DNA of 59,123 nt, from assembly GCA_964582775.1 (NCBI GenBank), contig CAZOTO010000001.1:1-59123 (forward strand), in the 5' to 3' direction. The number at the start of each line of letters is the position of its first letter. Within the stretch, counting starts at the first letter, position 1. The notes under the pieces were generated by a model. That model did no database searches, had not been told where the DNA came from, and worked only from the letters and a program-made list of their open reading frames with translations. Shown here one piece after another: positions 1 to 59,123 of the stretch. A program made the position numbers and the translations under genes. The DNA comes from an uncultured Myxococcales bacterium. Lineage in GTDB: Bacteria > Myxococcota_A > UBA9160 > SZUA-336.

Positions 1-2342
1 GAGATCGTCGACCCCTCCTTTGCCATCTTGAGGAATACCTCGCCCGGAGTTCCATCCTCGTACTCGCCGACAGTGAGATATCCGTCATGTCCCGAGATCG
101 AAAACTTGTGCGTTAGAGCCCGGCGAAGATCCGGAAGCCTTCGACGCCGCAAAGCCGGATCGGCCGGGATGGGCGAAACCGCTGCTGTCGGCTGGACCTT
201 CTGCTCGGCTTCCTCCTTCGCCTTCGTATTGAGCGGCTGCGTTCTCTTGGATCCATCCCGATAGATTGCAAGCGACTTCAAACCGAGCTTCCAGCCCTCC
301 GTATAGGCCTCCTCGATATCCTGAACCGTGCAATCCTTGGGCATGTTTACCGTCTTGGAGATCCCGCCGGACAGAAATGGCTGAGCCGCAGCCATCATTC
401 GGATATGGCCCATGTAGTGGATCGACCGTTTCCCACGTGCAGAAGCGAATGCACAATCGAAGATGGGAAGATGCTCGTCGCGCAAGAAGGGAGCCCCCTC
501 GATCGTGTCGTTCTCATCTATGTAGGCAACGATGGCATCGATTTGCTCCCTCGAGTAACCACGATTCTCGAGTGCACCCGGCACCGTGCGGTTCACGATC
601 TTCAACACGCCGCCGCCCACGAGCTGTTTGTACTTGACGAGCGCGATATCCGGTTCGATGCCGGTCGTATCGCAGTCCATCATGAACGCAATCGTCCCCG
701 TCGGAGCCAGTACGGTCACTTGAGCATTCCGATAGCCGTGTGCCCGACCGAGATCGAGCGCCTCGGTCCAAGATCCACGGGCAGCCCGATGCAATTCCTC
801 GGGAACTCCGACCTCTCCCAGCTGACGCGCATACTCGTTGTGCAAACCGATCACCTCGAGAAACGGCGCGCGATTGCGGTCGAACTCGCGAAATGGACCG
901 ACGCGGCGGGAAATCTCGGCCGAGCGACGATACGCGCGACCCGTCATGAGCGCCGTCACGGCTGCACAGAGATTTCGCCCCTCGTCGCTGTCGTAAGCCA
1001 AACCGTTTCGCATGACGAGCGCACCAAGGTTCGCGTAGCCGAGCCCGAGAGGTCGGAATGCGTGACTGTTGCGCGCGATCTTCTCCGTCGGATAATCCGC
1101 GAAATCGACGATGATCTCCATCGCAAGCGTCATCACATCGACTGCCTGCACGAAGTCATCGACGAGGAAAACCCCCTTCGAGTCTGCGAACTTCAATAGA
1201 TTCAACGATGCCAGGTTGCACGCCGTATCATCGAGAAAAATGAACTCGCTGCACGGATTGGTCGCATTGATCCGTCCGGAATTCTTGACCGGATTCCAGC
1301 GATTGATCGTCGTGTCGAACTGGACTCCCGGATCGCCGCAAACGTGCGTCGCCTCTGCGATCTCGCGCATGACATCCCGCGCGGGGTAGGTATCCAGGAT
1401 TTCCCCCGTCGTCACCGCACGGGTCTGCCACGCCCCTCCGGATGCATGCGCTTTCATGAAGGCATCGGGGAGTCGCACGGAGTGGTTCGCATTCTGATAT
1501 TGGATCGAATCGTAGGCACCCCCCTGAACGTTGAACCGCCCGTCGTACCCTGCGTCGATCAGGGTCCACGCCTTCTTCTCCTCCGTCGCCTTGCATCGAA
1601 TGAAGTCGAGGATGTCGGGATGATCCGCGTTGAGGATCACCATCTTCGCTGCTCTCCGGGTCTTGCCTCCGGAGCGGATCACCCCAGCGAAAGCATCGAG
1701 CCCCTTCATGAAGGAAACGGGTCCGCTTGCAACCCCGCCGCCGCCGAGATTCTCTCGGGAACTCCGGATCGTCGACAGATTCGACCCTGCGCCCGAGCCT
1801 CCCTTGAACAGCATGGCCTCGGTCTTTGCAAGGTCCATGATCGATCCCATGGTGTCCTCGACGGAGTTGATGAAGCAGGCACTGGCCTGCTGTGGAACCA
1901 TCTTTCCGTCGGGCTCGATCACGCCGAGGTTGAACCACACAGGGGAGTTGAAACAAGCCTTCTGCTCGAGGATGAGATGAGTGAGCTCATCCGAGAACGT
2001 GCGCTCCTGGTCCTCGTCGGCGAAGTATCCACCTTGCCGTCCCCAACGGCACAGCGTTCCGACGACGCGTCCGATGAGCTGACGCACACTGCGCTCGCGG
2101 TGTGGCGTGCCAAGGTGACCGCGAAAGTACTTCGAAGCCACGATGTTCGTCGCCATGGGCGACCAACTCGCAGGAATCTCGACGCCTTCCTGCTCGAATA
2201 CCGCCTCTCCCCCGTCACCAGAGATACGGGCGTCGCGGCGATCCCACTCCACGGTCTCGAAGACATCCTCCGTCGGACGGGTGAAGTGCCGTCGAATCTC
2301 GACGCGTGGTGCATTCGTTCCAAAGCGAGTCGAATCGTCCAT
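1..2342 (-). CDS. nrdJ: Class II (adenosylcobalamin-dependent) ribonucleotide reductase, N-terminal ~780 aa; C-terminus runs off the left edge
   Basis: Absent from the ORF track because it is open at the window edge. Hand translation of the minus strand from ATG 2342 gives MDDSTRFGTNAPRVEIRRHFTRPTEDVFETVEWDRRDARI..ATNIVASKYFRG..CFNSPVWFNLG..NPCSEFIFLDDTACNLASLNLL..FLSGGISKTVNMPKDCTVQDIEEAY..LAIYRDGSKRTQPL..GEVFLKMAKEGSTI. It stays in frame to position 3. The + strand ORFs 405..1199 and 1344..2534 are antisense shadows. Confidence 0.93.
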   Translation of the reverse strand, partial: MDDSTRFGTNAPRVEIRRHFTRPTEDVFETVEWDRRDARISGDGGEAVFEQEGVEIPASWSPMATNIVASKYFRGHLGTPHRERSVRQLIGRVVGTLCRWGRQGGYFADEDQERTFSDELTHLILEQKACFNSPVWFNLGVIEPDGKMVPQQASACFINSVEDTMGSIMDLAKTEAMLFKGGSGAGSNLSTIRSSRENLGGGGVASGPVSFMKGLDAFAGVIRSGGKTRRAAKMVILNADHPDILDFIRCKATEEKKAWTLIDAGYDGRFNVQGGAYDSIQYQNANHSVRLPDAFMKAHASGGAWQTRAVTTGEILDTYPARDVMREIAEATHVCGDPGVQFDTTINRWNPVKNSGRINATNPCSEFIFLDDTACNLASLNLLKFADSKGVFLVDDFVQAVDVMTLAMEIIVDFADYPTEKIARNSHAFRPLGLGYANLGALVMRNGLAYDSDEGRNLCAAVTALMTGRAYRRSAEISRRVGPFREFDRNRAPFLEVIGLHNEYARQLGEVGVPEELHRAARGSWTEALDLGRAHGYRNAQVTVLAPTGTIAFMMDCDTTGIEPDIALVKYKQLVGGGVLKIVNRTVPGALENRGYSREQIDAIVAYIDENDTIEGAPFLRDEHLPIFDCAFASARGKRSIHYMGHIRMMAAAQPFLSGGISKTVNMPKDCTVQDIEEAYTEGWKLGLKSLAIYRDGSKRTQPLNTKAKEEAEQKVQPTAAVSPIPADPALRRRRLPDLRRALTHKFSISGHDGYLTVGEYEDGTPGEVFLKMAKEGSTI

Positions 2343-2566
2343 GAGTCCCACTTCCCCCCTCTCACCTCTCTCCTAACGAGAAGCGTAGTCAAGCTCGGGG
2401 CGAGGAGGGGCCGCGTACCTCGCAACCCCGGAACACGGATTCCTCTTAGAACCTGTGCTCCGCTTCCCAGCCGACCCGATCAGCCTCCCAAGGCCGCGCG
2501 GCGGAAATCCTCATTCCCCCGAGGCGCTATGTAACGCCGAACGGGAGGCGAGGTCAATCCGTTGCA

Positions 2567-2613
2567 CCACAAGATATTGAGCCGAGATGATCCACCAGTC
2601 CAAGATATTGAGT
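2567..2613 (-). promoter_or_regulatory. Tandem NrdR-box-like operator upstream of nrdJ
   Basis: CAAGATATTGAG occurs twice (2570-2581 and 2601-2612), exactly 31 bp apart. Each copy sits in a 16-mer (CCACAAGATATTGAGC, GTCCAAGATATTGAGT) matching 11/16 and 10/16 positions of the NrdR box consensus acaCwAtATaTwGtgt. The site lies ~225-270 nt upstream of the nrdJ ATG. Confidence 0.6.
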
Positions 2614-2738
2614 TTATTGGACTTGCGGGGTCGATGTGGATTCCACTCGGAAGCCTGGCAGGACGCGTATCCGGACGGGGAGCGGGGGCTCCGGTACAAC
2701 TCCGCGAAAAACGGCGACTTTTCTCGGTCTAGGATTGC

Positions 2739-4058
2739 TCAGGTCGCACGGCGCCAGCGAAGCGCTCGGAGAATCGAGAGGGCGAGCCATCCCCCCGTAG
2801 CGGCGAGAAGGAGCCCCGCGAGTCGCGCAAGAAGGTCCTCTCCCGTCGCGATGGCAAGAGCCCCCGTGCCAACGGCGCCCACATGAAGAGCGAACCCCAC
2901 ACGCACCCGCCCCTCGGGCATCAGCGACCGCGCCGAGGGAACCGGCTCGAGCCCCGCACGCGGCGCGAAGCGATGGAACCAGATGAGGAAGGGCACGATT
3001 CGGGTCAGCATCCCGTGGACGATCGTTCCCGCCCATCCCAGGATCGCGAACCAGCCCAAGAGCAGGCCCCAGCGCGGATCCTCCAGGAGGAGGGTCGCAG
3101 CGGAGGCCCCGGCAGCGACCGGCCCCATCGCAAGCCCCGCTCTCCAGAACCAGAGGCTCGCCTCGTCTCGGCGGCGCTTTCTCTGCTGGAGGCTGCGGAG
3201 GGTCGCCCAAGGGTGAAGGATCCAGATCGCCAGCACCGCGGGAAGGGCCCCCAGCCCGGCGAGCCGAGTCGGGACTCCATCCTCCCAGCCCATCGTCCCC
3301 CAGCGATGCAGCACGAGGACCAAAACCGGAAGCCCCACCCCCGCCCACGCAAGCCCGAGAATCGCCATCCGCTCGATGCGGCTGGGTAGCCGGCTCAGGA
3401 AGAACATCGGGATCACCTGCCAGGATACAGAGGCCATGAGCCCTCCGACCCATCCAAGCAGGGCGACGACCAGATGGACCTGGACCCACAGCCCTCGCGG
3501 CCCGGGGAATCGCATACCGCTGTGGCCGTGGACCATCCACAGTCCGAGCAAGGCGGCAAGAAAGAATCCGGCAACCGCCAAGGACATACCCAGCACGGTC
3601 GCGGTTCTTGCTGGGGCTCGTTTCAGCGCCAAGCCCACCGGGAAGACGAAGAGCAACACAGCGAAGGTCAGGGGCGTGATCGAAGCGAAGGTAATCGAGT
3701 GCGCGCCGCTCGCGAGACCGACGAACAGGGCGGCCACACCCAAGACCAGCAACGCATGGACTCCGTGCGCTAGCCGGACTGCCCGCACGCGACTGCCCGC
3801 CACCACCGGAGTCATCTGATAGACTGCGCCCATCATCACCATCGACAGGAACCCGAGCGTGCCGAGATGGGTCAGTGCCAGCGTGATCGGAGACCAGTTC
3901 GAGGAGAGCGCCGGCCCACCGCGGGCAAACAGGAGAATTCCCGCTACGACGACCGCGAGCGGAGCCGTCGCAAAGAAGCTCATGGGAATCGAAAGCGGCG
4001 GGGCTTGATCGAGGTGCAGACCGCGGGTGTCCATGAAATCTCTTAGCGGGGCCTGCAC
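2739..4058 (-). CDS. Polytopic inner-membrane protein (about 12 predicted TM helices), possibly NnrS-like; family not certain
   Basis: 439-aa ORF made almost entirely of hydrophobic helices (..FFATAPLAVVVAGILLF.., ..THLGTLGFLSMVMMGAVYQMTPVVAG..). GTG start at 4058 overlaps the upstream gene stop (4043); alternative ATG at 4034. Sits in a hemerythrin/DUF2249 context. Confidence 0.75.
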   Translation of the reverse strand: MQAPLRDFMDTRGLHLDQAPPLSIPMSFFATAPLAVVVAGILLFARGGPALSSNWSPITLALTHLGTLGFLSMVMMGAVYQMTPVVAGSRVRAVRLAHGVHALLVLGVAALFVGLASGAHSITFASITPLTFAVLLFVFPVGLALKRAPARTATVLGMSLAVAGFFLAALLGLWMVHGHSGMRFPGPRGLWVQVHLVVALLGWVGGLMASVSWQVIPMFFLSRLPSRIERMAILGLAWAGVGLPVLVLVLHRWGTMGWEDGVPTRLAGLGALPAVLAIWILHPWATLRSLQQRKRRRDEASLWFWRAGLAMGPVAAGASAATLLLEDPRWGLLLGWFAILGWAGTIVHGMLTRIVPFLIWFHRFAPRAGLEPVPSARSLMPEGRVRVGFALHVGAVGTGALAIATGEDLLARLAGLLLAATGGWLALSILRALRWRRAT

Positions 4059-5131
4059 ACATGGACGATGGCCCGCCCATCCACTTGTTCCAGAACGTCA
4101 TAGATGAGGCCTCGCTCCTCGAGCCTCGGAATCAGGGGTCGTGGATACCGGGGGACGCGCGCAAGCAGGGAGTGCCCAGGCTCCAGTCGCCCTACGGCCG
4201 CGAGCATGCGCTCGAACGGCTCGGGCGCAGGGAGATCCGCGAACTCGAAAACCTCGGGGGCCTCGGCCGGCTGAGCCTCGACGATCCACGATCCATCCTC
4301 GATCGCGCGCATGCTCGTTCGATAGCCCCGTCGTTCGAGAATCGCCAGCAGGCTCTCTGAGCGCCGTGAAACCACGATCTCGAGGAGTGCGGCGTCCGCA
4401 GCGCGATCGAACGCGCGCACGAGGCGGGTGAGCGGCTCTCGGCAACAAGCGACATCCCGCAGGTCGACACGGCGAAGGGGTCCTTCTCCGACGGATGAAT
4501 CGGGACGGCCCGCGACGTCATCCTCGGCACTGCGTGCACGGACACCGTACGCCAGCCCCATTCGCCAGAGCTCCAGAATCGACTCACGACGTGCCCGCAA
4601 AACGTCGGGGCTCTCTTGTGCGGCTGCCTCGAACAAGGCGCCGAAGAGCAATCCAAACAGCAAATCTGCAGAGGATCCCGCGTCGGCGGAACGAGGAATC
4701 ACGCCGGTGAGGGCCGCCTCACGAACGAGATCGTCAACGGCAAACCGCAGCAACGTGATCGTCCAAGCGAGGGAGCCGTTCGCCCCCGACCTCTCGCCGG
4801 ATACGAGCGGCTGCACGAGGAGCTTCGGAACGGCAGGACTTCTCTGCGCATAGGAAAACAAGCGCGAGAGGAGCGCATCGATCGCGTCAACCGAGAGCGG
4901 GGAGCTGCGCAGTGCACACGCCAAGAGATCGTCGAGATCTCGCTCCGCCGATGAGACCACCGCAGCCAAGAGCCCCCTTCGCGAGCGAAAATAACGCAGG
5001 AGGGTTGCGAAAGACACACCTGCGTGTCGCGCCACGCGACGAAGGCCAGGTGGCTCGAACGCAGCGCTCGCAAGCCCGACGAGCGCTGCCTCGACGATTT
5101 CCCGCGGGGGGGCATCCGATGAAAGGCACAT
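4043..5131 (-). CDS. TetR-family regulator fused to two C-terminal TusA/DUF2249-like modules
   Basis: HTH segment LRRVARHAGVSFATLLRYFRSRRGLL, then a helical ligand domain. Next come VDLRDVACCREPLTRLVRAF..LLEIVVSRRSESLLAILERRGY (TusA-like) and FEFADLPAPEPFERMLAAVGRLEPGHSLLARVPRYPRPLIPRLEERG (DUF2249 signature). I chose ATG 5131 (upstream AAGGAA) over the longest-ORF start 5197, which would collide head-on with the hemerythrin start. Confidence 0.75.
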   Translation of the reverse strand: MCLSSDAPPREIVEAALVGLASAAFEPPGLRRVARHAGVSFATLLRYFRSRRGLLAAVVSSAERDLDDLLACALRSSPLSVDAIDALLSRLFSYAQRSPAVPKLLVQPLVSGERSGANGSLAWTITLLRFAVDDLVREAALTGVIPRSADAGSSADLLFGLLFGALFEAAAQESPDVLRARRESILELWRMGLAYGVRARSAEDDVAGRPDSSVGEGPLRRVDLRDVACCREPLTRLVRAFDRAADAALLEIVVSRRSESLLAILERRGYRTSMRAIEDGSWIVEAQPAEAPEVFEFADLPAPEPFERMLAAVGRLEPGHSLLARVPRYPRPLIPRLEERGLIYDVLEQVDGRAIVHVCRPR

Positions 5132-5154
5132 CCCAGGGATTCCTTTTTCTCGAT

Positions 5155-5173
5155 CGCCCGATAACCTATCGGG
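5155..5173. promoter_or_regulatory. Perfect 8-3-8 palindrome GCCCGATA-acc-TATCGGGC in the divergent intergenic region; candidate TetR operator
   Basis: Read directly at 5155-5173, centred in the 64-bp gap between the TetR-fusion start (5131) and the hemerythrin start (5196, preceded by AAGGAG). Confidence 0.55.
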
Positions 5174-5195
5174 CCCCGAGAAGGAGTCCACGCCC

Positions 5196-5660
5196 ATGAG
5201 TCAACGGAGCCTCGTTGAGTACTTCACATCCGACCACCGAGACTGCGACGAACGCTGGGCCGGTGTCGAGGACGCGGCGCAGGGCGGGGCATCCGAGGCA
5301 GTCCGCCGCGCCTTCCGGAGGTTCGACCATGCCCTGCGCACCCACCTCGAAATGGAGGAGCGGGTACTCTTCCCGGCGTTCGAAGATGCAACGGGCATGC
5401 ACGACGGCGGCCCGACTTTCGTGATGCGCATGGAGCACGAACAGATGCGCGGGCTCCTCGACCAAATGGCCGCGGCTCTCGCAGGCGGTGCAACGAAGGA
5501 GCTGCTCGACCAAGGCGACTCCCTCCTCATGCTGATCCAGCAGCACAATGTCAAGGAGGAGGGAATGCTCTATCCCATGGCGCAGCGAGCACTCGGCGCT
5601 CACTGGTCCGCACTTCGCGCTGCGCTCGAGCCAATTCACGCCGGGCGCGACGCGGATTGA
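5196..5660 (+). CDS. Hemerythrin HHE cation-binding domain protein
   Basis: 154 aa: YFTSDHRDCDERW..HLEMEERVLFPAFE..GPTFVMRMEHEQMRGLL..QQHNVKEEGMLYP. This is the typical His/Glu ligand spacing of bacterial hemerythrin-like proteins. AAGGAG RBS upstream. Confidence 0.85.
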   Translation: MSQRSLVEYFTSDHRDCDERWAGVEDAAQGGASEAVRRAFRRFDHALRTHLEMEERVLFPAFEDATGMHDGGPTFVMRMEHEQMRGLLDQMAAALAGGATKELLDQGDSLLMLIQQHNVKEEGMLYPMAQRALGAHWSALRAALEPIHAGRDAD

Positions 5661-5703
5661 GCTCGATTCCAGGTTTCTCTCGACACGGAGGACCAAAGGA
5701 TCA

Positions 5704-7230
5704 TCATGGGCGGATCCCTCCCGGTCTCGGCACCGGAGGAAGCGACGCTCGCACCCGGGCAAGGCGCAGGGCATCGAGTAGCGCATTGCGCAGTTCACGT
5801 GGGTCGATCACCTCGTCATAGCTCATCGTATCAGCCGCACTCCACGGACCTCCGAACTCCCTTGTTTCGAGCTCTCGTCGCACTTCCGTGTCAGCCCCCG
5901 AGGCAGTGCTCGCCCCTGCCGCCGGCATGGCTCCAAGCGACGCACTCGGAAAGGCGAGCGTCATCGTTTGGCCGTCGAACGGATTCATGCCCATCACCGA
6001 GCTGCCGAACCCATACGCCTTGCGAAGCGTCACATGGAGCTTCGGTGCCCGGATGCGCGCCTGCGCTGCGAACATGCGCGCTGCACTGCGCAGCGCGCCG
6101 GCGCGCTCGGCAGCCTTCCCTGCCATCACTCCTGGGTTGTCCGCGAGCAGCACGACCGGAAGGTGGAACGCATCGGCGATCTCGAGGAAGCGAGAAGCCT
6201 TGTTCGCTGCATTCGCATCGATGGCTCCTGCACGCACCATCGGCTGGTTCGCCAACACAGCCACGGCTTCTCCCCCGATTCGCGCAAGGCACGTAAGGAG
6301 CGAGTCTCCGAATCGCGGCTGAACCTCGAGCACACTCCCCGCGTCGCAGATGAGATCGACGACACGCCGCATATCGTACGGACGTCGTGGGTTCGCCGGG
6401 ACGAGCTCGAGGATACCGTCGAGCCGACGCGGCTCCGCGTCCGCCGCAGCACCAGCCATCCCCCTCGGAGGCCGCTCCCACGCGTTGGATCCGAAGTATC
6501 CCAGATAGCGCCGCACGAGCCCGAGTGCTGCACGATCATCGGGTGCGGAGTTGTGCGCAACGCCGCTCACCGCCACGTGTACGTTTACGCCTCCGAGCTC
6601 TTCCTTCGTCACATGCTCACCGGTCGCATTCGCGACGAGCGGCGGGCCGGCAGAGAAGATCGCGCCCCCCTCCACCATCACGACGAAGTCCGCGAGCAAT
6701 GCCGTGAGGGCTCCGTGCCCCGCCGAGGCTCCCATCACCACCGATACGGTGGGCACGAGCCCCGCGAGCTCGGCCAAGACTTGCAGGTCATTGGGCGCAT
6801 GCGGATAGCGCTCGAGCGCATTCGTCGCGCGTTCGCCGGCTCCCTCGAGGAGCATGACGAGTGGCACGCGCTCCTGCAGGGCCAGGTGCGCCAGGCGCAC
6901 GCGCTTGGCGTGGGTGCCCAAACCGATCGACCCCCCGAGGACCGTGAAGTCCTCCGCACCCACGAGAACCGGACGGCCCTCGATCTCACCCATACCCGAA
7001 ACGAGTGCGTCCGCCGGAACCGAAGCCTGTCCCGATCGCGCCACGCCGCCGACGAGTGCGCCGAACTCACGGAAGCTACCGGGATCGACGAGCGCCTCGA
7101 CGCGCGCTCGAGCGTCGAGGCGTCCCTCGGCATTTCGGCGCTCGAGCCGCTCGAGACCACCCATGGCGCGTGCCTGCACACGCCTGCGTTCGAGCTCCTC
7201 GAGAAGCGGATCCCAGTCTCCCATGACCAT
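5704..7230 (-). CDS. Acyl-CoA carboxylase carboxyltransferase subunit (propionyl-CoA carboxylase beta / AccD5-like)
   Basis: 508 aa: ..LEELERRRVQARAMGGLERLERRNAEGRLDARARVEALVDPGSFREFG..GGSIGLGTHAKRVR..VSVVMGASAGHGAL..ANKASRFLEIADAFHLPVVLLADNPG. Start ATG 7230 follows the upstream stop (TGA 7238-7240) and AGGGCGG. Confidence 0.88.
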   Translation of the reverse strand: MVMGDWDPLLEELERRRVQARAMGGLERLERRNAEGRLDARARVEALVDPGSFREFGALVGGVARSGQASVPADALVSGMGEIEGRPVLVGAEDFTVLGGSIGLGTHAKRVRLAHLALQERVPLVMLLEGAGERATNALERYPHAPNDLQVLAELAGLVPTVSVVMGASAGHGALTALLADFVVMVEGGAIFSAGPPLVANATGEHVTKEELGGVNVHVAVSGVAHNSAPDDRAALGLVRRYLGYFGSNAWERPPRGMAGAAADAEPRRLDGILELVPANPRRPYDMRRVVDLICDAGSVLEVQPRFGDSLLTCLARIGGEAVAVLANQPMVRAGAIDANAANKASRFLEIADAFHLPVVLLADNPGVMAGKAAERAGALRSAARMFAAQARIRAPKLHVTLRKAYGFGSSVMGMNPFDGQTMTLAFPSASLGAMPAAGASTASGADTEVRRELETREFGGPWSAADTMSYDEVIDPRELRNALLDALRLARVRASLPPVPRPGGIRP

Positions 7231-7237
7231 CCGCCCT

Positions 7238-7918
7238 TCAGATGTACGTGAGGCGTAGCCCCGCACCCTCGGAAAGCTTGTGCCGAATGTTGATTCCGAT
7301 CAATAGCGCCGTGAGCTGTTCCACGTAGCGCGCGTTGTAGAGCGGTCCGCCGTCGATCCCGCGGGTGCCCGGAATGTCCTCGCACAGCGCCATCACCCGC
7401 TCACGCGCCCCCTTGGCACCCGAAACGATCACGTCGCACTCCACGGCCGCATCGAGATCCAGCAGTCGATGTGCGGCAACGTTTTGGAAGGCGGAGACCA
7501 CCTCGACGCCGTCGGGCGCGAGCGATTCCACCAGCTCCGCGCACGAGCCCTGCGACACCCCGATCACTCGGGCAGCCACATCGCCAATCGCGGTGGCGAG
7601 CGGAACGCCCATCGACACCAGCACGCACGGTGGCGCGAGCGCATCGCGGATCCCCTTTACGGTCGCCACGGTGTGCTCGAAGGGAACGGACAGGATCACG
7701 ATGCCGCCCGCTGCCTCTCGGGTCGCCCCCGCGTTCTCGAGTCCGCGGACGTCTGCCTTCGGAAAACGCTGTCGCACCTCGTCCGCCGCCGCGAGAGCGC
7801 GCTCCTCCTTGCGGCTTCCGATGCGCACAGGCCGACCGGCCGCCGCGAACCGGTACGCAAGACCAAGGCCCTGCTCGCCCGTTCCTCCGAGAATCGCCAC
7901 CACTTCCTTCGACATCAT
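7238..7918 (-). CDS. npdG: NADPH-dependent F420 reductase
   Basis: MMSKEVVAILGGTGEQGLGLAYRFAAAGRPVRIGSR..SVPFEHTVATVKG..VVSAFQNVAAHRL..GGPLYNARYVEQLTALLIGIN. GAGGAGGG RBS lies immediately upstream of ATG 7918; the longest ORF starts at 7939. Confidence 0.8.
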   Translation of the reverse strand: MMSKEVVAILGGTGEQGLGLAYRFAAAGRPVRIGSRKEERALAAADEVRQRFPKADVRGLENAGATREAAGGIVILSVPFEHTVATVKGIRDALAPPCVLVSMGVPLATAIGDVAARVIGVSQGSCAELVESLAPDGVEVVSAFQNVAAHRLLDLDAAVECDVIVSGAKGARERVMALCEDIPGTRGIDGGPLYNARYVEQLTALLIGINIRHKLSEGAGLRLTYI

Positions 7919-7966
7919 CCCTCCTCGCTTCCCATCCATGACGGGGCGAGGCGGATGCTATCAAAA

Positions 7967-8290
7967 ATGAGCTACCGTTCTCGCGTGAGCGATACGACCA
8001 CTCCCCTCCAGATCGAACAGGCAGGCCCCACGACCCTGAAGATCCGCTGGAAGGACGGCGCGGAGATCTCATACCCGGTGCGTCGCATCCGGATCGCGTG
8101 CCGTTGCGCCCGCTGTGTGGAGGAAGGAACCGGTCGGCCCCTCCTGCGAGCGGAGGACGTTCCTCTCGATGTGCATCCGATGCGCATCCGCCCCATTGGA
8201 CGTTATGGGATCCAGATCGAGTGGAGCGATGGCCACGACACGGGCATCTACACGTTCGAGACGTTGCGCAGGCTCGCGGCAGAGGCCTGA
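7967..8290 (+). CDS. DUF971 (gamma-butyrobetaine hydroxylase-like N-terminal domain) protein
   Basis: 107 aa: ..LKIRWKDGAEISYPVRRIRIACRCARCVEE..PMRIRPIGRYGIQIEWSDGHDTGIYTFETLR. Internal ATG of ORF 7469..8290; the upstream part of that ORF is antisense to npdG. Confidence 0.75.
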   Translation: MSYRSRVSDTTTPLQIEQAGPTTLKIRWKDGAEISYPVRRIRIACRCARCVEEGTGRPLLRAEDVPLDVHPMRIRPIGRYGIQIEWSDGHDTGIYTFETLRRLAAEA

Positions 8291-8440
8291 GCCGCAAAGC
8301 AAATATCGAAGTCGGTGCGGGTGGTGATCTACGAGACACCATCGAAACAGGGGGCGCCAATCCCCGACTTCTACGACTCGCGACTCGGTCGTACGACCTC
8401 GATCAGTCGATGATCGAGTCGCGATACGTTATTGGTGCGC

Positions 8441-9388
8441 TCATCTTCTCCGGCGAGAGTCCATCGTTTCCGATGGTCCGCCCTTCGACGAGCCGGTTTC
8501 GACTTCCTGCATCAGACGCTGGTAGCCTGCGAGGCGGCTGGGACGAATCTCCCCTGATTCTACCGCCGCACGAACCGCGCAGTCGGGCTCACGATCATGC
8601 CGGCAGTCGCGAAAACGGCAACGGGACGCCGCACGTGCAATGGAGGGATACACCCGATCGACCAAGGAGATATCCACGAATCCCGTTGCGATCTCACGCA
8701 CCCCCGGGGTGTCGATCACGACGGCGTCACCTGGCAGCCGAATCCATGTGGCCCGCGTGGTCGTGTGACGGCCGCGCCGCGCCTTCGTGAGCCCCGCCGT
8801 CTCGAGTCGCAGCTCTGGGTGCATGGCGTTCACGAGCGTCGTCTTCCCGACCCCGCTGTGGCCCGCAAGAACGGTTCGCGAGTGTGCGAGATGTGCAAGG
8901 AGGCGCCCCACTCCCTCGCCAGAGGACGCAGACGCCGGATAGACCGGAACGATCTCGCGATACGCGGCAATTTCGGGGGGAAGATCCCCATCGGGATCGA
9001 TCTGGTCGATCTTGTTTGCGATCAAGATCACCTCGAGCCCACCTGCATAGGCGGCCAACAGGAACCGATCGACGGCCCCTGAGCGAAAGGGCGGCTCACG
9101 TGCCGCAACCACGATGGCCAGTCGATCGATGTTCGCAGCGATGACATGCTCGCAGCGCATGCGAGGACGAAAGCGGGCGAGACGAGTACGACGTGGCAGG
9201 ATATCGAGCACGATGCCCCGTGCGAGCTCGAAGCTTACCTCGTCGCCCACAGCGAGCGATTGCTCCCGATGAGCATGTCTTCCGACGAGGCGCAACGAGT
9301 AAAGCTCATCACGCCATACGATCGTACAGCCTCCCCGAAACACAGATACGACGGTTCCCACTGCTTCGATCGGCTCTCGCGCACTCAT
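8441..9388 (-). CDS. rsgA: Ribosome small-subunit-dependent GTPase A
   Basis: ..ANIDRLAIVVAA..LIANKIDQ..LAGHSGVGKTTLVNAM..RGRHTTTRATWI..VIDTPGVREI..CRFRDCRHDREPDCAV. The circularly permuted GTPase and the zinc-knuckle motif are both present. ATG 9388 overlaps the upstream stop as ATGA. Confidence 0.9.
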   Translation of the reverse strand: MSAREPIEAVGTVVSVFRGGCTIVWRDELYSLRLVGRHAHREQSLAVGDEVSFELARGIVLDILPRRTRLARFRPRMRCEHVIAANIDRLAIVVAAREPPFRSGAVDRFLLAAYAGGLEVILIANKIDQIDPDGDLPPEIAAYREIVPVYPASASSGEGVGRLLAHLAHSRTVLAGHSGVGKTTLVNAMHPELRLETAGLTKARRGRHTTTRATWIRLPGDAVVIDTPGVREIATGFVDISLVDRVYPSIARAASRCRFRDCRHDREPDCAVRAAVESGEIRPSRLAGYQRLMQEVETGSSKGGPSETMDSRRRR

Positions 9389-10569
9389 CGACGGGACAGA
9401 TAACGCTCGGTCAGCAGATCCGGTCGGGAGCGAAGGTCGGTTTCCCGACCGCGCACGAGCACATGAACCGGCCACGAGGAGGGCTCAAGCGGGTCGCCGT
9501 TCCACACGACGATGTTCGCGACGGCGCCAGGGCGGATCTCGCCCGCATCGCTCCTTCCAAGAATCTCCGCCGGCACGCGACTGATTGCAGCAAGCGCGTC
9601 CGAATACGGGAAGCCCTCTGCTACGGCATTCCCTGCGGCGAGACGCAGTCGTGGCGCCCGAACGAAAGGATCTCTGCAGGTAAATGCGACCGTGACACCA
9701 GCCCTATGCATCCTCGCGGCAAGATCACGACGGCTGCGCAGCCGATCGAAGTTTCTTGGGAGGGTGTCGAGCGGATCGACGACGACGGGAACACCTGAAC
9801 GGGCGATCTCTCCGGCCACGATCCAGCCTTCGGCGACACCTGTGAGAATCGCGCGAAGACGGTAGTCGCGAGTGATCTCGAGTGCCGTCTGAATATCCGA
9901 CGCGCGATTCACCTCGAACAAGACGGGAAGCTCGCGAGACAATGCTCTTTCGAGCACTTGAAGATCCTGATGCGATGCGGAGAGATCGCGCAGCCTGCGG
10001 GTGAGATACGGGCCACGGTTGTCCCGATAGAGACGAGCATCCTCGAAAACCTCGCGAAGCCGCAGAAATGCCGCCGCGCGAGGCCCCTCCTGCGCAGATC
10101 CCTCGATCGCGAGCCGAAGCGCCACATCGCGGCGAACGATATTCGCCGGATCCGCTAGATCTGCCCAGAGCGCTAGGCCGGAGACGACCCCGCCGATCGG
10201 AACGACCACCGCCGAGGTGATTCCAGCGATTCGTGACTCGGGAAGCACGAGCGTGTGGGTGTCGAATGTATCCGCGACGCGAAGTGCGGCACGAACCGGG
10301 TCGCTCGCTGGTGGCAGGGTTGCCTCTACGCTGGAGCTCTCTAGGGCAACCTCTTCGACGCCTAGCCTGGATCCAACGTGAACGAAGCCCGGCGTGATCT
10401 GGCTCTCCCTTGCATCGATCACGAAGGCGCCACGCGGCACATCCACGTCAGGTCCGACCGCTACGATCCGGTCTCCGTCGATCAGTACCGTTGCATTCTC
10501 CAAAGCGGGACCCCGCCCCGTGTGAATGGTGCCTCCAACGATTGCCAGCGCGGCCAGCAGGCGAATCAT
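9385..10569 (-). CDS. Amidohydrolase-superfamily protein, secreted, with a degenerate first metal-binding motif
   Basis: 394 aa with signal-like N-terminus MIRLLAALAIVGG and TIHTGRGPALENATVLIDGDRIVAVG. The expected HxH position reads ITPGFVHVGSRLG. Overlaps the upstream gene by 4 nt. Confidence 0.75.
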   Translation of the reverse strand: MIRLLAALAIVGGTIHTGRGPALENATVLIDGDRIVAVGPDVDVPRGAFVIDARESQITPGFVHVGSRLGVEEVALESSSVEATLPPASDPVRAALRVADTFDTHTLVLPESRIAGITSAVVVPIGGVVSGLALWADLADPANIVRRDVALRLAIEGSAQEGPRAAAFLRLREVFEDARLYRDNRGPYLTRRLRDLSASHQDLQVLERALSRELPVLFEVNRASDIQTALEITRDYRLRAILTGVAEGWIVAGEIARSGVPVVVDPLDTLPRNFDRLRSRRDLAARMHRAGVTVAFTCRDPFVRAPRLRLAAGNAVAEGFPYSDALAAISRVPAEILGRSDAGEIRPGAVANIVVWNGDPLEPSSWPVHVLVRGRETDLRSRPDLLTERYLSRR

Positions 10570-11957
10570 GGGATCTCCCGGATCCCAAGCTCGAAGTCCG
10601 AGAGGGGAACGCGGGGCTCTGCGCGTTCGTACACCAGCTCTCCACCGACGAAAACCTGCTCCGCCCGCGCATACACGCTCAGCGGCTCATGCGACCAGAC
10701 CACCAGATCCGCCTCCTTTCCCGGCTCGAGCGTCCCGGTCCGATCGTCGATTCCGAGCACCCACGCAGCATTCACCGTAACCCATCGCAACGCTTGCTCG
10801 TGGCTCACGACGATTCCTGCGCGGATTCCCGCGGCTCGAGCCAGCGCCGCTTGTTGGTTGAGCCGCTCGATCTCGTGGGGCAAGTCGGAGTGGAGCGCTA
10901 CTCGCACACCGGCCCGCTGGAGAATTGCCGCAGCTGCAGGCACGGCGTCCCGTAGCTCCATCTTCCATCCGCCCCAGTCCGCCCAAACCACGGCGGCCAC
11001 TCCTGCACGCGCAAGCTGCGGAGCGATCTTGTATGCCTCCACCGCATGGTGGAAGGCACGAGGGCGGATTCCATACGCTTCGAGGACCTCGAGCCGCAGA
11101 AGCATCTCATCCGCGCGGTAGCAGTGATATTGAACAAGTAGATTGCCCGAGGCAACGCGCTTCATCGCCGCAGCCGCCCAATCGGAGGGCTTCCCATCTT
11201 TGGACTCGTACGCTCTGCCGCGATCGAGCGCAGAGCGCAGCAACGCGACCTCGGACATTCGCGTCGATGGCGCTCGCTTCGCGATCTGGCCATGCGAGCG
11301 CTTGGGGTTCTCGCCGCATGCCATCTTCATGCTGTTGGGAGCTCCAGGGAAGCGCATCTCGTGCGCAGAGAGCCGGGGAAGAAGCCGGAGGGTGACCCCC
11401 TGCCCACCCACTACGTTCGTCGAACCCGGGAGCACATGAATCGTCGTGACGCCGCCGGAGAGCGCTCGTTCGATCGCCGGATCCTGAGGCCAGAATGCAT
11501 CCATAGCCTGCAACTCCGGCGTCATTGGGTCTGTCGCCTCGTTACCATCGCGATGAGCCGGAACGTCTGGAAGTCCGTAGACCCCGACATGAGAGTGGGG
11601 ATCGATGAGCCCAGGGGTGATCCAGCGCCCCTTCGCGTCGATCACCTTCGCATCGGGTGGAGCCTCGAGCGATGCCCCGACTGCTGCGATCCGGCCGCCA
11701 CGAATCAGAACATCCCCATCGGCGATGGTCCGACCTGCCGCAGTCATCACGGTTGCCCCACGAAGGAACATCGCGGGCTCTCGGGGCGCTCCGACAAGCG
11801 GAGTGGGATCCGCAGGGTCACCCAGAGCCGCAGCCTCCGATGCGATCGGATCTCGCTCCGAACGCGCCCAAGGAACCTCGAAGGCCACACAGCCTGCGGC
11901 CAGTAGACTGCACGCAAGAGCCCAATACTCGGATCCCGTCCAGCGCATGCAGCGCAT
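10566..11957 (-). CDS. Amidohydrolase-superfamily metallohydrolase, lipoprotein-like signal
   Basis: 463 aa: LLAAGC lipobox-like N-terminus, ..VLIRGGRIAAVG..VIDAKGRWITPGLIDPHSHVGV (HxH present)..ALHSDLPHE.. Confidence 0.82.
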   Translation of the reverse strand: MRCMRWTGSEYWALACSLLAAGCVAFEVPWARSERDPIASEAAALGDPADPTPLVGAPREPAMFLRGATVMTAAGRTIADGDVLIRGGRIAAVGASLEAPPDAKVIDAKGRWITPGLIDPHSHVGVYGLPDVPAHRDGNEATDPMTPELQAMDAFWPQDPAIERALSGGVTTIHVLPGSTNVVGGQGVTLRLLPRLSAHEMRFPGAPNSMKMACGENPKRSHGQIAKRAPSTRMSEVALLRSALDRGRAYESKDGKPSDWAAAAMKRVASGNLLVQYHCYRADEMLLRLEVLEAYGIRPRAFHHAVEAYKIAPQLARAGVAAVVWADWGGWKMELRDAVPAAAAILQRAGVRVALHSDLPHEIERLNQQAALARAAGIRAGIVVSHEQALRWVTVNAAWVLGIDDRTGTLEPGKEADLVVWSHEPLSVYARAEQVFVGGELVYERAEPRVPLSDFELGIREIP

Positions 11958-11992
11958 TGTAGCGCCAGCATGCCCGGGACCGAGAAGTCGTC

Positions 11993-12298
11993 CTACGCCT
12001 TGATGTCGATCAGGCTCCCGAGGAGATCGAGCTGGGTGGTAGCGACGCGAAGGGATGCTTCGGACTGCAATCGGCCGAGGCTTGCTTCGACCAACTCAAG
12101 GGCGACATCCACCGGAATCGGATTGCCACTCCTCTCGACCAGCGTTTCGGACCCGCCCTCGGCTCGCGAGATCTGAACCGTCCGCAAGGGATCGAACCGT
12201 TCGGTGAGGAGATTCGCCACGTTGTGGCTCGCGACCCCAAGGCGCCGAACCCCAGACCGACTGCCGGAAACGGATGCGGAGAGTGCATCTACGCCCAC
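11993..12298 (-). CDS. Short (~101 aa) flagellar basal-body rod family protein (FlgB/FlgC-like termini only)
   Basis: From GTG 12298: MGVDALSASVSGSRSGVRRLGVASHNVANLLT.. matches the rod N-terminal signature (..a.NiAN). ..VDVALELVEASLGRLQSEASLRVATTQLDLLGSLIDIKA matches the rod C-terminal heptad motif. The N-terminal 72 aa of the longest ORF (from 12514) are Arg/Pro-rich and look non-coding. Confidence 0.5.
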   Translation of the reverse strand: MGVDALSASVSGSRSGVRRLGVASHNVANLLTERFDPLRTVQISRAEGGSETLVERSGNPIPVDVALELVEASLGRLQSEASLRVATTQLDLLGSLIDIKA

Positions 12299-13188
12299 GG
12301 TTCTGGCCCCCTTCCCCTTCGATCGGCGCGCGCCCGAGCGACCATCTGGCCCACGCCGCATGCATCGGGGCGGGAGATTCGACTCTTGAGCTTCGCAATC
12401 CCTCAAGGAGCGCGGTTGTCCATCCGGAGGGCGGCGCAGAAGGGGATGAGCCGCGGAGGCGATCCGACAGGGAGAGGGGCGGCAGCTCCTCCGCGAGGTT
12501 CCGGCCATGCACATCGATGACCTCGGCGGTTAGCGAGTTCTCCTCCTCCCCCCAACATCGGCTGCGCCCGGAACCGCGCGGGAAGCGGCGGACTCCTCGA
12601 ACACGGCCGCTGCGCCAAGAGCGCTGGGGGGAGCAGGGGCGAAGAGCAACGAGGCGGAGTCGGGCGCAAGCGACGATCGAATCGCGACGGCCCGCATCCT
12701 CGCCGCGCGAGTGCGGCTTCCCACTCCCGAGGATGTCTTCGCCTCCGCCGAAGAGGTCATTCGAGAGAGCCTAGCCGCGCGATCGCGCCTACCCCGTCTC
12801 GATGATTTGCTTCTCATCGGCGGCCTGCCGGATCGATCCTCCTTGGCCGCAGAGGGCGCCGTCGACGGTCGCGCACAGGGGATCGAGTCCGCGGGGCGAC
12901 GAGACTCCGAGACCGTGGAGGGGGCGGACGAACACGAGCGCGTCAGCGCAGTGGCACCAAGTGCCGCACCGCTACCCGGATCCCGCTGCTAGCGAAAATC
13001 GCACCGTCGGGATCCGGCACCTGCTCAGTACCTCGAAGACCACGGCGGTTCCAGAGCGTATGTTGAGCATGACGGGCCTCTCGGGCGCCCATTCCAGAAC
13101 CGATCTGGTAGCGCGTCATCTCGGTGGATCGCGGGAGCGAGACCCCTGCTCGGAGCCGCGATAGTGCGCATTGAGTTGGCTGCTGAGC

Positions 13189-13854
13189 TCAATCGCGGCT
13201 GGAATCAGCCGGTAACGTGAAGAAGAAGCGCGCACCACGCCCTTCTTCCGACTCGACCCAGATCCTTCCGCCCTGCATCGCGACGAGCTTCGAGCAGATG
13301 GCCAAGCCAAGCCCGCTGCCCGATCGCTCGCCGGGGTGGGCTCTCTCCAAGGCGCGAAAGATACGCACATGGTGCTCCGGAGAGATCCCGATCCCACGAT
13401 CCGCCACGCAGAGCACGACTTCGCCGCCCACGCGTTCACCGCTCACACGCACCCGGGGCGAAGTACTGCCGCAGAATCGAACCGCATTGGCGATCAGATT
13501 CTGGAAGATGCGCGCAACGAACAGGGCATCGGCCCGCACCCGCGGAAGTGGTGTCATCTCGATCGACGCGGATGAATCCTCGATCCGCTTCCTGAGATTG
13601 GCGATCGCCCAACCCACGGACTCGGATGGGTCGATGCCCTCGAGCTCGGGCTGCCTCGCGCCCGCACGAGCATAGTGAAGCAGATCTTCGACCAGCTGAC
13701 GGGCACGCCTGGCCTGACCGAGCGCCACGGCCCGGGTATGCGGATCTCCCTCGAGCTGACCGAGCAGGTGCTCCAGGTTACGGAGCGGCTCGTCCAAGTC
13801 GTGCGCCAAGGAACTCATGAGCGCTTCAAGCTCGTGGATTCTTCCCTCGCTCAT
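13189..13854 (-). CDS. Soluble histidine kinase core (HisKA + HATPase_c) with no sensor or TM domain
   Basis: From ATG 13854 (GGAG directly upstream): MSEGRIHELEALMSSLAHDLDEPLRNL (H-box)..FQNLIANAVRF (N-box)..VADRGIGI (G1)..GSGLGLAICSKLV (G2). About 221 aa. Confidence 0.85.
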   Translation of the reverse strand: MSEGRIHELEALMSSLAHDLDEPLRNLEHLLGQLEGDPHTRAVALGQARRARQLVEDLLHYARAGARQPELEGIDPSESVGWAIANLRKRIEDSSASIEMTPLPRVRADALFVARIFQNLIANAVRFCGSTSPRVRVSGERVGGEVVLCVADRGIGISPEHHVRIFRALERAHPGERSGSGLGLAICSKLVAMQGGRIWVESEEGRGARFFFTLPADSSRD

Positions 13855-13964
13855 CTCCAGTTCTCGGTTCCTCTGCCCACGCGCCGTAGGGTAGCCTGAA
13901 CCCGCCCATCCAGCGCAAGCGCGGAAACCTGCACCGGTCCAAGGCCATCGATCCGGTACCCGGC

Positions 13965-16900
13965 GTGCATCCCAGCCCCCCCCAACGGACGCACTCCATC
14001 CAGCAGCAATCCCATGGAGACCATCCAGCATTGAAGCCCGAAGCACCAGGGGCCACGCCGCCCTTCTTCACGCGAGTCGTCGACATCTTCCTCAAGGGAA
14101 AGCTCTCGCCCTTGCTGATCGCGTTATCCCTCCTCGCGGGAGCCGTCTCCCTAGGCATCACTCCCCGAGAAGAGGAGCCGCAGATCGTCGTACCGATGGC
14201 GGACGTGCTCGTAACCGCCCCGGGGCTCTCGAGTGAGGAGATCGAGCGCCACATATCGACACGACTTGAAAAGCTTCTGCTTCAGATCGATGGTGTCGAA
14301 CACGTGTACTCGATGTCGCGCCCTGAGGAAGCGGTGATCACGGTACGATTTTATGTTGGAGAGGACCGCGAAGACAGCCTGATCAAGCTTCACAACAAGA
14401 TCGAGTCGCACCGGGATTGGGTTCCAAATAGCGTGACCTCGTGGGTCGTCAAGCCGATCGAGATCGATGACGTTCCCATCGTGATCGCAACGCTTTGGAG
14501 TGACCGGCCTACCGAGATCGATGACTACGCCCTCCGCCGCATCGCCGAAGAGCTCGAAATCGAGCTCCAGTCCGTTCCTCAGACCAATCGCACCGCGATC
14601 ACCGGCGGCCGTAAACGCACTGTTAGAGTAGAGCTCGAACCCGAAACCCTCGCCGCCCGCCAAACGACGCCTCTCGACGTCGCATGGGCACTCGCGGTAT
14701 CGAACGTGCAGAGCAGAGCTGGTGAATTCGATCGGCGTGATACGACCATTCCAGTGGACGGAGGGGAGCATCTTCAGGACATTCCATCGCTGGAACGGCT
14801 CACCGTGAACGTGGTGAATGGATCTCCGGTATTCCTGAAAGACATCGCGAACGTAGTCGATGGACCTGCCGAACGATCCAGCTACACATGGTTTGCATTC
14901 GGTCCGGCATCACTGAGGACCAGCGCACATGAGAGCTACATGGCCCCCGGATCCTTGACACCAGCCGTCCACATCTCGATCGCCAAGCAGAAGGGCTCCA
15001 ACGCAGTTTCTGTTGCGAATCTCATCGAGGAGCGGATCGCACAGCTCGAGAGAACCCATCTTCCCCATGGGGTTCACCTCCGCATCACCCGAAACTACGG
15101 AGAAACCGCAAATGAAAAGGTCGCCGAGCTCGTCGAAGCCCTTGCCGTCGCGATCATCATCGTCATCGGACTCATCGCGATCGCGATGGGCTGGCGCGAG
15201 GCGCTCGTTGTCGCCATATCCGTTCCGATCACCTTCTCACTCGTTCTTTTCTTCAACTGGCTCGCTGGATACACGATCAACCGCGTTACGCTTTTCGCGC
15301 TGATTTTATCGTTGGGACTCGTGGTGGACGATCCCATCGTGGATGTCGAGAACATCCACCGTCATCTGTCCAAGAAGACGGAGCCTCCGCTTCGCGCCGT
15401 ACGAACCGCAGTCAACGAGGTTCGCCCACCGATTCTGCTGGCTACCGCCGCAGTCATCGTCTCGTTTCTACCCATGCTGTTCATCACAGACATGATGGGC
15501 CCCTACATGCGACCGATGGCCATCAATGTTCCTGTTGCCATGGCTTCCTCGATGCTTGTGGCCTTCACGATCACGCCATGGCTCTCCTATCATGTCATGC
15601 GCTCGAAGGCGTCGCCGATCCAAAAGGCGGACAACACCAATAAACCAATCGATGACTCGGGATTAAGACGTGGCTACACCCGAATTCTTGAGCCCTTTCT
15701 CGAGAATCGAGGTAAGGCACTGTTACTGTTGGCGACCACGGCATTCCTGTTCTTCGCGGCTCTGCTGCTGGCCGGACTTCGACTGGTTCCGCTCAAAATG
15801 CTTCCCTTTGATAACAAGGACGAGTTCCAAGTCGTACTCGATGCACCCGAAGGGACGACACTCGAGCGCACCGATGCGATAGCACGCCGCATGGCGCTCG
15901 AGATCGCACGAGCTTCTGAAGTCCGTGATCTCAGCATCTTCTCAGGAATCGCCAGTCCAATGGACTTCAATGGGCTCGTCCGCCACTACTTCTTGAGAGA
16001 AGGCCCGGAAGTCGCAGACATTCGGGTAAATCTTGCTGAGAAGCGTTCCAGGATGAAGGGAAGCCACGATATTCTCCTTCGTCTTCGCCCGAGGCTCGAA
16101 GTCATCGCGCGCGAAGAGGGCGTACGCATTGCACTCGTCGAGACCCCTCCAGGCCCCCCCGTTCTTTCGACAATCGTCGCCGAGGTCTACGGTTCCCCTC
16201 AGACTCGATACGAGCAGATACGCGATGCTACGCTCCGCGTAGGGAGTCGGCTATCAAGGGAGCCGCTTGTTTCGGACGTGGATACGAGTGTCGAATCCGC
16301 ACATGACCGCCTTCTCTTCGTGGTGGACAAGGAGAAGGCAGCGCTTTCCGGTATTTCGACCGACGACGTGACGCAAACACTTCGAATTGCGCTGCGTGGG
16401 CTCGATGCGGCACAACTTCACGTTCGAGGAGAGGTGAACCCTCTCCTGATTCGCCTGCAGCTCCCGCGTAAGTGGCGCTCGGGAGAGGAACATCTCTCAG
16501 CCCTCACTCTCAAGGGCCGCCCCGGCGTTGCGAAAATTCGCCAGGGCGGAGGGGTACACGATGCCCCTCTTCCGCTTGTTCGCTTGGGCGAGTTAGGCAG
16601 ATTCCAACGCGTGGAGGCGGAGAGAGTCATCTACCACAAAAATCTCCAACGGGTCTCCTACGTGTATGCCGAACCCGTCGGCCGATCTCCCGCCGAAGCG
16701 ATCATCGATGTCGGAGCTGATCGGATCCGAGTCGATCAAACCGTGAGTACTCGCGACAATGGCCCGATACCGCTCGAAGCGCGCACCTACTTCCGAAACG
16801 GCGGGGGCGATTTCTGGTCGTTACCGGATGATATTACGGTTCAGTGGAATGGTGAGGGTGAGTGGAAGATCACTCTCGACGTGTTTCGCGATCTCGGAAT

Positions 16901-17447
16901 CGCGTTTGGTGTTGCACTATTGGGCATATATCTCCTTCTACTGTACCAGACGAGTAGCTATCTGATGCCTCTCGTCTTGATGATCTCGATTCCTTTGACC
17001 TTGATTGGCATCATGCCAGGTTTCTGGATATTGAACCTGCTTGCGGGTGGAGGCGCGGAGGGGATCCCAACTCCCGTGTACTTTACCGCAACTGCAATGA
17101 TCGGAATGATCGCATTGGCCGGAATTTCGGTTCGCAATTCGATTCTCCTGATCGAGTTCTTGCACGTTGATCTTGCACGAGGACGCTCCCTCGTAGATTC
17201 GCTCATCTCGGCAGGCTCCATGCGCACGCGCGCGATCCTTCTCACGGCTGGCACCGCCGTACTCGCTGCGGTTCCCATCACCCTCGATCCAATCTTCTCT
17301 GGACTCGCGTGGGCGCTGATCTTCGGTCTTGCCGTTTCGACTGCCTTCACCCTAGTCGTCGTTCCTATCGCCTATTACCTGATCTACGCGGGTCGGGACG
17401 GTCATGGACTCGAAAGAGAGGCTCATCGCGAGGAGGACATCGCATGA
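13965..17447 (+). CDS. RND efflux transporter permease (AcrB/HAE-like)
   Basis: 1160 aa, 12-TM RND layout. TM4 motif LSLGLVVDDPIVDVENIHRHL resembles the AcrB VDDAIVVVEN. The N-terminal ~30 aa of the ORF may be an over-extension. Confidence 0.9.
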   Translation: MHPSPPQRTHSIQQQSHGDHPALKPEAPGATPPFFTRVVDIFLKGKLSPLLIALSLLAGAVSLGITPREEEPQIVVPMADVLVTAPGLSSEEIERHISTRLEKLLLQIDGVEHVYSMSRPEEAVITVRFYVGEDREDSLIKLHNKIESHRDWVPNSVTSWVVKPIEIDDVPIVIATLWSDRPTEIDDYALRRIAEELEIELQSVPQTNRTAITGGRKRTVRVELEPETLAARQTTPLDVAWALAVSNVQSRAGEFDRRDTTIPVDGGEHLQDIPSLERLTVNVVNGSPVFLKDIANVVDGPAERSSYTWFAFGPASLRTSAHESYMAPGSLTPAVHISIAKQKGSNAVSVANLIEERIAQLERTHLPHGVHLRITRNYGETANEKVAELVEALAVAIIIVIGLIAIAMGWREALVVAISVPITFSLVLFFNWLAGYTINRVTLFALILSLGLVVDDPIVDVENIHRHLSKKTEPPLRAVRTAVNEVRPPILLATAAVIVSFLPMLFITDMMGPYMRPMAINVPVAMASSMLVAFTITPWLSYHVMRSKASPIQKADNTNKPIDDSGLRRGYTRILEPFLENRGKALLLLATTAFLFFAALLLAGLRLVPLKMLPFDNKDEFQVVLDAPEGTTLERTDAIARRMALEIARASEVRDLSIFSGIASPMDFNGLVRHYFLREGPEVADIRVNLAEKRSRMKGSHDILLRLRPRLEVIAREEGVRIALVETPPGPPVLSTIVAEVYGSPQTRYEQIRDATLRVGSRLSREPLVSDVDTSVESAHDRLLFVVDKEKAALSGISTDDVTQTLRIALRGLDAAQLHVRGEVNPLLIRLQLPRKWRSGEEHLSALTLKGRPGVAKIRQGGGVHDAPLPLVRLGELGRFQRVEAERVIYHKNLQRVSYVYAEPVGRSPAEAIIDVGADRIRVDQTVSTRDNGPIPLEARTYFRNGGGDFWSLPDDITVQWNGEGEWKITLDVFRDLGIAFGVALLGIYLLLLYQTSSYLMPLVLMISIPLTLIGIMPGFWILNLLAGGGAEGIPTPVYFTATAMIGMIALAGISVRNSILLIEFLHVDLARGRSLVDSLISAGSMRTRAILLTAGTAVLAAVPITLDPIFSGLAWALIFGLAVSTAFTLVVVPIAYYLIYAGRDGHGLEREAHREEDIA

Positions 17448-19072
17448 GGGCCATCATGAAGACGGCACTCGAGGCAGTTGCCGGAGGGTTGGTGCTCGCT
17501 GTCGGAGTCGCCTGGCTATCGGGCGGGTGCGGGAAGAGAATCGATCCTGGGAGCGACCCTACGCCCGCCGAAAGAGTTCCCGATGATGCGAGCATCGTTT
17601 CGGTTGAGCAGTTTTGGGACCTCGGGTTCGAGCGTTTCAGTGGAACGATCGCTTCATCCCGTCATGCCACGGTTTCATCGAAGATTCTGGCGCGGATCGA
17701 GGCGATTCGTGTTCGCGCAGGTTCTGAGGTGAGGGAGGGCGACGTTCTCGTGCAGTTGGATCAACGAGATCTGGAGGCCCGGATGCGGGCCGCTCGCGAG
17801 TCTGTCTCCGGTTCGCGCGCCAGCCTGGATCTTGCACGTTCGGAGCTCGAGCGCGTGGAGGGCCTTTGGCGGGCCAACGTTGCGAGCTTGCAGCAGCTCG
17901 AGCAGGTTCGCGCACAGTTCGAACTCGCGAAGTCGGATTTCGATCGGACCCAGGAGCAGCTTCGCGACGCAGAGGTCGCAGTGTCCCATGCGGTAATCCG
18001 CTCCCCCGTTTCCGGCCGTGTCGTGGATCGATTGGCCGAGCCGGGGGACACCGCAGCTCCTGGAGCTCCTTTGCTACGGATCTATGACCCGGGTGCTCTT
18101 CGGCTTGAGGTTCCGGTCAGGGAGTCACTCGCGATGCGGCTAACTCCCGGCCAGCAGATCGATGTTCGCATCGATGCCATCGAGAGCGACGTAGCGGGAG
18201 CCATCGACGAAATCGTTCCTCATGCCGAGCCCGGTGCAAGAACTTTCCTCGTCAAGATCCGCCTACCTTCCGATGTACGCTTGTATTCAGGGATGTTTGG
18301 TCGGGCCAAGATCCCTTTTCGGGAGACGCTTCGCTTCCGCATCCCGGTCGAGGCAGTGCAAACAATCGGACAACTCGAGTTTGCAGAGGTGGCACGACCC
18401 GATGGATCGATCGAGCGGCGATGGATTACGATCGGCCCCGTCGCGGGTTCCGGCTGGGTCGAGGTTCTGAGCGGACTCTCTCCGGGTGAAGACGTCGTGC
18501 TCAGGATGTCCTCAGTGAATTCCAACGAGTCGAGTTCAGTGCCTACGGGTGAGGTAGGAGCGGAATTGCAGGCTGAGGTGGTACACCGGGCACGTAATGC
18601 GCTTGCACCTCTCAAGCTAGCACTTCGTACAACGCTAGAGGGTGCGCTCTCGAACGGGGGACCCATGAATGCGATCGACGTGTGCCGCATTCGAGCGCCA
18701 CAGATTGCCTTGGACTCCAGCTCTCGATCGATTCTGGTCGGGCGCACCAGTCATCGGGTGCGAAACCGTATCAATGCACCAAAGCTCTGGATGGAGCCCT
18801 CGCTCAATGAGTTCCGTGCGATGCCAGTTGCCGCGGGTGCGTATCGGGTTGTCTCGATTGATGAGGAGAGGATCGGATATACCGAGCCGATCTATCTCGA
18901 GCCACTATGCATTGTTTGCCATGGAACCTCGATTGATGAGTCGCTCTCACTGAGGATCCGCAATCTGTACCCGTTCGACCAGGCCGTTGGATTCTCACCC
19001 GGTGATTTTCGGGGGCTATTTTGGGTCGAGATCAATCGGAGCGAATTCGCGGACGGATTGCATCTAAGGTAA
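17444..19072 (+). CDS. RND periplasmic adaptor (MFP/HlyD family) lipoprotein fused to a C-terminal DUF3365/Tll0287-like CxxCH heme domain
   Basis: ATG 17444 overlaps the pump stop as ATGA. Lipobox LSGGC. MFP body: ..VSSKILARIEAIRVRAGSEVREGDVLVQLDQRDLEARM..IRSPVSGRVVDR... C-terminal ~175 aa: ..GGPMNAIDVCRIRAPQIA..VGRTSHRVRNRINAPKLWE..EPLCIVCHG..NLYPFDQAVGFSPGDFRGLFWV, with CIVCH at 18908-18922. Confidence 0.85.
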   Translation: MRAIMKTALEAVAGGLVLAVGVAWLSGGCGKRIDPGSDPTPAERVPDDASIVSVEQFWDLGFERFSGTIASSRHATVSSKILARIEAIRVRAGSEVREGDVLVQLDQRDLEARMRAARESVSGSRASLDLARSELERVEGLWRANVASLQQLEQVRAQFELAKSDFDRTQEQLRDAEVAVSHAVIRSPVSGRVVDRLAEPGDTAAPGAPLLRIYDPGALRLEVPVRESLAMRLTPGQQIDVRIDAIESDVAGAIDEIVPHAEPGARTFLVKIRLPSDVRLYSGMFGRAKIPFRETLRFRIPVEAVQTIGQLEFAEVARPDGSIERRWITIGPVAGSGWVEVLSGLSPGEDVVLRMSSVNSNESSSVPTGEVGAELQAEVVHRARNALAPLKLALRTTLEGALSNGGPMNAIDVCRIRAPQIALDSSSRSILVGRTSHRVRNRINAPKLWMEPSLNEFRAMPVAAGAYRVVSIDEERIGYTEPIYLEPLCIVCHGTSIDESLSLRIRNLYPFDQAVGFSPGDFRGLFWVEINRSEFADGLHLR

Positions 19073-19211
19073 TCAGCAATCCGGGCTCGCCCCATCGCGA
19101 CAGCCATTGGCGGCTTTGCTCTGGGGAGCTCTGCTGGGCACTTATGGAATTCTTCCGATGGTTGATTCTGTTCACCGAGCGAAGTGTCGGCAACTGTGCA
19201 AGTCTTTTGAC

Positions 19212-20000
19212 GTGAGCGATTTCCAGCCCGTTGTCACATTCTTGCATCGTCAATTGCGGGATCCCATTGCGATCCTCGCTTATGCGGGATGGAACGATGC
19301 AGGTGAGGCGGCTACAGATGCGACGCGATTCCTGCTCGATGCGCTTCCCGCTGAGAAGATTGCAACGGTCGAATGCGAGGAATTTCTCGACTTCACGGTT
19401 ACTCGACCTCACCTCAGGATTGACGAGGAGAGTCGACGTGAGATCCTTTGGCCTAATCTCGAGTTCTTCAGGCTGCGCCGCCCACGGCAGCCGTTTGACT
19501 TGGTGGTCGGGGTTGGGGCGGAGCCTCACCTCAAATGGAAGACGCACTGCAGGTGCGTCATAGATCTTCTCAAGCGTTTCGATGTTCGAGCGGTCGTTCT
19601 TCTTGGTTCATATTTTGATGAAGTGGTATACTCGCAGCCAGTACCAATCTTCGGCTTCTGCTCCGACGAGGCTCTCCGGATTCAGTCGGGAATTCCTGAC
19701 GCGCCTCTCGCGGGACCGGCGGGCATCATCGGCGTCCTTGGGGACGAGATTATGCGGCACGGTATTCGCGTTTCCGCGCTTTGGGCGCGGGTTCCCCACT
19801 ACGTATCGAGGGTGCCGAATGTTCGTGGCACCCTTGCACTGCTGCAACGGCTAGAGACGATTACAGGATTGTGGTTTGGATTGGATTCCCTATCCCAGGA
19901 GGCCGACGAGTTCGATCGTGAAATCTCGGAATTCATTGCTGGTGATCCCAACCTCTCGGCTTACGTTAGAAGCCTGAAGCGACGCTCGTTTCAGGGCTAG
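19212..20000 (+). CDS. PAC2 (proteasome assembly chaperone 2-like) family protein
   Basis: ..DPIAILAYAGWNDAGEAATDA..LVVGVGAEPHLKW..VVLLGS..AGPAGIIGVLG..ALWARVPHY.. Start is uncertain (GTG 19212 or TTG 19242; longest ORF from 19107). Confidence 0.75.
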   Translation: MSDFQPVVTFLHRQLRDPIAILAYAGWNDAGEAATDATRFLLDALPAEKIATVECEEFLDFTVTRPHLRIDEESRREILWPNLEFFRLRRPRQPFDLVVGVGAEPHLKWKTHCRCVIDLLKRFDVRAVVLLGSYFDEVVYSQPVPIFGFCSDEALRIQSGIPDAPLAGPAGIIGVLGDEIMRHGIRVSALWARVPHYVSRVPNVRGTLALLQRLETITGLWFGLDSLSQEADEFDREISEFIAGDPNLSAYVRSLKRRSFQG

Positions 20001-20425
20001 CGTGCTTGTGGATCGATCCTCATCAGTGTGACGTCAGCATCGCCCTCATCAGGATCGAGCGAATGATCGGGATAGGGGGCGATCTCGGTGCGACGAGTCA
20101 GGAGCTTTGCGATCGCCACTCCGAGTAGCGACCGGGTGCGCTCTGCCATTCCAAGAAATTCGACGGCGAACCCTCGCTCCGTTTCGCGAACGACTCGTGC
20201 GGGAACGCTGATTGGAACCGATTCCTCCAGAAATGAGAATTGCATGGTGATGCGCACGCCGGCCATCGGGAGGCGATTCGCTGGCTCGATGAGGGCCCCG
20301 GTTGTCGATATATTTCTGACGGTCCCGGTTCCCTCGATCCTGCGGTTGCTGAACTCCGCGCGGAACCTCACCGGCACGCGCGGGCGAACTCGACGGTTGG
20401 CGTCAGCGAGAGACTTTTCGGCCAT
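19997..20425 (-). CDS. PilZ domain protein (canonical c-di-GMP motifs)
   Basis: 142 aa: RRVRPRVPVRFRAEF..GTVRNISTTGALIE (RxxxR and NxSxxG about 25 aa apart). Confidence 0.85.
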   Translation of the reverse strand: MAEKSLADANRRVRPRVPVRFRAEFSNRRIEGTGTVRNISTTGALIEPANRLPMAGVRITMQFSFLEESVPISVPARVVRETERGFAVEFLGMAERTRSLLGVAIAKLLTRRTEIAPYPDHSLDPDEGDADVTLMRIDPQAR

Positions 20426-20527
20426 TGCGGGTCCTGTGATGGCGATCGGTCAGGTTTCGCTAGCGCTTTAGCGTCGACGCAATGCGTTGGCTCAAGCCCC
20501 ACCGAGCGGTCACCGATCCGGGCGGGC

Positions 20528-20914
20528 GTGGGTCTATCGGAACGCGCTCGTCGTCGTCTTCGAGTTTCTCAGGTACGGGTTCGCTTCATTGCGGAGGGCA
20601 TGGAGGGCGTGGGTCGCCTCCTGGACGTCTCACGCGCAGGACTTCTCGTTGGATCGTTCGATCCTCCTCGCGAGGGAGCCCTCATCGTCCTCCAGTTCGA
20701 GCACCCGGAGGGATCGCTCCTCGATCTCCGTGGAGAGGTACGCTGGGCGAAACGCAGTGGCGGTGGAGGTGATGGCACCCACGCCAGTTTTGGGGTGCTC
20801 CTTCGAGAGCCCTCTCTAGAGTTTCGCGACTTCTTTCTCTGGGCAATGGAGAGACACGCGAAGACCGATGAAGGCCGCACGGATCTGTGTTATCCATCGC
20901 CGCATGACGATTGA
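20528..20914 (+). CDS. PilZ domain protein (canonical motifs)
   Basis: RARRRLRVSQVRVRF..GRLLDVSRAGLLVG (RxxxR, DxSxxG). I chose GTG 20528 because the longest ORF (from 20240) overlaps the divergent PilZ gene. The 3' end overlaps the pyrF start. Confidence 0.7.
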   Translation: MGLSERARRRLRVSQVRVRFIAEGMEGVGRLLDVSRAGLLVGSFDPPREGALIVLQFEHPEGSLLDLRGEVRWAKRSGGGGDGTHASFGVLLREPSLEFRDFFLWAMERHAKTDEGRTDLCYPSPHDD

Positions 20915-21575
20915 ACCGCATCAGCGAATCATCTTCCCGCTCGACATCCCATCTCTCGACGATGGCCTCGCCTGGGTCGATCTCCTCAAGGGGAGGGTCG
21001 GTCTCTTCAAGGTCGGCCTGGAACTCTTCTGCGCTGCCGGTCCTGATGCCGTTCGTGCGGTAGCGGAGAAAAGCGGTACAGGGGTTTTCGTGGACCTCAA
21101 GCTCTTGGATATCCCGGCAACAGTTGAGGGTGCGGTCCGCTCGATTCGAAAGATCCATGGCACCCGCATGCTCACCGTACATGCGTCTGGCGGACGCGAG
21201 ATGTTGCGTGCCGCGCGGTATGGAGCGGGCCCCGACATCAGCATTATCGCCGTTACCCGCCTTACAAGCCAAGCAGCCAGTGTCGAGGAGGTCGCGATGC
21301 TCGCATTTCGCGCATGCGAGGAGGGGGCTGACGGCGTTGTTTGCTCGGGCATCGAGGCTCAGGCTGTGCGCAAGGCCATAGGCCCGCAGCGAACGATCGT
21401 CTGCCCCGGGGTGCGTCCGGCCGGCGCGGATTTCGGCGATCAGGTCCGCGTCGTCACCCCGCGCGACGCCATCAAGGCGGGGGCAGATTTCCTGGTCGTG
21501 GGACGTCCGATTCGAAATTGCCCAGATCCAGTGCGTGCTGCAATTGACGTTGCCGCGGAGTTTTCGAGTCCTTAG
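20904..21575 (+). CDS. pyrF: Orotidine 5'-phosphate decarboxylase
   Basis: MTIEPHQRIIFPLDIPSLDD..FKVGLELF..VFVDLKLLDIPATV..TVHASGG..PGVRPAG..VVGRPI. Confidence 0.9.
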   Translation: MTIEPHQRIIFPLDIPSLDDGLAWVDLLKGRVGLFKVGLELFCAAGPDAVRAVAEKSGTGVFVDLKLLDIPATVEGAVRSIRKIHGTRMLTVHASGGREMLRAARYGAGPDISIIAVTRLTSQAASVEEVAMLAFRACEEGADGVVCSGIEAQAVRKAIGPQRTIVCPGVRPAGADFGDQVRVVTPRDAIKAGADFLVVGRPIRNCPDPVRAAIDVAAEFSSP

Positions 21576-21604
21576 CCGTCCGCATCAACCAGCTCCGGAT
21601 ACGA

Positions 21605-21638
21605 TTGCCCAGTGCGCAACCGTGTCCGCAGTGGGCAA
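21605..21638. terminator. Imperfect hairpin between convergent pyrF and pilY1
   Basis: TTGCCCAGTG-(14 nt)-CAGTGGGCAA, 9 of 10 positions pair. No T-tract. Confidence 0.25.
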
Positions 21639-21648
21639 CGCATCCGTG

Positions 21649-24600
21649 TTAGAAGCGCTGTCGCCAGTAGATCAGCTCCACCGGCGCACCACCGCCATCT
21701 GGCGCAGGCGTAGGCTGGATCTGGCCGGCCGAAGTCTTGGTGAATATCTTCGCGGTGTCTCCAACGCTAATTCTCGGATCTGAAGGAACACCGACCCCCA
21801 AATACAGCCTGCGACCGCTTTCGCCGGAGGCAGCTCCGCTTACCAGGTCGAAGATATACAAGTACGCAGAGCCATCGGTACCGCAGACACCTCCGCTGCC
21901 GTCGTCCGGAATATAGCTCGCTGTGATCACGGAGCCGCGGAACACGACGTGGTTCGTAATGAACTTTTCGCCCTTCTCTGCCACAACGTAGTATCCGAGG
22001 TCCGTGGGATCCGTATCATACCCAAGGGCAGTGACGTCCGTGAGGTTTGCCTCGGAGTAAGGCGCGATCGGGATCGCTCCAGATCCTTGTGGATTTGGAT
22101 CGCGTATCACGTAGAAGCGGTTCATGTCATCGACGGTGCCATCGGCATGCCCCGCGTACTTGATGTCAGAGCGCTCGCCGGTCCCGAACGCTAGAATCAA
22201 TCTACCCTTGCTTCGCGCTACCACAGGCTGGAAAAAGATGCCCCGATGGTGTCGTCCGCCGCTCGGCAAGGAGACCGACCCCGCATCGAAGAAGATGCCC
22301 GCGGTCCAATTGTCGATGAGGTTGTCCGAGTTCGAATCCTCGGCAACACTCGAAATGTCCCATTTCCAGAGCTGGCCCCCGGTGTCGCCGATGTAGATCA
22401 GATCCGCGAAGCCATCGGAGTTCAAGTCAAGGACTGCAGGAGTGCTAGGAATTGCGTAGTTCATCTTGGATAACACAGGGTCCGACGCATCGTACGCCAG
22501 CTGCGCAACGACGGAACCGCTATCGAGTGCGATCACCAGAACGGAGCGGCTATCGCCATCCAAAGAACCTGGAACGTATCCTGCGAGATTCGGATCCGCG
22601 TTCGCTCGGAATCCTCCGCCAACAACCGCCACCCACTGCTCCCGACAGTCTCCTTCGCCATCATCGCTCCCGCAGTGGTCGCCGAAGCCTTCTTGTGCTC
22701 GCACCTTGATTCGCGTGAGGATGGGATCAGACCAGGTCTCCCCGAGAGGGAGGCCCGCGTCGTTCAACTCCCAGAGCAGTCTAGGATATTCTCGATGCAC
22801 ACCAGAGGGATCCGTGACGTCCCAGGCGATGTACCCGTCTCCGCCCTGCCGGAGCCCCGTCATGACCACCGTCGCCCACTCCTCGACATCTTTCGTCGTG
22901 TCACTAGGCGAGCTCGGAAACCACGCATCCGCGACAGCGGGGCTGCCATCTACGTAATAGTGCGACCTCGGCGTGTTGCGTGGAATCATCTTGACCTTGT
23001 CGAGCAACATGCCAGGGATGTATGCGAATACCTCATCTCCCGTGCCGAGATCGTAATAGTCCTTTTCAACTTCGGGCGTTAGCGGGTTATCTCCCTCTCG
23101 ATAGGTTCCTGCATCGATCGCATGGAGCATTCCATCATTGGCGCCGACGTACAGCCTCCGATCCCTTCGTTGATAGCGATTGAGGAAGGTTCCCGTTTGG
23201 TTGATTGGGCCGAACCCCTCCTCACGTCTGAGCAAAGAAGGTGGGGGGCCGACGACGAGCGGATTCGAGTGAAAGATGTCGCCGATGATCGCCTCCCGAA
23301 GATCTGTCGTGTCACCATCCGAATCCTCATCGAAGGAATCCTGGCCGTAGAGGTACCGGACAAGTGCATCGGAGAGGGCGTCCACGTCGACAAATTGCAC
23401 CGTCGGATAGTTCGGATAGGACGATATCTCCGTGGGCTGCACGTCGAGTTCTGTGGCTCCAATGGTCGCCACGTCGAACGTCTGCCGAGTGTCTCCGAGA
23501 GTCGTGTAGATCGAACGCGGGGGATGAGACGGGTCAAGAAGGCGCTCCGAGGCGCGCCAGAAAGGAACTGCGGTGTCGAGCAGAGTGCCCGTCGCATCGA
23601 CAGCAAGGTTCCCATTGGCATCTAGGATGTCAAGCGAGGGGGACAGCCGGAACGCCGATATATCTCCCTCCCAGAATCCACTTGTCGCCTTCGGAACGAA
23701 CGAAGCGGTGAACAGGCCATCCCCGAACGAGGTGCGAGTAGAGGGAACTGTCGTCGAGGTGAACGAGGTCGAGCGCTCGATGATGTCTTGTACCGCAGTA
23801 AACAGAGCGTTCGTCAACTCATCAGCGTTCGATGCAATGTAGTATTCCCCATTTCCGTTCGTCGCCGCATCACGAAGGAGAGGGTGGTCAACCATGAATC
23901 CAACAGTGTAGGTGACGATGTTCTGGGTCCCCTGAAGATCGGGGCGGAGATCATTGTTGTAGTACTTGTAGGCGACGTCATCGAGCCAGTCCGTACCGGT
24001 GCTGCTGTATGGTGGCGCATCCGAGCGACCATCGTAGGGGCTTGGTACTTCGTCCTCGTCTCCGTCTGCATTTCCGATCGCACACATGAATCCCGCTTGA
24101 TCATGTGCAAAGTCATCTTTCGTGGACTCGCCGTCCGTCATGAGTATGACGAAGTTCTTTCGACACCAATCCTGCATTGGGTTCGATGGTGAGACCGCAT
24201 CGCCTCCAGAGCAGCTCCAGACCGAAGAGATACCGGTCATGTACTCGCCAGCATGCGCAAGCGTCTCCGCGAGTGGGGTCCAGCTGATCGGATTCGTTGC
24301 ATTGATCGCCGCAACCATCGCAGCTTTGTTTCCAGTCGTAATCTCCTGCGAGACAGTGCCACCGTCCGGGTCGTTCGCAGAGTTATTGGGCTTGAAGACC
24401 ATGAGCCCGAACCGAACATTTTCATCGGTCCCCGGGTTGATCGAGTCAATTAGATCAACAAGCGTCTGCTTCGCAGTCCCGATTCGGTCGATGCTCGGGG
24501 TGATGGGAGTTTGTCCATCGAGGACTCGCGAAAACAGCCAGCTCAGGTAATTCAGTGACCATCGCGTGCTATACCCGCCGGCAGTGTAGTCCGGAAGATA

Positions 24601-25023
24601 ATAGTAACAATAGGAGCTGCTGCTACTGGTGCTCCACCCAGCCGGAGCCGTGGCTGCACAATTGCTTCCTGGGACCACTGATCTATTGCAGCGCACGTAG
24701 CTCCCTGAGCTTCGATTTGATTCGTTGTCGGGACACTGGCCCGACGCGTCCCCGCTGGCCGGGCAGAAGCCTGCCGATCCAGGTGACGCAGGGACGTCTC
24801 CGACGTTGCAGTAGGTTCGTACCTTCCCGACGTCGTAGAATACTGTCGGATCGAAGTCGTCTGCCCACATCGAGTGTGCCATCGATCCAGAGTTGTCCAA
24901 TATCAGCAAGACGTTCGGGGGAACGATTCGCGTCACCATGTCGATGTCGGACTGAGCTTCCGCGCGATTTGCGGCCGAGGCAATCATCCCAGCGATCAAC
25001 ACGAGGAGATGTCGCGTCTTCAT
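21649..25023 (-). CDS. pilY1: Type IV pilus tip-associated adhesin PilY1/PilC family (N-terminal vWA + C-terminal beta-propeller)
   Basis: 1124 aa with signal peptide. MIDAS-like VLLILDNSGSM. ..LYVGANDGMLHAIDAGT..EVFAYIPG.. and ..DLNSDGFADLIYIGDTGGQLWKWDIS.. are typical PilY1 propeller motifs. Confidence 0.88.
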   Translation of the reverse strand: MKTRHLLVLIAGMIASAANRAEAQSDIDMVTRIVPPNVLLILDNSGSMAHSMWADDFDPTVFYDVGKVRTYCNVGDVPASPGSAGFCPASGDASGQCPDNESNRSSGSYVRCNRSVVPGSNCAATAPAGWSTSSSSSYCYYYLPDYTAGGYSTRWSLNYLSWLFSRVLDGQTPITPSIDRIGTAKQTLVDLIDSINPGTDENVRFGLMVFKPNNSANDPDGGTVSQEITTGNKAAMVAAINATNPISWTPLAETLAHAGEYMTGISSVWSCSGGDAVSPSNPMQDWCRKNFVILMTDGESTKDDFAHDQAGFMCAIGNADGDEDEVPSPYDGRSDAPPYSSTGTDWLDDVAYKYYNNDLRPDLQGTQNIVTYTVGFMVDHPLLRDAATNGNGEYYIASNADELTNALFTAVQDIIERSTSFTSTTVPSTRTSFGDGLFTASFVPKATSGFWEGDISAFRLSPSLDILDANGNLAVDATGTLLDTAVPFWRASERLLDPSHPPRSIYTTLGDTRQTFDVATIGATELDVQPTEISSYPNYPTVQFVDVDALSDALVRYLYGQDSFDEDSDGDTTDLREAIIGDIFHSNPLVVGPPPSLLRREEGFGPINQTGTFLNRYQRRDRRLYVGANDGMLHAIDAGTYREGDNPLTPEVEKDYYDLGTGDEVFAYIPGMLLDKVKMIPRNTPRSHYYVDGSPAVADAWFPSSPSDTTKDVEEWATVVMTGLRQGGDGYIAWDVTDPSGVHREYPRLLWELNDAGLPLGETWSDPILTRIKVRAQEGFGDHCGSDDGEGDCREQWVAVVGGGFRANADPNLAGYVPGSLDGDSRSVLVIALDSGSVVAQLAYDASDPVLSKMNYAIPSTPAVLDLNSDGFADLIYIGDTGGQLWKWDISSVAEDSNSDNLIDNWTAGIFFDAGSVSLPSGGRHHRGIFFQPVVARSKGRLILAFGTGERSDIKYAGHADGTVDDMNRFYVIRDPNPQGSGAIPIAPYSEANLTDVTALGYDTDPTDLGYYVVAEKGEKFITNHVVFRGSVITASYIPDDGSGGVCGTDGSAYLYIFDLVSGAASGESGRRLYLGVGVPSDPRISVGDTAKIFTKTSAGQIQPTPAPDGGGAPVELIYWRQRF

Positions 25024-25520
25024 CAGTATCCTGCTCCTTCCCGTACACTGAACTGCGCCTGAAGCTCTACCCGACCGCCCGCCGGGTCCTGTGCTACGGT
25101 ATCCACGCGATAGATGGTCCTAATGTATGAGTTTGCGGCGCCTATATTGAGCTGATCCCCGTCGGCTGTGCCATATCCAACGGCTTGCGGCGGCGTCGCG
25201 GCTGCATTGTCCGCCGTACCGGTGCGTGCCGCAATCAAGCCACCGTTCGAGTCCTCAAGATTGATCGCCTGACTCAATGGGACAACGTACTGAGATCCCG
25301 ATGGATCCAGCTGAAGTCGCACGGCATCCATGACTGCATCTGCAGCATAGAATGTCGATGCTTTTCGCACGGAGCGCCCGCCGGCGGATCCTTCGCTCTG
25401 CGCATTCTGGAGAGCGTTGAGCCCGATGGCACTTACCATGAGCAATAGAACCACGGCGATGAGAAGTGCAACTCCATCGTCGTGTTCCTGCCGGGTGGTG
25501 TCGATGTAATTGGTTTCCAT
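25023..25520 (-). CDS. pilX: Type IV minor pilin PilX-like
   Basis: 165 aa: ..QEHDDGVALLIAVVLLLMVSAIGLNAL.. (PilX_N-type hydrophobic segment). Position between pilW and pilY1; 1-nt stop/start overlap with pilY1. Confidence 0.7.
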   Translation of the reverse strand: METNYIDTTRQEHDDGVALLIAVVLLLMVSAIGLNALQNAQSEGSAGGRSVRKASTFYAADAVMDAVRLQLDPSGSQYVVPLSQAINLEDSNGGLIAARTGTADNAAATPPQAVGYGTADGDQLNIGAANSYIRTIYRVDTVAQDPAGGRVELQAQFSVREGAGY

Positions 25521-25536
25521 GGTGCTGGCGTATCCC

Positions 25537-26526
25537 CTAGAGGTAGTTTCGCGGTAGTACGCTTGTCACGAATCGACGCCGACGGAACGTGTCGGATGGG
25601 CCTGCAACGCGGTTTGCACTCGCAGGTCGCATGCGGTTATCAATCTGATGCCCGCCTGGATTTTCCTCCTGGTCTGTTCTGGTCACGACGCTGATTCGAA
25701 CACGGCGGAGCTTCGAGAGATCTCGCGTTGCGATGGGCGGCTGCGTTAGATCGTGAACCGGGAATTCCGTGTCATTGTCGATTCGGCCGTTTCCGTCGCC
25801 ATTTGCGTCGAGATTGACATCATCGATCCAATACTCTGCTTGCAGATCTTCTATTCCCGTAGCAACGACAAGACCGTTGCGCGTGAGCGTTAGGGTGTTC
25901 TCGTCGAGCTCGTAGATCACTGCAGGAACCACTCGGACGTCTTCCGGGGCCGCAAACGCGAATGGAAGCGGCGGATCGAAGATGATCGTGGTGATCTGAA
26001 TTTCAGTGATGCGCGCGCAGTGCGCGCGGACCCCATCGGATAGGATGACACCACGCCCCGGGCCGACGAAGTCGTTGGCTCGGTCCGCTTCTGTGCTCTC
26101 GTCCACGTTCAAGGTTGTGAGGGCGGTGCGATCCCCGGCCGCCAGTGCCGGAATCGCGCCGTCGAACTTTGTGAGACGTGATAGCGTCGATGATGTGTAT
26201 GTCAGAGTGTTTGGATCGAGCGCAGGGAAGTCGAAGTAGCTAGAGTCGCTTATGCAGAGCCGGTCAGCGGCATTCACTCCTCCGTCGACGCTCGCGACTC
26301 CTCCAGAGCGAGGCACCATGAATCCTGCCATTCGCGCATCGTATGCGATGAGGTCGATCACGGTCCGCGTGTCTTCTTGGACGTCGAGGACGCGCTCGCT
26401 CGCCATGTAGACGCGCTTCTGAGAGTTGAGCAGCATGAATAGCTGGGAGGTAACAACACCCATGACCGCCACCGCCACGAGCATTTCGAGCATCGAGAAT
26501 CCGGAGTCGTCTCTCGTGCGCATCAT
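25537..26526 (-). CDS. pilW: Type IV minor pilin PilW
   Basis: 329 aa: GFSMLEMLVAVAVMGVVTSQLFMLLNSQKRVY..VQEDTRTVIDLIAYDARMAGF (class III signal plus PilW core). Confidence 0.8.
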   Translation of the reverse strand: MMRTRDDSGFSMLEMLVAVAVMGVVTSQLFMLLNSQKRVYMASERVLDVQEDTRTVIDLIAYDARMAGFMVPRSGGVASVDGGVNAADRLCISDSSYFDFPALDPNTLTYTSSTLSRLTKFDGAIPALAAGDRTALTTLNVDESTEADRANDFVGPGRGVILSDGVRAHCARITEIQITTIIFDPPLPFAFAAPEDVRVVPAVIYELDENTLTLTRNGLVVATGIEDLQAEYWIDDVNLDANGDGNGRIDNDTEFPVHDLTQPPIATRDLSKLRRVRISVVTRTDQEENPGGHQIDNRMRPASANRVAGPSDTFRRRRFVTSVLPRNYL

Positions 26527-26951
26527 GACCCTCTAATCCCCTGGAGCTGAAGGCGCCCGACTCGGTTCGATCCGTCCTCCCATTCGACGCGGACGGTAAT
26601 TCGTGTCAGCCCCACGGCGGGGAGGTTTGGTTCGATCGTCCAGGAGCGGGAATAGGTGGTGAGGTCGTCGTCATTGGGATCGATGTCGACAGGGCCTTGG
26701 GGGTCGGGATTGTTTTCCACGGCTGCGGCTAGTGCCGCATCTCCCGCAGGGAGGGCGAGGAACTCATCGAGCTGGTCTTGAGCGAGGTACATCGCCTGGG
26801 ATCGGTGCTTCGATCCCGATGACATCTTGAGCGCGGAGAGTTGCGCTACGCCGATGGACAAGATTCCAACTCCTAGGATCGCCATCGCGATCAGAACCTC
26901 GAGGAGGGTGAATCCTGGGTTGTCATTGGTGCGACACGAGCTGTCGGTCAA
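26523..26951 (-). CDS. pilV: Type IV minor pilin PilV
   Basis: TTG 26951 is preceded by GGAGAATAACA just after the fimU stop. MTDSSCRTNDNPGFTLLEVLIAMAILGVGILSIGVAQLSAL.. Confidence 0.8.
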   Translation of the reverse strand: MTDSSCRTNDNPGFTLLEVLIAMAILGVGILSIGVAQLSALKMSSGSKHRSQAMYLAQDQLDEFLALPAGDAALAAAVENNPDPQGPVDIDPNDDDLTTYSRSWTIEPNLPAVGLTRITVRVEWEDGSNRVGRLQLQGIRGS

Positions 26952-26962
26952 TGTTATTCTCC

Positions 26963-27655
26963 TTAGTTCCACGTGCCGAGACCGGGAGAGAGCGTTCGCA
27001 CTCTTACTCCACCGAGCGGTTGCAGGATCACAGCGAGGACGGCGGAGTGGTTGTCGGTTACATAGATTGCCCCGGCCCCAGTGCCCCATGCGCCAAGGCG
27101 ATTGGGGAGAGCTCCAAGCTCGACCGGTATCCCTTGAGAGGTGAAGCCCACAGCTCTCGCACCGGTTACCGGGTCGGCAGGGAGCGTGATCCCATCGACG
27201 AGGTCCGCAAGGTCGCCTCCGCCTCCGGCGAGGTCCTCAGGCGCGAGCGGAGAATCGGAAAAGGGGGTCGTTCCATCCGGATGGCTACCATAGATTGAAA
27301 CCTCTGCGTCGAGCCCAGGTTTGGGGAAGAAGCTCTGGAGCCGATCGCCTGGATCGATGAGACCGTCGCCGTTCGCATCAACAACGAGCAGAGCGACTGC
27401 ACCAGCCTCGAACTCAGGGATCACCCCTTCTGCAGACAGGAATACATACGTGGGATTCCCCGATGCGGTGGCTTGTGTTCGCGCCTCCGTGAGGACGGAG
27501 CTGATGAGCCCCGCATGATTTCGCGCATCCTCGCGAGCCCGATATCGAACGAGAGATGGCCCCGCGAGGAGACTGAGAGCACCAAGAATGGCGACCACGA
27601 TGAGCACCTCGATCATCGTGAATCCAGCCGACTCGTGACGTAGACGCATTTTCAT
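26963..27655 (-). CDS. fimU: GspH/FimT/FimU-family minor pilin
   Basis: 230 aa: ..SAGFTMIEVLIVVAILGALSLLAGPSLVRYRAREDARNHAGLISSVLTEARTQA.. First gene of the minor-pilin operon. Confidence 0.75.
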   Translation of the reverse strand: MKMRLRHESAGFTMIEVLIVVAILGALSLLAGPSLVRYRAREDARNHAGLISSVLTEARTQATASGNPTYVFLSAEGVIPEFEAGAVALLVVDANGDGLIDPGDRLQSFFPKPGLDAEVSIYGSHPDGTTPFSDSPLAPEDLAGGGGDLADLVDGITLPADPVTGARAVGFTSQGIPVELGALPNRLGAWGTGAGAIYVTDNHSAVLAVILQPLGGVRVRTLSPGLGTWN

Positions 27656-27853
27656 CCCGCCCCCCTATCAGCAACCGCCATGCCGCCGCGAGATCCGTAC
27701 CGGGCCGGGGTTGCGGCTAGACCTGCGGGTCGGTGATGGGAAATCGTTGCCTGATCGGAATTGTTTTCGGCTTGATGCGGTCGCTGCTTGCGGTCTCCAG
27801 TGGGTTCCTGCACAAATGGAGACGAATTGTCACTGGTGCCGAATGGAGGCTCG

Positions 27854-29464
27854 ATGACGGATCAGATTTCGCTCACGGAGACGCTCGGGATTCTCGATTG
27901 GCTCGATCGCGCGGTTGCAGCGATGGTCCGTACAGCAGCTCGGGAAGATCGGGACAACGCCCAAGTCGCATTGGCGCGGGTGGCGGAGATGGCTACGAAG
28001 GTTCGCGCGGCGCGCGATCTGTCCGCCTACGCGTCCGCGACGGGGGAAGGCTTTGGGGAGCTCGCGGCGATCTTCTCCGGTCGAGTGGCTAGCGAAATGC
28101 TCCATCTCGTGCAGGACTTCGGGCCGGACCATGGCGTCGGGGATGGCGAGTCTTCTCCCCCGGGGGCGGTCCTCCCCTTCGTGCGGCGTGCACTTACGGA
28201 TCGAAGGATTCGCGCGATGGGACGAACGGTGGCGATGGAGCGAGGTCGATCGGAATGGCCCCTCGAGGAGCTCCTAGCAATCACGCGTCAAAGTGTTCGC
28301 GAGTTCGCCGATTCGGAGATTGCTCCCCACGCAGAGCGCATTCACCGCAACGATGAGGTCGTCCCCGAGTCCTTCATCGAGAAGATGTCGGAGCTCGGAT
28401 ACTTCGGTATGTCGATTCCCGAGGCCTACGGCGGAAACGAGATGGGCAACGTCGCGATGGTCATCACGACGGAGGAGCTCTCTCGCGCCTCGCTCGCTGC
28501 GGCCGGCTCGCTCATTACGCGACCGGAAATTCTCTCGAAGGCGCTGCTCTCGGGTGGAACAGAGGACCAGAAGCGCGTATGGCTTCCCCGAATTGCGAGC
28601 GGAGAGGTCATGGTCGGAATCGCAGTTACGGAGCCAGACGTCGGGAGCGATGTAGCAAGAGTTTCGTGCCGAGCAACACGGAGCCGCGTGGGGGATTCCT
28701 CCGGCTGGTCGATCACTGGGCCAAAGGCGTGGTGCACGTTTGCCGGTCGGGCCGACATACTCGCAGTGCTCGCTCGTACCGGACCGGGAGAGGGCTCGAA
28801 GGGACTGTCCCTGTTCATCGTCCCGAAGGAACGGTCGCGCAGTCATGCGTTCGAGTTCCGTCAGCGGCAGGGCGGACGGATCGGGGGCAAGGCCGACGCG
28901 ACGCCAGGATATCGCGGAATGCACTCATTCACACTTTCCTTCGAGAACTACTTCGTTCCCAACGAGAATTTGGTGGGCGGTGAATCCGGAGTTGGGAAGG
29001 GATTTTCTCTCCAGATGGGCGGGTTCGCGGCAGGTCGCCTTCAGACAGGTGCCCGTGCCTGCGGCCTCGCTCAGGCCGCACTTGAGAAGACGGCGGAGTA
29101 CGTCATGGATCGGCGTCAGTTTGGTCGTCCCCTGATCGACTTCGCTCTCACGCAGTTCAAGCTGGGCGTCATGGCCTGCGACGTCGCTGCGGCGCGTGCC
29201 ATGACGCATGGAGCCGCACGCGCGATGGACGAGAACGAGCGGCGTGCAGCTCCCTACGCGGCTCAGGCGAAGCTCCTCGCGTGCGACGTCGCGGTCGCGG
29301 TGAGTCAGCAGGGGCAGTTGTTACACGGTGGGTGGGGGTATGCGGAGGAGTACCCGATCAGCCGGTACGTCGTGGACGCGCTCGTGCTTCCGATCTTCGA
29401 GGGAGTTAAGCCGATTCTCCAGCTAAAGGTAATCGGTCGGGCTCTCCTAGCGGGCGAGATCTAG
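27854..29464 (+). CDS. Acyl-CoA dehydrogenase with ~130-aa N-terminal extension
   Basis: ATG 27854 is preceded by GGAGG. ..GYFGMSIPEAYGG..GIAVTEPDVGSDVA..GPKAWCTFAG..GGWGYAEEYPISRY.. Confidence 0.88.
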   Translation: MTDQISLTETLGILDWLDRAVAAMVRTAAREDRDNAQVALARVAEMATKVRAARDLSAYASATGEGFGELAAIFSGRVASEMLHLVQDFGPDHGVGDGESSPPGAVLPFVRRALTDRRIRAMGRTVAMERGRSEWPLEELLAITRQSVREFADSEIAPHAERIHRNDEVVPESFIEKMSELGYFGMSIPEAYGGNEMGNVAMVITTEELSRASLAAAGSLITRPEILSKALLSGGTEDQKRVWLPRIASGEVMVGIAVTEPDVGSDVARVSCRATRSRVGDSSGWSITGPKAWCTFAGRADILAVLARTGPGEGSKGLSLFIVPKERSRSHAFEFRQRQGGRIGGKADATPGYRGMHSFTLSFENYFVPNENLVGGESGVGKGFSLQMGGFAAGRLQTGARACGLAQAALEKTAEYVMDRRQFGRPLIDFALTQFKLGVMACDVAAARAMTHGAARAMDENERRAAPYAAQAKLLACDVAVAVSQQGQLLHGGWGYAEEYPISRYVVDALVLPIFEGVKPILQLKVIGRALLAGEI

Positions 29465-29788
29465 ATCCGCAGAGAAGGCGGGATTGCTGGTTAGAGAGGA
29501 CCGCCCGATCTTGTGCGCCTGGGATCCGTGATGCCCTTCTCGACTTCCTCGTCGAGTTGCGGCGGCATGATCCGGGGAGAGCATACTGCGCGGGGAGGGG
29601 CGTGACCTCATCTATCAGATCAGTACGAGCGAAATCAGGCATTCTGATGCCGATCTTTCCGAGCGTAGAGCGACAGAGCTGCGAAGGCCGGGGGTCGCGA
29701 TCTCCCATCATCGACTGGTAACCGCTGCCACCTGTTTCACGGCGACGATGTTTCTGCACCCATTTGCGCTGGCTGTGTCAATTGCCGG

Positions 29789-30748
29789 CTAGTAGTTCGA
29801 TCCCGGGGCGGTTGGTGGGAGGTGGACGACGGAGCCATGTTCGTAGATGTGCACACAGTTTCTCCCCGCATCCTTGGAGGCGTAGAGTGCGCGATCTGCG
29901 GCTCCGATCAGCATTGCGGGTGTCAATTCGGAATCGAGGGTTTCGGTTGTAGCAACGCCGAAGCTCGCGGTTACTGAGACAGACTCGCCTCGTATGTCGT
30001 AGGATCTGCTATCGAGCGCATCACGAAGGCGCTCTGAGACATGAACTGCCGCATTCCTTCCCGTGTCCGTTAGAAGTACTGCGAATTCCTCTCCCCCATA
30101 CCTTGCGACTATGTCCGATCGACGCGCATATGCTCGAAGGCTCTCAGCAATGCCCTGGAGAACGACGTCTCCAAAGAGATGGCCATACGAGTCATTGAGT
30201 CGTTTGAAGTGATCTATGTCCAATAGGACAAGTGACATTGGGCGGCCATATCGTCGAGCGACATTTAGTTCGGACTCTATTCGCCGATCGAGATATGAGC
30301 GATTCCACAAACCAGTAAGTCCGTCTAGGAAGGATTGTTGCTCTAGTATGTCCTGCAGGCGCTTCGTGCGAAGCGCAGCTCTGACTCTTGCGCGTAGCTC
30401 GATTTGGTCGAATGGCTTTGTCACGTAGTCTACAGCGCCCAGATCGAGTCCTCGTACCTTCGAATCGGTATCTGATGTTCCTGTAAGAAAGATGATGGGT
30501 ATGTTGCGGGTGGATGGGTGCTCTTTGAGCCATCGGCACACTTCGAACCCGTCGACTGCGGGCAATCCGATGTCGAGCAGGATGAGATCCGGCGAATCGT
30601 GCACCGCGCGCTCGAATCCCTTCTCACCATCTTCTTCGCCGTATACGTCCAATCCTTCGCTTCGCAGTCGTGCGGCAATCAGCTTGTGGATGGACCGGCT
30701 GTCGTCGATGACGAGCACGCGGTTGGGATTGGGTACCTCGGGGGTCAA
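29789..30748 (-). CDS. Response regulator receiver + GGDEF diguanylate cyclase (active-site GGEEF, I-site RxxD present)
   Basis: 319 aa: VLVIDDS..LILLDIGLP..TKPF..; ..LLDIDHFKRLNDSYGH..ARRSDIVARYGGEEFAVLL.. Confidence 0.9.
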   Translation of the reverse strand: MTPEVPNPNRVLVIDDSRSIHKLIAARLRSEGLDVYGEEDGEKGFERAVHDSPDLILLDIGLPAVDGFEVCRWLKEHPSTRNIPIIFLTGTSDTDSKVRGLDLGAVDYVTKPFDQIELRARVRAALRTKRLQDILEQQSFLDGLTGLWNRSYLDRRIESELNVARRYGRPMSLVLLDIDHFKRLNDSYGHLFGDVVLQGIAESLRAYARRSDIVARYGGEEFAVLLTDTGRNAAVHVSERLRDALDSRSYDIRGESVSVTASFGVATTETLDSELTPAMLIGAADRALYASKDAGRNCVHIYEHGSVVHLPPTAPGSNY

Positions 30749-31056
30749 CTGGCCTCCGAAACTTGAACGGCTCGCAAGATCTCACAGAGTGCATGCATGC
30801 GTTTCACGATTTCGCAGTCATCGATGTCGGTCTTCAGAGCGGCCTCGAGATCAGCGGCACGATGCGTGATCTCGGGGAATCCGTAGCCACCCCCAGCCCC
30901 TTTGAGCTGATGGGCAAGGGTTTGCAGGCCGTCTCGATTTCTCGATTCCCACATCGTCTCGATTGAGCGCACTCGATCAGGCAGCTCCTCCGCAAACTCC
31001 CGCACGATGTCGATCATGTCGGGATCGTTTTCGTAGATGCTTCGAATCGGTTTCAC
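30745..31056 (-). CDS. HPt (histidine phosphotransfer) domain protein
   Basis: 103 aa: ..LQTLAHQLKGAGGGYGFPEI.. 4-nt overlap with the downstream REC-GGDEF gene. Confidence 0.82.
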   Translation of the reverse strand: MKPIRSIYENDPDMIDIVREFAEELPDRVRSIETMWESRNRDGLQTLAHQLKGAGGGYGFPEITHRAADLEAALKTDIDDCEIVKRMHALCEILRAVQVSEAS

Positions 31057-31271
31057 GTTCGCCTCTACGTCAGGAATTGACGCGGCGCTTCGCGAGAATG
31101 CGTTTTACGCACCAGCGCCCGGGAGACCCATCGGCACCATGCAGATCCGGATTGACCACACCGCGAGCAGGATCGAGTTTCCTTCGTGTCCGGTCTCTCC
31201 CGACAGGGACGGAAAAGTTCGCCAAGCTCTCGGGCTTAGCGAATCGGCTTGGATCGAGTATCGTTATACGG

Positions 31272-31745
31272 ATGAAGAGCCATCAAGTCTTCTCTGCTAT
31301 GGATTCCTCGGACGCGCTCGATTTCCTTCAAGAGCTCAAGCGCGAGGCGCCTCCGATCGCACAGATCGCGCTTCAGGCTACAGCCTCCGCTCTCAAGCTC
31401 AGACCCGATTTCTTGCGCCGCCAGCCCAAAGCAAGGCAAGCGGAGTGGGTTCGGCAAACCTTGGCGCGCAGCTCGATGAACCCTGTGGCTGAAGAGGTAT
31501 TGGCTCAGTACTTCCTGGATCGTCACGGAGATCTGTTGTGTGAATGGCTCGATCTCCTTGGTGTCGCTCACGACAATGGCGTACTCGAAACAGCATCACC
31601 GCCATGCCCCGATGCAGGGGTACTCCAAGAAGCACTCTCGAAGTTCCGGTCCGGAGACCACGCAAAGCGGCGCGAGCTGTTGATCCGCGCCTTTGCAGCC
31701 CAGTCGTCGGTCGACTGGCCCGACCTCGAGATCATGCTCGCTTGA
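31272..31745 (+). CDS. Hypothetical protein (~157 aa, helical)
   Basis: Internal ATG of ORF 30963..31745; the upstream part is antisense to the HPt gene. No recognisable motif. Confidence 0.5.
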   Translation: MKSHQVFSAMDSSDALDFLQELKREAPPIAQIALQATASALKLRPDFLRRQPKARQAEWVRQTLARSSMNPVAEEVLAQYFLDRHGDLLCEWLDLLGVAHDNGVLETASPPCPDAGVLQEALSKFRSGDHAKRRELLIRAFAAQSSVDWPDLEIMLA

Positions 31746-31776
31746 TTCGGTCCCAGGGGCTCATAGGGGGGCAGGG

Positions 31777-32532
31777 GTGGATCTCGGACTCGAAGGGAGA
31801 GCGGCGGTCGTCACTGGAGCGAGCCGGGGGATCGGCTTGGCGATCGCGTCGGCATTGGTCGCGGAAGGGGCACGCGTTTCCATCTGCGCGCGCGGAAGAT
31901 CCGAACTCGACTCGGCGGTTCGATCTCTTCGCTCGCATGGAGCATTCGTACATGGGTTGCCCTGTGATGTTGGCGATTCCGGCGCGTTGGCTTCTTTTCT
32001 CGATGCCGCAAGAGAGGTGCTTGGCCGAATCGATATTTTGGTGAACAACTGTTCTGGCTTTGGGATGGACGATGACGAACAGGGCTGGCGGAGGAGCTTC
32101 GAGGTGGACGTCATGGGGGCAGTGCGGGCCAGCTGGCTCGTAACACCTTGGATGAGACAGACCGGCGGTGGGTCCATCGTCCACATCGTTTCGACCGCAG
32201 CCCTCGAGGCTCCAAGCCCGCCCCCCTACGCTTCCATGAAGGCCGCCCTCGTTAGTCATTCCAAGAACTTAGCTGTAGCTCTTGCACCCCACGGGATACG
32301 GGTGAATTGCGTGGCACCGGGCTCGATCGAGTTTCCCGGGGGCGTTTGGGATAGGATTCGAGAGACGGATTTCGAGCAATACGAATCCGTACGCCGCTCC
32401 ATACCGTTCGGCCGTCTCGGAACCCCAGAGGAGGTCGCGAACGCAGTCGTCTTTCTCGTCTCCGAACGAGCGAGTTGGATCTCGGGTGCGGTACTTGCGG
32501 TGGACGGCGTTCAGCACAGGGGGAACCTGTAA
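31777..32532 (+). CDS. Short-chain dehydrogenase/reductase (SDR)
   Basis: GTG 31777: VDLGLEGRAAVVTGASRGIGLAIA..ILVNNCSG..YASMKAAL.. Confidence 0.85.
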   Translation: MDLGLEGRAAVVTGASRGIGLAIASALVAEGARVSICARGRSELDSAVRSLRSHGAFVHGLPCDVGDSGALASFLDAAREVLGRIDILVNNCSGFGMDDDEQGWRRSFEVDVMGAVRASWLVTPWMRQTGGGSIVHIVSTAALEAPSPPPYASMKAALVSHSKNLAVALAPHGIRVNCVAPGSIEFPGGVWDRIRETDFEQYESVRRSIPFGRLGTPEEVANAVVFLVSERASWISGAVLAVDGVQHRGNL

Positions 32533-32578
32533 CACCCGCACGGCGTCTACCCGGTAACTGCCCTATGCCCGAGGTAGG

Positions 32579-32818
32579 TCAGTCCACGCGCTCGAGCGGC
32601 TCTTCCGTACGCTTGGCCCCTTGCCCTAGACTCTCGCGGACTCGATCGCCGATTCTCTGAGCAGGGGATCGATCGGCGGGGAGCGGGTCTGCGTCGGTGT
32701 CAACGTGGGACCATCGTGCGAAGACTCCGCCAAATGCGGCATCCACCCCTTGGGTAAAGATCTCCATCCCCACCCAGATTCCGAGAACCATGAAGAGAAT
32801 CCCAGCGATGCGCCCCAC
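32579..32818 (-). CDS. Small membrane protein, hypothetical
   Basis: 79 aa, one N-terminal TM helix (IAGILFMVLGIWVGMEIF) and a charged tail. Confidence 0.45.
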   Translation of the reverse strand: MGRIAGILFMVLGIWVGMEIFTQGVDAAFGGVFARWSHVDTDADPLPADRSPAQRIGDRVRESLGQGAKRTEEPLERVD

Positions 32819-32910
32819 GGGTCATCCTCCACCGATTCGCTAAGACATCTCATCGGAGCCGACGGTTCGCTGGCTGAGCGGCCCGCCACCGATCGGCTGG
32901 ATGCAGAAGG

Positions 32911-34896
32911 CTAACGGAGCATCTCCCGCGCGATCCCTAGAACGTGGTCCGCAGTGAATCCGAACTCCACTGCCAGATCCTGATACGGCGCTGATGCCCC
33001 GAAATTCCTCATGCCGTGGAATCGATCACCGGGACGCACGATCTCGGAAAGCCCTTGGGGAACACCCGCCTCGATCACGAGTCGGGGAGCATCGGGAGGA
33101 AGCAGGCTCGCGCAATACGCATCACCCTGTCTCCGGAAGACCTCAAGGCACGGTAGCGATACGACGCGCACGCGACGCCCCTCCTTCGCCAGTGTCCGCC
33201 CAGCTTCGAGGACAATCGATACCTCCGAGCCCGTCCCGATCAAGACAAGTTCGGGCTTGCTCCTGACAGACTCGGACTGGACGATGTAACCACCACGCTG
33301 GGCCTCGATTTCGACTCCAGCCGAATCGAGTGCGGGAACACCCTGTCGAGTCAACACGAGCGCCGAGGGGCCTTCGCACCGATGCAGCGCCTGCTGCCAC
33401 GCTGCGACGGTCTCCCGCGCATCGGCCGGACGCCAGACATGGAGATTCGGGATCGCTCGAAGAGACGCGAGCTGTTCCACGGGCTGGTGCGTCGGCCCGT
33501 CCTCTCCCACGAAGATCGAGTCGTGGGTGAAGATGAAGATCACGGGCTGATCCATCATCGCTGCGAGGCGAATCGCAGGCCGCATGTAGTCGCTGAACAC
33601 GAGGAACGTCGCGACGAATGGGCGCACACCAGCATGCAACGCCATCCCGTTGGCAATCGCACCCATCCCGTGCTCCCGCACCCCGAAGCACACATTGCGG
33701 CCTTCGAACTTTCCACGCTCGATCGTACCCCCCTCTGCGAGTGCGACCGAGTTCGAGCCAGCCAAGTCTGCGGACCCCCCAACCAGGGACGGGATCTTCT
33801 TGGCAATCGCATTCAGAATCTTCCCGGACGCTTGCCGCGTCGCTAGGGGTTTCGTCCCTCGGAAATCCGGGAACGCGGCTTCGAGATCCGCCGGAAACTC
33901 CCCAAGAAACGCCTCACGCCAGAGCGAGGCTACGCCTTCGTCCCGTAGTAGGGCCTTCGCCTTGCGAGCCTCCCAAGCACGACGCTCCTCTGCTCCCCGC
34001 ACGGCGTTCCCGCGAAAGACATGGTATGCCTCCTCCGGGATATCGAAGGGGGGGCGGCTCCATCCGAGCGCCTTGCGCGTCGCGTCCGCAGCATCCGCGC
34101 CGATCCCTCCGTGCGCGGCGGGGGAATCCACGGTCGGTGCCCCCAATCCGATCCGCGTCTTGCACAGGATCAGGTGTGGACGCTCGTCGCTATGAAGCGC
34201 ATGTCGAAACGCCGATCGAAGCCGCTCCGGATCGTGACCATCGACATCGCGCTGGACTTCCCAACCATAGGCGGAGTATCGGGCCGCGACATCCTCCGAG
34301 AATGCGATGCTCGTCGGTCCATCGATCGTGATTCCATTGTCATCATAGATCACGATCAGGCGTCCGAGACCCATGTGCCCAGCCAACGAAGCGGCTTCGG
34401 ACGCCACGCCCTCCATCATGTCCCCGTCGCTCGCAAGAACCCATGTCCGATGGCTCATGAGATCCGGGCCGAACCGGGCCGCCAGGATCCGCTCCGCGAG
34501 GGCCAAGCCCACTGCATTTCCAACCCCTTGACCCAGCGGACCCGAGGTCACCTCGACGCCCGGGGTGGCCCCGTGCTCGGGATGGCCTGGCGTGCGGGAG
34601 TGGAGCTGGCGGAAGCGTTTGATCTCGCCCATCGGCAGGTCATAGCCCGAAAGGTGGAGTAGCGAGTACAGCAACATCGAGCCGTGGCCCGCTGAGAGGA
34701 CGAATCGATCCCGGTCCAGCCACGCAGGATCCGAGGGATCGTGACGCAGGAATTCCGAGAACAGCACGGTGCCGATCTCCGCACAGCCCAGGGGAAGTCC
34801 ATGATGGCCGATCCCCGCCCTACTCACGGCATCTACCGTCAGTATTCGAATGGCCTTCGCGGCGAGCGCAATGCTCTCGGACGCAGGTAGGGGCAC
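32911..34896 (-). CDS. tkt: Transketolase
   Basis: 661 aa: ..[69 protein letters not shown].. GTG start with AGGAG 9 nt upstream. Confidence 0.93.
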
Positions 34897-34917
34897 AGGG
34901 GGGTTCTCCTATGGGCG

Positions 34918-36624
34918 TTGAGAGAATCTTTCGGCGTCATTATCGCCGCACGCAAGGGAGGGGCAAGGGCACGACCGGAGCAAGGGACCAATTGCACGAG
35001 AATCACCACGAATTCACGCACATACGAACCTGGCTACGAGTGTCGGGGGATCCGCCTCCCCCTCAACAAGAAATTGCTGTTTTCCGATCGTACTGAAGCT
35101 CGGACTGCTCGACGAAACCAACGAACGAGGGCCCCTTTGAACGACCTCGAACGCAGCCTCATCGAATCTCCTCGGCTCCCTTCGCCGCCCGTGGTTGCGC
35201 AGCGCATCCTCGAACTGATCGAGAATGAGGACGCGGGCGTCACGGATCTCGCAGAGATCATCGCACTCGACCCCGCTCTCTGCGCCAAGCTCCTGAGTGT
35301 CATCAACTCGGCAGCCTACGGAATGGCACGGCAGGTGACGACGGTTCGACAGGCGGTGCTGTTCTTGGGGATGAAGAGCGTCCGCAGCATCGCGCTGTCC
35401 TTCTCATTCGTCTCCCAGCTACGGGGACTGCCGAGCAAAGGCGGTCTGGATCAGCTCTGGCATACCTCGCTGATGATGGGAATCGCCGCGCGCCGGCTCG
35501 CTCTCGAGATCGGAGAGTGGGATAGCGAGGAGGCGTTTCTCGTCGGCCTGCTTTGTGACTGTGGATCCCTCCTGCTCTACAGCGAATTGCCCCAGTATCG
35601 GGATCTCCTGCGACGCGCCTATTCGGGCGAGATCTCCCTCCTCGAATCGGAGCGAGCCGAATTCCAGACGGACCATCCTCGCCTGGGATCACTACTGCTC
35701 GAGCACTGGAACTTCCCAGAGCTCTACTGTCAGCTGGTCGCATATCATCACGAACCCGAGCGATGCGAAGATCCGAAGCTGCGAGGCAAGCTCAGGATAC
35801 TCGACGCCGCTTGGCACTCCTCGCGCGCGTTCACCAGTCCCGGCTTCTCGAGCGACATCGTATCGTTGCGACAACGGCTCTCGGAGCGGTTCGGTCTTCC
35901 GGAATCGGTCATCGAGGACCTCCTCGATCAGCTCCCGAATGAACTCAACTCGACCGCGAGCTCACTCGAAATCGCGATCGGATCCCAACGCGACTACCAA
36001 GACCTCTTGACCGACGCAAACCGGACTCTGTCGGAGATGGCGCTCCGGAGCGATCGGGATGCGAAGAGCATGGCCGGGGCGGTTGGAAACGCACGAACCG
36101 GTTTTGCTCAGCTGCGCGAGATCCTCGCTCCGAGCCTGAGAGCGGATGAGGAAACCGGAATCGTCTCCCGGGGATCGTTCGAGTACCTCTTCGAAGCATA
36201 TTTCGAGAGTGCACGGCGACAGCAGGTGCCCGTCGGAATCCTCATCATCGAGATCGAGGATCCCTCTGGAGGATCCGCCCGGTCAGGGGCCCCCGTGCCC
36301 GTTGCCGCCCTGGCAGAGATCGGGAAGCGCATCCAGGACATCGTACGAAGGTGCGACGTCGTGGCGCGATTCGGAGAGAGGCGCATCGCAGTCCTCGCAC
36401 CTGGATGTCATGGAACGGATCTCGTTCGCGTTGCCTCTCGACTCCGAGAAACCATCGAAAACTCGCCCGTCGGCGAAGATCCCCATGCATGTGCATGCAC
36501 TGCGATGGGCCTCGCAGACAGCATTCCCCACTTGGCCGGATCGGACCCGCAGTCGTTACTGGGACGAGCGACGGCAGCCATCCTGCGTGCCCGTGGCTCC
36601 GAGAGTCGCATGGCGAGGCTCTAG
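34918..36624 (+). CDS. HDOD domain protein with C-terminal degenerate GGDEF domain
   Basis: ..LPSPPVVAQRILELIENEDAGVTDLAEIIALDPALCAKLLSVINSAAYG..VRQAVLFLGMKSV.. (HDOD). The C-terminal GGDEF fold has RFGERRIAV in place of GG[DE]EF. Start is uncertain: TTG 34918 (longest ORF) or TTG 35074. The latter leaves a more plausible divergent promoter region with tkt. Confidence 0.8.
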   Translation: MRESFGVIIAARKGGARARPEQGTNCTRITTNSRTYEPGYECRGIRLPLNKKLLFSDRTEARTARRNQRTRAPLNDLERSLIESPRLPSPPVVAQRILELIENEDAGVTDLAEIIALDPALCAKLLSVINSAAYGMARQVTTVRQAVLFLGMKSVRSIALSFSFVSQLRGLPSKGGLDQLWHTSLMMGIAARRLALEIGEWDSEEAFLVGLLCDCGSLLLYSELPQYRDLLRRAYSGEISLLESERAEFQTDHPRLGSLLLEHWNFPELYCQLVAYHHEPERCEDPKLRGKLRILDAAWHSSRAFTSPGFSSDIVSLRQRLSERFGLPESVIEDLLDQLPNELNSTASSLEIAIGSQRDYQDLLTDANRTLSEMALRSDRDAKSMAGAVGNARTGFAQLREILAPSLRADEETGIVSRGSFEYLFEAYFESARRQQVPVGILIIEIEDPSGGSARSGAPVPVAALAEIGKRIQDIVRRCDVVARFGERRIAVLAPGCHGTDLVRVASRLRETIENSPVGEDPHACACTAMGLADSIPHLAGSDPQSLLGRATAAILRARGSESRMARL

Positions 36625-36698
36625 CTCTCCGTCTCCGACGCCCTGCACCGGTGTGCATTTGGTGCACCCGGGCCGCACCCCGCTACCATGCCTTCCCG

Positions 36699-37490
36699 AT
36701 GGAACCAGTCGGCTGGCTTCGATTCCTGGAGGAAATTGCCGACCAGGCGGACGCGATCGCCCTTCGTCACTTTCGGAGCGCGAGTCTCGACGTATCGGCA
36801 AAAGCCGACCTGAGCCCTGTGACCGAGGCGGACCTCGCCATCGAGGAACGGGCCAGGTTGCTCTCGAGGGAGAACCATCCACATCTCGGAGTGCTTGGCG
36901 AAGAGCACGGGGAGATTGCACGGATCGGTGAAACGCGCCTCATCATCGATCCCATTGATGCCACCTATAACTTCATGCGCGGAATCCCGGTGTTCGCAAC
37001 ACTCCTCGCCATTGAACGAGAGGGAGAGATCATCGCCGGACTGGTAAGCGCACCCGCGATGGGAGAGCGCTGGCGGGCCGCGCGAGGACACGGGGCCTAT
37101 CGGGGCGTCCGTCGCCTGAGGGTCTCGCGGATCTCCCATCCTGCGGATTCCCAGCTCTTCCACGGCAGCCTCCACGGGGCCGAGGCTTCCCCCTCTTCCG
37201 AGGGTGTGCTCCGCCTGAGCCGAACCACTCGCCGACAAAGGGGATTCGGCGACTTCTGGCAGCATTGCCTGGTTGCCGAGGGAGCTGGCGAGATTGCGGT
37301 CGATCCGGTTGCGAATCCGTGGGACGCCGCCGCTCTCCAGATCCTCGTCGAGGAAGCAGGTGGGAGGGCGACGACGTTGGAGGGCGAACGGACCATCTAC
37401 GGCGGGAGCCTCGTGTCCAGCAATGGGCATCTTCACGCCCATGCCCTTGAGCTCCTCCGCACACCGCCATCCCCGAACCGTCCCGACTAG
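36699..37490 (+). CDS. Inositol monophosphatase family protein (possibly histidinol-phosphatase HisN type)
   Basis: MEPVGWLRFLEEIADQADAIALRHF..SPVTEADLAIE..LIIDPIDATYNF..NPWDAAAL.. Confidence 0.82.
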   Translation: MEPVGWLRFLEEIADQADAIALRHFRSASLDVSAKADLSPVTEADLAIEERARLLSRENHPHLGVLGEEHGEIARIGETRLIIDPIDATYNFMRGIPVFATLLAIEREGEIIAGLVSAPAMGERWRAARGHGAYRGVRRLRVSRISHPADSQLFHGSLHGAEASPSSEGVLRLSRTTRRQRGFGDFWQHCLVAEGAGEIAVDPVANPWDAAALQILVEEAGGRATTLEGERTIYGGSLVSSNGHLHAHALELLRTPPSPNRPD

Positions 37491-37735
37491 CGCCGCGGGC
37501 GCGTGCGATTCCGACCCAAGGGATGCACCTGATCGATCGCATCGAGTGGGATCGTAAAGGCCACCGCATCACAATAGGCGTATCGCTCGGGCCGGGAGGA
37601 CCAGATCACGTGGCAGGTGAGCTCCTCTGAGTCGCAGGCCAAGACGCGCACCACTGCGACTTCCCCTCCCGTATGGATCCGCACGAGCGTTCCGCCCTGG
37701 AGAGCTCTCGAGATCTCGGAATCCTTGGCCTTCAC
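37487..37735 (-). CDS. Hypothetical small protein (82 aa)
   Basis: GTG start. Third codon positions are mostly G/C on hand inspection. No motif recognised. Stop overlaps the IMPase stop in a CTAG. Confidence 0.4.
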   Translation of the reverse strand: MKAKDSEISRALQGGTLVRIHTGGEVAVVRVLACDSEELTCHVIWSSRPERYAYCDAVAFTIPLDAIDQVHPLGRNRTRPRR

Positions 37736-37978
37736 GCATCGAAGGATAGCGTGGGAAGAGGTCTTCCAAATTTAGGAATCCAGCTCTCTCCGGATGGGGT
37801 TCGGCCGCCTTTGGATCGATCAAGAAATGTTCCCCTTTTTGATTTGGCTTGGGTTACAATCGCACGCAGCAGGGGCTCGGATGTCTTCAACAAATGGAGA
37901 ATCCCGGCCAAGGGTATCGACAGGGAGCTCCGGTGAACCCACTCGCCGGAGTCGACGGAGCAGGAACTGGCACCTCCT

Positions 37979-39316
37979 TTGCGGGGGGATAGGGGGAAGG
38001 TTGCCAGTGAGGCCGGGAACGTGGCTGGAACAGTTGGAATCCTCGGGAGCGGGATCGCAGGGCTCGCGACCGCATACTATCTCGCGAAGCTTGGGCACAG
38101 GCCCCGTGTGCTTGGCGTCTTCTCCTCGCGAGGAGGACGTTCTCCCGGACGCCCCCCTCGCGAATCGGAGATAGACCTACACGCGCACTGGATCCCCAGA
38201 GCAGACACCGCCTTGTGCGGCCTCTTGGCGGACCTGGGGGGGATGCATCGGGTAGCGTGGCGCTCTACCGCCCCCGCGCTCGCTCTCGATGGCCGAATCC
38301 ATCCTCTTCGGAAGACGAGCGACCTCTTGGCCATTCCCTCCCTGAGCCCCAAGGGCCGCCTGCGGGGAATGCTGGGGCTCTCCTATGCGACCAGTGGCCG
38401 CCTGTACGCCCTCGACCTCGATCGGGTGCAGGCCGTGGAGTGGCTACCACGAGTCGTCGGGCGAGAGGTCTTCGAACAGATCTTCCTCCCTACGCTCTCG
38501 AGTCGCTTCGGAGAATATGTGGACGAGGTCTCGGCGTACGCAGTCTGGCATCGCTTGAGCCAGTCCCTCCGCACAGGCCGGCAGCACGTCGCCGGTTTCC
38601 TGCGCGGCGGTTCCCCTTGGCTCGAGAACGCGCTGATCCGAGCCATCGAGGCACTGGGCGGAGCAGTGGTTCCCCGCTCCGAGATCGGCGGGATCGAATA
38701 CGGGCGGCGCGGCGCATGCATCGAGGTCGACGGTCGGGAGGAGTTCTTCGATGCGGTTGTCAGCACGACTCCCGATGCGTATCTCGCAAAGATTGCCAGG
38801 GGGCAACTTCTCAAAGTGCTCCCTGCGACGAGCGTGACGTACCAAAGCCGAATGACCGCGGTTGCCACCTGCAGCAAGCGAACCGGCCCGTACTTGTCGG
38901 CCGATATCGTGGATGAAGGTCTCCCTTTTCATCTCGTCGAGGAGACGTTCTTGCCCGGCGAAAAGGGCAGCTCATCGACGAGCCGGCTGGTTTACCTGAC
39001 GCGCTTCTGCGGAGAACATACGGAGGCGTACAAGTCTTCTGACGAGATCATTGCCGCCCAAGCACGAAACTGCTTGGAGCGAATCCACCCAGAGCTTCGC
39101 CCGGACGACATCCAGAGCATCCAAGTCTCGCGAACACCCGACGCGGACCCCATCCACTCGCTGGGATATCTCTCGCGAAAACCGAGCAGCCGAGTCGGTC
39201 AGACGTCGATCTTCACGTGCACCGCCGCACAGGCCTACCCCAAGCCCTATGGCTGGAACACCAGTGTGATGCTCGCGCGTGAGGTTGCTGCGCTCGTCGC
39301 TCGCCACCTCGATTGA
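37979..39316 (+). CDS. FAD-dependent oxidoreductase (amine oxidase / protoporphyrinogen oxidase-like fold)
   Basis: ..VGILGSGIAGLATAYYLAKLGH.. dinucleotide-binding motif. Start is TTG 37979 or GTG 38021. Confidence 0.75.
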   Translation: MRGDRGKVASEAGNVAGTVGILGSGIAGLATAYYLAKLGHRPRVLGVFSSRGGRSPGRPPRESEIDLHAHWIPRADTALCGLLADLGGMHRVAWRSTAPALALDGRIHPLRKTSDLLAIPSLSPKGRLRGMLGLSYATSGRLYALDLDRVQAVEWLPRVVGREVFEQIFLPTLSSRFGEYVDEVSAYAVWHRLSQSLRTGRQHVAGFLRGGSPWLENALIRAIEALGGAVVPRSEIGGIEYGRRGACIEVDGREEFFDAVVSTTPDAYLAKIARGQLLKVLPATSVTYQSRMTAVATCSKRTGPYLSADIVDEGLPFHLVEETFLPGEKGSSSTSRLVYLTRFCGEHTEAYKSSDEIIAAQARNCLERIHPELRPDDIQSIQVSRTPDADPIHSLGYLSRKPSSRVGQTSIFTCTAAQAYPKPYGWNTSVMLAREVAALVARHLD

Positions 39317-40305
39317 TCGAATCCGAGGAGTACGATCGCGTGTCCGGACTGATGGAGAGGCACGTCGTGATCGTCGGACATGGCTCGATCGGCGCCCTCT
39401 GGGCGGATTCCGTATCCGAGTTTCCACAGCTCGTTCTCGACGGAATCGTTGAGCCAGATGTTTCTTCCGGGCGGACATTCTCCGGCACGAGCATATTCGC
39501 CTCCGCCGAGGCGCTGCTCCGATGTGGTCCCCCGCCGGATCTAGCGCTGATCGGCAGTCCATCCGCGAATCACGTGGAAGCCGCTGAGGGACTTCTCTCC
39601 GTTGGCGCCCACGTTCTCGTTGCCCCACCTCTTACAACGACTCTCGGCGATGCAGAACGGATCCATGAAATGGTCCACAGAAATCGATGCGTTGCCAGAA
39701 GCCACGCAGGGTGGACGGATACCGATGCGTTGAGAACCGCGAAGCTCCTACTCGAGAGCTCACGCATCGGGCCCCTGCGCAGAATGGAATGTACGATGGG
39801 CGAAAAGCGCGCCATCGTCTGCGATTGGCGAGCGGATCCCTCACGATCAGGGGGCGGGGTTTGGATGGAATACGGCGCGCACGCACTCGAAATCGTCGAG
39901 TGGATCGCCGGTTCTATCGATGGCATTCGCATGTTTCGCATGAAATCGGAACAAGGAAGCGATGTCGAGGACGAAGCCGAAGTTGCATTCAGACATACTT
40001 CGGGCCTGGTTTCCCGGGTCCGGGCAACATGGAACGAAGACAGCTCTGCTCCCTTGGTTCATCTCACCGGAGAGCAGGGTGAGATCTTGATTGGCCGAGC
40101 TCGATCGATTCTGGTCGCTCCCGATGGATCGAAGGAGGTCATCGGCCTCGGAATCAACCCCCGGAACCTCGCAAGTGCCGGACTCGCGCGGTTCTTGCGC
40201 GACATTCGTCGTCGCGAGGAAGATGCGGACGCTGGCATCAGGGCTCTTCGGTGGATCCATGCTGCCTATCGAAGCATTCATGGAGGTCGCTGGGAAGCTT
40301 CCTGA
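39313..40305 (+). CDS. Gfo/Idh/MocA-family oxidoreductase
   Basis: ..HVVIVGHGSIGALWADSV.. Rossmann N-terminus, ..SPSANHVEAAEGLLSVGAHVLVAPP.. ATGA overlap with the upstream gene. Confidence 0.7.
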   Translation: MIESEEYDRVSGLMERHVVIVGHGSIGALWADSVSEFPQLVLDGIVEPDVSSGRTFSGTSIFASAEALLRCGPPPDLALIGSPSANHVEAAEGLLSVGAHVLVAPPLTTTLGDAERIHEMVHRNRCVARSHAGWTDTDALRTAKLLLESSRIGPLRRMECTMGEKRAIVCDWRADPSRSGGGVWMEYGAHALEIVEWIAGSIDGIRMFRMKSEQGSDVEDEAEVAFRHTSGLVSRVRATWNEDSSAPLVHLTGEQGEILIGRARSILVAPDGSKEVIGLGINPRNLASAGLARFLRDIRRREEDADAGIRALRWIHAAYRSIHGGRWEAS

Positions 40306-40317
40306 CCTCGGCTGTTT

Positions 40318-41466
40318 CTAGTCCGTTCCAGAGCGGCGATTCACGATGATCCGATCGAGCTCCACGCGTAGGACATCGAGAACCTCATCGTAGCCATAGC
40401 TTCCGATTCGTTCGGGTCCGCGTTTCAGGTTCACCGAACGTGGCCCACACCACAGACCGAGATCTGCGTCGTCCGTTTCTCCCGGGCCGTTCACTCGACA
40501 CCCCATGACTGCAATCGTCACATCGTGTTCTCGAGCGTAGCGAGTCGCCTCCCGCACCCTTTCCGCGAGGTCGACGAAGGCCTCGTTCTCGACGCGCGAG
40601 CAAGACGGACAGGAAATGATATTGAGACCCTCTAGTCTCGGTACTGCGCGAGTGCTCCCAGATCGTACGTCCTCGATGATGCGCAGACCGATTTCGACTT
40701 CTTCGTGCTTTCTTTCTCGCGGAAGAGTGAGCGATACGCGCAGCGTGTCGCCTATTCCTTCCGACAGAAGTCGCTCGAACGCGATCCTTGACTTGATCTC
40801 TCCCCACGGAAGGAGTCCGGCTTCCGTCACGCCGAGATGGAGGGGAACATCGGGACGCTCGCTCGCAAAGCGGAGATTCGCATCGATCACTTTCTCGGGA
40901 TTCGAGTCCTTGAGAGAGACCACAAAGTTCGTGAATCCCAAGTCATCGAGAAGTGAACAATGATCGATCGCGCACGAAACCATCGCAGCCACCGTGTCGT
41001 CCGGAAACCGTTCGATGTATTCCGGAGCCACGGATCCGCAGTTCACACCAATGCGGAGTGCACACCCGCAAGACCCAGCAACATCGACCAGCCATGCAAC
41101 TTTGTCTCGTACGGAGCGCTTCCGTTCGTGGTGATGCAGGTGTCCAGGGTTATAGCGCAGCTTTGCGACATAAGGGGCCACATGTTGGGCCAGCCGGTAG
41201 TTCTCCTGGAGATCGACCACCAAGGGCACACCGGTACGGCGACGAACCTCGGCAAGGGCATCGGCGTCGCGTTCAGTATCGACGGCGATCCGAACGAGCG
41301 CAGCTCCCGCCTCATGCAGTCGTTGAGCGTGGAGCGCTGTCAGATCTATATCCTTCGTGGGCGTCGCGCACATGCTCTGCACCGAAATCGGCGCACCCCC
41401 GCCGATCCGAACCGTTCCAGCAAGAACGGCACGTGTCGCATTGCGCATAGGAAGGCTTTGGTTCAT
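40318..41466 (-). CDS. ispG: 4-hydroxy-3-methylbut-2-en-1-yl diphosphate synthase
   Basis: 382 aa: ..[55 protein letters not shown].. Confidence 0.92.
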
Positions 41467-41516
41467 CGCCGCGCAAGCCTAGCATCTGGCCAAAACCCGC
41501 CAAGATCTTCTGATCG

Positions 41517-42497
41517 TTAGACCGAATCGAGTCCCCAGACATAGACCGGAACCCTGGGCGGATGACCCGGATCCCCAAAGACGGTGCGCGGGCTCTCGCC
41601 CCCAAACCACCTCTCATCCAGGATTCGGAACATCGCGAACGACCCCAACTCCACGGATTCACACTGCGAAGGATCAACGGGGGGAGGGAGACAATCGGGC
41701 GCGAGAATGGCGACGCCATCTCCGCGCTCGGCTGCGACGAAACGGAGGATCCGTTCGACATCGCGCGGATCGCCCGCCCATTCGTGGATGACGCCCTGCA
41801 GGTCGCGCCCCTTGCCTTCTATGCAATAGGCGGTCGTTGCGCGCTCTCGTTCGTGGACGTAGAGATGGGTATCCGGGACGGAAAGGAGGCGCTCGAGATC
41901 CGGTACGCTGCGCACCGCACGCACGGGATGTCGCTCGAACAGCGGCAGGATCGCCGAGGCGTCTCCACTCGTCCCAGTGCGAATATTCTCATTCATTCTG
42001 TTTCTCTTTCGACCTTCGTCCGGAGCATGCGAAAATCCGCGAGGTGCGATTCGCATCACCTTCTCCCGGCCGGCCAGCGCGAAACCGAGGCGTTCGTACA
42101 ACCGACTCGGAGTTCCGAACAGCCAAGCGACGACTGCACCCGCCTGCCTAGCCTCCTCGATACAGGCGCGGACCACTCTCGCTGCGAATCCATGACCCCG
42201 GGAGCCACGAGCAGTGGTTACCAGTCCGATCCCAGCGGAGGGGATCCGCTTCTCTCGCGAGACGAGCTCGACCGCACGCCAAGCCGCGTGTGAGACGATC
42301 CTGTCGCATTCGTCCAGCAATACGACTTGATGGCCGGCATTTTCCTCCCCCATGAGAAGCGGGAACTCCCCGGAGACTCCTGGAACGTCATCGAACTCCG
42401 CATCCACGAATCGCGCAAGCTCCCGGCATCGATCGAGCGGGAGCTTTGCGACACGAAACTGGCCCACGGAGGCCTCGGGAGATTCTTTTCCATTCAT
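41517..42497 (-). CDS. GNAT-family N-acetyltransferase with C-terminal extension (Eis-like layout)
   Basis: ..[38 protein letters not shown].. acetyl-CoA binding motif, followed by a second ~170-aa domain. Confidence 0.7.
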
Positions 42498-42570
42498 GAC
42501 GATCGGTTACGCGATGATCTGCGTCCCGCGGATAGGATGCATGGTCTTTTCGCAATATTCCAACTCCGCT

Positions 42571-42597
42571 TAAGCCCGGTACTTGCGATCCCGAAAG
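42571..42597 (+). promoter_or_regulatory. Sigma-28 (FliA)-like promoter candidate for fliC
   Basis: TAAG-N15-CCCGAAAG compared with the consensus TAAA-N15-GCCGATAA (3/4 and 5/8 matches), about 115 nt upstream of the fliC ATG. Confidence 0.3.
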
Positions 42598-42710
42598 GCG
42601 GTTTGCAGCGGGGGGTCCGCCGCACACCATCCGGCGACAGAGGAGGAGCCGGAGGTGGAGAGCGAGGCAGGGAGGCCTCGCGCGACGCATTCACGGAGGA
42701 ACTTCAGACA

Positions 42711-43559
42711 ATGGGTCTACGGATCAACACGAATCTGGCGTCTCTGAACGCCCAGAAGAACTTGAGCAAGTCACAGGTAGCGTTGGAGCGCTCCCTCGAT
42801 CGATTGTCGTCCGGTCTGCGGATCACCCGCGCATCGGATGACGCCGCCGGGTTGGCGATTTCCGAGTCTCTTCGCGCGCAGATTCGCGGCCTCGGGCAGG
42901 CGCAGCGAAATGCGAACGACGGGATCTCGGTCATCCAGACGGCAGAGGGTGCACTGAACGAGATCTCGAACATCCTCATCCGGATGCGCGAGCTCGCGGT
43001 TCAGTCTTCGTCGGAGGGATCGATCTCCAACACGGAGCGATCGTTCCTCCAGAACGAGTTCAGCGCCCTGCAGTCCGAGATCACCCGGATCGCGAGCTCG
43101 ACGAAGTTCGGGGGCCGAACCCTCGTCGACGGATCGCTGTCGGGCAGCGGCAATGCGCTCACCTTCCAGGTGGGAATCTTCAACGACGCCGCGGTGGACC
43201 GCATCTCGCTGTCCATCGGAAACGCGACCGCCAGCGGTCTCGGTGTGACCGCATCCGACGCCGCCATCTCCACGGCGGCCTCGGCGCAGGCGGCTCTCAG
43301 CACGATCGATTCGGCACTCTCGTCCGTGTCGACCCTGCGCGGTGACCTGGGTGCAGCGCAGAACCGGCTGCAGAGCACGATCAACAACCTGGGCCAGTCG
43401 GTCGAGAATCTTTCGGCCGCGAATTCCCGCATCCGCGACGTGGACGTGGCGGAGGAGACGGCGGCGCTCACGCGCAACCAGGTGCTGCAGCAGGCGGGTA
43501 TTGCCGTCCTCGCGCAGGCGAACGTGTCCTCGCAGGCGGCCCTGTCGCTCCTGCAGTAA
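42711..43559 (+). CDS. fliC: Flagellin (short, D0/D1-only type, 282 aa)
   Basis: [121 protein letters not shown] upstream. Confidence 0.95.
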
Positions 43560-43566
43560 CCAGGGT

Positions 43567-43625
43567 GGGGACTCGAGTCCCCGGATTCGAGATGGGGAGG
43601 AGGGGTCGACCCCCCTTCTCCCCAT
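43567..43625 (+). terminator. Two consecutive GC-rich hairpins after fliC
   Basis: GGGGACTCGAGTCCCC (43567-43582) is a perfect palindrome. ATGGGGAGGAGGGG-tcga-CCCCCCTTCTCCCCAT (43592-43625) has one G-U pair. No long U-tract. Confidence 0.6.
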
Positions 43626-43699
43626 TCGCATTCCAGACAGAACGATCGGTTTCATTTCGGGGCTAAATCACAGCTCGGTTGCGCACGAAAGAAAGGGAC

Positions 43700-45091
43700 A
43701 TGAGCAGCGGAATCGGCGCCATCACGTTCCAGGGTTTGAGCTCCGGCCTCGACACCCAGGAGATCATCGACAAGCTCCTCGAACTGGAGCGCCGCCCGAT
43801 CAGTTTGATCGAGGACAAGAAGACACGCGCGGAAGAAAAGCGCACGATCCTCGAAGACCTCAATACGAAGACACGCACCCTTCGCGATATCCTGCGCAAG
43901 ATTGATAACATGAACACGCTCGGATCCGGCCTCTCTTCCAGCGAGGAGTTCAGGCGGTTCGAGGCGAGTTCGAGCGATGAGACGATCGCTACCGCGACGG
44001 CGGGCGGCCGCGCGATGGGAGGAAGCATCGTCATCGGCGTCGAACAGCTCGCCCAGCAGGAGCGAAATTCCTCGAACGGATTCAGCGAAGAGAACAGCTC
44101 CGTTGGGACCGGAACGCTTCAATTCCGCGTTGGTTCCGGAGATCCCGTTTCGATCACGATCGATTCGAGCAACGAGGGGCTGACGGATCTCGCAGCAGCG
44201 GTCAATGATGCCAATGCCGGAGTGGGAGCGTTCGTTATCTATGACGGAGGCGCGAGTGCAAGCCCCTATCGATTGGTGATCTCGAGCACAGAGACCGGAG
44301 CGGATCACGCCATCACCTTCGACTCCGTTCCCACTGGGTTGACACTTACCGAAAGCCAGGCCGCACAAAACGCGCGAATCATCATCGACCGGGGCCAGCC
44401 CGGAGCCATTACCATCGAGAGCGCGACGAACACATTCGACTCCATTGCTCAAGACCTATCCATAACGGTGAAGCGAGTCGATCCAACGAACGACGTGACG
44501 ATCTCGCTGGACCAGAGCACCGACAAGATCGTCGAGAACCTAAAGGGTGTCGTCGATGCCTACAACGAGATCATTTCCATCATCGATGAGCAGGCGGTCA
44601 TCAACCCAGCAACGAATCGCGGGGGGCCGTTGATTGGAGATCGAACGCTCCTCGATCTGAAGCAGGCGCTTGCGACCGCGATTTCGACCACCACTGGGTC
44701 TGGAAGTGTCACGTCGGCGTTCCAGGTCGGCCTGACGATCGACCGCGACGGCCTGCTCACCTTGGATGAGGACAAGCTTCGGTCTGCTCTCGACGCGAGT
44801 TTCGATGACGTCTCGGAGTTCTTCGCTACCCGCGGAGGCGGCTTCGTCTCGTTCTCGGATCGGCTCCGCAAGGTAACGGATCGATTCGTGGACGCCGTCG
44901 ATGGCGCTCTCGTTGCCCGGATCGAGGGTGCCAACCGGACGATCTCCGATCTCGCGAAGGACATCGAGGACGCAGAGGACCGCCTGGAGAGGTCCGAACA
45001 GAGCCTCGTGCTCAAGTTCTCACAGCTCGAGCGCCTGATCTCTCAGATGAAGCAACAGAGCGACTACCTGGCTCAGTATCTGCTTTCATAG
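43700..45091 (+). CDS. fliD: Flagellar filament cap protein
   Basis: MSSGIGAITFQGLSSGLDTQEIIDKLLELERRPISLIEDKK.. and a C-terminal coiled coil ..LVLKFSQLERLISQMKQQSDYLAQ.. Confidence 0.9.
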   Translation: MSSGIGAITFQGLSSGLDTQEIIDKLLELERRPISLIEDKKTRAEEKRTILEDLNTKTRTLRDILRKIDNMNTLGSGLSSSEEFRRFEASSSDETIATATAGGRAMGGSIVIGVEQLAQQERNSSNGFSEENSSVGTGTLQFRVGSGDPVSITIDSSNEGLTDLAAAVNDANAGVGAFVIYDGGASASPYRLVISSTETGADHAITFDSVPTGLTLTESQAAQNARIIIDRGQPGAITIESATNTFDSIAQDLSITVKRVDPTNDVTISLDQSTDKIVENLKGVVDAYNEIISIIDEQAVINPATNRGGPLIGDRTLLDLKQALATAISTTTGSGSVTSAFQVGLTIDRDGLLTLDEDKLRSALDASFDDVSEFFATRGGGFVSFSDRLRKVTDRFVDAVDGALVARIEGANRTISDLAKDIEDAEDRLERSEQSLVLKFSQLERLISQMKQQSDYLAQYLLS

Positions 45092-45121
45092 CGCGGCCGT
45101 AGCAATCCGAGGAGGGGAGCG

Positions 45122-45517
45122 ATGTACACGAATACAGCAGTTGCACATGCGGCGTATCAGAGCGGACAGGTACACGCTGCTGGGCCCGTTCGGATCGTCG
45201 TGCTGCTGTACGATGGGGCGATCCGGTTTGCGCGAAAGGCGCTCACCCATTTCGACGAGGTTTCCATCCGTGGCGAGGCCCTCGGGCGTTCTCATGCGAT
45301 CGTTACGGAGCTTCTCGGTGCGCTCGATGCCGAAAAGGGCGGCGAGATCGCCTACAACCTGGCACGGCTCTACGAGTTCGTTCTCGATCGACTGATTCAG
45401 GCAAACGTACGAGGGGATCGCAAGGGGCTCGCGGGCGCGATCTCGGTCATGGAGACGCTCGCCTCGAGTTGGAGAGAGATCGACACGGCTCCCATGGTGC
45501 AGAGGTCTCACCCATGA
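45122..45517 (+). CDS. fliS: Flagellin-specific export chaperone
   Basis: 131 aa: ..AAYQSGQVHAAGPVRIVVLLYDGAIRFARKA..ITELLGALD..GGEIAYNLARLYEFVLDRLIQAN.. Confidence 0.9.
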   Translation: MYTNTAVAHAAYQSGQVHAAGPVRIVVLLYDGAIRFARKALTHFDEVSIRGEALGRSHAIVTELLGALDAEKGGEIAYNLARLYEFVLDRLIQANVRGDRKGLAGAISVMETLASSWREIDTAPMVQRSHP

Positions 45518-45843
45518 TCGACCGCCGCTTCCTCGAGTGGCTCGAGGAGTCGGAGCGGATCCTGGGCGCTCCCGAGGTGAGCCGGGCCGAGATCATCGCC
45601 CGGGCCGCCGAGCGCAGGGCGTCTCTCGTACGGTCGCTCGACCTGCTTCCGCCCGACGATCTGCCCCCTCGCGAGATCGCAGAGCGACTCGTGGCGACGG
45701 AGCGGGCGATCGCGGAGTTGATGGCCCGCGCACTCGACCGAACGCGCGAGGAACTCGCTGGCATCCGCCGGGCACAGGTTGCGGTGCATGGCTATCGGCC
45801 GACGAAGGTCCGAGGGCCATCCCTTCTTTCACGGTCGATCTGA
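45514..45843 (+). CDS. Small helical protein in the fliT position (FliT-like, tentative)
   Basis: ATGA overlap with fliS. 109 aa. The pattern ..RRASLVRSLDLLPPDDLPPREIAERLVATERAIAELM..ELAGIRRAQVAVHGYRP resembles Bacillus-type FliT (..reaL..i.PPyt.eE..kk.k..Y.nPY). Confidence 0.4.
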   Translation: MIDRRFLEWLEESERILGAPEVSRAEIIARAAERRASLVRSLDLLPPDDLPPREIAERLVATERAIAELMARALDRTREELAGIRRAQVAVHGYRPTKVRGPSLLSRSI

Positions 45844-45937
45844 CCCCCCGCGGCAGATCCTGCCGGGTCTGCGTCGTCCGTGTCCAACCCTGTCGAGATA
45901 CGGCGGCAGATGGCCGAGACCCTGATGGGCATGCCTC

Positions 45938-47800
45938 TTGCTCCATCCGCAAGCCGCCGTGGATGCTATGCATGGGCGACTACAGGGGAATCTGGACGCG
46001 CTGAGCCGGCGACAGCCGGCGCTGTCGGAGCGTCTCCGCACGCACCGTGGGACCGCGCGGATCGAGATCCTGGAGACCAGATCCGGCGACATCTCGATCC
46101 GACTCGACGGGCGACTCGAGGCGAGCGCCGTCGATCCACGGGAGGAGGCGCAACGATTCGCCGAGGAGATCCGACGCCGCGCCACCGATGCCGGAGCACA
46201 GAGGATCGTCCTCCTCGGCATTGGCGTCTACAGCCTGCCCGCAATCGCCGACATCCAAGCTCCGATCCTGGTCATCGAGCCCTCCCTGGACCTCGTTCGA
46301 GCCGTATTCGAGACGGTCGACCTGCGCGATGCGCTGGAGCATGTCGAGCTCGTCGTCGGTGACGGGATCGGCGCCGCGTTAGGCCATCCTCTCTTCCGCG
46401 GATCGGAGCGGGGGATCATTCTTTCCCATGCCTCGACGCGACGCCGGGCCCCGGACTTCCACGATGCGCTCGTCCAACGCTTCCATCCCGGGGGAGATCC
46501 TTCGCCACTCGACATTGCCGTGATTCCTCCCCTTTTCGGGGGCTCACTGCCCGTGGCGGATTCTTGTGCGCGCGCGCTTCGCCAACTCGGACACCGGGTA
46601 CGGTATCCAGATCTATCCCCTTTTCTTCCCGCGTACCAGGAGATCGGTCGCTCGACTTCTGGCGATCTCCTCGAGCCGTTCTCGGCCCCTCTCCGCTCCG
46701 GCTTGGTGCGACTGATCGGCCAGACGATCCTCGCGGGCTTCCAGATCGACCCGCCCGATCTCGTATTCGCACTGGCACAGGCACCGCTCGACCTGGAGAT
46801 GCTCGATTCCCTGCGCAAGCAAGGGATCACTCGTGCATTCTGGTTCTGCGAGGACTTCCACGTCATGCCCTACTGGAAGGCTCTCGCACCACACTTCGAC
46901 GTGTTCTTCCACATCCAACCGGAGGACTTCTCCAAGCCCCTGCGAGATGCGGGGGGAAATGGGGTGCCCCTCCCGATGGCGTTCGACCCGCAGATCCACC
47001 GCCCGGTCGATCTGCGGATGGAGGATCAGGAGCGTTATGGATCCGACCTCTCGTTCGTCGGGGCTGGATACTACAACCGGATTCAGTGCCTCCCGTCGCT
47101 GTTTTCGATGGGGCTGCGCATCTGGGGAACGGAGTGGCCGATCACTGCCCCGTTCCTCGACGTCATGCCGGAACCGAACGTTCGGCAGTCGAGCGAGACG
47201 TCGAACCTGATCTTCAACGCGACCCGCATCAATCTGAACCTGCACTCTTCTCCCTGGTGCGATTCCGTGAATCCCGTGGGCGATTTCGTGAACCCCCGCA
47301 CGTTCGAGCTCGCGGGAGCCGGTGCGTTCCAACTCGTCGACGAACGGCGGGATCTCGACCAGTTCTTCGTTCCAGGCCGCGAGATCGTGACCTTCCGCGA
47401 TCTCGCGGAGTGTCGGGAGAAGATCTCGTACTACCGCTCCCACCCGGAGGAGCGACTCGAGATCGCGGCGCGAGCGCATTCGCGAGCGCTCGCAGAGCAC
47501 ACCTACCGGCATCGCATGGAGACTGCGCTCGATCTCCTGCGCTCCGGCTCGATCCCATTGACGTCCCGGCGCCGGACCCAGATCACGGTGGGGGAGACGA
47601 TCGATCAGGCCTCCGACGAGCCGGAGCTACGCGAGATCCTTGGACGGGCTCCGCAGGACGACGCGATGGACTACCGCGCCGTGTCCTTGGCCATCGGACG
47701 GGGGTCCGGAGAGCTCTCCCGGGAGGAGAAGCTCCTCCTCTTCATGCGAGAGGCGCGGGCCGAAGTCGAGATCCACGGCTCGAGCGAGGCCTCGACATGA
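45938..47800 (+). CDS. Maf-N-terminal-like module fused to a CgeB/Glyco_trans_1_2-like glycosyltransferase body
   Basis: 620 aa. N-terminus: ..NLDALSRRQPALSERL..IEILETRSGDISIRLDGRLEASAVDPREEAQRFAEEI..RIVLLGIGV.. C-terminus: ..NLNLHSS..VNPRTFELAGAGAFQLVDERRDL..EIVTFRDLAECREKISYYRSHPEERLEIA..ALAEHTYRHRME. An alternative ATG lies 30 nt downstream. Confidence 0.7.
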   Translation: MLHPQAAVDAMHGRLQGNLDALSRRQPALSERLRTHRGTARIEILETRSGDISIRLDGRLEASAVDPREEAQRFAEEIRRRATDAGAQRIVLLGIGVYSLPAIADIQAPILVIEPSLDLVRAVFETVDLRDALEHVELVVGDGIGAALGHPLFRGSERGIILSHASTRRRAPDFHDALVQRFHPGGDPSPLDIAVIPPLFGGSLPVADSCARALRQLGHRVRYPDLSPFLPAYQEIGRSTSGDLLEPFSAPLRSGLVRLIGQTILAGFQIDPPDLVFALAQAPLDLEMLDSLRKQGITRAFWFCEDFHVMPYWKALAPHFDVFFHIQPEDFSKPLRDAGGNGVPLPMAFDPQIHRPVDLRMEDQERYGSDLSFVGAGYYNRIQCLPSLFSMGLRIWGTEWPITAPFLDVMPEPNVRQSSETSNLIFNATRINLNLHSSPWCDSVNPVGDFVNPRTFELAGAGAFQLVDERRDLDQFFVPGREIVTFRDLAECREKISYYRSHPEERLEIAARAHSRALAEHTYRHRMETALDLLRSGSIPLTSRRRTQITVGETIDQASDEPELREILGRAPQDDAMDYRAVSLAIGRGSGELSREEKLLLFMREARAEVEIHGSSEAST

Positions 47801-49440
47801 GGAGGATCGGAATCCTCAACCTCACCCGGTTCGGAGACCTGATCCAGACGTCGCCGGTTCTCGTGGGACTGCGCAAGCGCTATCCGCAAGCCGAGATCGA
47901 GCTGATCGTGAAGAGCCGGTTCCGGGCCGCAGCAGAGCTCCTTCCCGGCATCGACGCGATCCGCGAGATCGACGGGAATGCGCTCGCGAATGTCCTCGCC
48001 GACCCCCGGTACAGCTTCCTCGATGGTTATCGAGCCGCACGTCGGATCGCAGATCATCTCGGATCCATTCGATACGACACGGTCTTCAACTTCACGCACT
48101 CTCGGATGTCCGCGGCAGTCCTGTCCCTCCTCGACGTGGAGCGTGTCATCGGCTTCTGCATGGATCGCCACGGGCACCGGCAGGTCGAGAACCCGTGGCT
48201 CCTACACATGGGAACCGTCGTCCGCGCCCGGAAGCTGATGCGGTTCAATTTGGTGGACGTCTATCTGGGCGCCGCCGGATTGCATGGATGCGGGGAGAGC
48301 CTGTGCGTCCGGATCGATGCGGAGGATCGATCGAACGCGAGCTCGAGATTGCCAGGGGAAGGAAGGCTGCTGGCCGTTCAACTCTCAGCCAGCAGCGACG
48401 CCAAGGCTTGGTCGGTCGAGCGGTATGCGGATACGCTTCGCGCGCTCGATCGGCGCATGAAGGATCTACGCGTCGTACTGGTCGGCGTGGCCGCCGAGCG
48501 AGGCCGGGCCCAGCAGCTCATGGCTCTCTGCCCTCACCTGTCGATCGTCGATCTGGTCGGAGAGACCAGCGTATCGGAGCTCGCCGCCGTACTCGAACGC
48601 TGTCATCTCCTTCTCACGGGGGATACCGGGACGATGCATCTGTCCGCCGCCGTGGGTACCCGCACGTGCACGGTGTTCGTCGGCCTCGGAAATCCGTGGG
48701 AGACGGCCGCCTATGGAGAGGGGCACGTCTCCCTCCTCTCCCGACTTTCCTGCGCTCCCTGTCAACACCACGTCCGCTGCGGTAATCCGGTCTGTCATCG
48801 AGACGTCCCACCCGAGTGGCTGGCGCTGGTGTTGGATCGTCTTCTCCACGGAAGCGATCTCGCGGACGTTCCCCCACTCGAGCGCGCCGATCTCTTCCAA
48901 TCGCAGTTCGACGGATCGGGGATGCTCGACCTGCTTCCTCTCCACGTCAGGAAGGCCGAGTCGCACGAGCTCTTCGCTCTCGCCTATCGCGCGTTGTTCC
49001 TGGAGAGCCTCGAGGGGCATCCGTTCCATGCAGAGGCCGTGTGGCGCGCCGCCGCCGCGCGCCATGGAGTCCCGGCAGAGGAATGGATCTGCGTCGTTCC
49101 ACGAGAGCTCGTCGCAGAGCTCACACATCTGGCGCGCCTCGCAAGTGAAGCCCAACGGATCACCGCATCGCTCGTTCGGGTGACCTCATCGGACCCGGGT
49201 CTCGTTCGCGCGGGAGAACGGCTGCGTGCACTGGACGAGCAGATCCTTCGGATCACGAGCACACACCCGCTTCTCGCACCCATCGGATTCTCCCTCTCCG
49301 GCGCTCTCGAGAGCCTACCCGAGGAGGGATTGATCACCCTCGCGACCCTCTGCTCCGAGCAATACGGGCTTGCGGGGCGCCGCGCCGCAGCTCTCCACGA
49401 GCTGATCCTGGGACCTGCATCCAAGGGAGGTATGAAGTGA
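47797..49440 (+). CDS. Glycosyltransferase family 9 (heptosyltransferase-like) with ~200-aa helical C-terminal extension
   Basis: ATGA overlap with the upstream gene. MRRIGILNLTRFGDLIQTSPVLVGLRKRYPQAEIELIV..LLAVQLSASSDAKAWS..LVGETSVSELAAVLERCHLLLTGDTGTMHLSAAVGT..CAPCQHHVRC.. The last ~200 aa have no recognisable motif. Confidence 0.78.
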   Translation: MRRIGILNLTRFGDLIQTSPVLVGLRKRYPQAEIELIVKSRFRAAAELLPGIDAIREIDGNALANVLADPRYSFLDGYRAARRIADHLGSIRYDTVFNFTHSRMSAAVLSLLDVERVIGFCMDRHGHRQVENPWLLHMGTVVRARKLMRFNLVDVYLGAAGLHGCGESLCVRIDAEDRSNASSRLPGEGRLLAVQLSASSDAKAWSVERYADTLRALDRRMKDLRVVLVGVAAERGRAQQLMALCPHLSIVDLVGETSVSELAAVLERCHLLLTGDTGTMHLSAAVGTRTCTVFVGLGNPWETAAYGEGHVSLLSRLSCAPCQHHVRCGNPVCHRDVPPEWLALVLDRLLHGSDLADVPPLERADLFQSQFDGSGMLDLLPLHVRKAESHELFALAYRALFLESLEGHPFHAEAVWRAAAARHGVPAEEWICVVPRELVAELTHLARLASEAQRITASLVRVTSSDPGLVRAGERLRALDEQILRITSTHPLLAPIGFSLSGALESLPEEGLITLATLCSEQYGLAGRRAAALHELILGPASKGGMK

Positions 49441-50024
49441 TGATCGAACTCGGAATCAATGGACGTCGCAGCTCCGTTCAGCCGCGATCCGCGCGCGAGC
49501 TGTGCGAGCTCATCGATCGGGCGCTGCCGACGGGTCACGTGATCTACGCCGTGCAGGCCAATGGGCGCATCGTCGACGCGGACCAGCTCAGCTCCTTCGA
49601 CGTCGGCGTGCTCCGAGAGGTGAGCGTGGAGAGCGCGACACCGGCAGAGATCGCTCGCAGCAGCCTGGGAGAGACTCGGGAGTGGATGGGACGCATCATG
49701 AGTGCGCTCGATTCCGTCTCTCGCGACTACCGCTTCGGAAGGGAACGAAACGCGCACGCCCGACTCGTCGATGTCATCGATGCGCTACAGGTTCTCGTGA
49801 ACCTCCTCGGATCCATCCACACCTTCTTGGTGCGCGAGACTCCTTGTAGCTCGGGATTCGAATCCTCTTGGGTGCAGGCGGAACGCGATCTCCGAGATGG
49901 CGTCGATGGCTTGCTATCGGATCTCGAGAAGGAGGATCCGATCGAGCTCGCGGATCGGACCGGCTATGCGCTTCCGGGCGTCCTCGCGCAGTTCCGCGAC
50001 CTGTTGGGCCGTCTGGACTCCTGA
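49437..50024 (+). CDS. Hypothetical protein; N-terminal ~65 aa ThiS/MoaD-like (beta-grasp) by pattern only
   Basis: GTGATG start region overlaps the GT9 stop, with GGGAGG upstream. MMIELGINGRRSSVQPRSARELCELIDRALPTGHVIYAVQANGRIVDAD..REVSVES, then a helical C-terminal half. Confidence 0.55.
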   Translation: MMIELGINGRRSSVQPRSARELCELIDRALPTGHVIYAVQANGRIVDADQLSSFDVGVLREVSVESATPAEIARSSLGETREWMGRIMSALDSVSRDYRFGRERNAHARLVDVIDALQVLVNLLGSIHTFLVRETPCSSGFESSWVQAERDLRDGVDGLLSDLEKEDPIELADRTGYALPGVLAQFRDLLGRLDS

Positions 50025-50040
50025 GTCCCTCGAACCCGGG

Positions 50041-50643
50041 ATGCGGCGCGAGATGAATGCATCGGACACGAACGGCGAACGGCGCGAGTTCTTCCGCGTC
50101 GAGATTCCTGCGCGGGTGCGCTTGCGCGCGGTTTCGGGCGACGAGGTCGAGTCTGCGCGTACACGAATCCGAACGAGGCAGGTTCCGGCGGCGTTTGCCC
50201 CTGGCGCATTGGAGGAGAACCGGATCGGATCCGAGCACCGGCTCACGATTGGGCTTCTCCGCGGTATCGCACTCTCGCTCGAGCGCATGGAGCGCTCTCT
50301 CGCCGAGCTCGCGGAGCGTGGGGTCGGATCGTCGGGTCTTCCCGAGGGGCGGCGAGATCCGGTCCCGCTCTCCTTGTCCGGATCCGGATTCTCGGGTCCT
50401 CTCGCGTTCGAGCTCGTCCCCGGCTCCGTCGCAGAGGTGGAGATCGATCTGCTGGACGCCGGCTATCCGCTGATTCGAGCCCTCGCGGAGCAGACCCGCG
50501 GCCCGGACATCGAGAGCGATCCCGCGTTCGCAGCCTTCCGGTTCGTCGAGATCCCCGACGACGATCGGGAGCGAATCGTTCAGCTCGCGCTCCGGATCGA
50601 CAGGCAGTCGCTGCAGCGCAATCGGTCGGGAGCATTCGAGTGA
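50041..50643 (+). CDS. PilZ domain protein with a ~90-aa insertion between the RxxxR and [DN]xSxxG motifs
   Basis: RREFFRVEIPARVRLRAV (R15-R19) ...insertion with HRLTIGLLRGIALSLERMERSLAELAERG... PVPLSLSGSGFSGP (SxSxxG at ~111-116) ..AFRFVEIPDDDRERI. Confidence 0.7.
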   Translation: MRREMNASDTNGERREFFRVEIPARVRLRAVSGDEVESARTRIRTRQVPAAFAPGALEENRIGSEHRLTIGLLRGIALSLERMERSLAELAERGVGSSGLPEGRRDPVPLSLSGSGFSGPLAFELVPGSVAEVEIDLLDAGYPLIRALAEQTRGPDIESDPAFAAFRFVEIPDDDRERIVQLALRIDRQSLQRNRSGAFE

Positions 50644-52193
50644 TCTCGAGCAGTCCTCGCATCCTGTTGATCGGCGGAACCTATCGCGCCTTGCGCGTGC
50701 TCGAGCATCTCATCGAACGAAGAGAGCGCGTCGTCGCCTTTCTCGGCATCGAGAGCGACCCTGGGCACGACTGCTGCGCCGAAACGCTAGAGCTCTGCAA
50801 CCGGTTCTCGATCCCGGCGCGGGCCGGACGCAAGCTCGGAGAAGAGATCGTCCGCTGGCTCGAGGATCGGATTCGCCCCGATCTCGCGATCGCGGTGGGG
50901 ATGGACGTTCCGATTCCCCTCGCGATCGGAGGCAATTGCAGGCTCGGTCTCCTCGAGGCCGTCGATCGATTCCAGACCCGCGCTTCCCCTGGCGTCACCC
51001 TTCGGCGTCACGGCCGCATCGCGCTCGAGCGAGGAGTCGAGGGGGATCGCGGCGCGGAGAATCGAGAAGACGACTTCGCTCGCGTGGTCGAAGAGGTGGT
51101 CGAATGCATCGGCTCGTTTCTGGATGATCTTCGCGCAGCGAAGTCCGATGAACCGGCTCGTGTGCCCTTCATGATCCATTCGAGCTCCCGCGTCGCTTCG
51201 CGCGAAACGGAGCCTCCCTGCGGGACCCGCGGCTCGCACGCAGCTCCCGGCTGCGATACGAGGCGCTTGGAAGAGGAGGCCGGGCGCTACCTCGGCGCGG
51301 AGGCAGTGTTCGCCCTGCGCTCGCCGACGGACGCGTACCGGGCCCTCGGCCATTCGATCGGACTGCGCGATGGCGCCGAGGTGATCGTTCCGGGAGTCGC
51401 CTCGACGGAGGTCCTCCTCGCTTTGCGCTCCCTGGGCGCCCGGGCGGTTCTCGTCGACGTGGACCCCGCTCGCCTCACGATCGACGTCGATCGGGCACGC
51501 GCGGCGATCGGTCCGCGCACGCGCGCGATCGTGATCTCCCATCCCTTCGGGCAACCCGCTCCGATCGATCTGCTGTACGGACTCGCCGAGGAGCACGCGC
51601 TCGAGGTGATCGAGGATGGCGGCGACAGCCTGGGAGCGCGGTTCGGAGAGTCTCGCATCGGTCGAAGCCCATGCGCCTGCGTCTTCCGGCTGCCGGCTGC
51701 CGCGTCCCCGGGGGAGGAGAGCCTGGCTCTGGTGGCCCTTCCCGAACCATGGGCGGAGCGCTTCGAGCCCGAGGGGAAGGCGCTGCGCGCATCGGATGCG
51801 TGCAGCGCGATGGCGCGGTCCGAGCTCGCTCGGCTCGAGGACACGATCAGCGAGCGAAGAGCGAATGCGAGCTTCTACTCCTCGGAGCTGGTTCCGTACG
51901 ATGCGTTCCGCGTGCCCGTGACACCGGAAGACGGACTATCGACCCATGCGGGCTATCTGCTGCGACTCACGCGATTTGCGCGCACGTCGGCCGCCGATCT
52001 CGCGCGACTGCTCGGCGAGAGCGGCATCGAGACGCAACGCCTGCAGCTCGGGATCTCGGAGCGCGAGCTCGGGGCGCTTCCCTGCACGGACGAGGCGCTC
52101 CACACGTCTCTGCTGCTTCCGGTGGGCCCCGGCCTCGATGATTCGCAGCGCGAGCACGTCCTCGATTCGATCTTCGGCTACGCGATCGGCTAG
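50640..52193 (+). CDS. Fusion protein: N-terminal formyltransferase-like Rossmann domain (tentative) + DegT/DnrJ/EryC1-fold domain lacking the PLP lysine
   Basis: GTGA overlap with the PilZ gene. DegT-like stretch: RRLEEEAGRYLGAEAVFALRSPTDAYRALGHSIGLRDGAEVIVPGVASTEV..AVLVDVDPARLTIDVD..TRAIVISHPFGQPAPID..ALEVIEDGGDSLGARFGESRIG. Where FSFxxxK is expected, the sequence reads CVFRLPAAASPGEE. Confidence 0.65.
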   Translation: MISSSPRILLIGGTYRALRVLEHLIERRERVVAFLGIESDPGHDCCAETLELCNRFSIPARAGRKLGEEIVRWLEDRIRPDLAIAVGMDVPIPLAIGGNCRLGLLEAVDRFQTRASPGVTLRRHGRIALERGVEGDRGAENREDDFARVVEEVVECIGSFLDDLRAAKSDEPARVPFMIHSSSRVASRETEPPCGTRGSHAAPGCDTRRLEEEAGRYLGAEAVFALRSPTDAYRALGHSIGLRDGAEVIVPGVASTEVLLALRSLGARAVLVDVDPARLTIDVDRARAAIGPRTRAIVISHPFGQPAPIDLLYGLAEEHALEVIEDGGDSLGARFGESRIGRSPCACVFRLPAAASPGEESLALVALPEPWAERFEPEGKALRASDACSAMARSELARLEDTISERRANASFYSSELVPYDAFRVPVTPEDGLSTHAGYLLRLTRFARTSAADLARLLGESGIETQRLQLGISERELGALPCTDEALHTSLLLPVGPGLDDSQREHVLDSIFGYAIG

Positions 52194-52891
52194 CGCGGAT
52201 CCCGTACTCGCGAGTCACCACGAGCCGTGGGTTGGGGATCCTCTCGCGCACCGGTGTCCCTGGCCGCGACACCGGGCGCCGTCTCGATCTGCGCCCCCGC
52301 GAGATACGCCTCGGCGTCGCGCGCGAGCGCATCGTCGAGCTCCTCGGGTCGCCCCTGCTCCATCCAGACGATGTCGATCAGCGTCCCGGGCCAAGCCGGA
52401 TGCAGGCAGCGCGTCCCCCGCGCACGCACGTGGAGGGCCACCCCGGGGGGCGCCTCGGCCGGAAATCGATCGAGCACGCGACTCTCGTACTCGATGCACC
52501 ACTGTCCCTGGCGCGTAGTGAGCCGCTGTTCGTATTGAAGACGCGTGAAGCGCGCCTCGTTCTCGATCTCGTCTGCACGGGCGACTCGCGCCAACTCCTC
52601 GTGCGACTTGGGGCTCGAACCGACGAAGCGAAGATCGATCGCCACGAGAAAACCGTGGGTGTCCGATCCCCTCGTCTCGTAGCGGACCACCGCCTGACTC
52701 GGCGCCTGCTCCTCCTCGCGCAGATACCACCCCGACGCCGGCCTCGGGATCGAGAATCCGCGGTACTGCATGCGATCACCGCCGGCCGAACCCGGCCCCG
52801 CGGGCGCACCTGCGCACCCGATCGCCACGCAGGCCGCGAGCGCGAATGCCCCGGCGATCGGGATCCCGAGGGCCGTGAAATGCGAGCCCAT
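52190..52891 (-). CDS. Hypothetical lipoprotein
   Basis: 233 aa. Signal plus lipobox (..ALAACVAIGCAG..). No other motif. Confidence 0.6.
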   Translation of the reverse strand: MGSHFTALGIPIAGAFALAACVAIGCAGAPAGPGSAGGDRMQYRGFSIPRPASGWYLREEEQAPSQAVVRYETRGSDTHGFLVAIDLRFVGSSPKSHEELARVARADEIENEARFTRLQYEQRLTTRQGQWCIEYESRVLDRFPAEAPPGVALHVRARGTRCLHPAWPGTLIDIVWMEQGRPEELDDALARDAEAYLAGAQIETAPGVAARDTGAREDPQPTARGDSRVRDPR

Positions 52892-53055
52892 GGACCTCTC
52901 CTCCTTTTGGAAAGCTCTTATAGAATGACTCCCCGGCGATCATGACATGCAGAGGGTGCGATGAACCTCTTCGTGCCGCGCGAGATCATGGTCCGGGGGC
53001 GATCCGTGGGACCTCGTGCCCGGATCGAACGGCCGGATCACACAGGAGCTCACCC

Positions 53056-54810
53056 ATGCGTCCGCTCGCGATCGGAATCGGTCTCCTCCTCGGTATCGCA
53101 GCGACGCCGGATCGGTCGCTCGCAGCCACCGTGTCGGGAATCGTGACGAGCGAGGCGGGGACCCCGATCCCCCTTGCCCAGGTCACCCTCGCACATGCCC
53201 GTTTCGGCCGGAGCACGACCGTCTACACGGACGGGACGGGGCGCTACCGCGTCGGGGATCTCGCAGCGGGCTCGTACCGGTTCCGCGTGCGCCGGATCGG
53301 TTTCGGCAGCCTCGAGGAGTCGGGGCTCGATCTCGGGACGGACACGGCACTCGAGCGCAACGCGAGCCTTCCCACCCTCCCCAAGTCCGAGTGGATCCAC
53401 GACCTGCCCGCGAGCGATTGGTACGCAGGCGCGAAGTTCTCCCGCCCGGACCTCGGCGCGCAGTTCGCGATCCAGTGCCTCATGTGTCATCAGCAGGGCT
53501 CGAGCACGACGCGAGCCCCGCGCAGCACGGAGGACTGGCAGCGGATCTTCTCCCTGATGGCGGAGTTCGGCGCGATGATGACGCAGGAGCTCTACGACGA
53601 GGCGCCCGAGGTGCTCAACGCCGCGTGGGACTGGACGCAGCGGCCGCTCGACACGTTCCCCGACGAGCCGTCCGTGCTCGATCCCGCGGCCACGGAGGTC
53701 GTGATCGACGAGTGGCTCGTGGGCGAGCCGACCTCGTTCCTGCACGACATCGTGATCGGGAAGGACCAGAGGATCTACGCGGTCGACTGGATCAACGACA
53801 AGCTGTTCCGTTTGGATCCCGGGACGAACGAGATCCGCGAATGGAGCATTCCCAAGGGCGATCTCGAGGTGGGGGGGATCCTCGGCAAGCTCGCCGAGCG
53901 CGGTCGCCGCTACACCCATCACACGCCGACGCTCGCCCCCCACAGCATCCAGGCCGGCCCCGACGGGACGTTGTGGACGACCCTCAGCATCGGGCGTGGT
54001 CTCGCGAGCTTCGATCCCGACACGGAAGAGTTTCGGTCTTTCGACCATCCTCCGCACGTGATGTACCCCCATACGCTGCGCTTCGATCGAACCGGCGACA
54101 TCTGGTACACGGTCTCGATGACGAACCACCTCGGACACTTCTCGCCGGCGACGGGCGAGTTCGAGATCTTCGACCTGCCCACGCGCACCTGGTCGCAGTG
54201 GATCGTCGCTCGCGTCATGCGGCCCTTCGTCTGGATCGCGAACACGTTCGACATCCGCGGACAAGCGGTGGTCTCCGATCCCGAGATCAATCCCGTTCCC
54301 TATGGCATCGACATCGCCCCCGACGGACGGGTGTGGTTCTCGCAGTTCAACAACTGGCGCATCGGGGTGCTCGATCCCGCGACCACGCACATCGAGATGA
54401 TCGACACGCCCTTTCCGGGACCGCGCCGCTTCCGCATCGACTCGAAAGGCGTGCTGTGGATTCCCTCCTACTACGCGGGGCGCTTCTTCCGCTTCGATCC
54501 GGCCACGCGGGAGTTTCGCGAATTTCGCCTTCCGACCGGCGAGGGCGACATGATCTACGCGCTCGCCATCGATCCGCGCGACGACTCCGTGTGGCTGTGC
54601 GGAACGAACTCCGACACGATCGTTCACTTCGATCCGCGCACCGAGGCATTCCGCACGTACCTTCTGCCGAGCAAGGTGAGCTTCACGCGCGAGCTCGAGG
54701 TGGATCGCGAGGGCAATGTGTGGACGAGCACGTCGAACCTGCCCTACTTCCAGATGGAGGGCATGCAGGGGCGCGTGATCCGCCTGCGCTTCCCCGGCTC
54801 ACAGCCGTAG
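53056..54810 (+). CDS. Secreted protein: carboxypeptidase-regulatory-like domain + CxxCH heme-c segment + Vgb/SMP-30-like beta-propeller
   Basis: ATG 53056 with AGGAG upstream and a signal peptide. ..VSGIVTSEAGTPIPLAQVTL..TDGTGRYRVGDLAAGSYRFRV.. CLMCH at 53476-53490. Repeated ..G..W.t.. blades (DGTLWTT, GDIWYTV, GRVWFSQ, GVLWIPS, DSVWLCG, GNVWTST). Confidence 0.75.
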   Translation: MRPLAIGIGLLLGIAATPDRSLAATVSGIVTSEAGTPIPLAQVTLAHARFGRSTTVYTDGTGRYRVGDLAAGSYRFRVRRIGFGSLEESGLDLGTDTALERNASLPTLPKSEWIHDLPASDWYAGAKFSRPDLGAQFAIQCLMCHQQGSSTTRAPRSTEDWQRIFSLMAEFGAMMTQELYDEAPEVLNAAWDWTQRPLDTFPDEPSVLDPAATEVVIDEWLVGEPTSFLHDIVIGKDQRIYAVDWINDKLFRLDPGTNEIREWSIPKGDLEVGGILGKLAERGRRYTHHTPTLAPHSIQAGPDGTLWTTLSIGRGLASFDPDTEEFRSFDHPPHVMYPHTLRFDRTGDIWYTVSMTNHLGHFSPATGEFEIFDLPTRTWSQWIVARVMRPFVWIANTFDIRGQAVVSDPEINPVPYGIDIAPDGRVWFSQFNNWRIGVLDPATTHIEMIDTPFPGPRRFRIDSKGVLWIPSYYAGRFFRFDPATREFREFRLPTGEGDMIYALAIDPRDDSVWLCGTNSDTIVHFDPRTEAFRTYLLPSKVSFTRELEVDREGNVWTSTSNLPYFQMEGMQGRVIRLRFPGSQP

Positions 54811-54896
54811 GTGGCGCGTACCGACGATTCGCAGTCCGGACCGGATCCGAGCGGAGGGAGGGGCCCCCGCGCTTCCGGCACCCCGAGGAGGGACGA

Positions 54897-55721
54897 ATGA
54901 ACGCGCAGAGGGGAAAGCTCGCGGGCCGTGTCGCCGTGATCACGGGAGCGGCCTCGGGCATCGGAGCCGCCACCGCGCGCGAGCTCGTGTCGCTCGGCGC
55001 TCGCGTGGTGCTGGGAGACAGGGATGCAGAGGGCGGAGACGCGATTGCGCGCGAGCTCGACGCGAACGCAGGCGCACACGTCGCCGTCTTCCGCACCACC
55101 GACGTCGCCGTACCGGCCGACGTAGAGGCGCTCGTCGGTACTTCCGCCGAACACTTCGGACGCCTGGACATCCTGTTCAACAACGCAGGGATCGGGTCGT
55201 TCGGCGAGACTCCGGATCTACCCACCGAGGTCTGGCACCACGTGATCGCCGTCGATCTGCACGGCGTGTTCTATGGCTGCAAGGCGGCGATTCCTCTGCT
55301 GCGACGTGCCGGCGGCGGTGCGATCGTGAACACGGCGTCCATCTCGGGCCTCGGCGCAGACCACGGCTTCGCCGCCTACAACGCGGCGAAGGCCGCGGTG
55401 GTGAACTACACCCGCACGCTCGCCCTCGATCACGCGAAGGACGGCATCCGCGTGAACGCGCTCTGTCCCGGCTGGACGGCGACACCGCTCGTGCAGCACA
55501 CGCTCGACATCGAGGCCCTCGCCCGTGCCTGGAAGGAGCGCATCCCGATGGGCCGTGCAGGAACGGCCGAAGAGATGGCGAAGACCGTCGCGTTCCTCGT
55601 GTCCGATGACGCGAGCTACATCACCGGAGCGGCCATCGTCGTGGATGGCGGACTCTCCGCGAGCAACAACCAGCCGAACATCCCGGCGATCCTGTCGCAG
55701 ATGGCGCAGGGCGGAAGCTGA
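54897..55721 (+). CDS. Short-chain dehydrogenase/reductase (SDR)
   Basis: MNAQRGKLAGRVAVITGAASGIGAATA..LFNNAGI..YNAAKAAV..PGWTATP.. This is the 3' end of the artefactual 901-aa ORF 53016..55721. Confidence 0.88.
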   Translation: MNAQRGKLAGRVAVITGAASGIGAATARELVSLGARVVLGDRDAEGGDAIARELDANAGAHVAVFRTTDVAVPADVEALVGTSAEHFGRLDILFNNAGIGSFGETPDLPTEVWHHVIAVDLHGVFYGCKAAIPLLRRAGGGAIVNTASISGLGADHGFAAYNAAKAAVVNYTRTLALDHAKDGIRVNALCPGWTATPLVQHTLDIEALARAWKERIPMGRAGTAEEMAKTVAFLVSDDASYITGAAIVVDGGLSASNNQPNIPAILSQMAQGGS

Positions 55722-55757
55722 GCCGATCCGCACGGCGATGCGCCGGGCGCCACGCCC

Positions 55758-56675
55758 CTACACACGAGTGAGCCAGGACTCGTACTTGGTGTCACGGCCG
55801 CGAACCGCATCGAAGTAGGCAGCCTGGATGGTGCGCGTGATGGGCCCGCGCATTCCGGCACCGATCCGGCGGTCGTCGATCTCGCGGATCGGCGTGACCT
55901 CGGCCGCGGTACCCGTGAAGAACGCCTCATCGGCGATGTAGAGCTCGTCGCGGCTCACCGGTTGTTCGCGAACCTCGATGCCCTTGTCTTGCGCGATGTG
56001 GATCACGGTGTCGCGCGTGATCCCCTCGAGCACGGCTCCGAGGGGAGGGGTCTTCAGTGCGCCGTGGCGAACGATGAAGATGTTCTCACCGCTCGCCTCG
56101 CTCACCATCCCCGAGGTATCGAGCATGATCGCCTCGTCGTAGCCCGAACGCGTCGCCTCGCGCTTCGCCAGGATCGAGTTCACGTAGCTTCCGCAGGTCT
56201 TCGCCTTCGTCATCGACACGTTCGGGTGATGGCGCGTGAACGACGACACCTTCGCGCGGATGCCGCGCTCGAGACCTTCCGCCCCCAGATACGCACCCCA
56301 TGGCCACACGACGATGGCCACGCGCACGGGGTTGTCCTTGGGCAGAAGCCCCATCGAGCCGTCACCAAGGAAGACGAGCGGGCGAATATACCCTTCGGCA
56401 AGCCGATTCACGCGTAGCGTTTCGACCACCGCGCGTTCGAGCTCCTCTGGCTCGAAGGGAACGTCCATCTGCATGATCCGCGCGGAGTCGTACAGCCGCT
56501 GGATATGCTCGGGCAGACGAAACACCGCGCTGCGCCCATCCGCGCACTCGTAGGCGCGGATCCCCTCGAAGACCCCCAATCCGTAGTGCAGCGTATGCGT
56601 GAGGATCGGGACCGTCGCGTCGTCCCACGCCACGAGCTTCCCATCCAGCCAGACCTTCTCGGTCTTCTCCACCAT
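55758..56675 (-). CDS. ilvE: Branched-chain amino acid aminotransferase
   Basis: [80 protein letters not shown].. Confidence 0.9.
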
Positions 56676-56685
56676 CGCCACGGGT

Positions 56686-58536
56686 CTACCTCGTCTTGTT
56701 CTTCCGGCCGAATCCGAAGCGCGAGGCCGCACCGCCCGGTTCGCGGCGCAGCTCCAGCACGCGAATCTCCTGCGCCGCCTCGACGTGCTCGGGGCGAAGG
56801 TCCAGAACGCGCCGGAACATATTCACTGCCCGGGACGGATCTTCGCAAGCCTTGTACAGCTTGCCGAGGTAGAAGAACCCCGCCGGGGAGTTCGGCGAGA
56901 GCGCGGTGGCCTTCTCCAGGCACTCGATCGCCCGGCGTCTTGCCCCGTCCTCTCCGGATCCTTCCAAGAAGAGCAGCCAGCCGTGGAGGGCATGGAATTC
57001 CCCTTCCTCGGGATCGATCCGGATGGCCGCATCGATCGCCGTGAGCGCCGCCGCGTACTCCTTTCGACGGAGCAGATCCTCGGCGCGCCCGAAGTGGGCT
57101 TCCGCCGTGAGGATATGGGAGGCGCTCCGCGTGCCGCCGGTCCCGTTGGCCAGGCGCGCCTCGTACTGTCGCCGCTGCGCCGGATCGGAGAGAACCTGAT
57201 GCGCCTCGGCAATACGCGCGAACAGCTCGGTGGCGAAAGGACGCACCCGCTCCGCCGCCCCCGTGATCTTGTCGGGGTGATAGCGCTTCGCCAAGCGAAG
57301 GAATGCTCGGCGGATCTCGGCCTCGCTCGCTTCGGACGCAACGCCGAGAACCTCGAAGTGGGTGGCTCCCTCGAAGCGCCTCGCCAGCTCGCGGAGCTCG
57401 GATTCGAGGGCGATCGCCCGGTGCGAGGCAACTGCGGCACCATTCGCGTCTCCGCGAAGCTCGATCGCGCCGAGCAGGGCGAGCCCGTACACCATCGGGC
57501 CATGCTCTGCCGCGAGCGCACCGACGCGCAGCCGAGCCGCGTCCGCGCCGAGCGCATCGAGCAGCGAGGCGGCGGCGGCCTTCGCCTCCGGTCCGATGCG
57601 CTCGGGATCGAGCACGACCTCACACTCCGCATGCGCCCCGAGGAAGCGCTGCAGGTGGCTCGAGCTCATCTGCCCGATTCCCTCGAGCAGGGCCGCCTCG
57701 GGGGGCAGATCGGGGAGCTCCGTCGCGACGGTCACCTCTCGCAGCCCCGGCTCGTGCCACGCCTCGCCCGCGTCCCAGGTGAAGAGCTCGACGAGCTTCT
57801 CACGAGCCTGCTCGCGAAGCGCCCGCTCGAGAACCGGCGGCGTGAGGGCCCCCAGCTCGAGAAGGAGCTCCCCGTGCCGGCGCCCGCTCGATGCCGCGCG
57901 GCGTTGGATCTCGCGAACCATGCGCTCGTCGATCGTACCCGCCGCGAGGAGCCGCCGGGCCAGGGTCTCCTTGGCCAGATTCGATCGCACCGAGCGCGGA
58001 CGCCCGTCGACGAGAACGAGGGTCTTCTGCCGCTTCTCGTGACGGAAGTGGATGGCGCCCGTGAACCCCTCGCGCATCGCCTTCCACAGGATCTCGGCCA
58101 CGGGAACCTCGGCGAGGCGGATGTGCTCGATGTCCTCGGAGGACGCGGGATCCGCAGCCGGCTTCGCGGGGCCGAGCAGCCGATGGAGCCATGCGGCGAG
58201 ATCGCTCGCGGTGAAGGGCTTCGCCAGGAATCCCCTGGCACCGGCCGCCTCTACGTCGCGGGCCGCGTTGCGCCCGCGCAGCACGCCGCTCATCACGAGA
58301 ACCGCGATCGGACGCGTGCGCTCGGAGAGCTGCAGCTCGCGCAGGACGGAATGACCGTCCTTCTTCGGCAAGAGGATGTCGAGCAGGATCAGATCGGGAA
58401 GCTGGCTCGCAACGGCGGACAGGGCGGAGTAACCATCGTGCGCGGTGCGCGTGCGGTAGCCGAGCTTCTCCACGGCGCGGGCCATGCTGCGGACGAGCGT
58501 GACATCGTCGTCGACGATGAGGACTTCCTTGGACAC
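56686..58536 (-). CDS. Multidomain regulator: receiver (REC) + DUF4388-like + DnaJ J-domain + TPR
   Basis: 616 aa: [20 protein letters not shown]; ..[32 protein letters not shown]..; ..[24 protein letters not shown]..; C-terminal TPR-like repeats. Confidence 0.82.
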
Positions 58537-58655
58537 GTCGGTGGGAGCTCCCGTTGGGGCCGACGGGCGGTCGCCGGCGACGAGAGCTATCGGCCCATCC
58601 CGGGACCGCGTTGAGGCGGCTCGGGAAGCTCCCTGCCACCAACGGCCACCCCTGC

Positions 58656-59123
58656 CTATCGACGCCGGGGCGCACCACCGCCGAGCTGGGCACCGATCCC
58701 CTCGTCGAAGGGGGGTCGGATCACGCCCTCTTCGGTCACGATCGCCGAGACGTACTTCGCGGGCGTCACGTCGAAGGCGGGATGGAGCGCAGCCACGCCC
58801 TCGGGAGCGATGCGCCGGCCCGCGATCACGGTCACCTCGTCGCTCGAGCGCTCCTCGATCGGGATCCCCGCGCCCGTCGGCATGCGGGGATCGATCGTGG
58901 ACACGGGTGCCGCCACCACGAATGGGATCCCGTGGGCGTGGGCGAGCACCGCGTGGGTGTAGGTCCCGATCTTGTTGGCGACGTCGCCATTTCGCGCGAT
59001 GCGGTCCGCGCCCACGACCACCACGTCGATGAGCCCCCGCGCCATGAGCGAGCCCGCCATCGAGTCCGTGACGAGCGTCACGGGGATGCCGTCGCGATGC
59101 AGCTCCCAGGCGGTGAGCCGCGC
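58656..59123 (-). CDS. mtnA: S-methyl-5-thioribose-1-phosphate isomerase (eIF-2B alpha/beta/delta family), C-terminal part; N-terminus beyond the right edge
   Basis: The frame stays open to the window end: [78 protein letters not shown].. Confidence 0.85.

What the first reader, a model, noticed from the sequence alone, without database searches (positions are those of the whole stretch)
17444..19072. RND adaptor (MFP) fused to a DUF3365/Tll0287-like c-type heme domain
Seen: a lipoprotein MFP (LSGGC lipobox, HlyD-type body) continues through a Ser-rich linker (..SSVNSNESSSVP.., about nt 18510) into a ~175-aa domain. That domain carries the DUF3365 signature (..GGPMNAIDVCR..APQIA..VGRTSHRVRNRINAP..W..EPLCIVCHG..YPFDQAVGFSPGDFRGLFWV) and a CxxCH heme-attachment motif at 18908-18922.

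Established: the Tll0287 structure shows this fold is a PAS-like c-type heme domain. DUF3365 usually occurs as the periplasmic sensor module of histidine kinases, chemoreceptors and diguanylate cyclases, or as a stand-alone protein.

Inference: a heme sensor covalently attached to an efflux adaptor would let a periplasmic redox, gas or ligand signal gate pump assembly or activity directly. I do not know of this being described.
Basis: partly seen in the sequence, partly recalled or inferred. Interest (0 to 1): 0.62.

Follow-up and report, generated by a model that had tools for sequence, protein, structure and literature searches.

The report
Efflux-pump adaptor carrying a haem domain
A real, recurrent gene in uncultured wastewater Myxococcota joins the periplasmic adaptor of an RND efflux pump, through a floppy linker, to a c-type haem "Cache" domain normally found as a free-standing periplasmic protein; this combination is undescribed in the literature I could search and suggests the pump is coupled to periplasmic redox chemistry.

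Summary
ORF 17444..19072 (+) encodes one 542-aa protein: a complete four-domain RND adaptor (TIGR01730 186.8 bits), a disordered Ser-rich linker, and a Tll0287-like/DUF3365 domain (PF11845 40.9 bits, cut-off 24.1). CxxCH lies exactly at 18908-18922. It is not a frameshift: contigs from four independent studies match with no differences, and 35 homologous protein clusters share the architecture.

DUF3365 has been reclassified as "sCache_heme", with a stand-alone, redox-like Cluster 1 that keeps a distal Cys and a signalling, NO-sensing Cluster 2. This domain is Cluster 1 in every marker. Its nearest relatives are stand-alone periplasmic proteins, and that subfamily's other fusion partners are cytochrome c and rhodanese, not signalling modules. 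The linker is 11-46 aa, low-complexity and unconserved, which suits a tether better than a signal-transmitting helix. Bootstrapped trees of both halves reject a single origin of the fusion (0/100).

Best reading: a haem module tethered at the pump's periplasmic base, acting on or capturing substrate. Redox gating of the pump is the main rival. Function is inferred; haem binding is untested. This is a new variant of known kinds, not discussed in the literature I searched.

The parts
13965..17447 (+). RND inner-membrane permease, a divergent HAE-1-like ACR_tran protein. Its stop codon overlaps the adaptor's start codon (ATGA). The true start is uncertain: GTG 13965 or TTG 14031.
   Evidence: Pfam ACR_tran 466 bits. 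NCBIfam RND_permease_2 scores 395 bits, below its 1250 cut-off. Best PDB sequence hits are Mex/Acr/Cme-type pumps at E~1e-56. TM4 reads VVDDPIVDVEN, TM10 reads ISVRNSILLIEF, and there are no cysteines. The same RND-then-adaptor overlap is conserved in relatives.
17444..19072 (+). Whole fused gene: RND periplasmic adaptor plus sCache_heme, 542 aa
17444..17530 (+). N-terminal signal/anchor helix ending in LSGGC (Cys29); probably a lipoprotein signal
   Evidence: Sequence. The AF2 model has a helix at aa 2-25. Cys29 is present in 22/25 family members and is Phe in 3.
17591..18502 (+). Adaptor body, aa 50-353: membrane-proximal, beta-barrel and lipoyl domains plus the alpha-hairpin
   Evidence: TIGR01730 at aa 61-353. 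AF2 pLDDT is mostly above 86. Foldseek hits TMexC, ZneB, AcrA and MexA at E 1e-24 to 1e-20 over 325-344 columns.
17762..17986 (+). Alpha-helical hairpin (helices aa 107-143 and 149-181). From my own knowledge its length is AcrA/MexA-like, which implies docking to an outer-membrane factor encoded elsewhere.
   Evidence: DSSP on the AF2 model. No OMF gene was found in the window or in related loci.
18503..18559 (+). Flexible Ser-rich linker (about aa 354-372)
   Evidence: pLDDT is below 50 for aa 356-369. In the family the linker is 11-46 aa, low-complexity and unconserved.
18560..19063 (+). sCache_heme (Tll0287-like/DUF3365) domain, aa 373-540
   Evidence: PF11845 40.9 bits. 5B82 matches by sequence at E 1.4e-8 and by fold at TM 0.60/0.64.
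18683..18685 (+). Cys414, aligned with the distal axial haem ligand Cys68 of Tll0287
   Evidence: Alignment. Invariant in 25/25 fused and 22/22 stand-alone relatives.
18908..18922 (+). C489-I-V-C492-H493: covalent c-haem attachment motif and proximal His (Tll0287 C141/C144/H145)
   Evidence: Invariant in all aligned members.

Best explanation
The gene encodes the periplasmic adaptor of a translationally coupled two-gene RND module (permease, then adaptor). The adaptor's C-terminus leaves the membrane-proximal domain at the base of the pump. It continues through a flexible tether into a Cluster-1-type sCache_heme domain, which should carry a covalently bound c-haem with His493 and Cys414 as axial ligands. 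If the pump has the usual 3:6:3 stoichiometry, six such haem domains would hang around its periplasmic entry side.

The domain was recruited from free-standing periplasmic (lipo)proteins, apparently at least twice. I think it most likely acts locally as a redox-active accessory. It would capture or chemically convert the pump's periplasmic substrate, or a reactive small molecule, and hand it to the pump. That is the same logic as the CusB N-terminal tail with CusF, or the processing domains on type I secretion transporters. It is less likely to be a classical environmental sensor.

Shown: the single ORF, both domain identities, the haem-ligand residues, the subclass, recurrence, the variable linker, and the two-gene module.

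Inferred: periplasmic location, haem attachment, stoichiometry, position at the pump base, and the whole functional role.
For: The architecture is real and conserved.

The domain is Cluster 1, not Cluster 2. The distal Cys, L48 and N95 are present in 25/25 members and position 44 is hydrophobic in 25/25. A basic residue at position 85 occurs in only 7/25 (marker definitions from the paper).

The paper reports that Cluster 1 proteins are redox-like, bind NO weakly and show no genomic link to signalling genes.

The nearest relatives are stand-alone proteins of 173-208 aa with their own signal peptides or lipoboxes. None of the nearest 150 representatives has signalling length. Other fusion partners in this subfamily are cytochrome c and rhodanese, which are electron- and sulfur-transfer modules.

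The linker is 11-46 aa and unconserved and is disordered in the window's model. The relative position of the two halves is not fixed (pTM 0.47).

Fused forms are not monophyletic in the adaptor tree or in the domain tree (0/100 bootstraps each). Group g1 has 100% support, as does g2+g3+P0098. Repeated recruitment onto the same adaptor family argues for a functional coupling to the pump.

Both halves evolve at similar rates: 47-73% identity for the adaptor body and 40-72% for the haem domain.
Against: No substrate is known for this divergent pump clade.

Gene neighbourhood adds nothing beyond the fusion. Unfused loci lack a nearby DUF3365 gene, and the closest stand-alone genes are not next to pumps.

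The rhodanese and cytochrome c associations come from single representatives.

His/Cys-ligated haems are also classic redox or gas switches, so the same evidence fits a regulatory role through reversible docking.

The trees are NJ trees from short alignments, sampled around the window's own protein. 'Independent fusion' could instead be one fusion followed by several losses or fissions.

Haem attachment needs a cytochrome c maturation system, which is not in this window.
Confidence: 0.4

Rival explanations
1. Sensor gating. The haem domain senses periplasmic redox potential or a gas or ligand (NO, O2, sulfide) through a switch at the distal Cys. It then regulates adaptor-pump assembly or activity after translation, for example by docking onto the membrane-proximal domain or porter cleft in one state and releasing in the other.
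For: The Cache fold is a sensor superfamily, and Cluster 2 relatives are NO sensors. The distal Cys and His ligands are invariant; from my own knowledge, His/Cys haems often undergo redox-linked ligand switching. The domain attaches right after the membrane-proximal domain, which in other adaptors contacts and activates the transporter (established knowledge; domain order). Recurrent fusion fits any kind of functional coupling.
Against: The domain belongs to the non-signalling subclass, whose characterised member binds NO weakly. None of its nearest 150 representative relatives has a signalling architecture. The linker is variable in length and sequence and disordered in the window's model, unlike the rigid helices that transmit Cache signals. 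AF2 gives no confident interdomain packing (pTM 0.47).
Confidence: 0.3
2. Anchor swap without functional coupling. The stand-alone protein is often a lipoprotein, and here it has simply exchanged its lipid anchor for the adaptor. It performs its usual, still unknown periplasmic redox job independently of the pump.
For: Many stand-alone relatives have lipobox-like N-termini. The long flexible tether would permit independent function. No conserved neighbours point to a shared pathway.
Against: The fusion recurs in separate lineages of the same adaptor family, and also in a Bacteroidota adaptor. It persists over divergence down to 43% identity with both halves equally conserved. A neutral anchor swap would not be expected to recur on, and stay with, an efflux adaptor specifically.
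Confidence: 0.15
3. Artefact. These are two adjacent genes (adaptor plus stand-alone DUF3365) merged by a sequencing or assembly frameshift. Alternatively, the domain is degenerate and no longer binds haem.
For: Stand-alone DUF3365 genes do exist. The junction is low-complexity sequence.
Against: Contigs from four studies show 0 differences across 17300-19200. The identical protein is on 7 contigs. Thirty-five homologous clusters are fused. There is no signal peptide between the two halves. CxxCH, the distal Cys and the family motifs are invariant.
Confidence: 0.02

Closest known systems
Tll0287 (PDB 5B82) and stand-alone Cluster 1 sCache_heme proteins such as the P. putida protein
   Same: Same Pfam family and fold. 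Same CxxCH, proximal His and distal Cys. Same Cluster 1 marker residues. The nearest relatives are stand-alone periplasmic proteins at up to 54% identity.
   Different: Those proteins are free-standing, with their own signal peptide or lipobox. Here the domain has no signal peptide of its own and is the C-terminal module of an RND adaptor. The published classification recognises only stand-alone (including cytochrome c fusions) or signalling architectures.
Cluster 2 sCache_heme receptors (P. azotoformans Cache_heme-HAMP NO receptor; DUF3365 histidine kinases such as GSU0356)
   Same: Homologous haem-binding Cache domain located in the periplasm.
   Different: In those proteins the domain is N-terminal, followed by a transmembrane helix and cytoplasmic output, and the characterised member (the P. 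azotoformans receptor) lacks the distal Cys. Here the domain is C-terminal, keeps the distal Cys, has no cytoplasmic output and joins through a floppy linker.
AcrA / MexA / ZneB / TMexC periplasmic adaptors
   Same: Four-domain adaptor body with a long hairpin. Encoded next to, and translationally coupled with, an RND permease.
   Different: Gene order is permease then adaptor. No outer-membrane factor is in the locus. The pump clade is divergent. A 170-aa haem domain follows the membrane-proximal domain. The 2021 Chem Rev review of tripartite pumps mentions no haem, cytochrome or redox domain on an adaptor in the first 300,000 characters of its text, which is all that is held.
CusB N-terminal metal-binding tail with CusF (from established knowledge, not tested here)
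   Same: A precedent for a flexible accessory module on an RND adaptor that captures periplasmic substrate and passes it to, or activates, the pump.
   Different: The Cus module is a short Met-rich peptide that binds Cu(I)/Ag(I). It is not a folded cofactor-bearing domain, and it sits at the N-terminus rather than the C-terminus.
His/Cys-ligated c-haems of sulfur enzymes (SoxXA, TsdA, DsrJ; from established knowledge)
   Same: Predicted His/Cys axial ligation. A rhodanese fusion within the same sCache_heme subfamily hints at sulfur chemistry.
   Different: The fold is unrelated, and no sequence or context evidence here ties the pump to sulfur metabolism.

Membership tests
RND periplasmic adaptor / membrane fusion protein (TIGR01730, HlyD_D23) | Family HMM matched above the curated cut-off | tested here: met
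   TIGR01730 186.8 bits against 94.9. HlyD_D23 67.8 bits against 30.
RND periplasmic adaptor / membrane fusion protein (TIGR01730, HlyD_D23) | Four-domain fold: membrane-proximal, beta-barrel, lipoyl, alpha-hairpin | tested here: met
   AF2 model. Foldseek hits TMexC, ZneB, AcrA and MexA at E 1e-24 to 1e-20 over 325-344 columns.
RND periplasmic adaptor / membrane fusion protein (TIGR01730, HlyD_D23) | Encoded with an RND permease in one operon | tested here: met
   The ACR_tran gene ends at 17447 and overlaps the adaptor's ATG at 17444. The same pair is found in L001, L002, L004, L005 and L089.
RND periplasmic adaptor / membrane fusion protein (TIGR01730, HlyD_D23) | N-terminal export signal or lipid anchor | tested here: inconclusive
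   A hydrophobic helix at aa 2-25 followed by LSGGC fits a lipoprotein pattern by eye. The Cys is replaced by Phe in 3/25 relatives. No signal-peptide predictor was available.
RND periplasmic adaptor / membrane fusion protein (TIGR01730, HlyD_D23) | Works with an outer-membrane factor | not testable with these tools
   No OMF gene in the window or related loci. It could be encoded elsewhere in the genome.
sCache_heme (Tll0287-like / DUF3365, PF11845) | Family HMM matched above the gathering score | tested here: met
   40.9 bits against 24.1, E 3.5e-10.
sCache_heme (Tll0287-like / DUF3365, PF11845) | Conserved CxxCH in the insertion before the last strand | tested here: met
   C489/C492/H493 align to Tll0287 C141/C144/H145. 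They are invariant in 25 fused and 22 stand-alone relatives.
sCache_heme (Tll0287-like / DUF3365, PF11845) | Tll0287 fold | tested here: met
   Domain model pLDDT 90.7. The only significant PDB match is 5B82 (E 1.5e-6, TM 0.60/0.64).
sCache_heme (Tll0287-like / DUF3365, PF11845) | Covalently bound c-type haem | not testable with these tools
   Needs expression with a Ccm system, haem staining and spectroscopy.
sCache_heme Cluster 1 (stand-alone, redox-like) | Hydrophobic residues at Tll0287 positions 44 and 48; Asn/Ser at 95; distal Cys as in Tll0287 and the P. putida protein | tested here: met
   Position 44 is L/V/M/F in 25/25, L48 in 25/25, N95 in 25/25 and Cys68 in 25/25. Definitions.
sCache_heme Cluster 1 (stand-alone, redox-like) | Stand-alone architecture (or cytochrome c fusion) | tested here: not met
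   The domain is the C-terminal module of a 542-aa adaptor. By sequence it is Cluster 1, but its architecture falls outside the published definition.
sCache_heme Cluster 2 (signalling, NO-sensing) | Fused to HK, MCP, GGDEF/EAL or HAMP output through a transmembrane segment | tested here: not met
   No such domains in the protein.
sCache_heme Cluster 2 (signalling, NO-sensing) | Basic residue at position 85 and acidic residue at position 101; no distal Cys in the one characterised member | tested here: not met
   A basic residue at 85 occurs in 7/25 (Leu in the window). An acidic residue at 101 occurs in 16/25 (Lys in the window). The distal Cys is present in 25/25.
HAE-1 multidrug RND permeases (for the partner pump) | Subfamily HMM above the curated cut-off | tested here: not met
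   Best is RND_permease_2 at 395 bits against 1250. CusA/CzcA scores 186 bits against 701. The pump is in the ACR_tran superfamily (466 bits) with an AcrB-like DD motif in TM4, but it forms a divergent clade.

The most novel reading that the evidence does not exclude
An RND pump whose adaptor carries its own c-type haem, so that efflux is coupled directly in the periplasm to redox chemistry. The coupling could be a redox- or ligand-operated gate on pump assembly or activity, or a tethered haem enzyme or receptor that feeds its product into the pump. Different bacterial lineages would have arrived at this solution independently. Either form would be a mode of control or substrate supply for tripartite pumps that I found in no paper, and it would give the functionally orphan stand-alone half of the sCache_heme family a physical partner.
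Probability: 0.55. Interest if true: 0.78.

Novelty: new variant of a known kind. Interest (0 to 1): 0.58.

Why it matters
RND pumps are regulated mainly at transcription. The accessory domains known on pump components either recruit or process substrate.

A cofactor-bearing redox domain tethered to the adaptor would be a new way to link efflux to the periplasmic redox or chemical state.

The fusion also bears on an open problem stated in the 2026 sCache_heme study: about half of that large family consists of stand-alone proteins with no known partners or function. Here a Cluster 1 domain is physically joined to a defined machine, which gives a testable handle on what these proteins do.

The apparently repeated origin of the fusion suggests the link is adaptive and not accidental.

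Tried and rejected
1. Frameshift or misassembly. Rejected from independent contigs and 35 fused homologue clusters.

2. Separate-gene test by neighbourhood. Unfused adaptor loci L004 and L005 have no DUF3365 gene nearby. The closest stand-alone DUF3365 loci L006-L008 have no pump nearby. No support from this test.

3. Conserved regulators or an OMF around fused loci. None were found. Only the RND-adaptor pair is conserved.

4. Heavy-metal (HME) pump. Not supported: TM4 carries an AcrB-like VVDD motif, and the CusA/CzcA model scores 186 bits against a 701 cut-off.

5. Foldseek on the full-length model returned only adaptor hits, so the domain had to be modelled separately.

6. Sizing the fused family from the 50%-identity representative library failed. 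Only one fused representative (P0003) appeared, probably because fused members cluster with unfused adaptors.

7. Window-wide search for Ccm, OMF, nitrogen-oxide or cytochrome genes. Nothing relevant; the only in-gene CxxCH of note is the one in this domain.

8. Original Tll0287 paper (JBC 2017). Not held in the library, so statements about its redox potential and proposed roles rest on my memory and on the 2026 preprint's summary.

9. Literature searches for the architecture found no description.
Full report
**1. Observation**

The window holds an uninterrupted ORF at 17444..19072 (+) encoding 542 aa. LSGGC has its Cys at residue 29. The Ser-rich stretch SSVNSNESSSVP is at aa 356-367. GGPMNAIDVCR, VGRTSHRVRNRINAP and CIVCH are all present, the last at nt 18908-18922.

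Pfam places HlyD_D23 (67.8 bits, cut-off 30) and HlyD_3 on aa 71-285. It places Tll0287-like PF11845 (40.9 bits, cut-off 24.1, E 3.5e-10) on aa 413-530. NCBIfam's RND adaptor model TIGR01730 scores 186.8 bits against a 94.9 cut-off.

The C-terminal 190 aa match exactly one sequence in the PDB: Tll0287 (5B82), at E 1.4e-8 over residues 21-182 of 191. In that alignment Cys414 falls on Tll0287 Cys68, the distal axial ligand. C489/C492/H493 fall on C141/C144/H145.

**2. It is one gene**

The identical protein was called on 7 contigs. The 701-bp junction stretch occurs with all sampled 31-mers in at least 10 sequencing runs from 5 studies, mostly wastewater and activated sludge. Contigs from four different studies cover 17300-19200 with no substitutions and no indels.

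A search of 5.8 billion protein clusters returned 35 clusters of 467-571 aa, at 43-69% identity, with the same adaptor plus PF11845 architecture. A 69%-identical homologue sits in a locus syntenic with the window.

**3. Anatomy**

An AF2 model from a 25-sequence alignment (pLDDT 85) gives these parts:
- an N-terminal helix (aa 2-25)
- a complete adaptor body (aa 50-353) with a two-helix hairpin (aa 107-143 and 149-181)
- a disordered segment (aa 356-369)
- a helical-plus-sheet domain (aa 373-540)

The low pTM (0.47) means the two halves have no confidently predicted mutual orientation. Foldseek matches the body to TMexC, ZneB, AcrA and MexA at E 1e-24 to 1e-20 over 325-344 columns.

Modelled alone, using stand-alone relatives as the alignment, the C-terminal domain reaches pLDDT 90.7 and pTM 0.87. 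Its only significant PDB neighbour is 5B82 (E 1.5e-6, TM 0.60/0.64). Cache domains such as PctC, Mlp24 and WalK trail at non-significant scores.

**4. Context**

The gene upstream (13965..17447) is an ACR_tran RND permease (466 bits). Its stop codon overlaps the adaptor's start (ATGA), which suggests translational coupling.

The permease is a divergent clade. Its best NCBIfam subfamily score is 395 bits against a 1250 cut-off. PDB sequence matches are to Mex/Acr/Cme pumps at about 1e-56. TM4 carries VVDDPIVDVEN and TM10 carries ISVRNSILLIEF, so the proton-relay acidic pair is present (the comparison with AcrB is from my own knowledge). The protein has no cysteines.

In fused loci (L001, L002, L089) and unfused loci (L004, L005) alike, the only conserved unit is permease followed by adaptor with overlapping stop and start codons. 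No outer-membrane factor or regulator is conserved.

The rest of the window is ordinary chromosome: central metabolism, type IV pilus, flagellin, c-di-GMP genes. There is no cytochrome c maturation, OMF or nitrogen-oxide gene. The window's IspG is 73-76% identical to that of uncultured Myxococcota/"Deltaproteobacteria" MAGs.

Among GTDB species representatives, the fused form appears in about 6-7 MAGs with those labels. The unfused module is spread over Planctomycetota, Spirochaetota, Alpha- and Gammaproteobacteria and others.

**5. What kind of DUF3365 this is**

A 2026 preprint (Deshpande et al., bioRxiv 10.64898/2026.02.01.703092) reassigns DUF3365/Tll0287 from PAS to the Cache superfamily under the name sCache_heme. 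It shows CxxCH is about 99% conserved and divides the family in two:
- Cluster 1 is stand-alone, or fused to cytochrome c in Flavobacteria. Tll0287 and the P. putida protein carry a distal Cys. The proteins behave as redox-like and bind NO weakly.
- Cluster 2 is fused to kinases, chemoreceptors and c-di-GMP enzymes. Its characterised member lacks the distal Cys and binds NO with slow off-rates.

Using Tll0287 numbering from the alignment, all 25 aligned fused proteins carry the Cluster 1 markers. Position 44 is hydrophobic in 25/25. Leu48, Asn95 and Cys68 are each present in 25/25. The Cluster 2 markers are not conserved: a basic residue at 85 in 7/25 and an acidic residue at 101 in 16/25. The window has Leu and Lys at those two positions.

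Searching with the domain alone returned only stand-alone proteins of 154-300 aa, at up to 54% identity. They have their own signal peptides or lipobox-like N-termini and the same invariant residues.

In a 1.8-billion-protein representative library, the domain has 3,648 relatives at E<=1e-3. The nearest 150 are almost all 130-260 aa. None apart from a fused adaptor exceeds 374 aa, so none is a kinase or chemoreceptor. Of the ten longer ones I scanned, the partners were cytochrome c (P0255, P0279), rhodanese (P0216, 63.6 bits), a weak DUF442/BLH-phosphatase-like match below its cut-off (P0146) and a Sel1 repeat below its cut-off (P0176). None had a signalling domain.

**6. Evolution of the fusion**

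The adaptor body and the haem domain diverge in step: 47-73% and 40-72% identity to the window respectively. Many unfused adaptors are closer to the window's adaptor body (53-60%) than most fused ones are.

NJ trees with 100 bootstraps resolve three fused groups:
- g1: the window, P0002 and P0003
- g2: nine clusters, including MAGs labelled Myxococcota
- g3: the remainder

In the adaptor tree, g1 (100%) nests among unfused adaptors. g2+g3 form a separate clade (100%) together with P0098, a 364-aa protein on a 1,244-bp contig that is probably truncated. Monophyly of all fused proteins has 0/100 support.

In the haem-domain tree, monophyly of the fused domains is also 0/100, with stand-alone proteins interleaved. 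For example, g3 groups with stand-alone P0121-P0123 at 68%.

The junctions differ as well: 29-32 residues in g1, mostly 11-18 in g3, and 24-46 in g2.

The simplest reading is at least two independent fusions. One fusion followed by several losses or fissions is not excluded, given the method and the sampling.

[quoted passage not shown] The architecture therefore also occurs in Bacteroidota. The text does not comment on it.

**7. Mechanism**

Shown:
- a complete adaptor
- a translationally coupled permease
- a Cluster 1 haem domain with all haem ligands invariant
- a variable, low-complexity tether
- recurrence of the fusion

Inferred from established knowledge of AcrAB-TolC and MexAB-OprM structures:
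- The adaptor's C-terminus leaves the membrane-proximal domain at the outside of the pump base.
- Six adaptors surround a permease trimer, so six haem domains would hang within tether length of the permease's periplasmic entry clefts.

The linker's lack of conservation argues against the rigid helix-mediated transmission that Cache receptors use. The subclass, its characterised relatives and its other fusion partners point to redox, electron-transfer or sulfur chemistry more than to signalling.

I therefore favour a pump-tethered redox accessory that captures or converts a periplasmic substrate or reactive species and hands it to the pump, as with CusB's N-terminal tail and CusF (confidence 0.4).

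A functionally uncoupled anchor swap (0.15) is weakened by the recurrence and long persistence of the fusion. Artefact or degeneracy is about 0.02. The remaining probability is for roles I have not thought of.

**8. Comparison and novelty**

By sequence and fold, the protein is a member of both the RND adaptor family and the sCache_heme family, within the latter's Cluster 1. By architecture it fits neither published sCache_heme class, since it is neither stand-alone nor a signalling protein.

It also differs from the adaptors I know of, none of which carries a cofactor domain. The 2021 Chem Rev review of tripartite systems mentions no haem, cytochrome or redox domain on an adaptor in the first 300,000 characters of its text, which is all that is held.

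Full-text searches for DUF3365, Tll0287, Cache_heme, and combinations of adaptor, membrane fusion protein, CXXCH and RND found no description. Database pipelines label these proteins simply as efflux RND transporter periplasmic adaptor subunits.

I rate it a new variant of known kinds. The parts are familiar; the combination and what it implies for pump biology are not described.

**9. Limits**

- Haem attachment, periplasmic location, stoichiometry, substrate and any redox behaviour are all untested.
- The trees are distance-based.
- The read-level check used assembled contigs, not raw reads.
- The original Tll0287 paper could not be read here.

Noticed in passing
window 13189..13854 (-); also L089 5747-6415: A small histidine kinase (HisKA plus HATPase_c, about 221 aa from the Met at ORF residue 65) has no recognisable sensor or transmembrane domain. 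It is transcribed divergently from the pump operon. The same arrangement occurs in the syntenic locus of the 69%-identical homologue, but not in the g2 and g3 fused loci L001 and L002.
   Followed up: partly
P0216, P0255, P0279, P0146, P0176: Within the same distal-Cys sCache_heme subfamily there are other non-signalling fusions: rhodanese plus sCache_heme (P0216), class I cytochrome c plus sCache_heme (P0255, P0279), a weak DUF442/BLH-phosphatase-like N-terminus (P0146), and a C-terminal Sel1 repeat scoring below its Pfam cut-off (P0176). The rhodanese link hints at sulfur chemistry for the orphan stand-alone class.
   Followed up: partly
Supplementary file 9 of bioRxiv 10.64898/2026.02.01.703092: [quoted passage not shown] The adaptor-haem architecture therefore also exists in Bacteroidota, and the paper does not discuss it.
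   Followed up: no
window 42327..45091 (+) and 21649..27655 (-): Flagellin and FliD genes lie in the same window as a type IV pilus PilY1 and minor-pilin cluster, in an organism whose housekeeping genes are closest to Myxococcota MAGs. Myxococcota are classically non-flagellated (my own knowledge), so this is notable.
   Followed up: no
window 4046..5197 (-): A TetR_N DNA-binding domain is fused to a C-terminal DUF2249 domain (56.3 bits), which is an unusual regulator architecture.
   Followed up: no
window 19997..20425 (-) and 20240..20914 (+): Two PilZ-domain genes face each other between the PAC2 gene and the OMP decarboxylase gene. The window also holds response-regulator-GGDEF and HDOD-GGDEF genes at 29792..30748 and 34918..36621, so the neighbourhood is rich in c-di-GMP genes.
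   Followed up: no
L089 11654-12256 versus window 19073..19106: The syntenic locus of the 69%-identical homologue has an extra 200-aa gene with no Pfam hit between the fused adaptor and the PAC2 gene. The window has only a short gap there.
   Followed up: no
window 13965..17447 (+): The partner RND permease has no cysteine residues. It belongs to a widely distributed permease-then-adaptor two-gene module without a linked outer-membrane factor, and it falls below every NCBIfam RND subfamily cut-off. Its substrate class is unknown.
   Followed up: partly

What the first reader, a model, noticed from the sequence alone, without database searches (positions are those of the whole stretch)
45938..52193. 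Five translationally coupled genes joined to fliD-fliS-fliT: candidate c-di-GMP-linked flagellar filament modification module with a non-canonical enzyme set
Seen in sequence:
- fliC has its own hairpin terminator. After it, fliD-fliS-(fliT-like) is followed across a 95-nt gap by five ORFs.
- Their junctions are ATGA (47797-47800), GTGATG (49437-49442), a 16-nt gap, and GTGA (50640-50643). This indicates one co-translated unit.
- The unit ends in a CTAG stop/stop overlap with a convergent lipoprotein gene.

Domain reading by motif:
1. A Maf-type N-terminal module grafted onto a CgeB/Glyco_trans_1_2-like body instead of the usual Maf MptE-like core.
2. A GT9 heptosyltransferase-like enzyme carrying an extra ~200-aa helical tail.
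3. A 195-aa ORF with a ThiS/MoaD-like N-terminus.
4. A PilZ protein split by a ~90-aa insertion.
5. A formyltransferase-like/DegT-like fusion whose PLP lysine is absent.

No nucleotide-sugar pathway genes (pse/leg/neu or similar) are visible in the window.

Established knowledge: Maf proteins and other glycosyltransferases encoded next to flagellin genes O-glycosylate flagellin. PilZ domains bind c-di-GMP. Protein O-heptosyltransferases (TibC/AAH) are homologous to LPS heptosyltransferases.

Inference: this unit modifies the short flagellin (Ser/Thr-rich centre ..[36 protein letters not shown]..) or FliD, possibly under c-di-GMP control, using catalytically dead scaffold proteins. I am not aware of this exact combination being described, but I cannot search.
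Basis: partly seen in the sequence, partly recalled or inferred. Interest (0 to 1): 0.72.

Follow-up and report, generated by a model that had tools for sequence, protein, structure and literature searches.

The report
Flagellin-locus glycosyltransferase module with PilZ partner
Next to the flagellin genes of an uncultured myxobacterium lies a conserved, uncharacterised four-gene set (two sugar-transferring enzymes, a small adaptor-like protein and a c-di-GMP-sensor-like protein) that most likely decorates the flagellar filament; the fifth gene is a separate neighbour.

Summary
The sequence observation holds. The five ORFs, their ATGA / TGATG / 16-nt / GTGA junctions and the CTAG stop overlap are all present, and most domain readings are confirmed.

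The five-gene module is really 4 + 1. In about 30 related Myxococcota loci, GNAT–fliC–fliD–fliS–fliT-like–ORF1–ORF2–ORF3–ORF4 is present or absent as one block. ORF5, the DegT-like protein without the PLP lysine, is always present and keeps the same sigma-54 promoter.

There are three transcription units:
- sigma-28-type promoter driving fliC, followed by a terminator hairpin;
- sigma-28-type promoter driving fliD–fliS–fliT-like;
- sigma-54 promoter (45928–45942) driving ORF1–ORF5.

ORF3 belongs to a large family, DUF8042/TP0873-like, with about 2,850 clusters at 50% identity. It has a ThiS-like beta-grasp plus a four-helix bundle. In 10 of 12 unrelated lineages sampled it sits beside flagellin-locus glycosyltransferases: a GT9 with a Cys4 knuckle, a CgeB-like enzyme, or Maf. 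In three lineages, counting this one, a PilZ protein follows it.

Best reading: a cytoplasmic flagellin O-glycosylation system using non-Maf enzymes, with a GlfM-like adaptor and a possible c-di-GMP input. Glycosylation itself is inferred, not shown. I found no description of this module in the searchable literature.

The parts
41517..42497 (-). GNAT acetyltransferase (Acetyltransf_9/Eis-like, 326 aa), divergent from fliC. It co-varies with the flagellar block.
   Evidence: Pfam 1e-12. Found in every type-A locus where the region is on the contig and in none of the type-B loci.
42570..42597 (+). Sigma-28-type promoter of fliC (TTAAG-N15-CCGAAAG).
   Evidence: CTAAAGATCG...CCGAATA is conserved upstream of fliC in the related loci. 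Coordinates.
42711..43559 (+). fliC, a short flagellin (282 aa) with a Ser/Thr-rich centre. This is the presumed substrate.
   Evidence: Flagellin_N 6e-43 and Flagellin_C 5e-25. 80-85% identical across the clade. All module-associated flagellins outside Clostridia are 277-284 aa.
43567..43623 (+). Two GC-rich hairpins after the fliC stop; terminator-like.
   Evidence: The 84-nt stretch folds at -45.9 kcal/mol. A GC-rich hairpin is visible after fliC in most related loci printed. The simple terminator scan did not call it because the U tract is weak.
43663..43691 (+). Sigma-28-type promoter of fliD-fliS-fliT-like (CTAAA-N..-CACGAAAG).
   Evidence: GCTAAACC-N13-GCTCGAAAGGA is conserved upstream of fliD in 6 related loci. 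Coordinates.
43700..45091 (+). fliD, the filament cap.
   Evidence: FliD_N 4e-22 and FliD_C 2e-39.
45122..45517 (+). fliS, the flagellin chaperone.
   Evidence: FliS 1.8e-29.
45514..45843 (+). fliT-like 109-aa helical protein joined to fliS by an ATGA overlap. It could be FliT or a GlfM-type adaptor.
   Evidence: FliT 5e-4, below threshold. Conserved in all type-A loci. A protein of 142-153 aa sits at the same position in L030, L042, L044 and L048; in L042 and L048 it weakly matches FlgM rather than FliT.
45851..45865 (+). Conserved palindrome CGGCAGATCCTGCCG, about 75 nt upstream of the sigma-54 promoter. Candidate activator (bEBP) site.
   Evidence: GGCA(A/G)-N3-5-(C/T)TGCC is seen at the same place in most type-A loci. 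Its function is inferred.
45928..45942 (+). Sigma-54 promoter (-24 GGCATG / -12 TTGCT) of the ORF1-ORF5 operon.
   Evidence: Two matches in the window against 0.08 expected. The other match precedes a pilin-like operon. There is one match per locus in 23 loci, always just upstream of ORF1 (type A) or of ORF5 (type B).
45968..47800 (+). ORF1: a roughly 610-aa GT-B glycosyltransferase. It has a CgeB/YkvP-like DUF3880 + Glyco_trans_1_2 body, a Maf-N-like head and a roughly 80-aa tail.
   Evidence: The head gives only sub-threshold Maf signals. Family mean column identity is 70%.
47797..49440 (+). ORF2: a 547-aa GT9-family glycosyltransferase with a Cys4(His) knuckle (C319, C322, C328, C333, H334) and a roughly 210-aa C-terminal extension.
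   Evidence: GT9 at 2.8e-27. PDB 3TOV at 2.8e-17 with the family profile. Invariant D14, D276-T-G and four Cys. The knuckle is present in 12 of 14 homologues across lineages. Scores fall below the NCBIfam LPS-heptosyltransferase cut-offs.
49440..50024 (+). ORF3: DUF8042/TP0873-like protein, with a ThiS-like beta-grasp (1-67) and a four-helix bundle (77-194). Presumed adaptor.
   Evidence: AF2 pLDDT 91. Foldseek hits ThiS 3CWI and generic four-helix bundles, with FliS at rank 11. Family size 2,854 clusters. PF26154 is recorded on homologues.
50041..50643 (+). ORF4: PilZ-type protein with RRxxxR at residues 14-19, a roughly 90-aa helical insert and hSxxG at 112-116.
   Evidence: The best PDB profile hit is MotI/YpfA 5VX6, E=0.066. 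A full-length homologue lies next to DUF8042 in L046.
50640..52193 (+). ORF5: 517 aa, with a conserved alpha/beta N-domain and a DegT-fold domain lacking the PLP lysine. It is co-transcribed here but is phyletically independent of the flagellar block.
   Evidence: It stands alone in type-B loci.

Best explanation
The locus holds three transcription units:
- a sigma-28-type promoter, fliC and a terminator hairpin;
- a sigma-28-type promoter driving fliD-fliS-fliT-like;
- a sigma-54 promoter driving ORF1-ORF2-ORF3-ORF4-ORF5, which are translationally coupled.

**Shown: the functional unit.** ORF1-ORF4, together with the divergent GNAT gene, form a flagellar-filament accessory module.

**Inferred: the mechanism.**
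1. ORF1 (a CgeB-like GT-B enzyme with a Maf-N-like head) and ORF2 (a GT9 enzyme with a metal-knuckle and a helical tail) O-glycosylate the short flagellin in the cytoplasm before FliS-assisted export.
2. ORF3 (DUF8042, beta-grasp plus four-helix bundle) acts like GlfM. It bridges flagellin to the transferases.
3. ORF4, a PilZ protein encoded immediately after ORF3, makes this step respond to c-di-GMP.

**Shown: ORF5 is separate.** ORF5 is a clade-wide protein of separate, unknown function that merely shares the promoter. It has a DegT fold, no PLP lysine and a highly conserved N-domain.

The donor sugar is unknown. ADP-heptose is the default guess for a GT9 enzyme.
For: **Presence/absence as a block**
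- At one syntenic site (ispG ... Aminotran_4), at least 13 loci carry GNAT-fliC-fliD-fliS-fliT-like-ORF1-4-ORF5.
- At least 14 loci carry only ORF5.
- The ORF5-only state appears in at least 4 separate places in an ORF5 NJ tree. This points to repeated co-loss of ORF1-4 with the filament genes.

**Promoters**
- A sigma-54 -24/-12 element sits before ORF1 in every type-A locus and directly before ORF5 in type-B loci.
- Sigma-28-type motifs precede fliC and fliD.

**Recurrence outside the clade**
- I sampled 12 DUF8042 neighbourhoods: L030/L044, L038, L041, L042, L043, L045, L046, L047, L048, L049, L050 and L051.
- 10 carry GT9, Glyco_trans_1_2 and/or Maf genes within the stretch.
- 7 carry flagellin or other flagellar genes.
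- 2 have a PilZ immediately downstream.
- Single proteins fusing GT9 and Glyco_trans_1_2 (992 and 1020 aa, L042 and L048) link the two enzyme types.
- In cultured Acetoanaerobium noterae, a probable DUF8042 member overlaps the start of maf between fliC and pse genes.

**Catalytic motifs**
- They are intact in ORF2, and ORF1 has a dense invariant core.

**Precedent**
- GlfM is a four-helix-bundle adaptor required by Maf-2 (bioRxiv 10.1101/2023.12.03.569772).
- In FlmG, a separate N-terminal domain binds flagellin (PMC7591256).

**PilZ**
- RRxxxR and hSxxG are invariant in the family.
- 8 of 12 members match Pfam PilZ.
- The nearest solved structure is the flagellar clutch protein MotI.
Against: - No experiment shows that any flagellin with this module is glycosylated.
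- No donor-sugar pathway genes lie in the window.
- The Maf-N-like assignment of the ORF1 head never reaches significance.
- The D/N of the PilZ [D/N]hSxxG motif is not conserved, and the window copy scores below Pfam's cut-off. c-di-GMP binding is therefore unproven.
- Only 3 of 13 lineages pair DUF8042 with a PilZ.
- DUF8042 homology to GlfM could not be tested, because no GlfM sequence was available.
- The sigma-54 promoter also drives ORF5 in loci without flagellar genes, so it need not belong to a flagellar hierarchy.
- I could not check whether type-B genomes lack flagella entirely.
Confidence: 0.55

Rival explanations
1. All five genes form one dedicated flagellin-modification machine, in which ORF5 and others serve as catalytically dead scaffolds.
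For: The five ORFs are translationally coupled and share one promoter in this genome. ORF5 lacks the PLP lysine in all 32 homologues yet is strongly conserved.
Against: ORF5 is retained, with the same promoter, in at least 14 loci that have lost the flagellar genes and ORF1-4. No ORF5-like protein accompanies the module in the other lineages; L040 has an ordinary full-length DegT. The two transferases keep their catalytic motifs.
Confidence: 0.08
2. ORF1 and ORF2 glycosylate something other than flagellin. Candidates are FliD, hook or rod proteins, a filament sheath or coat, or a lipid- or polysaccharide-linked acceptor needed only when a flagellum is built.
For: GT9 enzymes classically act on LPS core. 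CgeB/YkvP relatives act on spore surfaces, and plasmid hits are annotated 'spore maturation protein'. No substrate evidence exists.
Against: In several lineages the module directly abuts a flagellin gene: L042, L048 and L051, and in L047 fliC-DUF8042-maf. DUF8042 also accompanies Maf, a proven flagellin transferase family. ORF2 scores far below every LPS-heptosyltransferase cut-off.
Confidence: 0.17
3. ORF3-ORF4 is a c-di-GMP-responsive checkpoint on flagellin export or filament assembly, or on the motor. It would be a chaperone-like four-helix bundle plus PilZ acting independently of glycosylation, and the transferases would merely be neighbours.
For: In L030/L044 the pair follows fliD-fliS-fliT-like directly and lies beside motA/motB/flbD and an EAL-HDOD gene. 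The transferases there are 4 kb away on the other strand. The four-helix bundle resembles FliS-type chaperones only generically. The nearest PilZ structure is MotI.
Against: DUF8042 occurs without PilZ but beside transferases in most lineages. It is often translationally coupled to a GT9 or Maf gene.
Confidence: 0.18
4. The adjacency is fortuitous and the ORFs have no flagellar role.
For: None beyond the absence of experiments.
Against: There is strict co-presence and co-absence across about 30 loci and recurrence in unrelated lineages.
Confidence: 0.02

Closest known systems
Maf-2/GlfM tripartite flagellin O-glycosylation (Shewanella oneidensis, Kurthia; bioRxiv 10.1101/2023.12.03.569772)
   Same: The transferase and a small helical-bundle accessory protein are encoded together in the flagellin locus. 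The accessory protein bridges enzyme and flagellin. A conserved Asp in the last helix is essential in GlfM. ORF3 has invariant D167 and D173 where its last helix begins.
   Different: The enzymes here are GT-B (CgeB-like and GT9), not the MptE-like Maf core. ORF3 is about 195 aa with an extra beta-grasp, whereas GlfM is 89 aa and usually lies downstream of maf. No pse/leg genes are present. Sequence homology between DUF8042 and GlfM was not tested.
FlmG of Caulobacter crescentus (PMC7591256)
   Same: It is a modular flagellin transferase, with an N-terminal flagellin-binding domain and a C-terminal GT-B domain. It acts in the cytoplasm before export.
   Different: The FlmG head is TPR; the ORF1 head is Maf-N-like or unassigned. 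FlmG transfers pseudaminic acid made by linked genes. Whether the FlmG GT domain belongs to Glyco_trans_1_2 was not checked.
TibC/AAH bacterial autotransporter heptosyltransferases (PMC4358343)
   Same: They are protein O-glycosyltransferases related to LPS heptosyltransferases. They have a four-Cys metal finger inserted after the C-lobe that serves oligomerisation and substrate recognition. ORF2 has an invariant Cys4(His) knuckle at the equivalent place.
   Different: There is no detectable sequence match to TibC. The Cys spacing differs: Cx2Cx5-6Cx4C here against Cx2Cx15Cx11C in TibC. ORF2 lacks the N-terminal beta-barrel and has a roughly 210-aa C-terminal tail.
PilZ flagellar regulators MotI/YpfA and YcgR, and tetramer-forming tPilZ (bioRxiv 10.1101/814665)
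   Same: ORF4 has the PilZ core with RRxxxR and hSxxG. The best solved match is MotI. Like tPilZ, it carries a helical insert between the two motifs, and the family consensus D/E-R-R-L-D resembles the tPilZ interlock motif.
   Different: There is no PilZN domain and no PilZ_2 (PF16823) match. The insert is about 90 aa against about 60. The gene sits with filament and glycosylation genes, not motor genes. The D/N of the second motif is not conserved.
CgeB/YkvP spore-surface glycosyltransferases (DUF3880 + Glyco_trans_1_2)
   Same: They share the two Pfam domains in the same order.
   Different: ORF1 adds an N-terminal region of about 290 aa (roughly the first 120 aa Maf-N-like) and a C-terminal tail, and it lies in a flagellar locus of a Gram-negative organism.

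Membership tests
Flagellin glycosylation island (fGT system) | Glycosyltransferase gene(s) encoded within or next to the flagellin/fliD/fliS locus and co-inherited with it | tested here: met
Flagellin glycosylation island (fGT system) | Linked donor-sugar biosynthesis genes (pse/leg/neu or other nucleotide-sugar genes) | tested here: not met
   None among the window ORFs scanned. Some distant DUF8042 loci do carry NeuB/Pse genes.
Flagellin glycosylation island (fGT system) | Flagellin shown to carry a glycan | not testable with these tools
   Needs mass spectrometry.
Maf (motility-associated factor) glycosyltransferases | MptE-like/MAF_flag10 catalytic core (PF01973) | tested here: not met
   No PF01973 match in ORF1 or its 11 homologues.
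Maf (motility-associated factor) glycosyltransferases | Maf N-terminal domain (PF20157) | tested here: inconclusive
   Pfam E=0.013-0.014, below the cut-off, and only 3 of 12 members match. PDB 5MU5 E=0.021. hhalign against a genuine Maf is collinear but gives Prob 5%. Faint hits recur in L045 and L048, and a stand-alone 232-aa protein in L041 scores 0.0015.
GT9 (heptosyltransferase family) | Pfam PF01075 above the gathering score, plus the N-terminal catalytic Asp and the C-lobe D-x-G-x-M-H motif | tested here: met
   96 bits against a cut-off of 22. D14 and D276-T-G-T-M-H are invariant. 3TOV at 2.8e-17.
LPS heptosyltransferases I/II/III (WaaC/WaaF/WaaQ equivalogs) | NCBIfam equivalog score cut-off | tested here: not met
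   76 against 185 bits, 66 against 170, and 48 against 135.
BAHT (TibC/AAH) protein heptosyltransferases | Sequence similarity to TibC; N-terminal beta-barrel; four-Cys iron finger | tested here: inconclusive
   No TibC hit at E<=0.1. A four-Cys knuckle is present but with different spacing.
CgeB/YkvP-like GT (DUF3880 + Glyco_trans_1_2) | Both Pfam domains above the gathering score, in order | tested here: met
   31 and 123 bits for the window copy. 12 of 12 family members match both.
DUF8042 / TP0873-like (PF26154) | Match to PF26154 | tested here: met
   The model is absent from the local Pfam copy, so ORF3 could not be scanned directly. ORF3 is 37-55% identical over its full length to proteins with a recorded PF26154 hit. 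The profile finds 2,854 clusters.
ThiS/MoaD sulfur carriers | Beta-grasp fold ending in a C-terminal Gly-Gly | tested here: not met
   The fold matches ThiS 3CWI and 1ZUD. However, the domain is N-terminal and continues into a helical bundle, with no free GG terminus.
PilZ c-di-GMP receptors | PF07238 above the gathering score | tested here: inconclusive
   The window copy scores 14.8 against 22.5 bits. 8 of 12 orthologues match at E<=1, best 1.2e-7.
PilZ c-di-GMP receptors | [quoted passage not shown] | tested here: inconclusive
   R14, R15, R19, S113 and G116 are invariant or nearly so. The D/N position is variable.
PilZ c-di-GMP receptors | Binds c-di-GMP | not testable with these tools
   Needs DRaCALA or ITC.
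tPilZ (PilZ_2, PF16823) | Match to PF16823; roughly 60-aa two-helix insert | tested here: not met
   No PF16823 hit in 12 members. The insert is about 90 aa.
DegT/DnrJ/EryC1 sugar aminotransferases | Fold and Pfam match | tested here: met
   132 bits. Foldseek to DesV, WbpE and ArnB at E~1e-23, TMt 0.75-0.78.
DegT/DnrJ/EryC1 sugar aminotransferases | Schiff-base lysine (WbpE K185) | tested here: not met
   Aligned to Ala354. The column is A/L/V/other in all 32 family members.
Formyltransferase N-domain (ORF5 residues 1-175) | Sequence or profile match to Formyl_trans_N / solved formyltransferases | tested here: not met
   No Pfam hit and no PDB profile hit. Only the alpha/beta topology in the AF2 model is compatible.

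The most novel reading that the evidence does not exclude
DUF8042/TP0873-like proteins are a universal, previously unrecognised class of flagellin-glycosyltransferase adaptors. They are used by both Maf-type and GT9/CgeB-type enzymes from Clostridia to Myxococcota, and the Pfam domain name TP0873_N hints at spirochaete members. Where a PilZ gene follows, c-di-GMP acts on the flagellar filament subunit itself, gating its glycosylation or release to the export apparatus rather than braking the motor or repressing transcription.
Probability: 0.2. Interest if true: 0.8.

Novelty: new variant of a known kind. Interest (0 to 1): 0.6.

Why it matters
Flagellin glycosylation affects filament assembly, motility, phage attack and immune recognition. 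Mechanistic knowledge rests on the Maf and FlmG systems that transfer nonulosonic acids.

This locus points to a different enzyme set, widely distributed in metagenomes: a GT9 with a metal knuckle plus a CgeB-like GT-B enzyme. It also points to a large accessory family, DUF8042, with about 2,850 clusters at 50% identity. I found no functional description of either in the searchable literature.

If DUF8042 is the adaptor, it would generalise the recently proposed tripartite model (enzyme, adaptor, flagellin). The adjacent PilZ would add a new output for c-di-GMP signalling.

The comparative result also gives a clean, testable split. ORF1-4 depend on the flagellum. ORF5 does not.

Tried and rejected
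- **ORF5 as the module marker.** I used it first to collect loci. It showed that ORF5 is the one gene not tied to the flagellar block.
- **Formyltransferase-like N-domain of ORF5.** Neither Pfam on residues 1-197 nor a family profile against PDB gave a hit. The Foldseek list was saturated by DegT hits.
- **Maf-N homology of the ORF1 head.** A family profile against PDB lost even the weak 5MU5 hit. hhalign against a genuine Maf was collinear but not significant.
- **ORF2 tail versus DUF8042.** No similarity.
- **ORF2 versus TibC.** No sequence match.
- **tPilZ membership of ORF4.** No PF16823 hit.
- **The 137-aa protein after DUF8042 in L042 as a cut-down ORF4.** No similarity.
- **Riboswitch or other RNA in the gaps.** No Rfam match at E<=0.1.
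- **The sigma-70 and terminator consensus scans** were uninformative in this GC-rich DNA.
- **Taxonomy of the distant loci.** Cluster look-ups returned no names.
- **Literature.** Searches for DUF3880, TP0873, PF13524 with flagellin, and GT9 with flagellin found no description of the module.
- **The plasmid collection** gave only Bacillus/Rhizobium CgeB-like hits for ORF1.

Full report
**1. What is in the sequence**

The window is GC-rich (57-68% in 2-kb windows). Between ispG (40318-41466, minus strand) and a class-IV aminotransferase gene (55758-56732, minus strand) lie these genes:
- a GNAT gene (41517-42497, minus strand);
- fliC (42711-43559);
- fliD (43700-45091);
- fliS (45122-45517);
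- a 109-aa fliT-like gene (45514-45843);
- five ORFs ending at 52193;
- a convergent 233-aa ORF with a lipoprotein-like N-terminus (no Pfam match) and a Vgb-lyase-like beta-propeller gene.

fliS and the fliT-like gene also overlap by ATGA.

Two strong hairpins follow fliC. The 84-nt stretch folds at -45.9 kcal/mol.

There are two corrections.
- The TTG at 45938 lies inside a promoter element. All homologues begin at the equivalent of ATG 45968, so ORF1 is about 610 aa and the gap is 124 nt.
- ORF3 probably starts at ATG 49440.

**2. Domain content**

| ORF | Finding |
|---|---|
| ORF1 | DUF3880 + Glyco_trans_1_2 (CgeB/YkvP type) behind a roughly 290-aa N-terminal region; its first ~120 aa give only sub-threshold Maf N-domain signals |
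| ORF2 | A genuine GT9-family protein with Asp14 and D276-T-G-T-M-H invariant; far below the cut-offs of the LPS heptosyltransferase equivalogs |
| ORF3 | No hit in the local Pfam copy; AF2 model (pLDDT 91) shows a beta-grasp (1-67) that Foldseek matches to ThiS, plus a four-helix bundle (77-194) |
| ORF4 | A PilZ protein; R14, R15, R19, S113 and G116 invariant or nearly so; 8 of 12 orthologues match Pfam PilZ; MotI is the best solved match |
| ORF5 | DegT fold; residues 1-130 are the most conserved part |

More detail on three of these:
- After its GT9 domain, ORF2 carries an invariant C319-x2-C322-x5-C328-x4-C333-H334 knuckle and a roughly 210-aa tail. The knuckle recurs in 12 of 14 homologues from several lineages. 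It recalls the TibC iron finger by position, not by sequence.
- In ORF4, about 90 mostly helical residues separate the two motifs. The D/N of the second motif is not conserved.
- The ORF5 model matches DesV, WbpE and ArnB at E~1e-23. The Schiff-base lysine is missing in all 32 homologues. The N-terminal region could not be tied to formyltransferases.

**3. The five genes are 4 + 1**

ORF5 has more than 200 full-length homologues at about 50% identity in Myxococcota MAGs. I fetched 27 species-representative loci with it, plus two long contigs and ten metagenome loci, and mapped all window proteins onto them. Two architectures occupy the same syntenic site:
- **Type A**: the window and at least 13 other loci. 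Order is ispG - GNAT(minus) - fliC - fliD - fliS - fliT-like - ORF1 - ORF2 - ORF3 - ORF4 - ORF5 - Aminotran_4.
- **Type B**: at least 14 loci. Order is ispG - ORF5 - Aminotran_4.

No locus has a partial block. In an NJ tree of ORF5, type B appears in at least four separate places among type A. The block has therefore been lost repeatedly as a whole, and ORF5 was kept each time. The tree has no bootstrap support. Every close ORF1 homologue found in metagenomes sits in the type-A context.

**4. Promoters**

- Upstream of fliC, all loci share CTAAAGATCG-N-CCGAATA. The window version is TTAAG-N15-CCGAAAG at 42570-42597.
- Upstream of fliD, they share GCTAAACC-N13-GCTCGAAAGGA. The window version lies at 43663-43691.
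- Both are sigma-28-type motifs.
- Between the fliT-like gene and ORF1, every locus has GGCAYR-N4-TTGCT, the sigma-54 -24/-12 element. In the window it lies at 45928-45942. The window has two matches against 0.08 expected, and the other match precedes a pilin-like operon.
- In type-B loci the same element, with the same TGTCGC flank, lies directly before ORF5.
- About 75 nt upstream, type-A loci share a palindrome, CGGCAGATCCTGCCG (45851-45865). It is a candidate activator site.

ORF1-5 are therefore a separate sigma-54 operon, not a simple extension of fliD-fliS-fliT-like. No terminator separates them, so read-through is possible.

**5. The module outside this clade**

A profile of ORF3 finds 2,854 clusters at 50% identity at E<=1e-3, and 743 at E<=1e-10. 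Nearly all are 195-235 aa and match end to end. Source records label members PF26154 (DUF8042), often together with TP0873_N or DUF8043.

I sampled twelve neighbourhoods from other lineages:

| Locus | Gene order |
|---|---|
| L030/L044 | fliC-fliD-fliS-142 aa-DUF8042-[PilZN1+PilZ]-EAL/HDOD, then motB/motA/flbD and a GT9 + Glyco_trans_1_2 pair |
| L042, L048 | GT genes, including a [Maf_N-like or YkvP_N + Glyco_trans_1_2] protein and a single 992/1020-aa GT9+Glyco_trans_1_2 fusion, then DUF8042-fliC-fliD-fliS |
| L045, L050 | Maf, GT9 and Glyco_trans_1_2 genes, then DUF8042 |
| L051 | GT9-DUF8042-fliC |
| L038 | CgeB-like, GT9, ORF1-like, ORF2-like, ORF3-like (hhalign 97.6%) |
| L041 | flgL-fliW-csrA-fliC-fliD-ORF3-like-fliS-MafN-like-GT9...ORF1-like |
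| L043 | Maf + NeuB + CMP-sugar genes next to DUF8042 |
| L046 | NeuB, DUF8042, an ORF4-type PilZ (hhalign 96%), a sigma-54 activator, flgBC-fliE-fliF |
| L047 | Cultured Acetoanaerobium noterae: fliW-csrA-fliC-[probable DUF8042 member, hhalign Prob 66%]-maf-pseB...neuB-pseG-pseC |
| L049 | Uninformative (contig edge) |

Ten of the twelve have transferase genes within the stretch. Seven have flagellar genes. Two have a PilZ immediately after DUF8042.

**6. Mechanism**

*Shown:*
- ORF1-4 (and GNAT) are inherited and lost with the filament genes.
- The same protein types recur next to flagellin genes across lineages.
- The GT9 and CgeB-like enzymes occur fused in two lineages.
- DUF8042 accompanies both this enzyme pair and Maf.

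*Inferred:*
- ORF1 and ORF2 O-glycosylate flagellin in the cytoplasm.
- ORF3 is an adaptor like GlfM, the four-helix-bundle factor that lets Maf-2 bind flagellin.
- ORF4 couples this step to c-di-GMP.

The modular logic matches FlmG, whose N-terminal domain binds flagellin. The 109-aa fliT-like protein could equally be the GlfM-type partner, since GlfM is described as FliS/FliT-like.

The donor sugar is unknown, and the window holds no sugar-pathway genes.

ORF5's role is unknown. Its conservation without the lysine suggests a binding or non-canonical function unrelated to the filament.

**7. Novelty and verdict**

Flagellin glycosylation islands are known, but this enzyme set plus DUF8042 plus PilZ is not described in the searchable literature. 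I rate it a new variant of a known kind.

- Confidence that ORF1-4 form a flagellum-linked module and that ORF5 is separate is high.
- Confidence that the module glycosylates flagellin is moderate.
- Confidence in c-di-GMP gating is low.

Interest is 0.6.

Noticed in passing
window 41517-42497 (-): A 326-aa GNAT (Acetyltransf_9/Eis-like) is transcribed divergently from fliC. It is present in every flagellar-block locus where the region is on the contig and absent from every locus without the block. It may acetylate the sugar or the flagellin.
   Followed up: partly
window 42657-42713 (fliC 5' leader): The leader has a hairpin presenting a GGA motif and a second GGA in the Shine-Dalgarno sequence (AGGGAGGAA in relatives). 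This is conserved across loci as GGAGCAAGGACGCTCC...AGGGAGGAA and resembles the CsrA binding sites of flagellin mRNAs. No csrA or fliW is in the window, though L041 and L047 have fliW-csrA just upstream of fliC.
   Followed up: no
window 27670-27684 (-): The second exact sigma-54 -24/-12 match in the window lies just upstream of a pseudopilin/type IV pilin-like operon (26963-27655 and downstream, minus strand).
   Followed up: no
window 34918-36624 (+) and 19997-20425 (-): Further c-di-GMP components lie nearby: an HDOD-GGDEF protein about 6 kb upstream of fliC, and a canonical stand-alone PilZ (7e-13). A GGDEF gene is also a neighbour in the type-B locus L001, so these are not specific to the flagellar block.
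   Followed up: partly
L042 5026-8004 and L048 5890-8952: Single proteins of 992 and 1020 aa fuse a GT9 domain to a Glyco_trans_1_2 domain, directly upstream of DUF8042 and flagellin. This fusion is evidence that the two enzyme types work together.
   Followed up: partly
P0191, P0225, P0243, P0262; L049 304-1302: Variants of 330-347 aa match the DUF8042 profile only at their C-terminal ~120 residues, behind an N-terminal extension of about 200 aa. One is annotated as a TPR protein, which recalls the TPR flagellin-binding domains of Maf-1 and FlmG.
   Followed up: no
L002 2303-2866: In one long-read contig the flagellin gene is called as a 135-aa C-terminal fragment, although tblastn finds 65% of the protein. 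This is probably a frameshift from assembly error, or a pseudogene.
   Followed up: no
window 52190-54810: A 233-aa lipoprotein-like ORF and a 622-aa Vgb-lyase-like beta-propeller lie between ORF5 and Aminotran_4. tblastn found neither in any related locus, so they look like an insertion specific to this genome.
   Followed up: partly
L042 12377-12838; L048 13311-13757: In two distant lineages the gene after fliS, at the position of the fliT-like gene, weakly matches FlgM, the anti-sigma-28 factor (3e-4 to 7e-4), rather than FliT.
   Followed up: no
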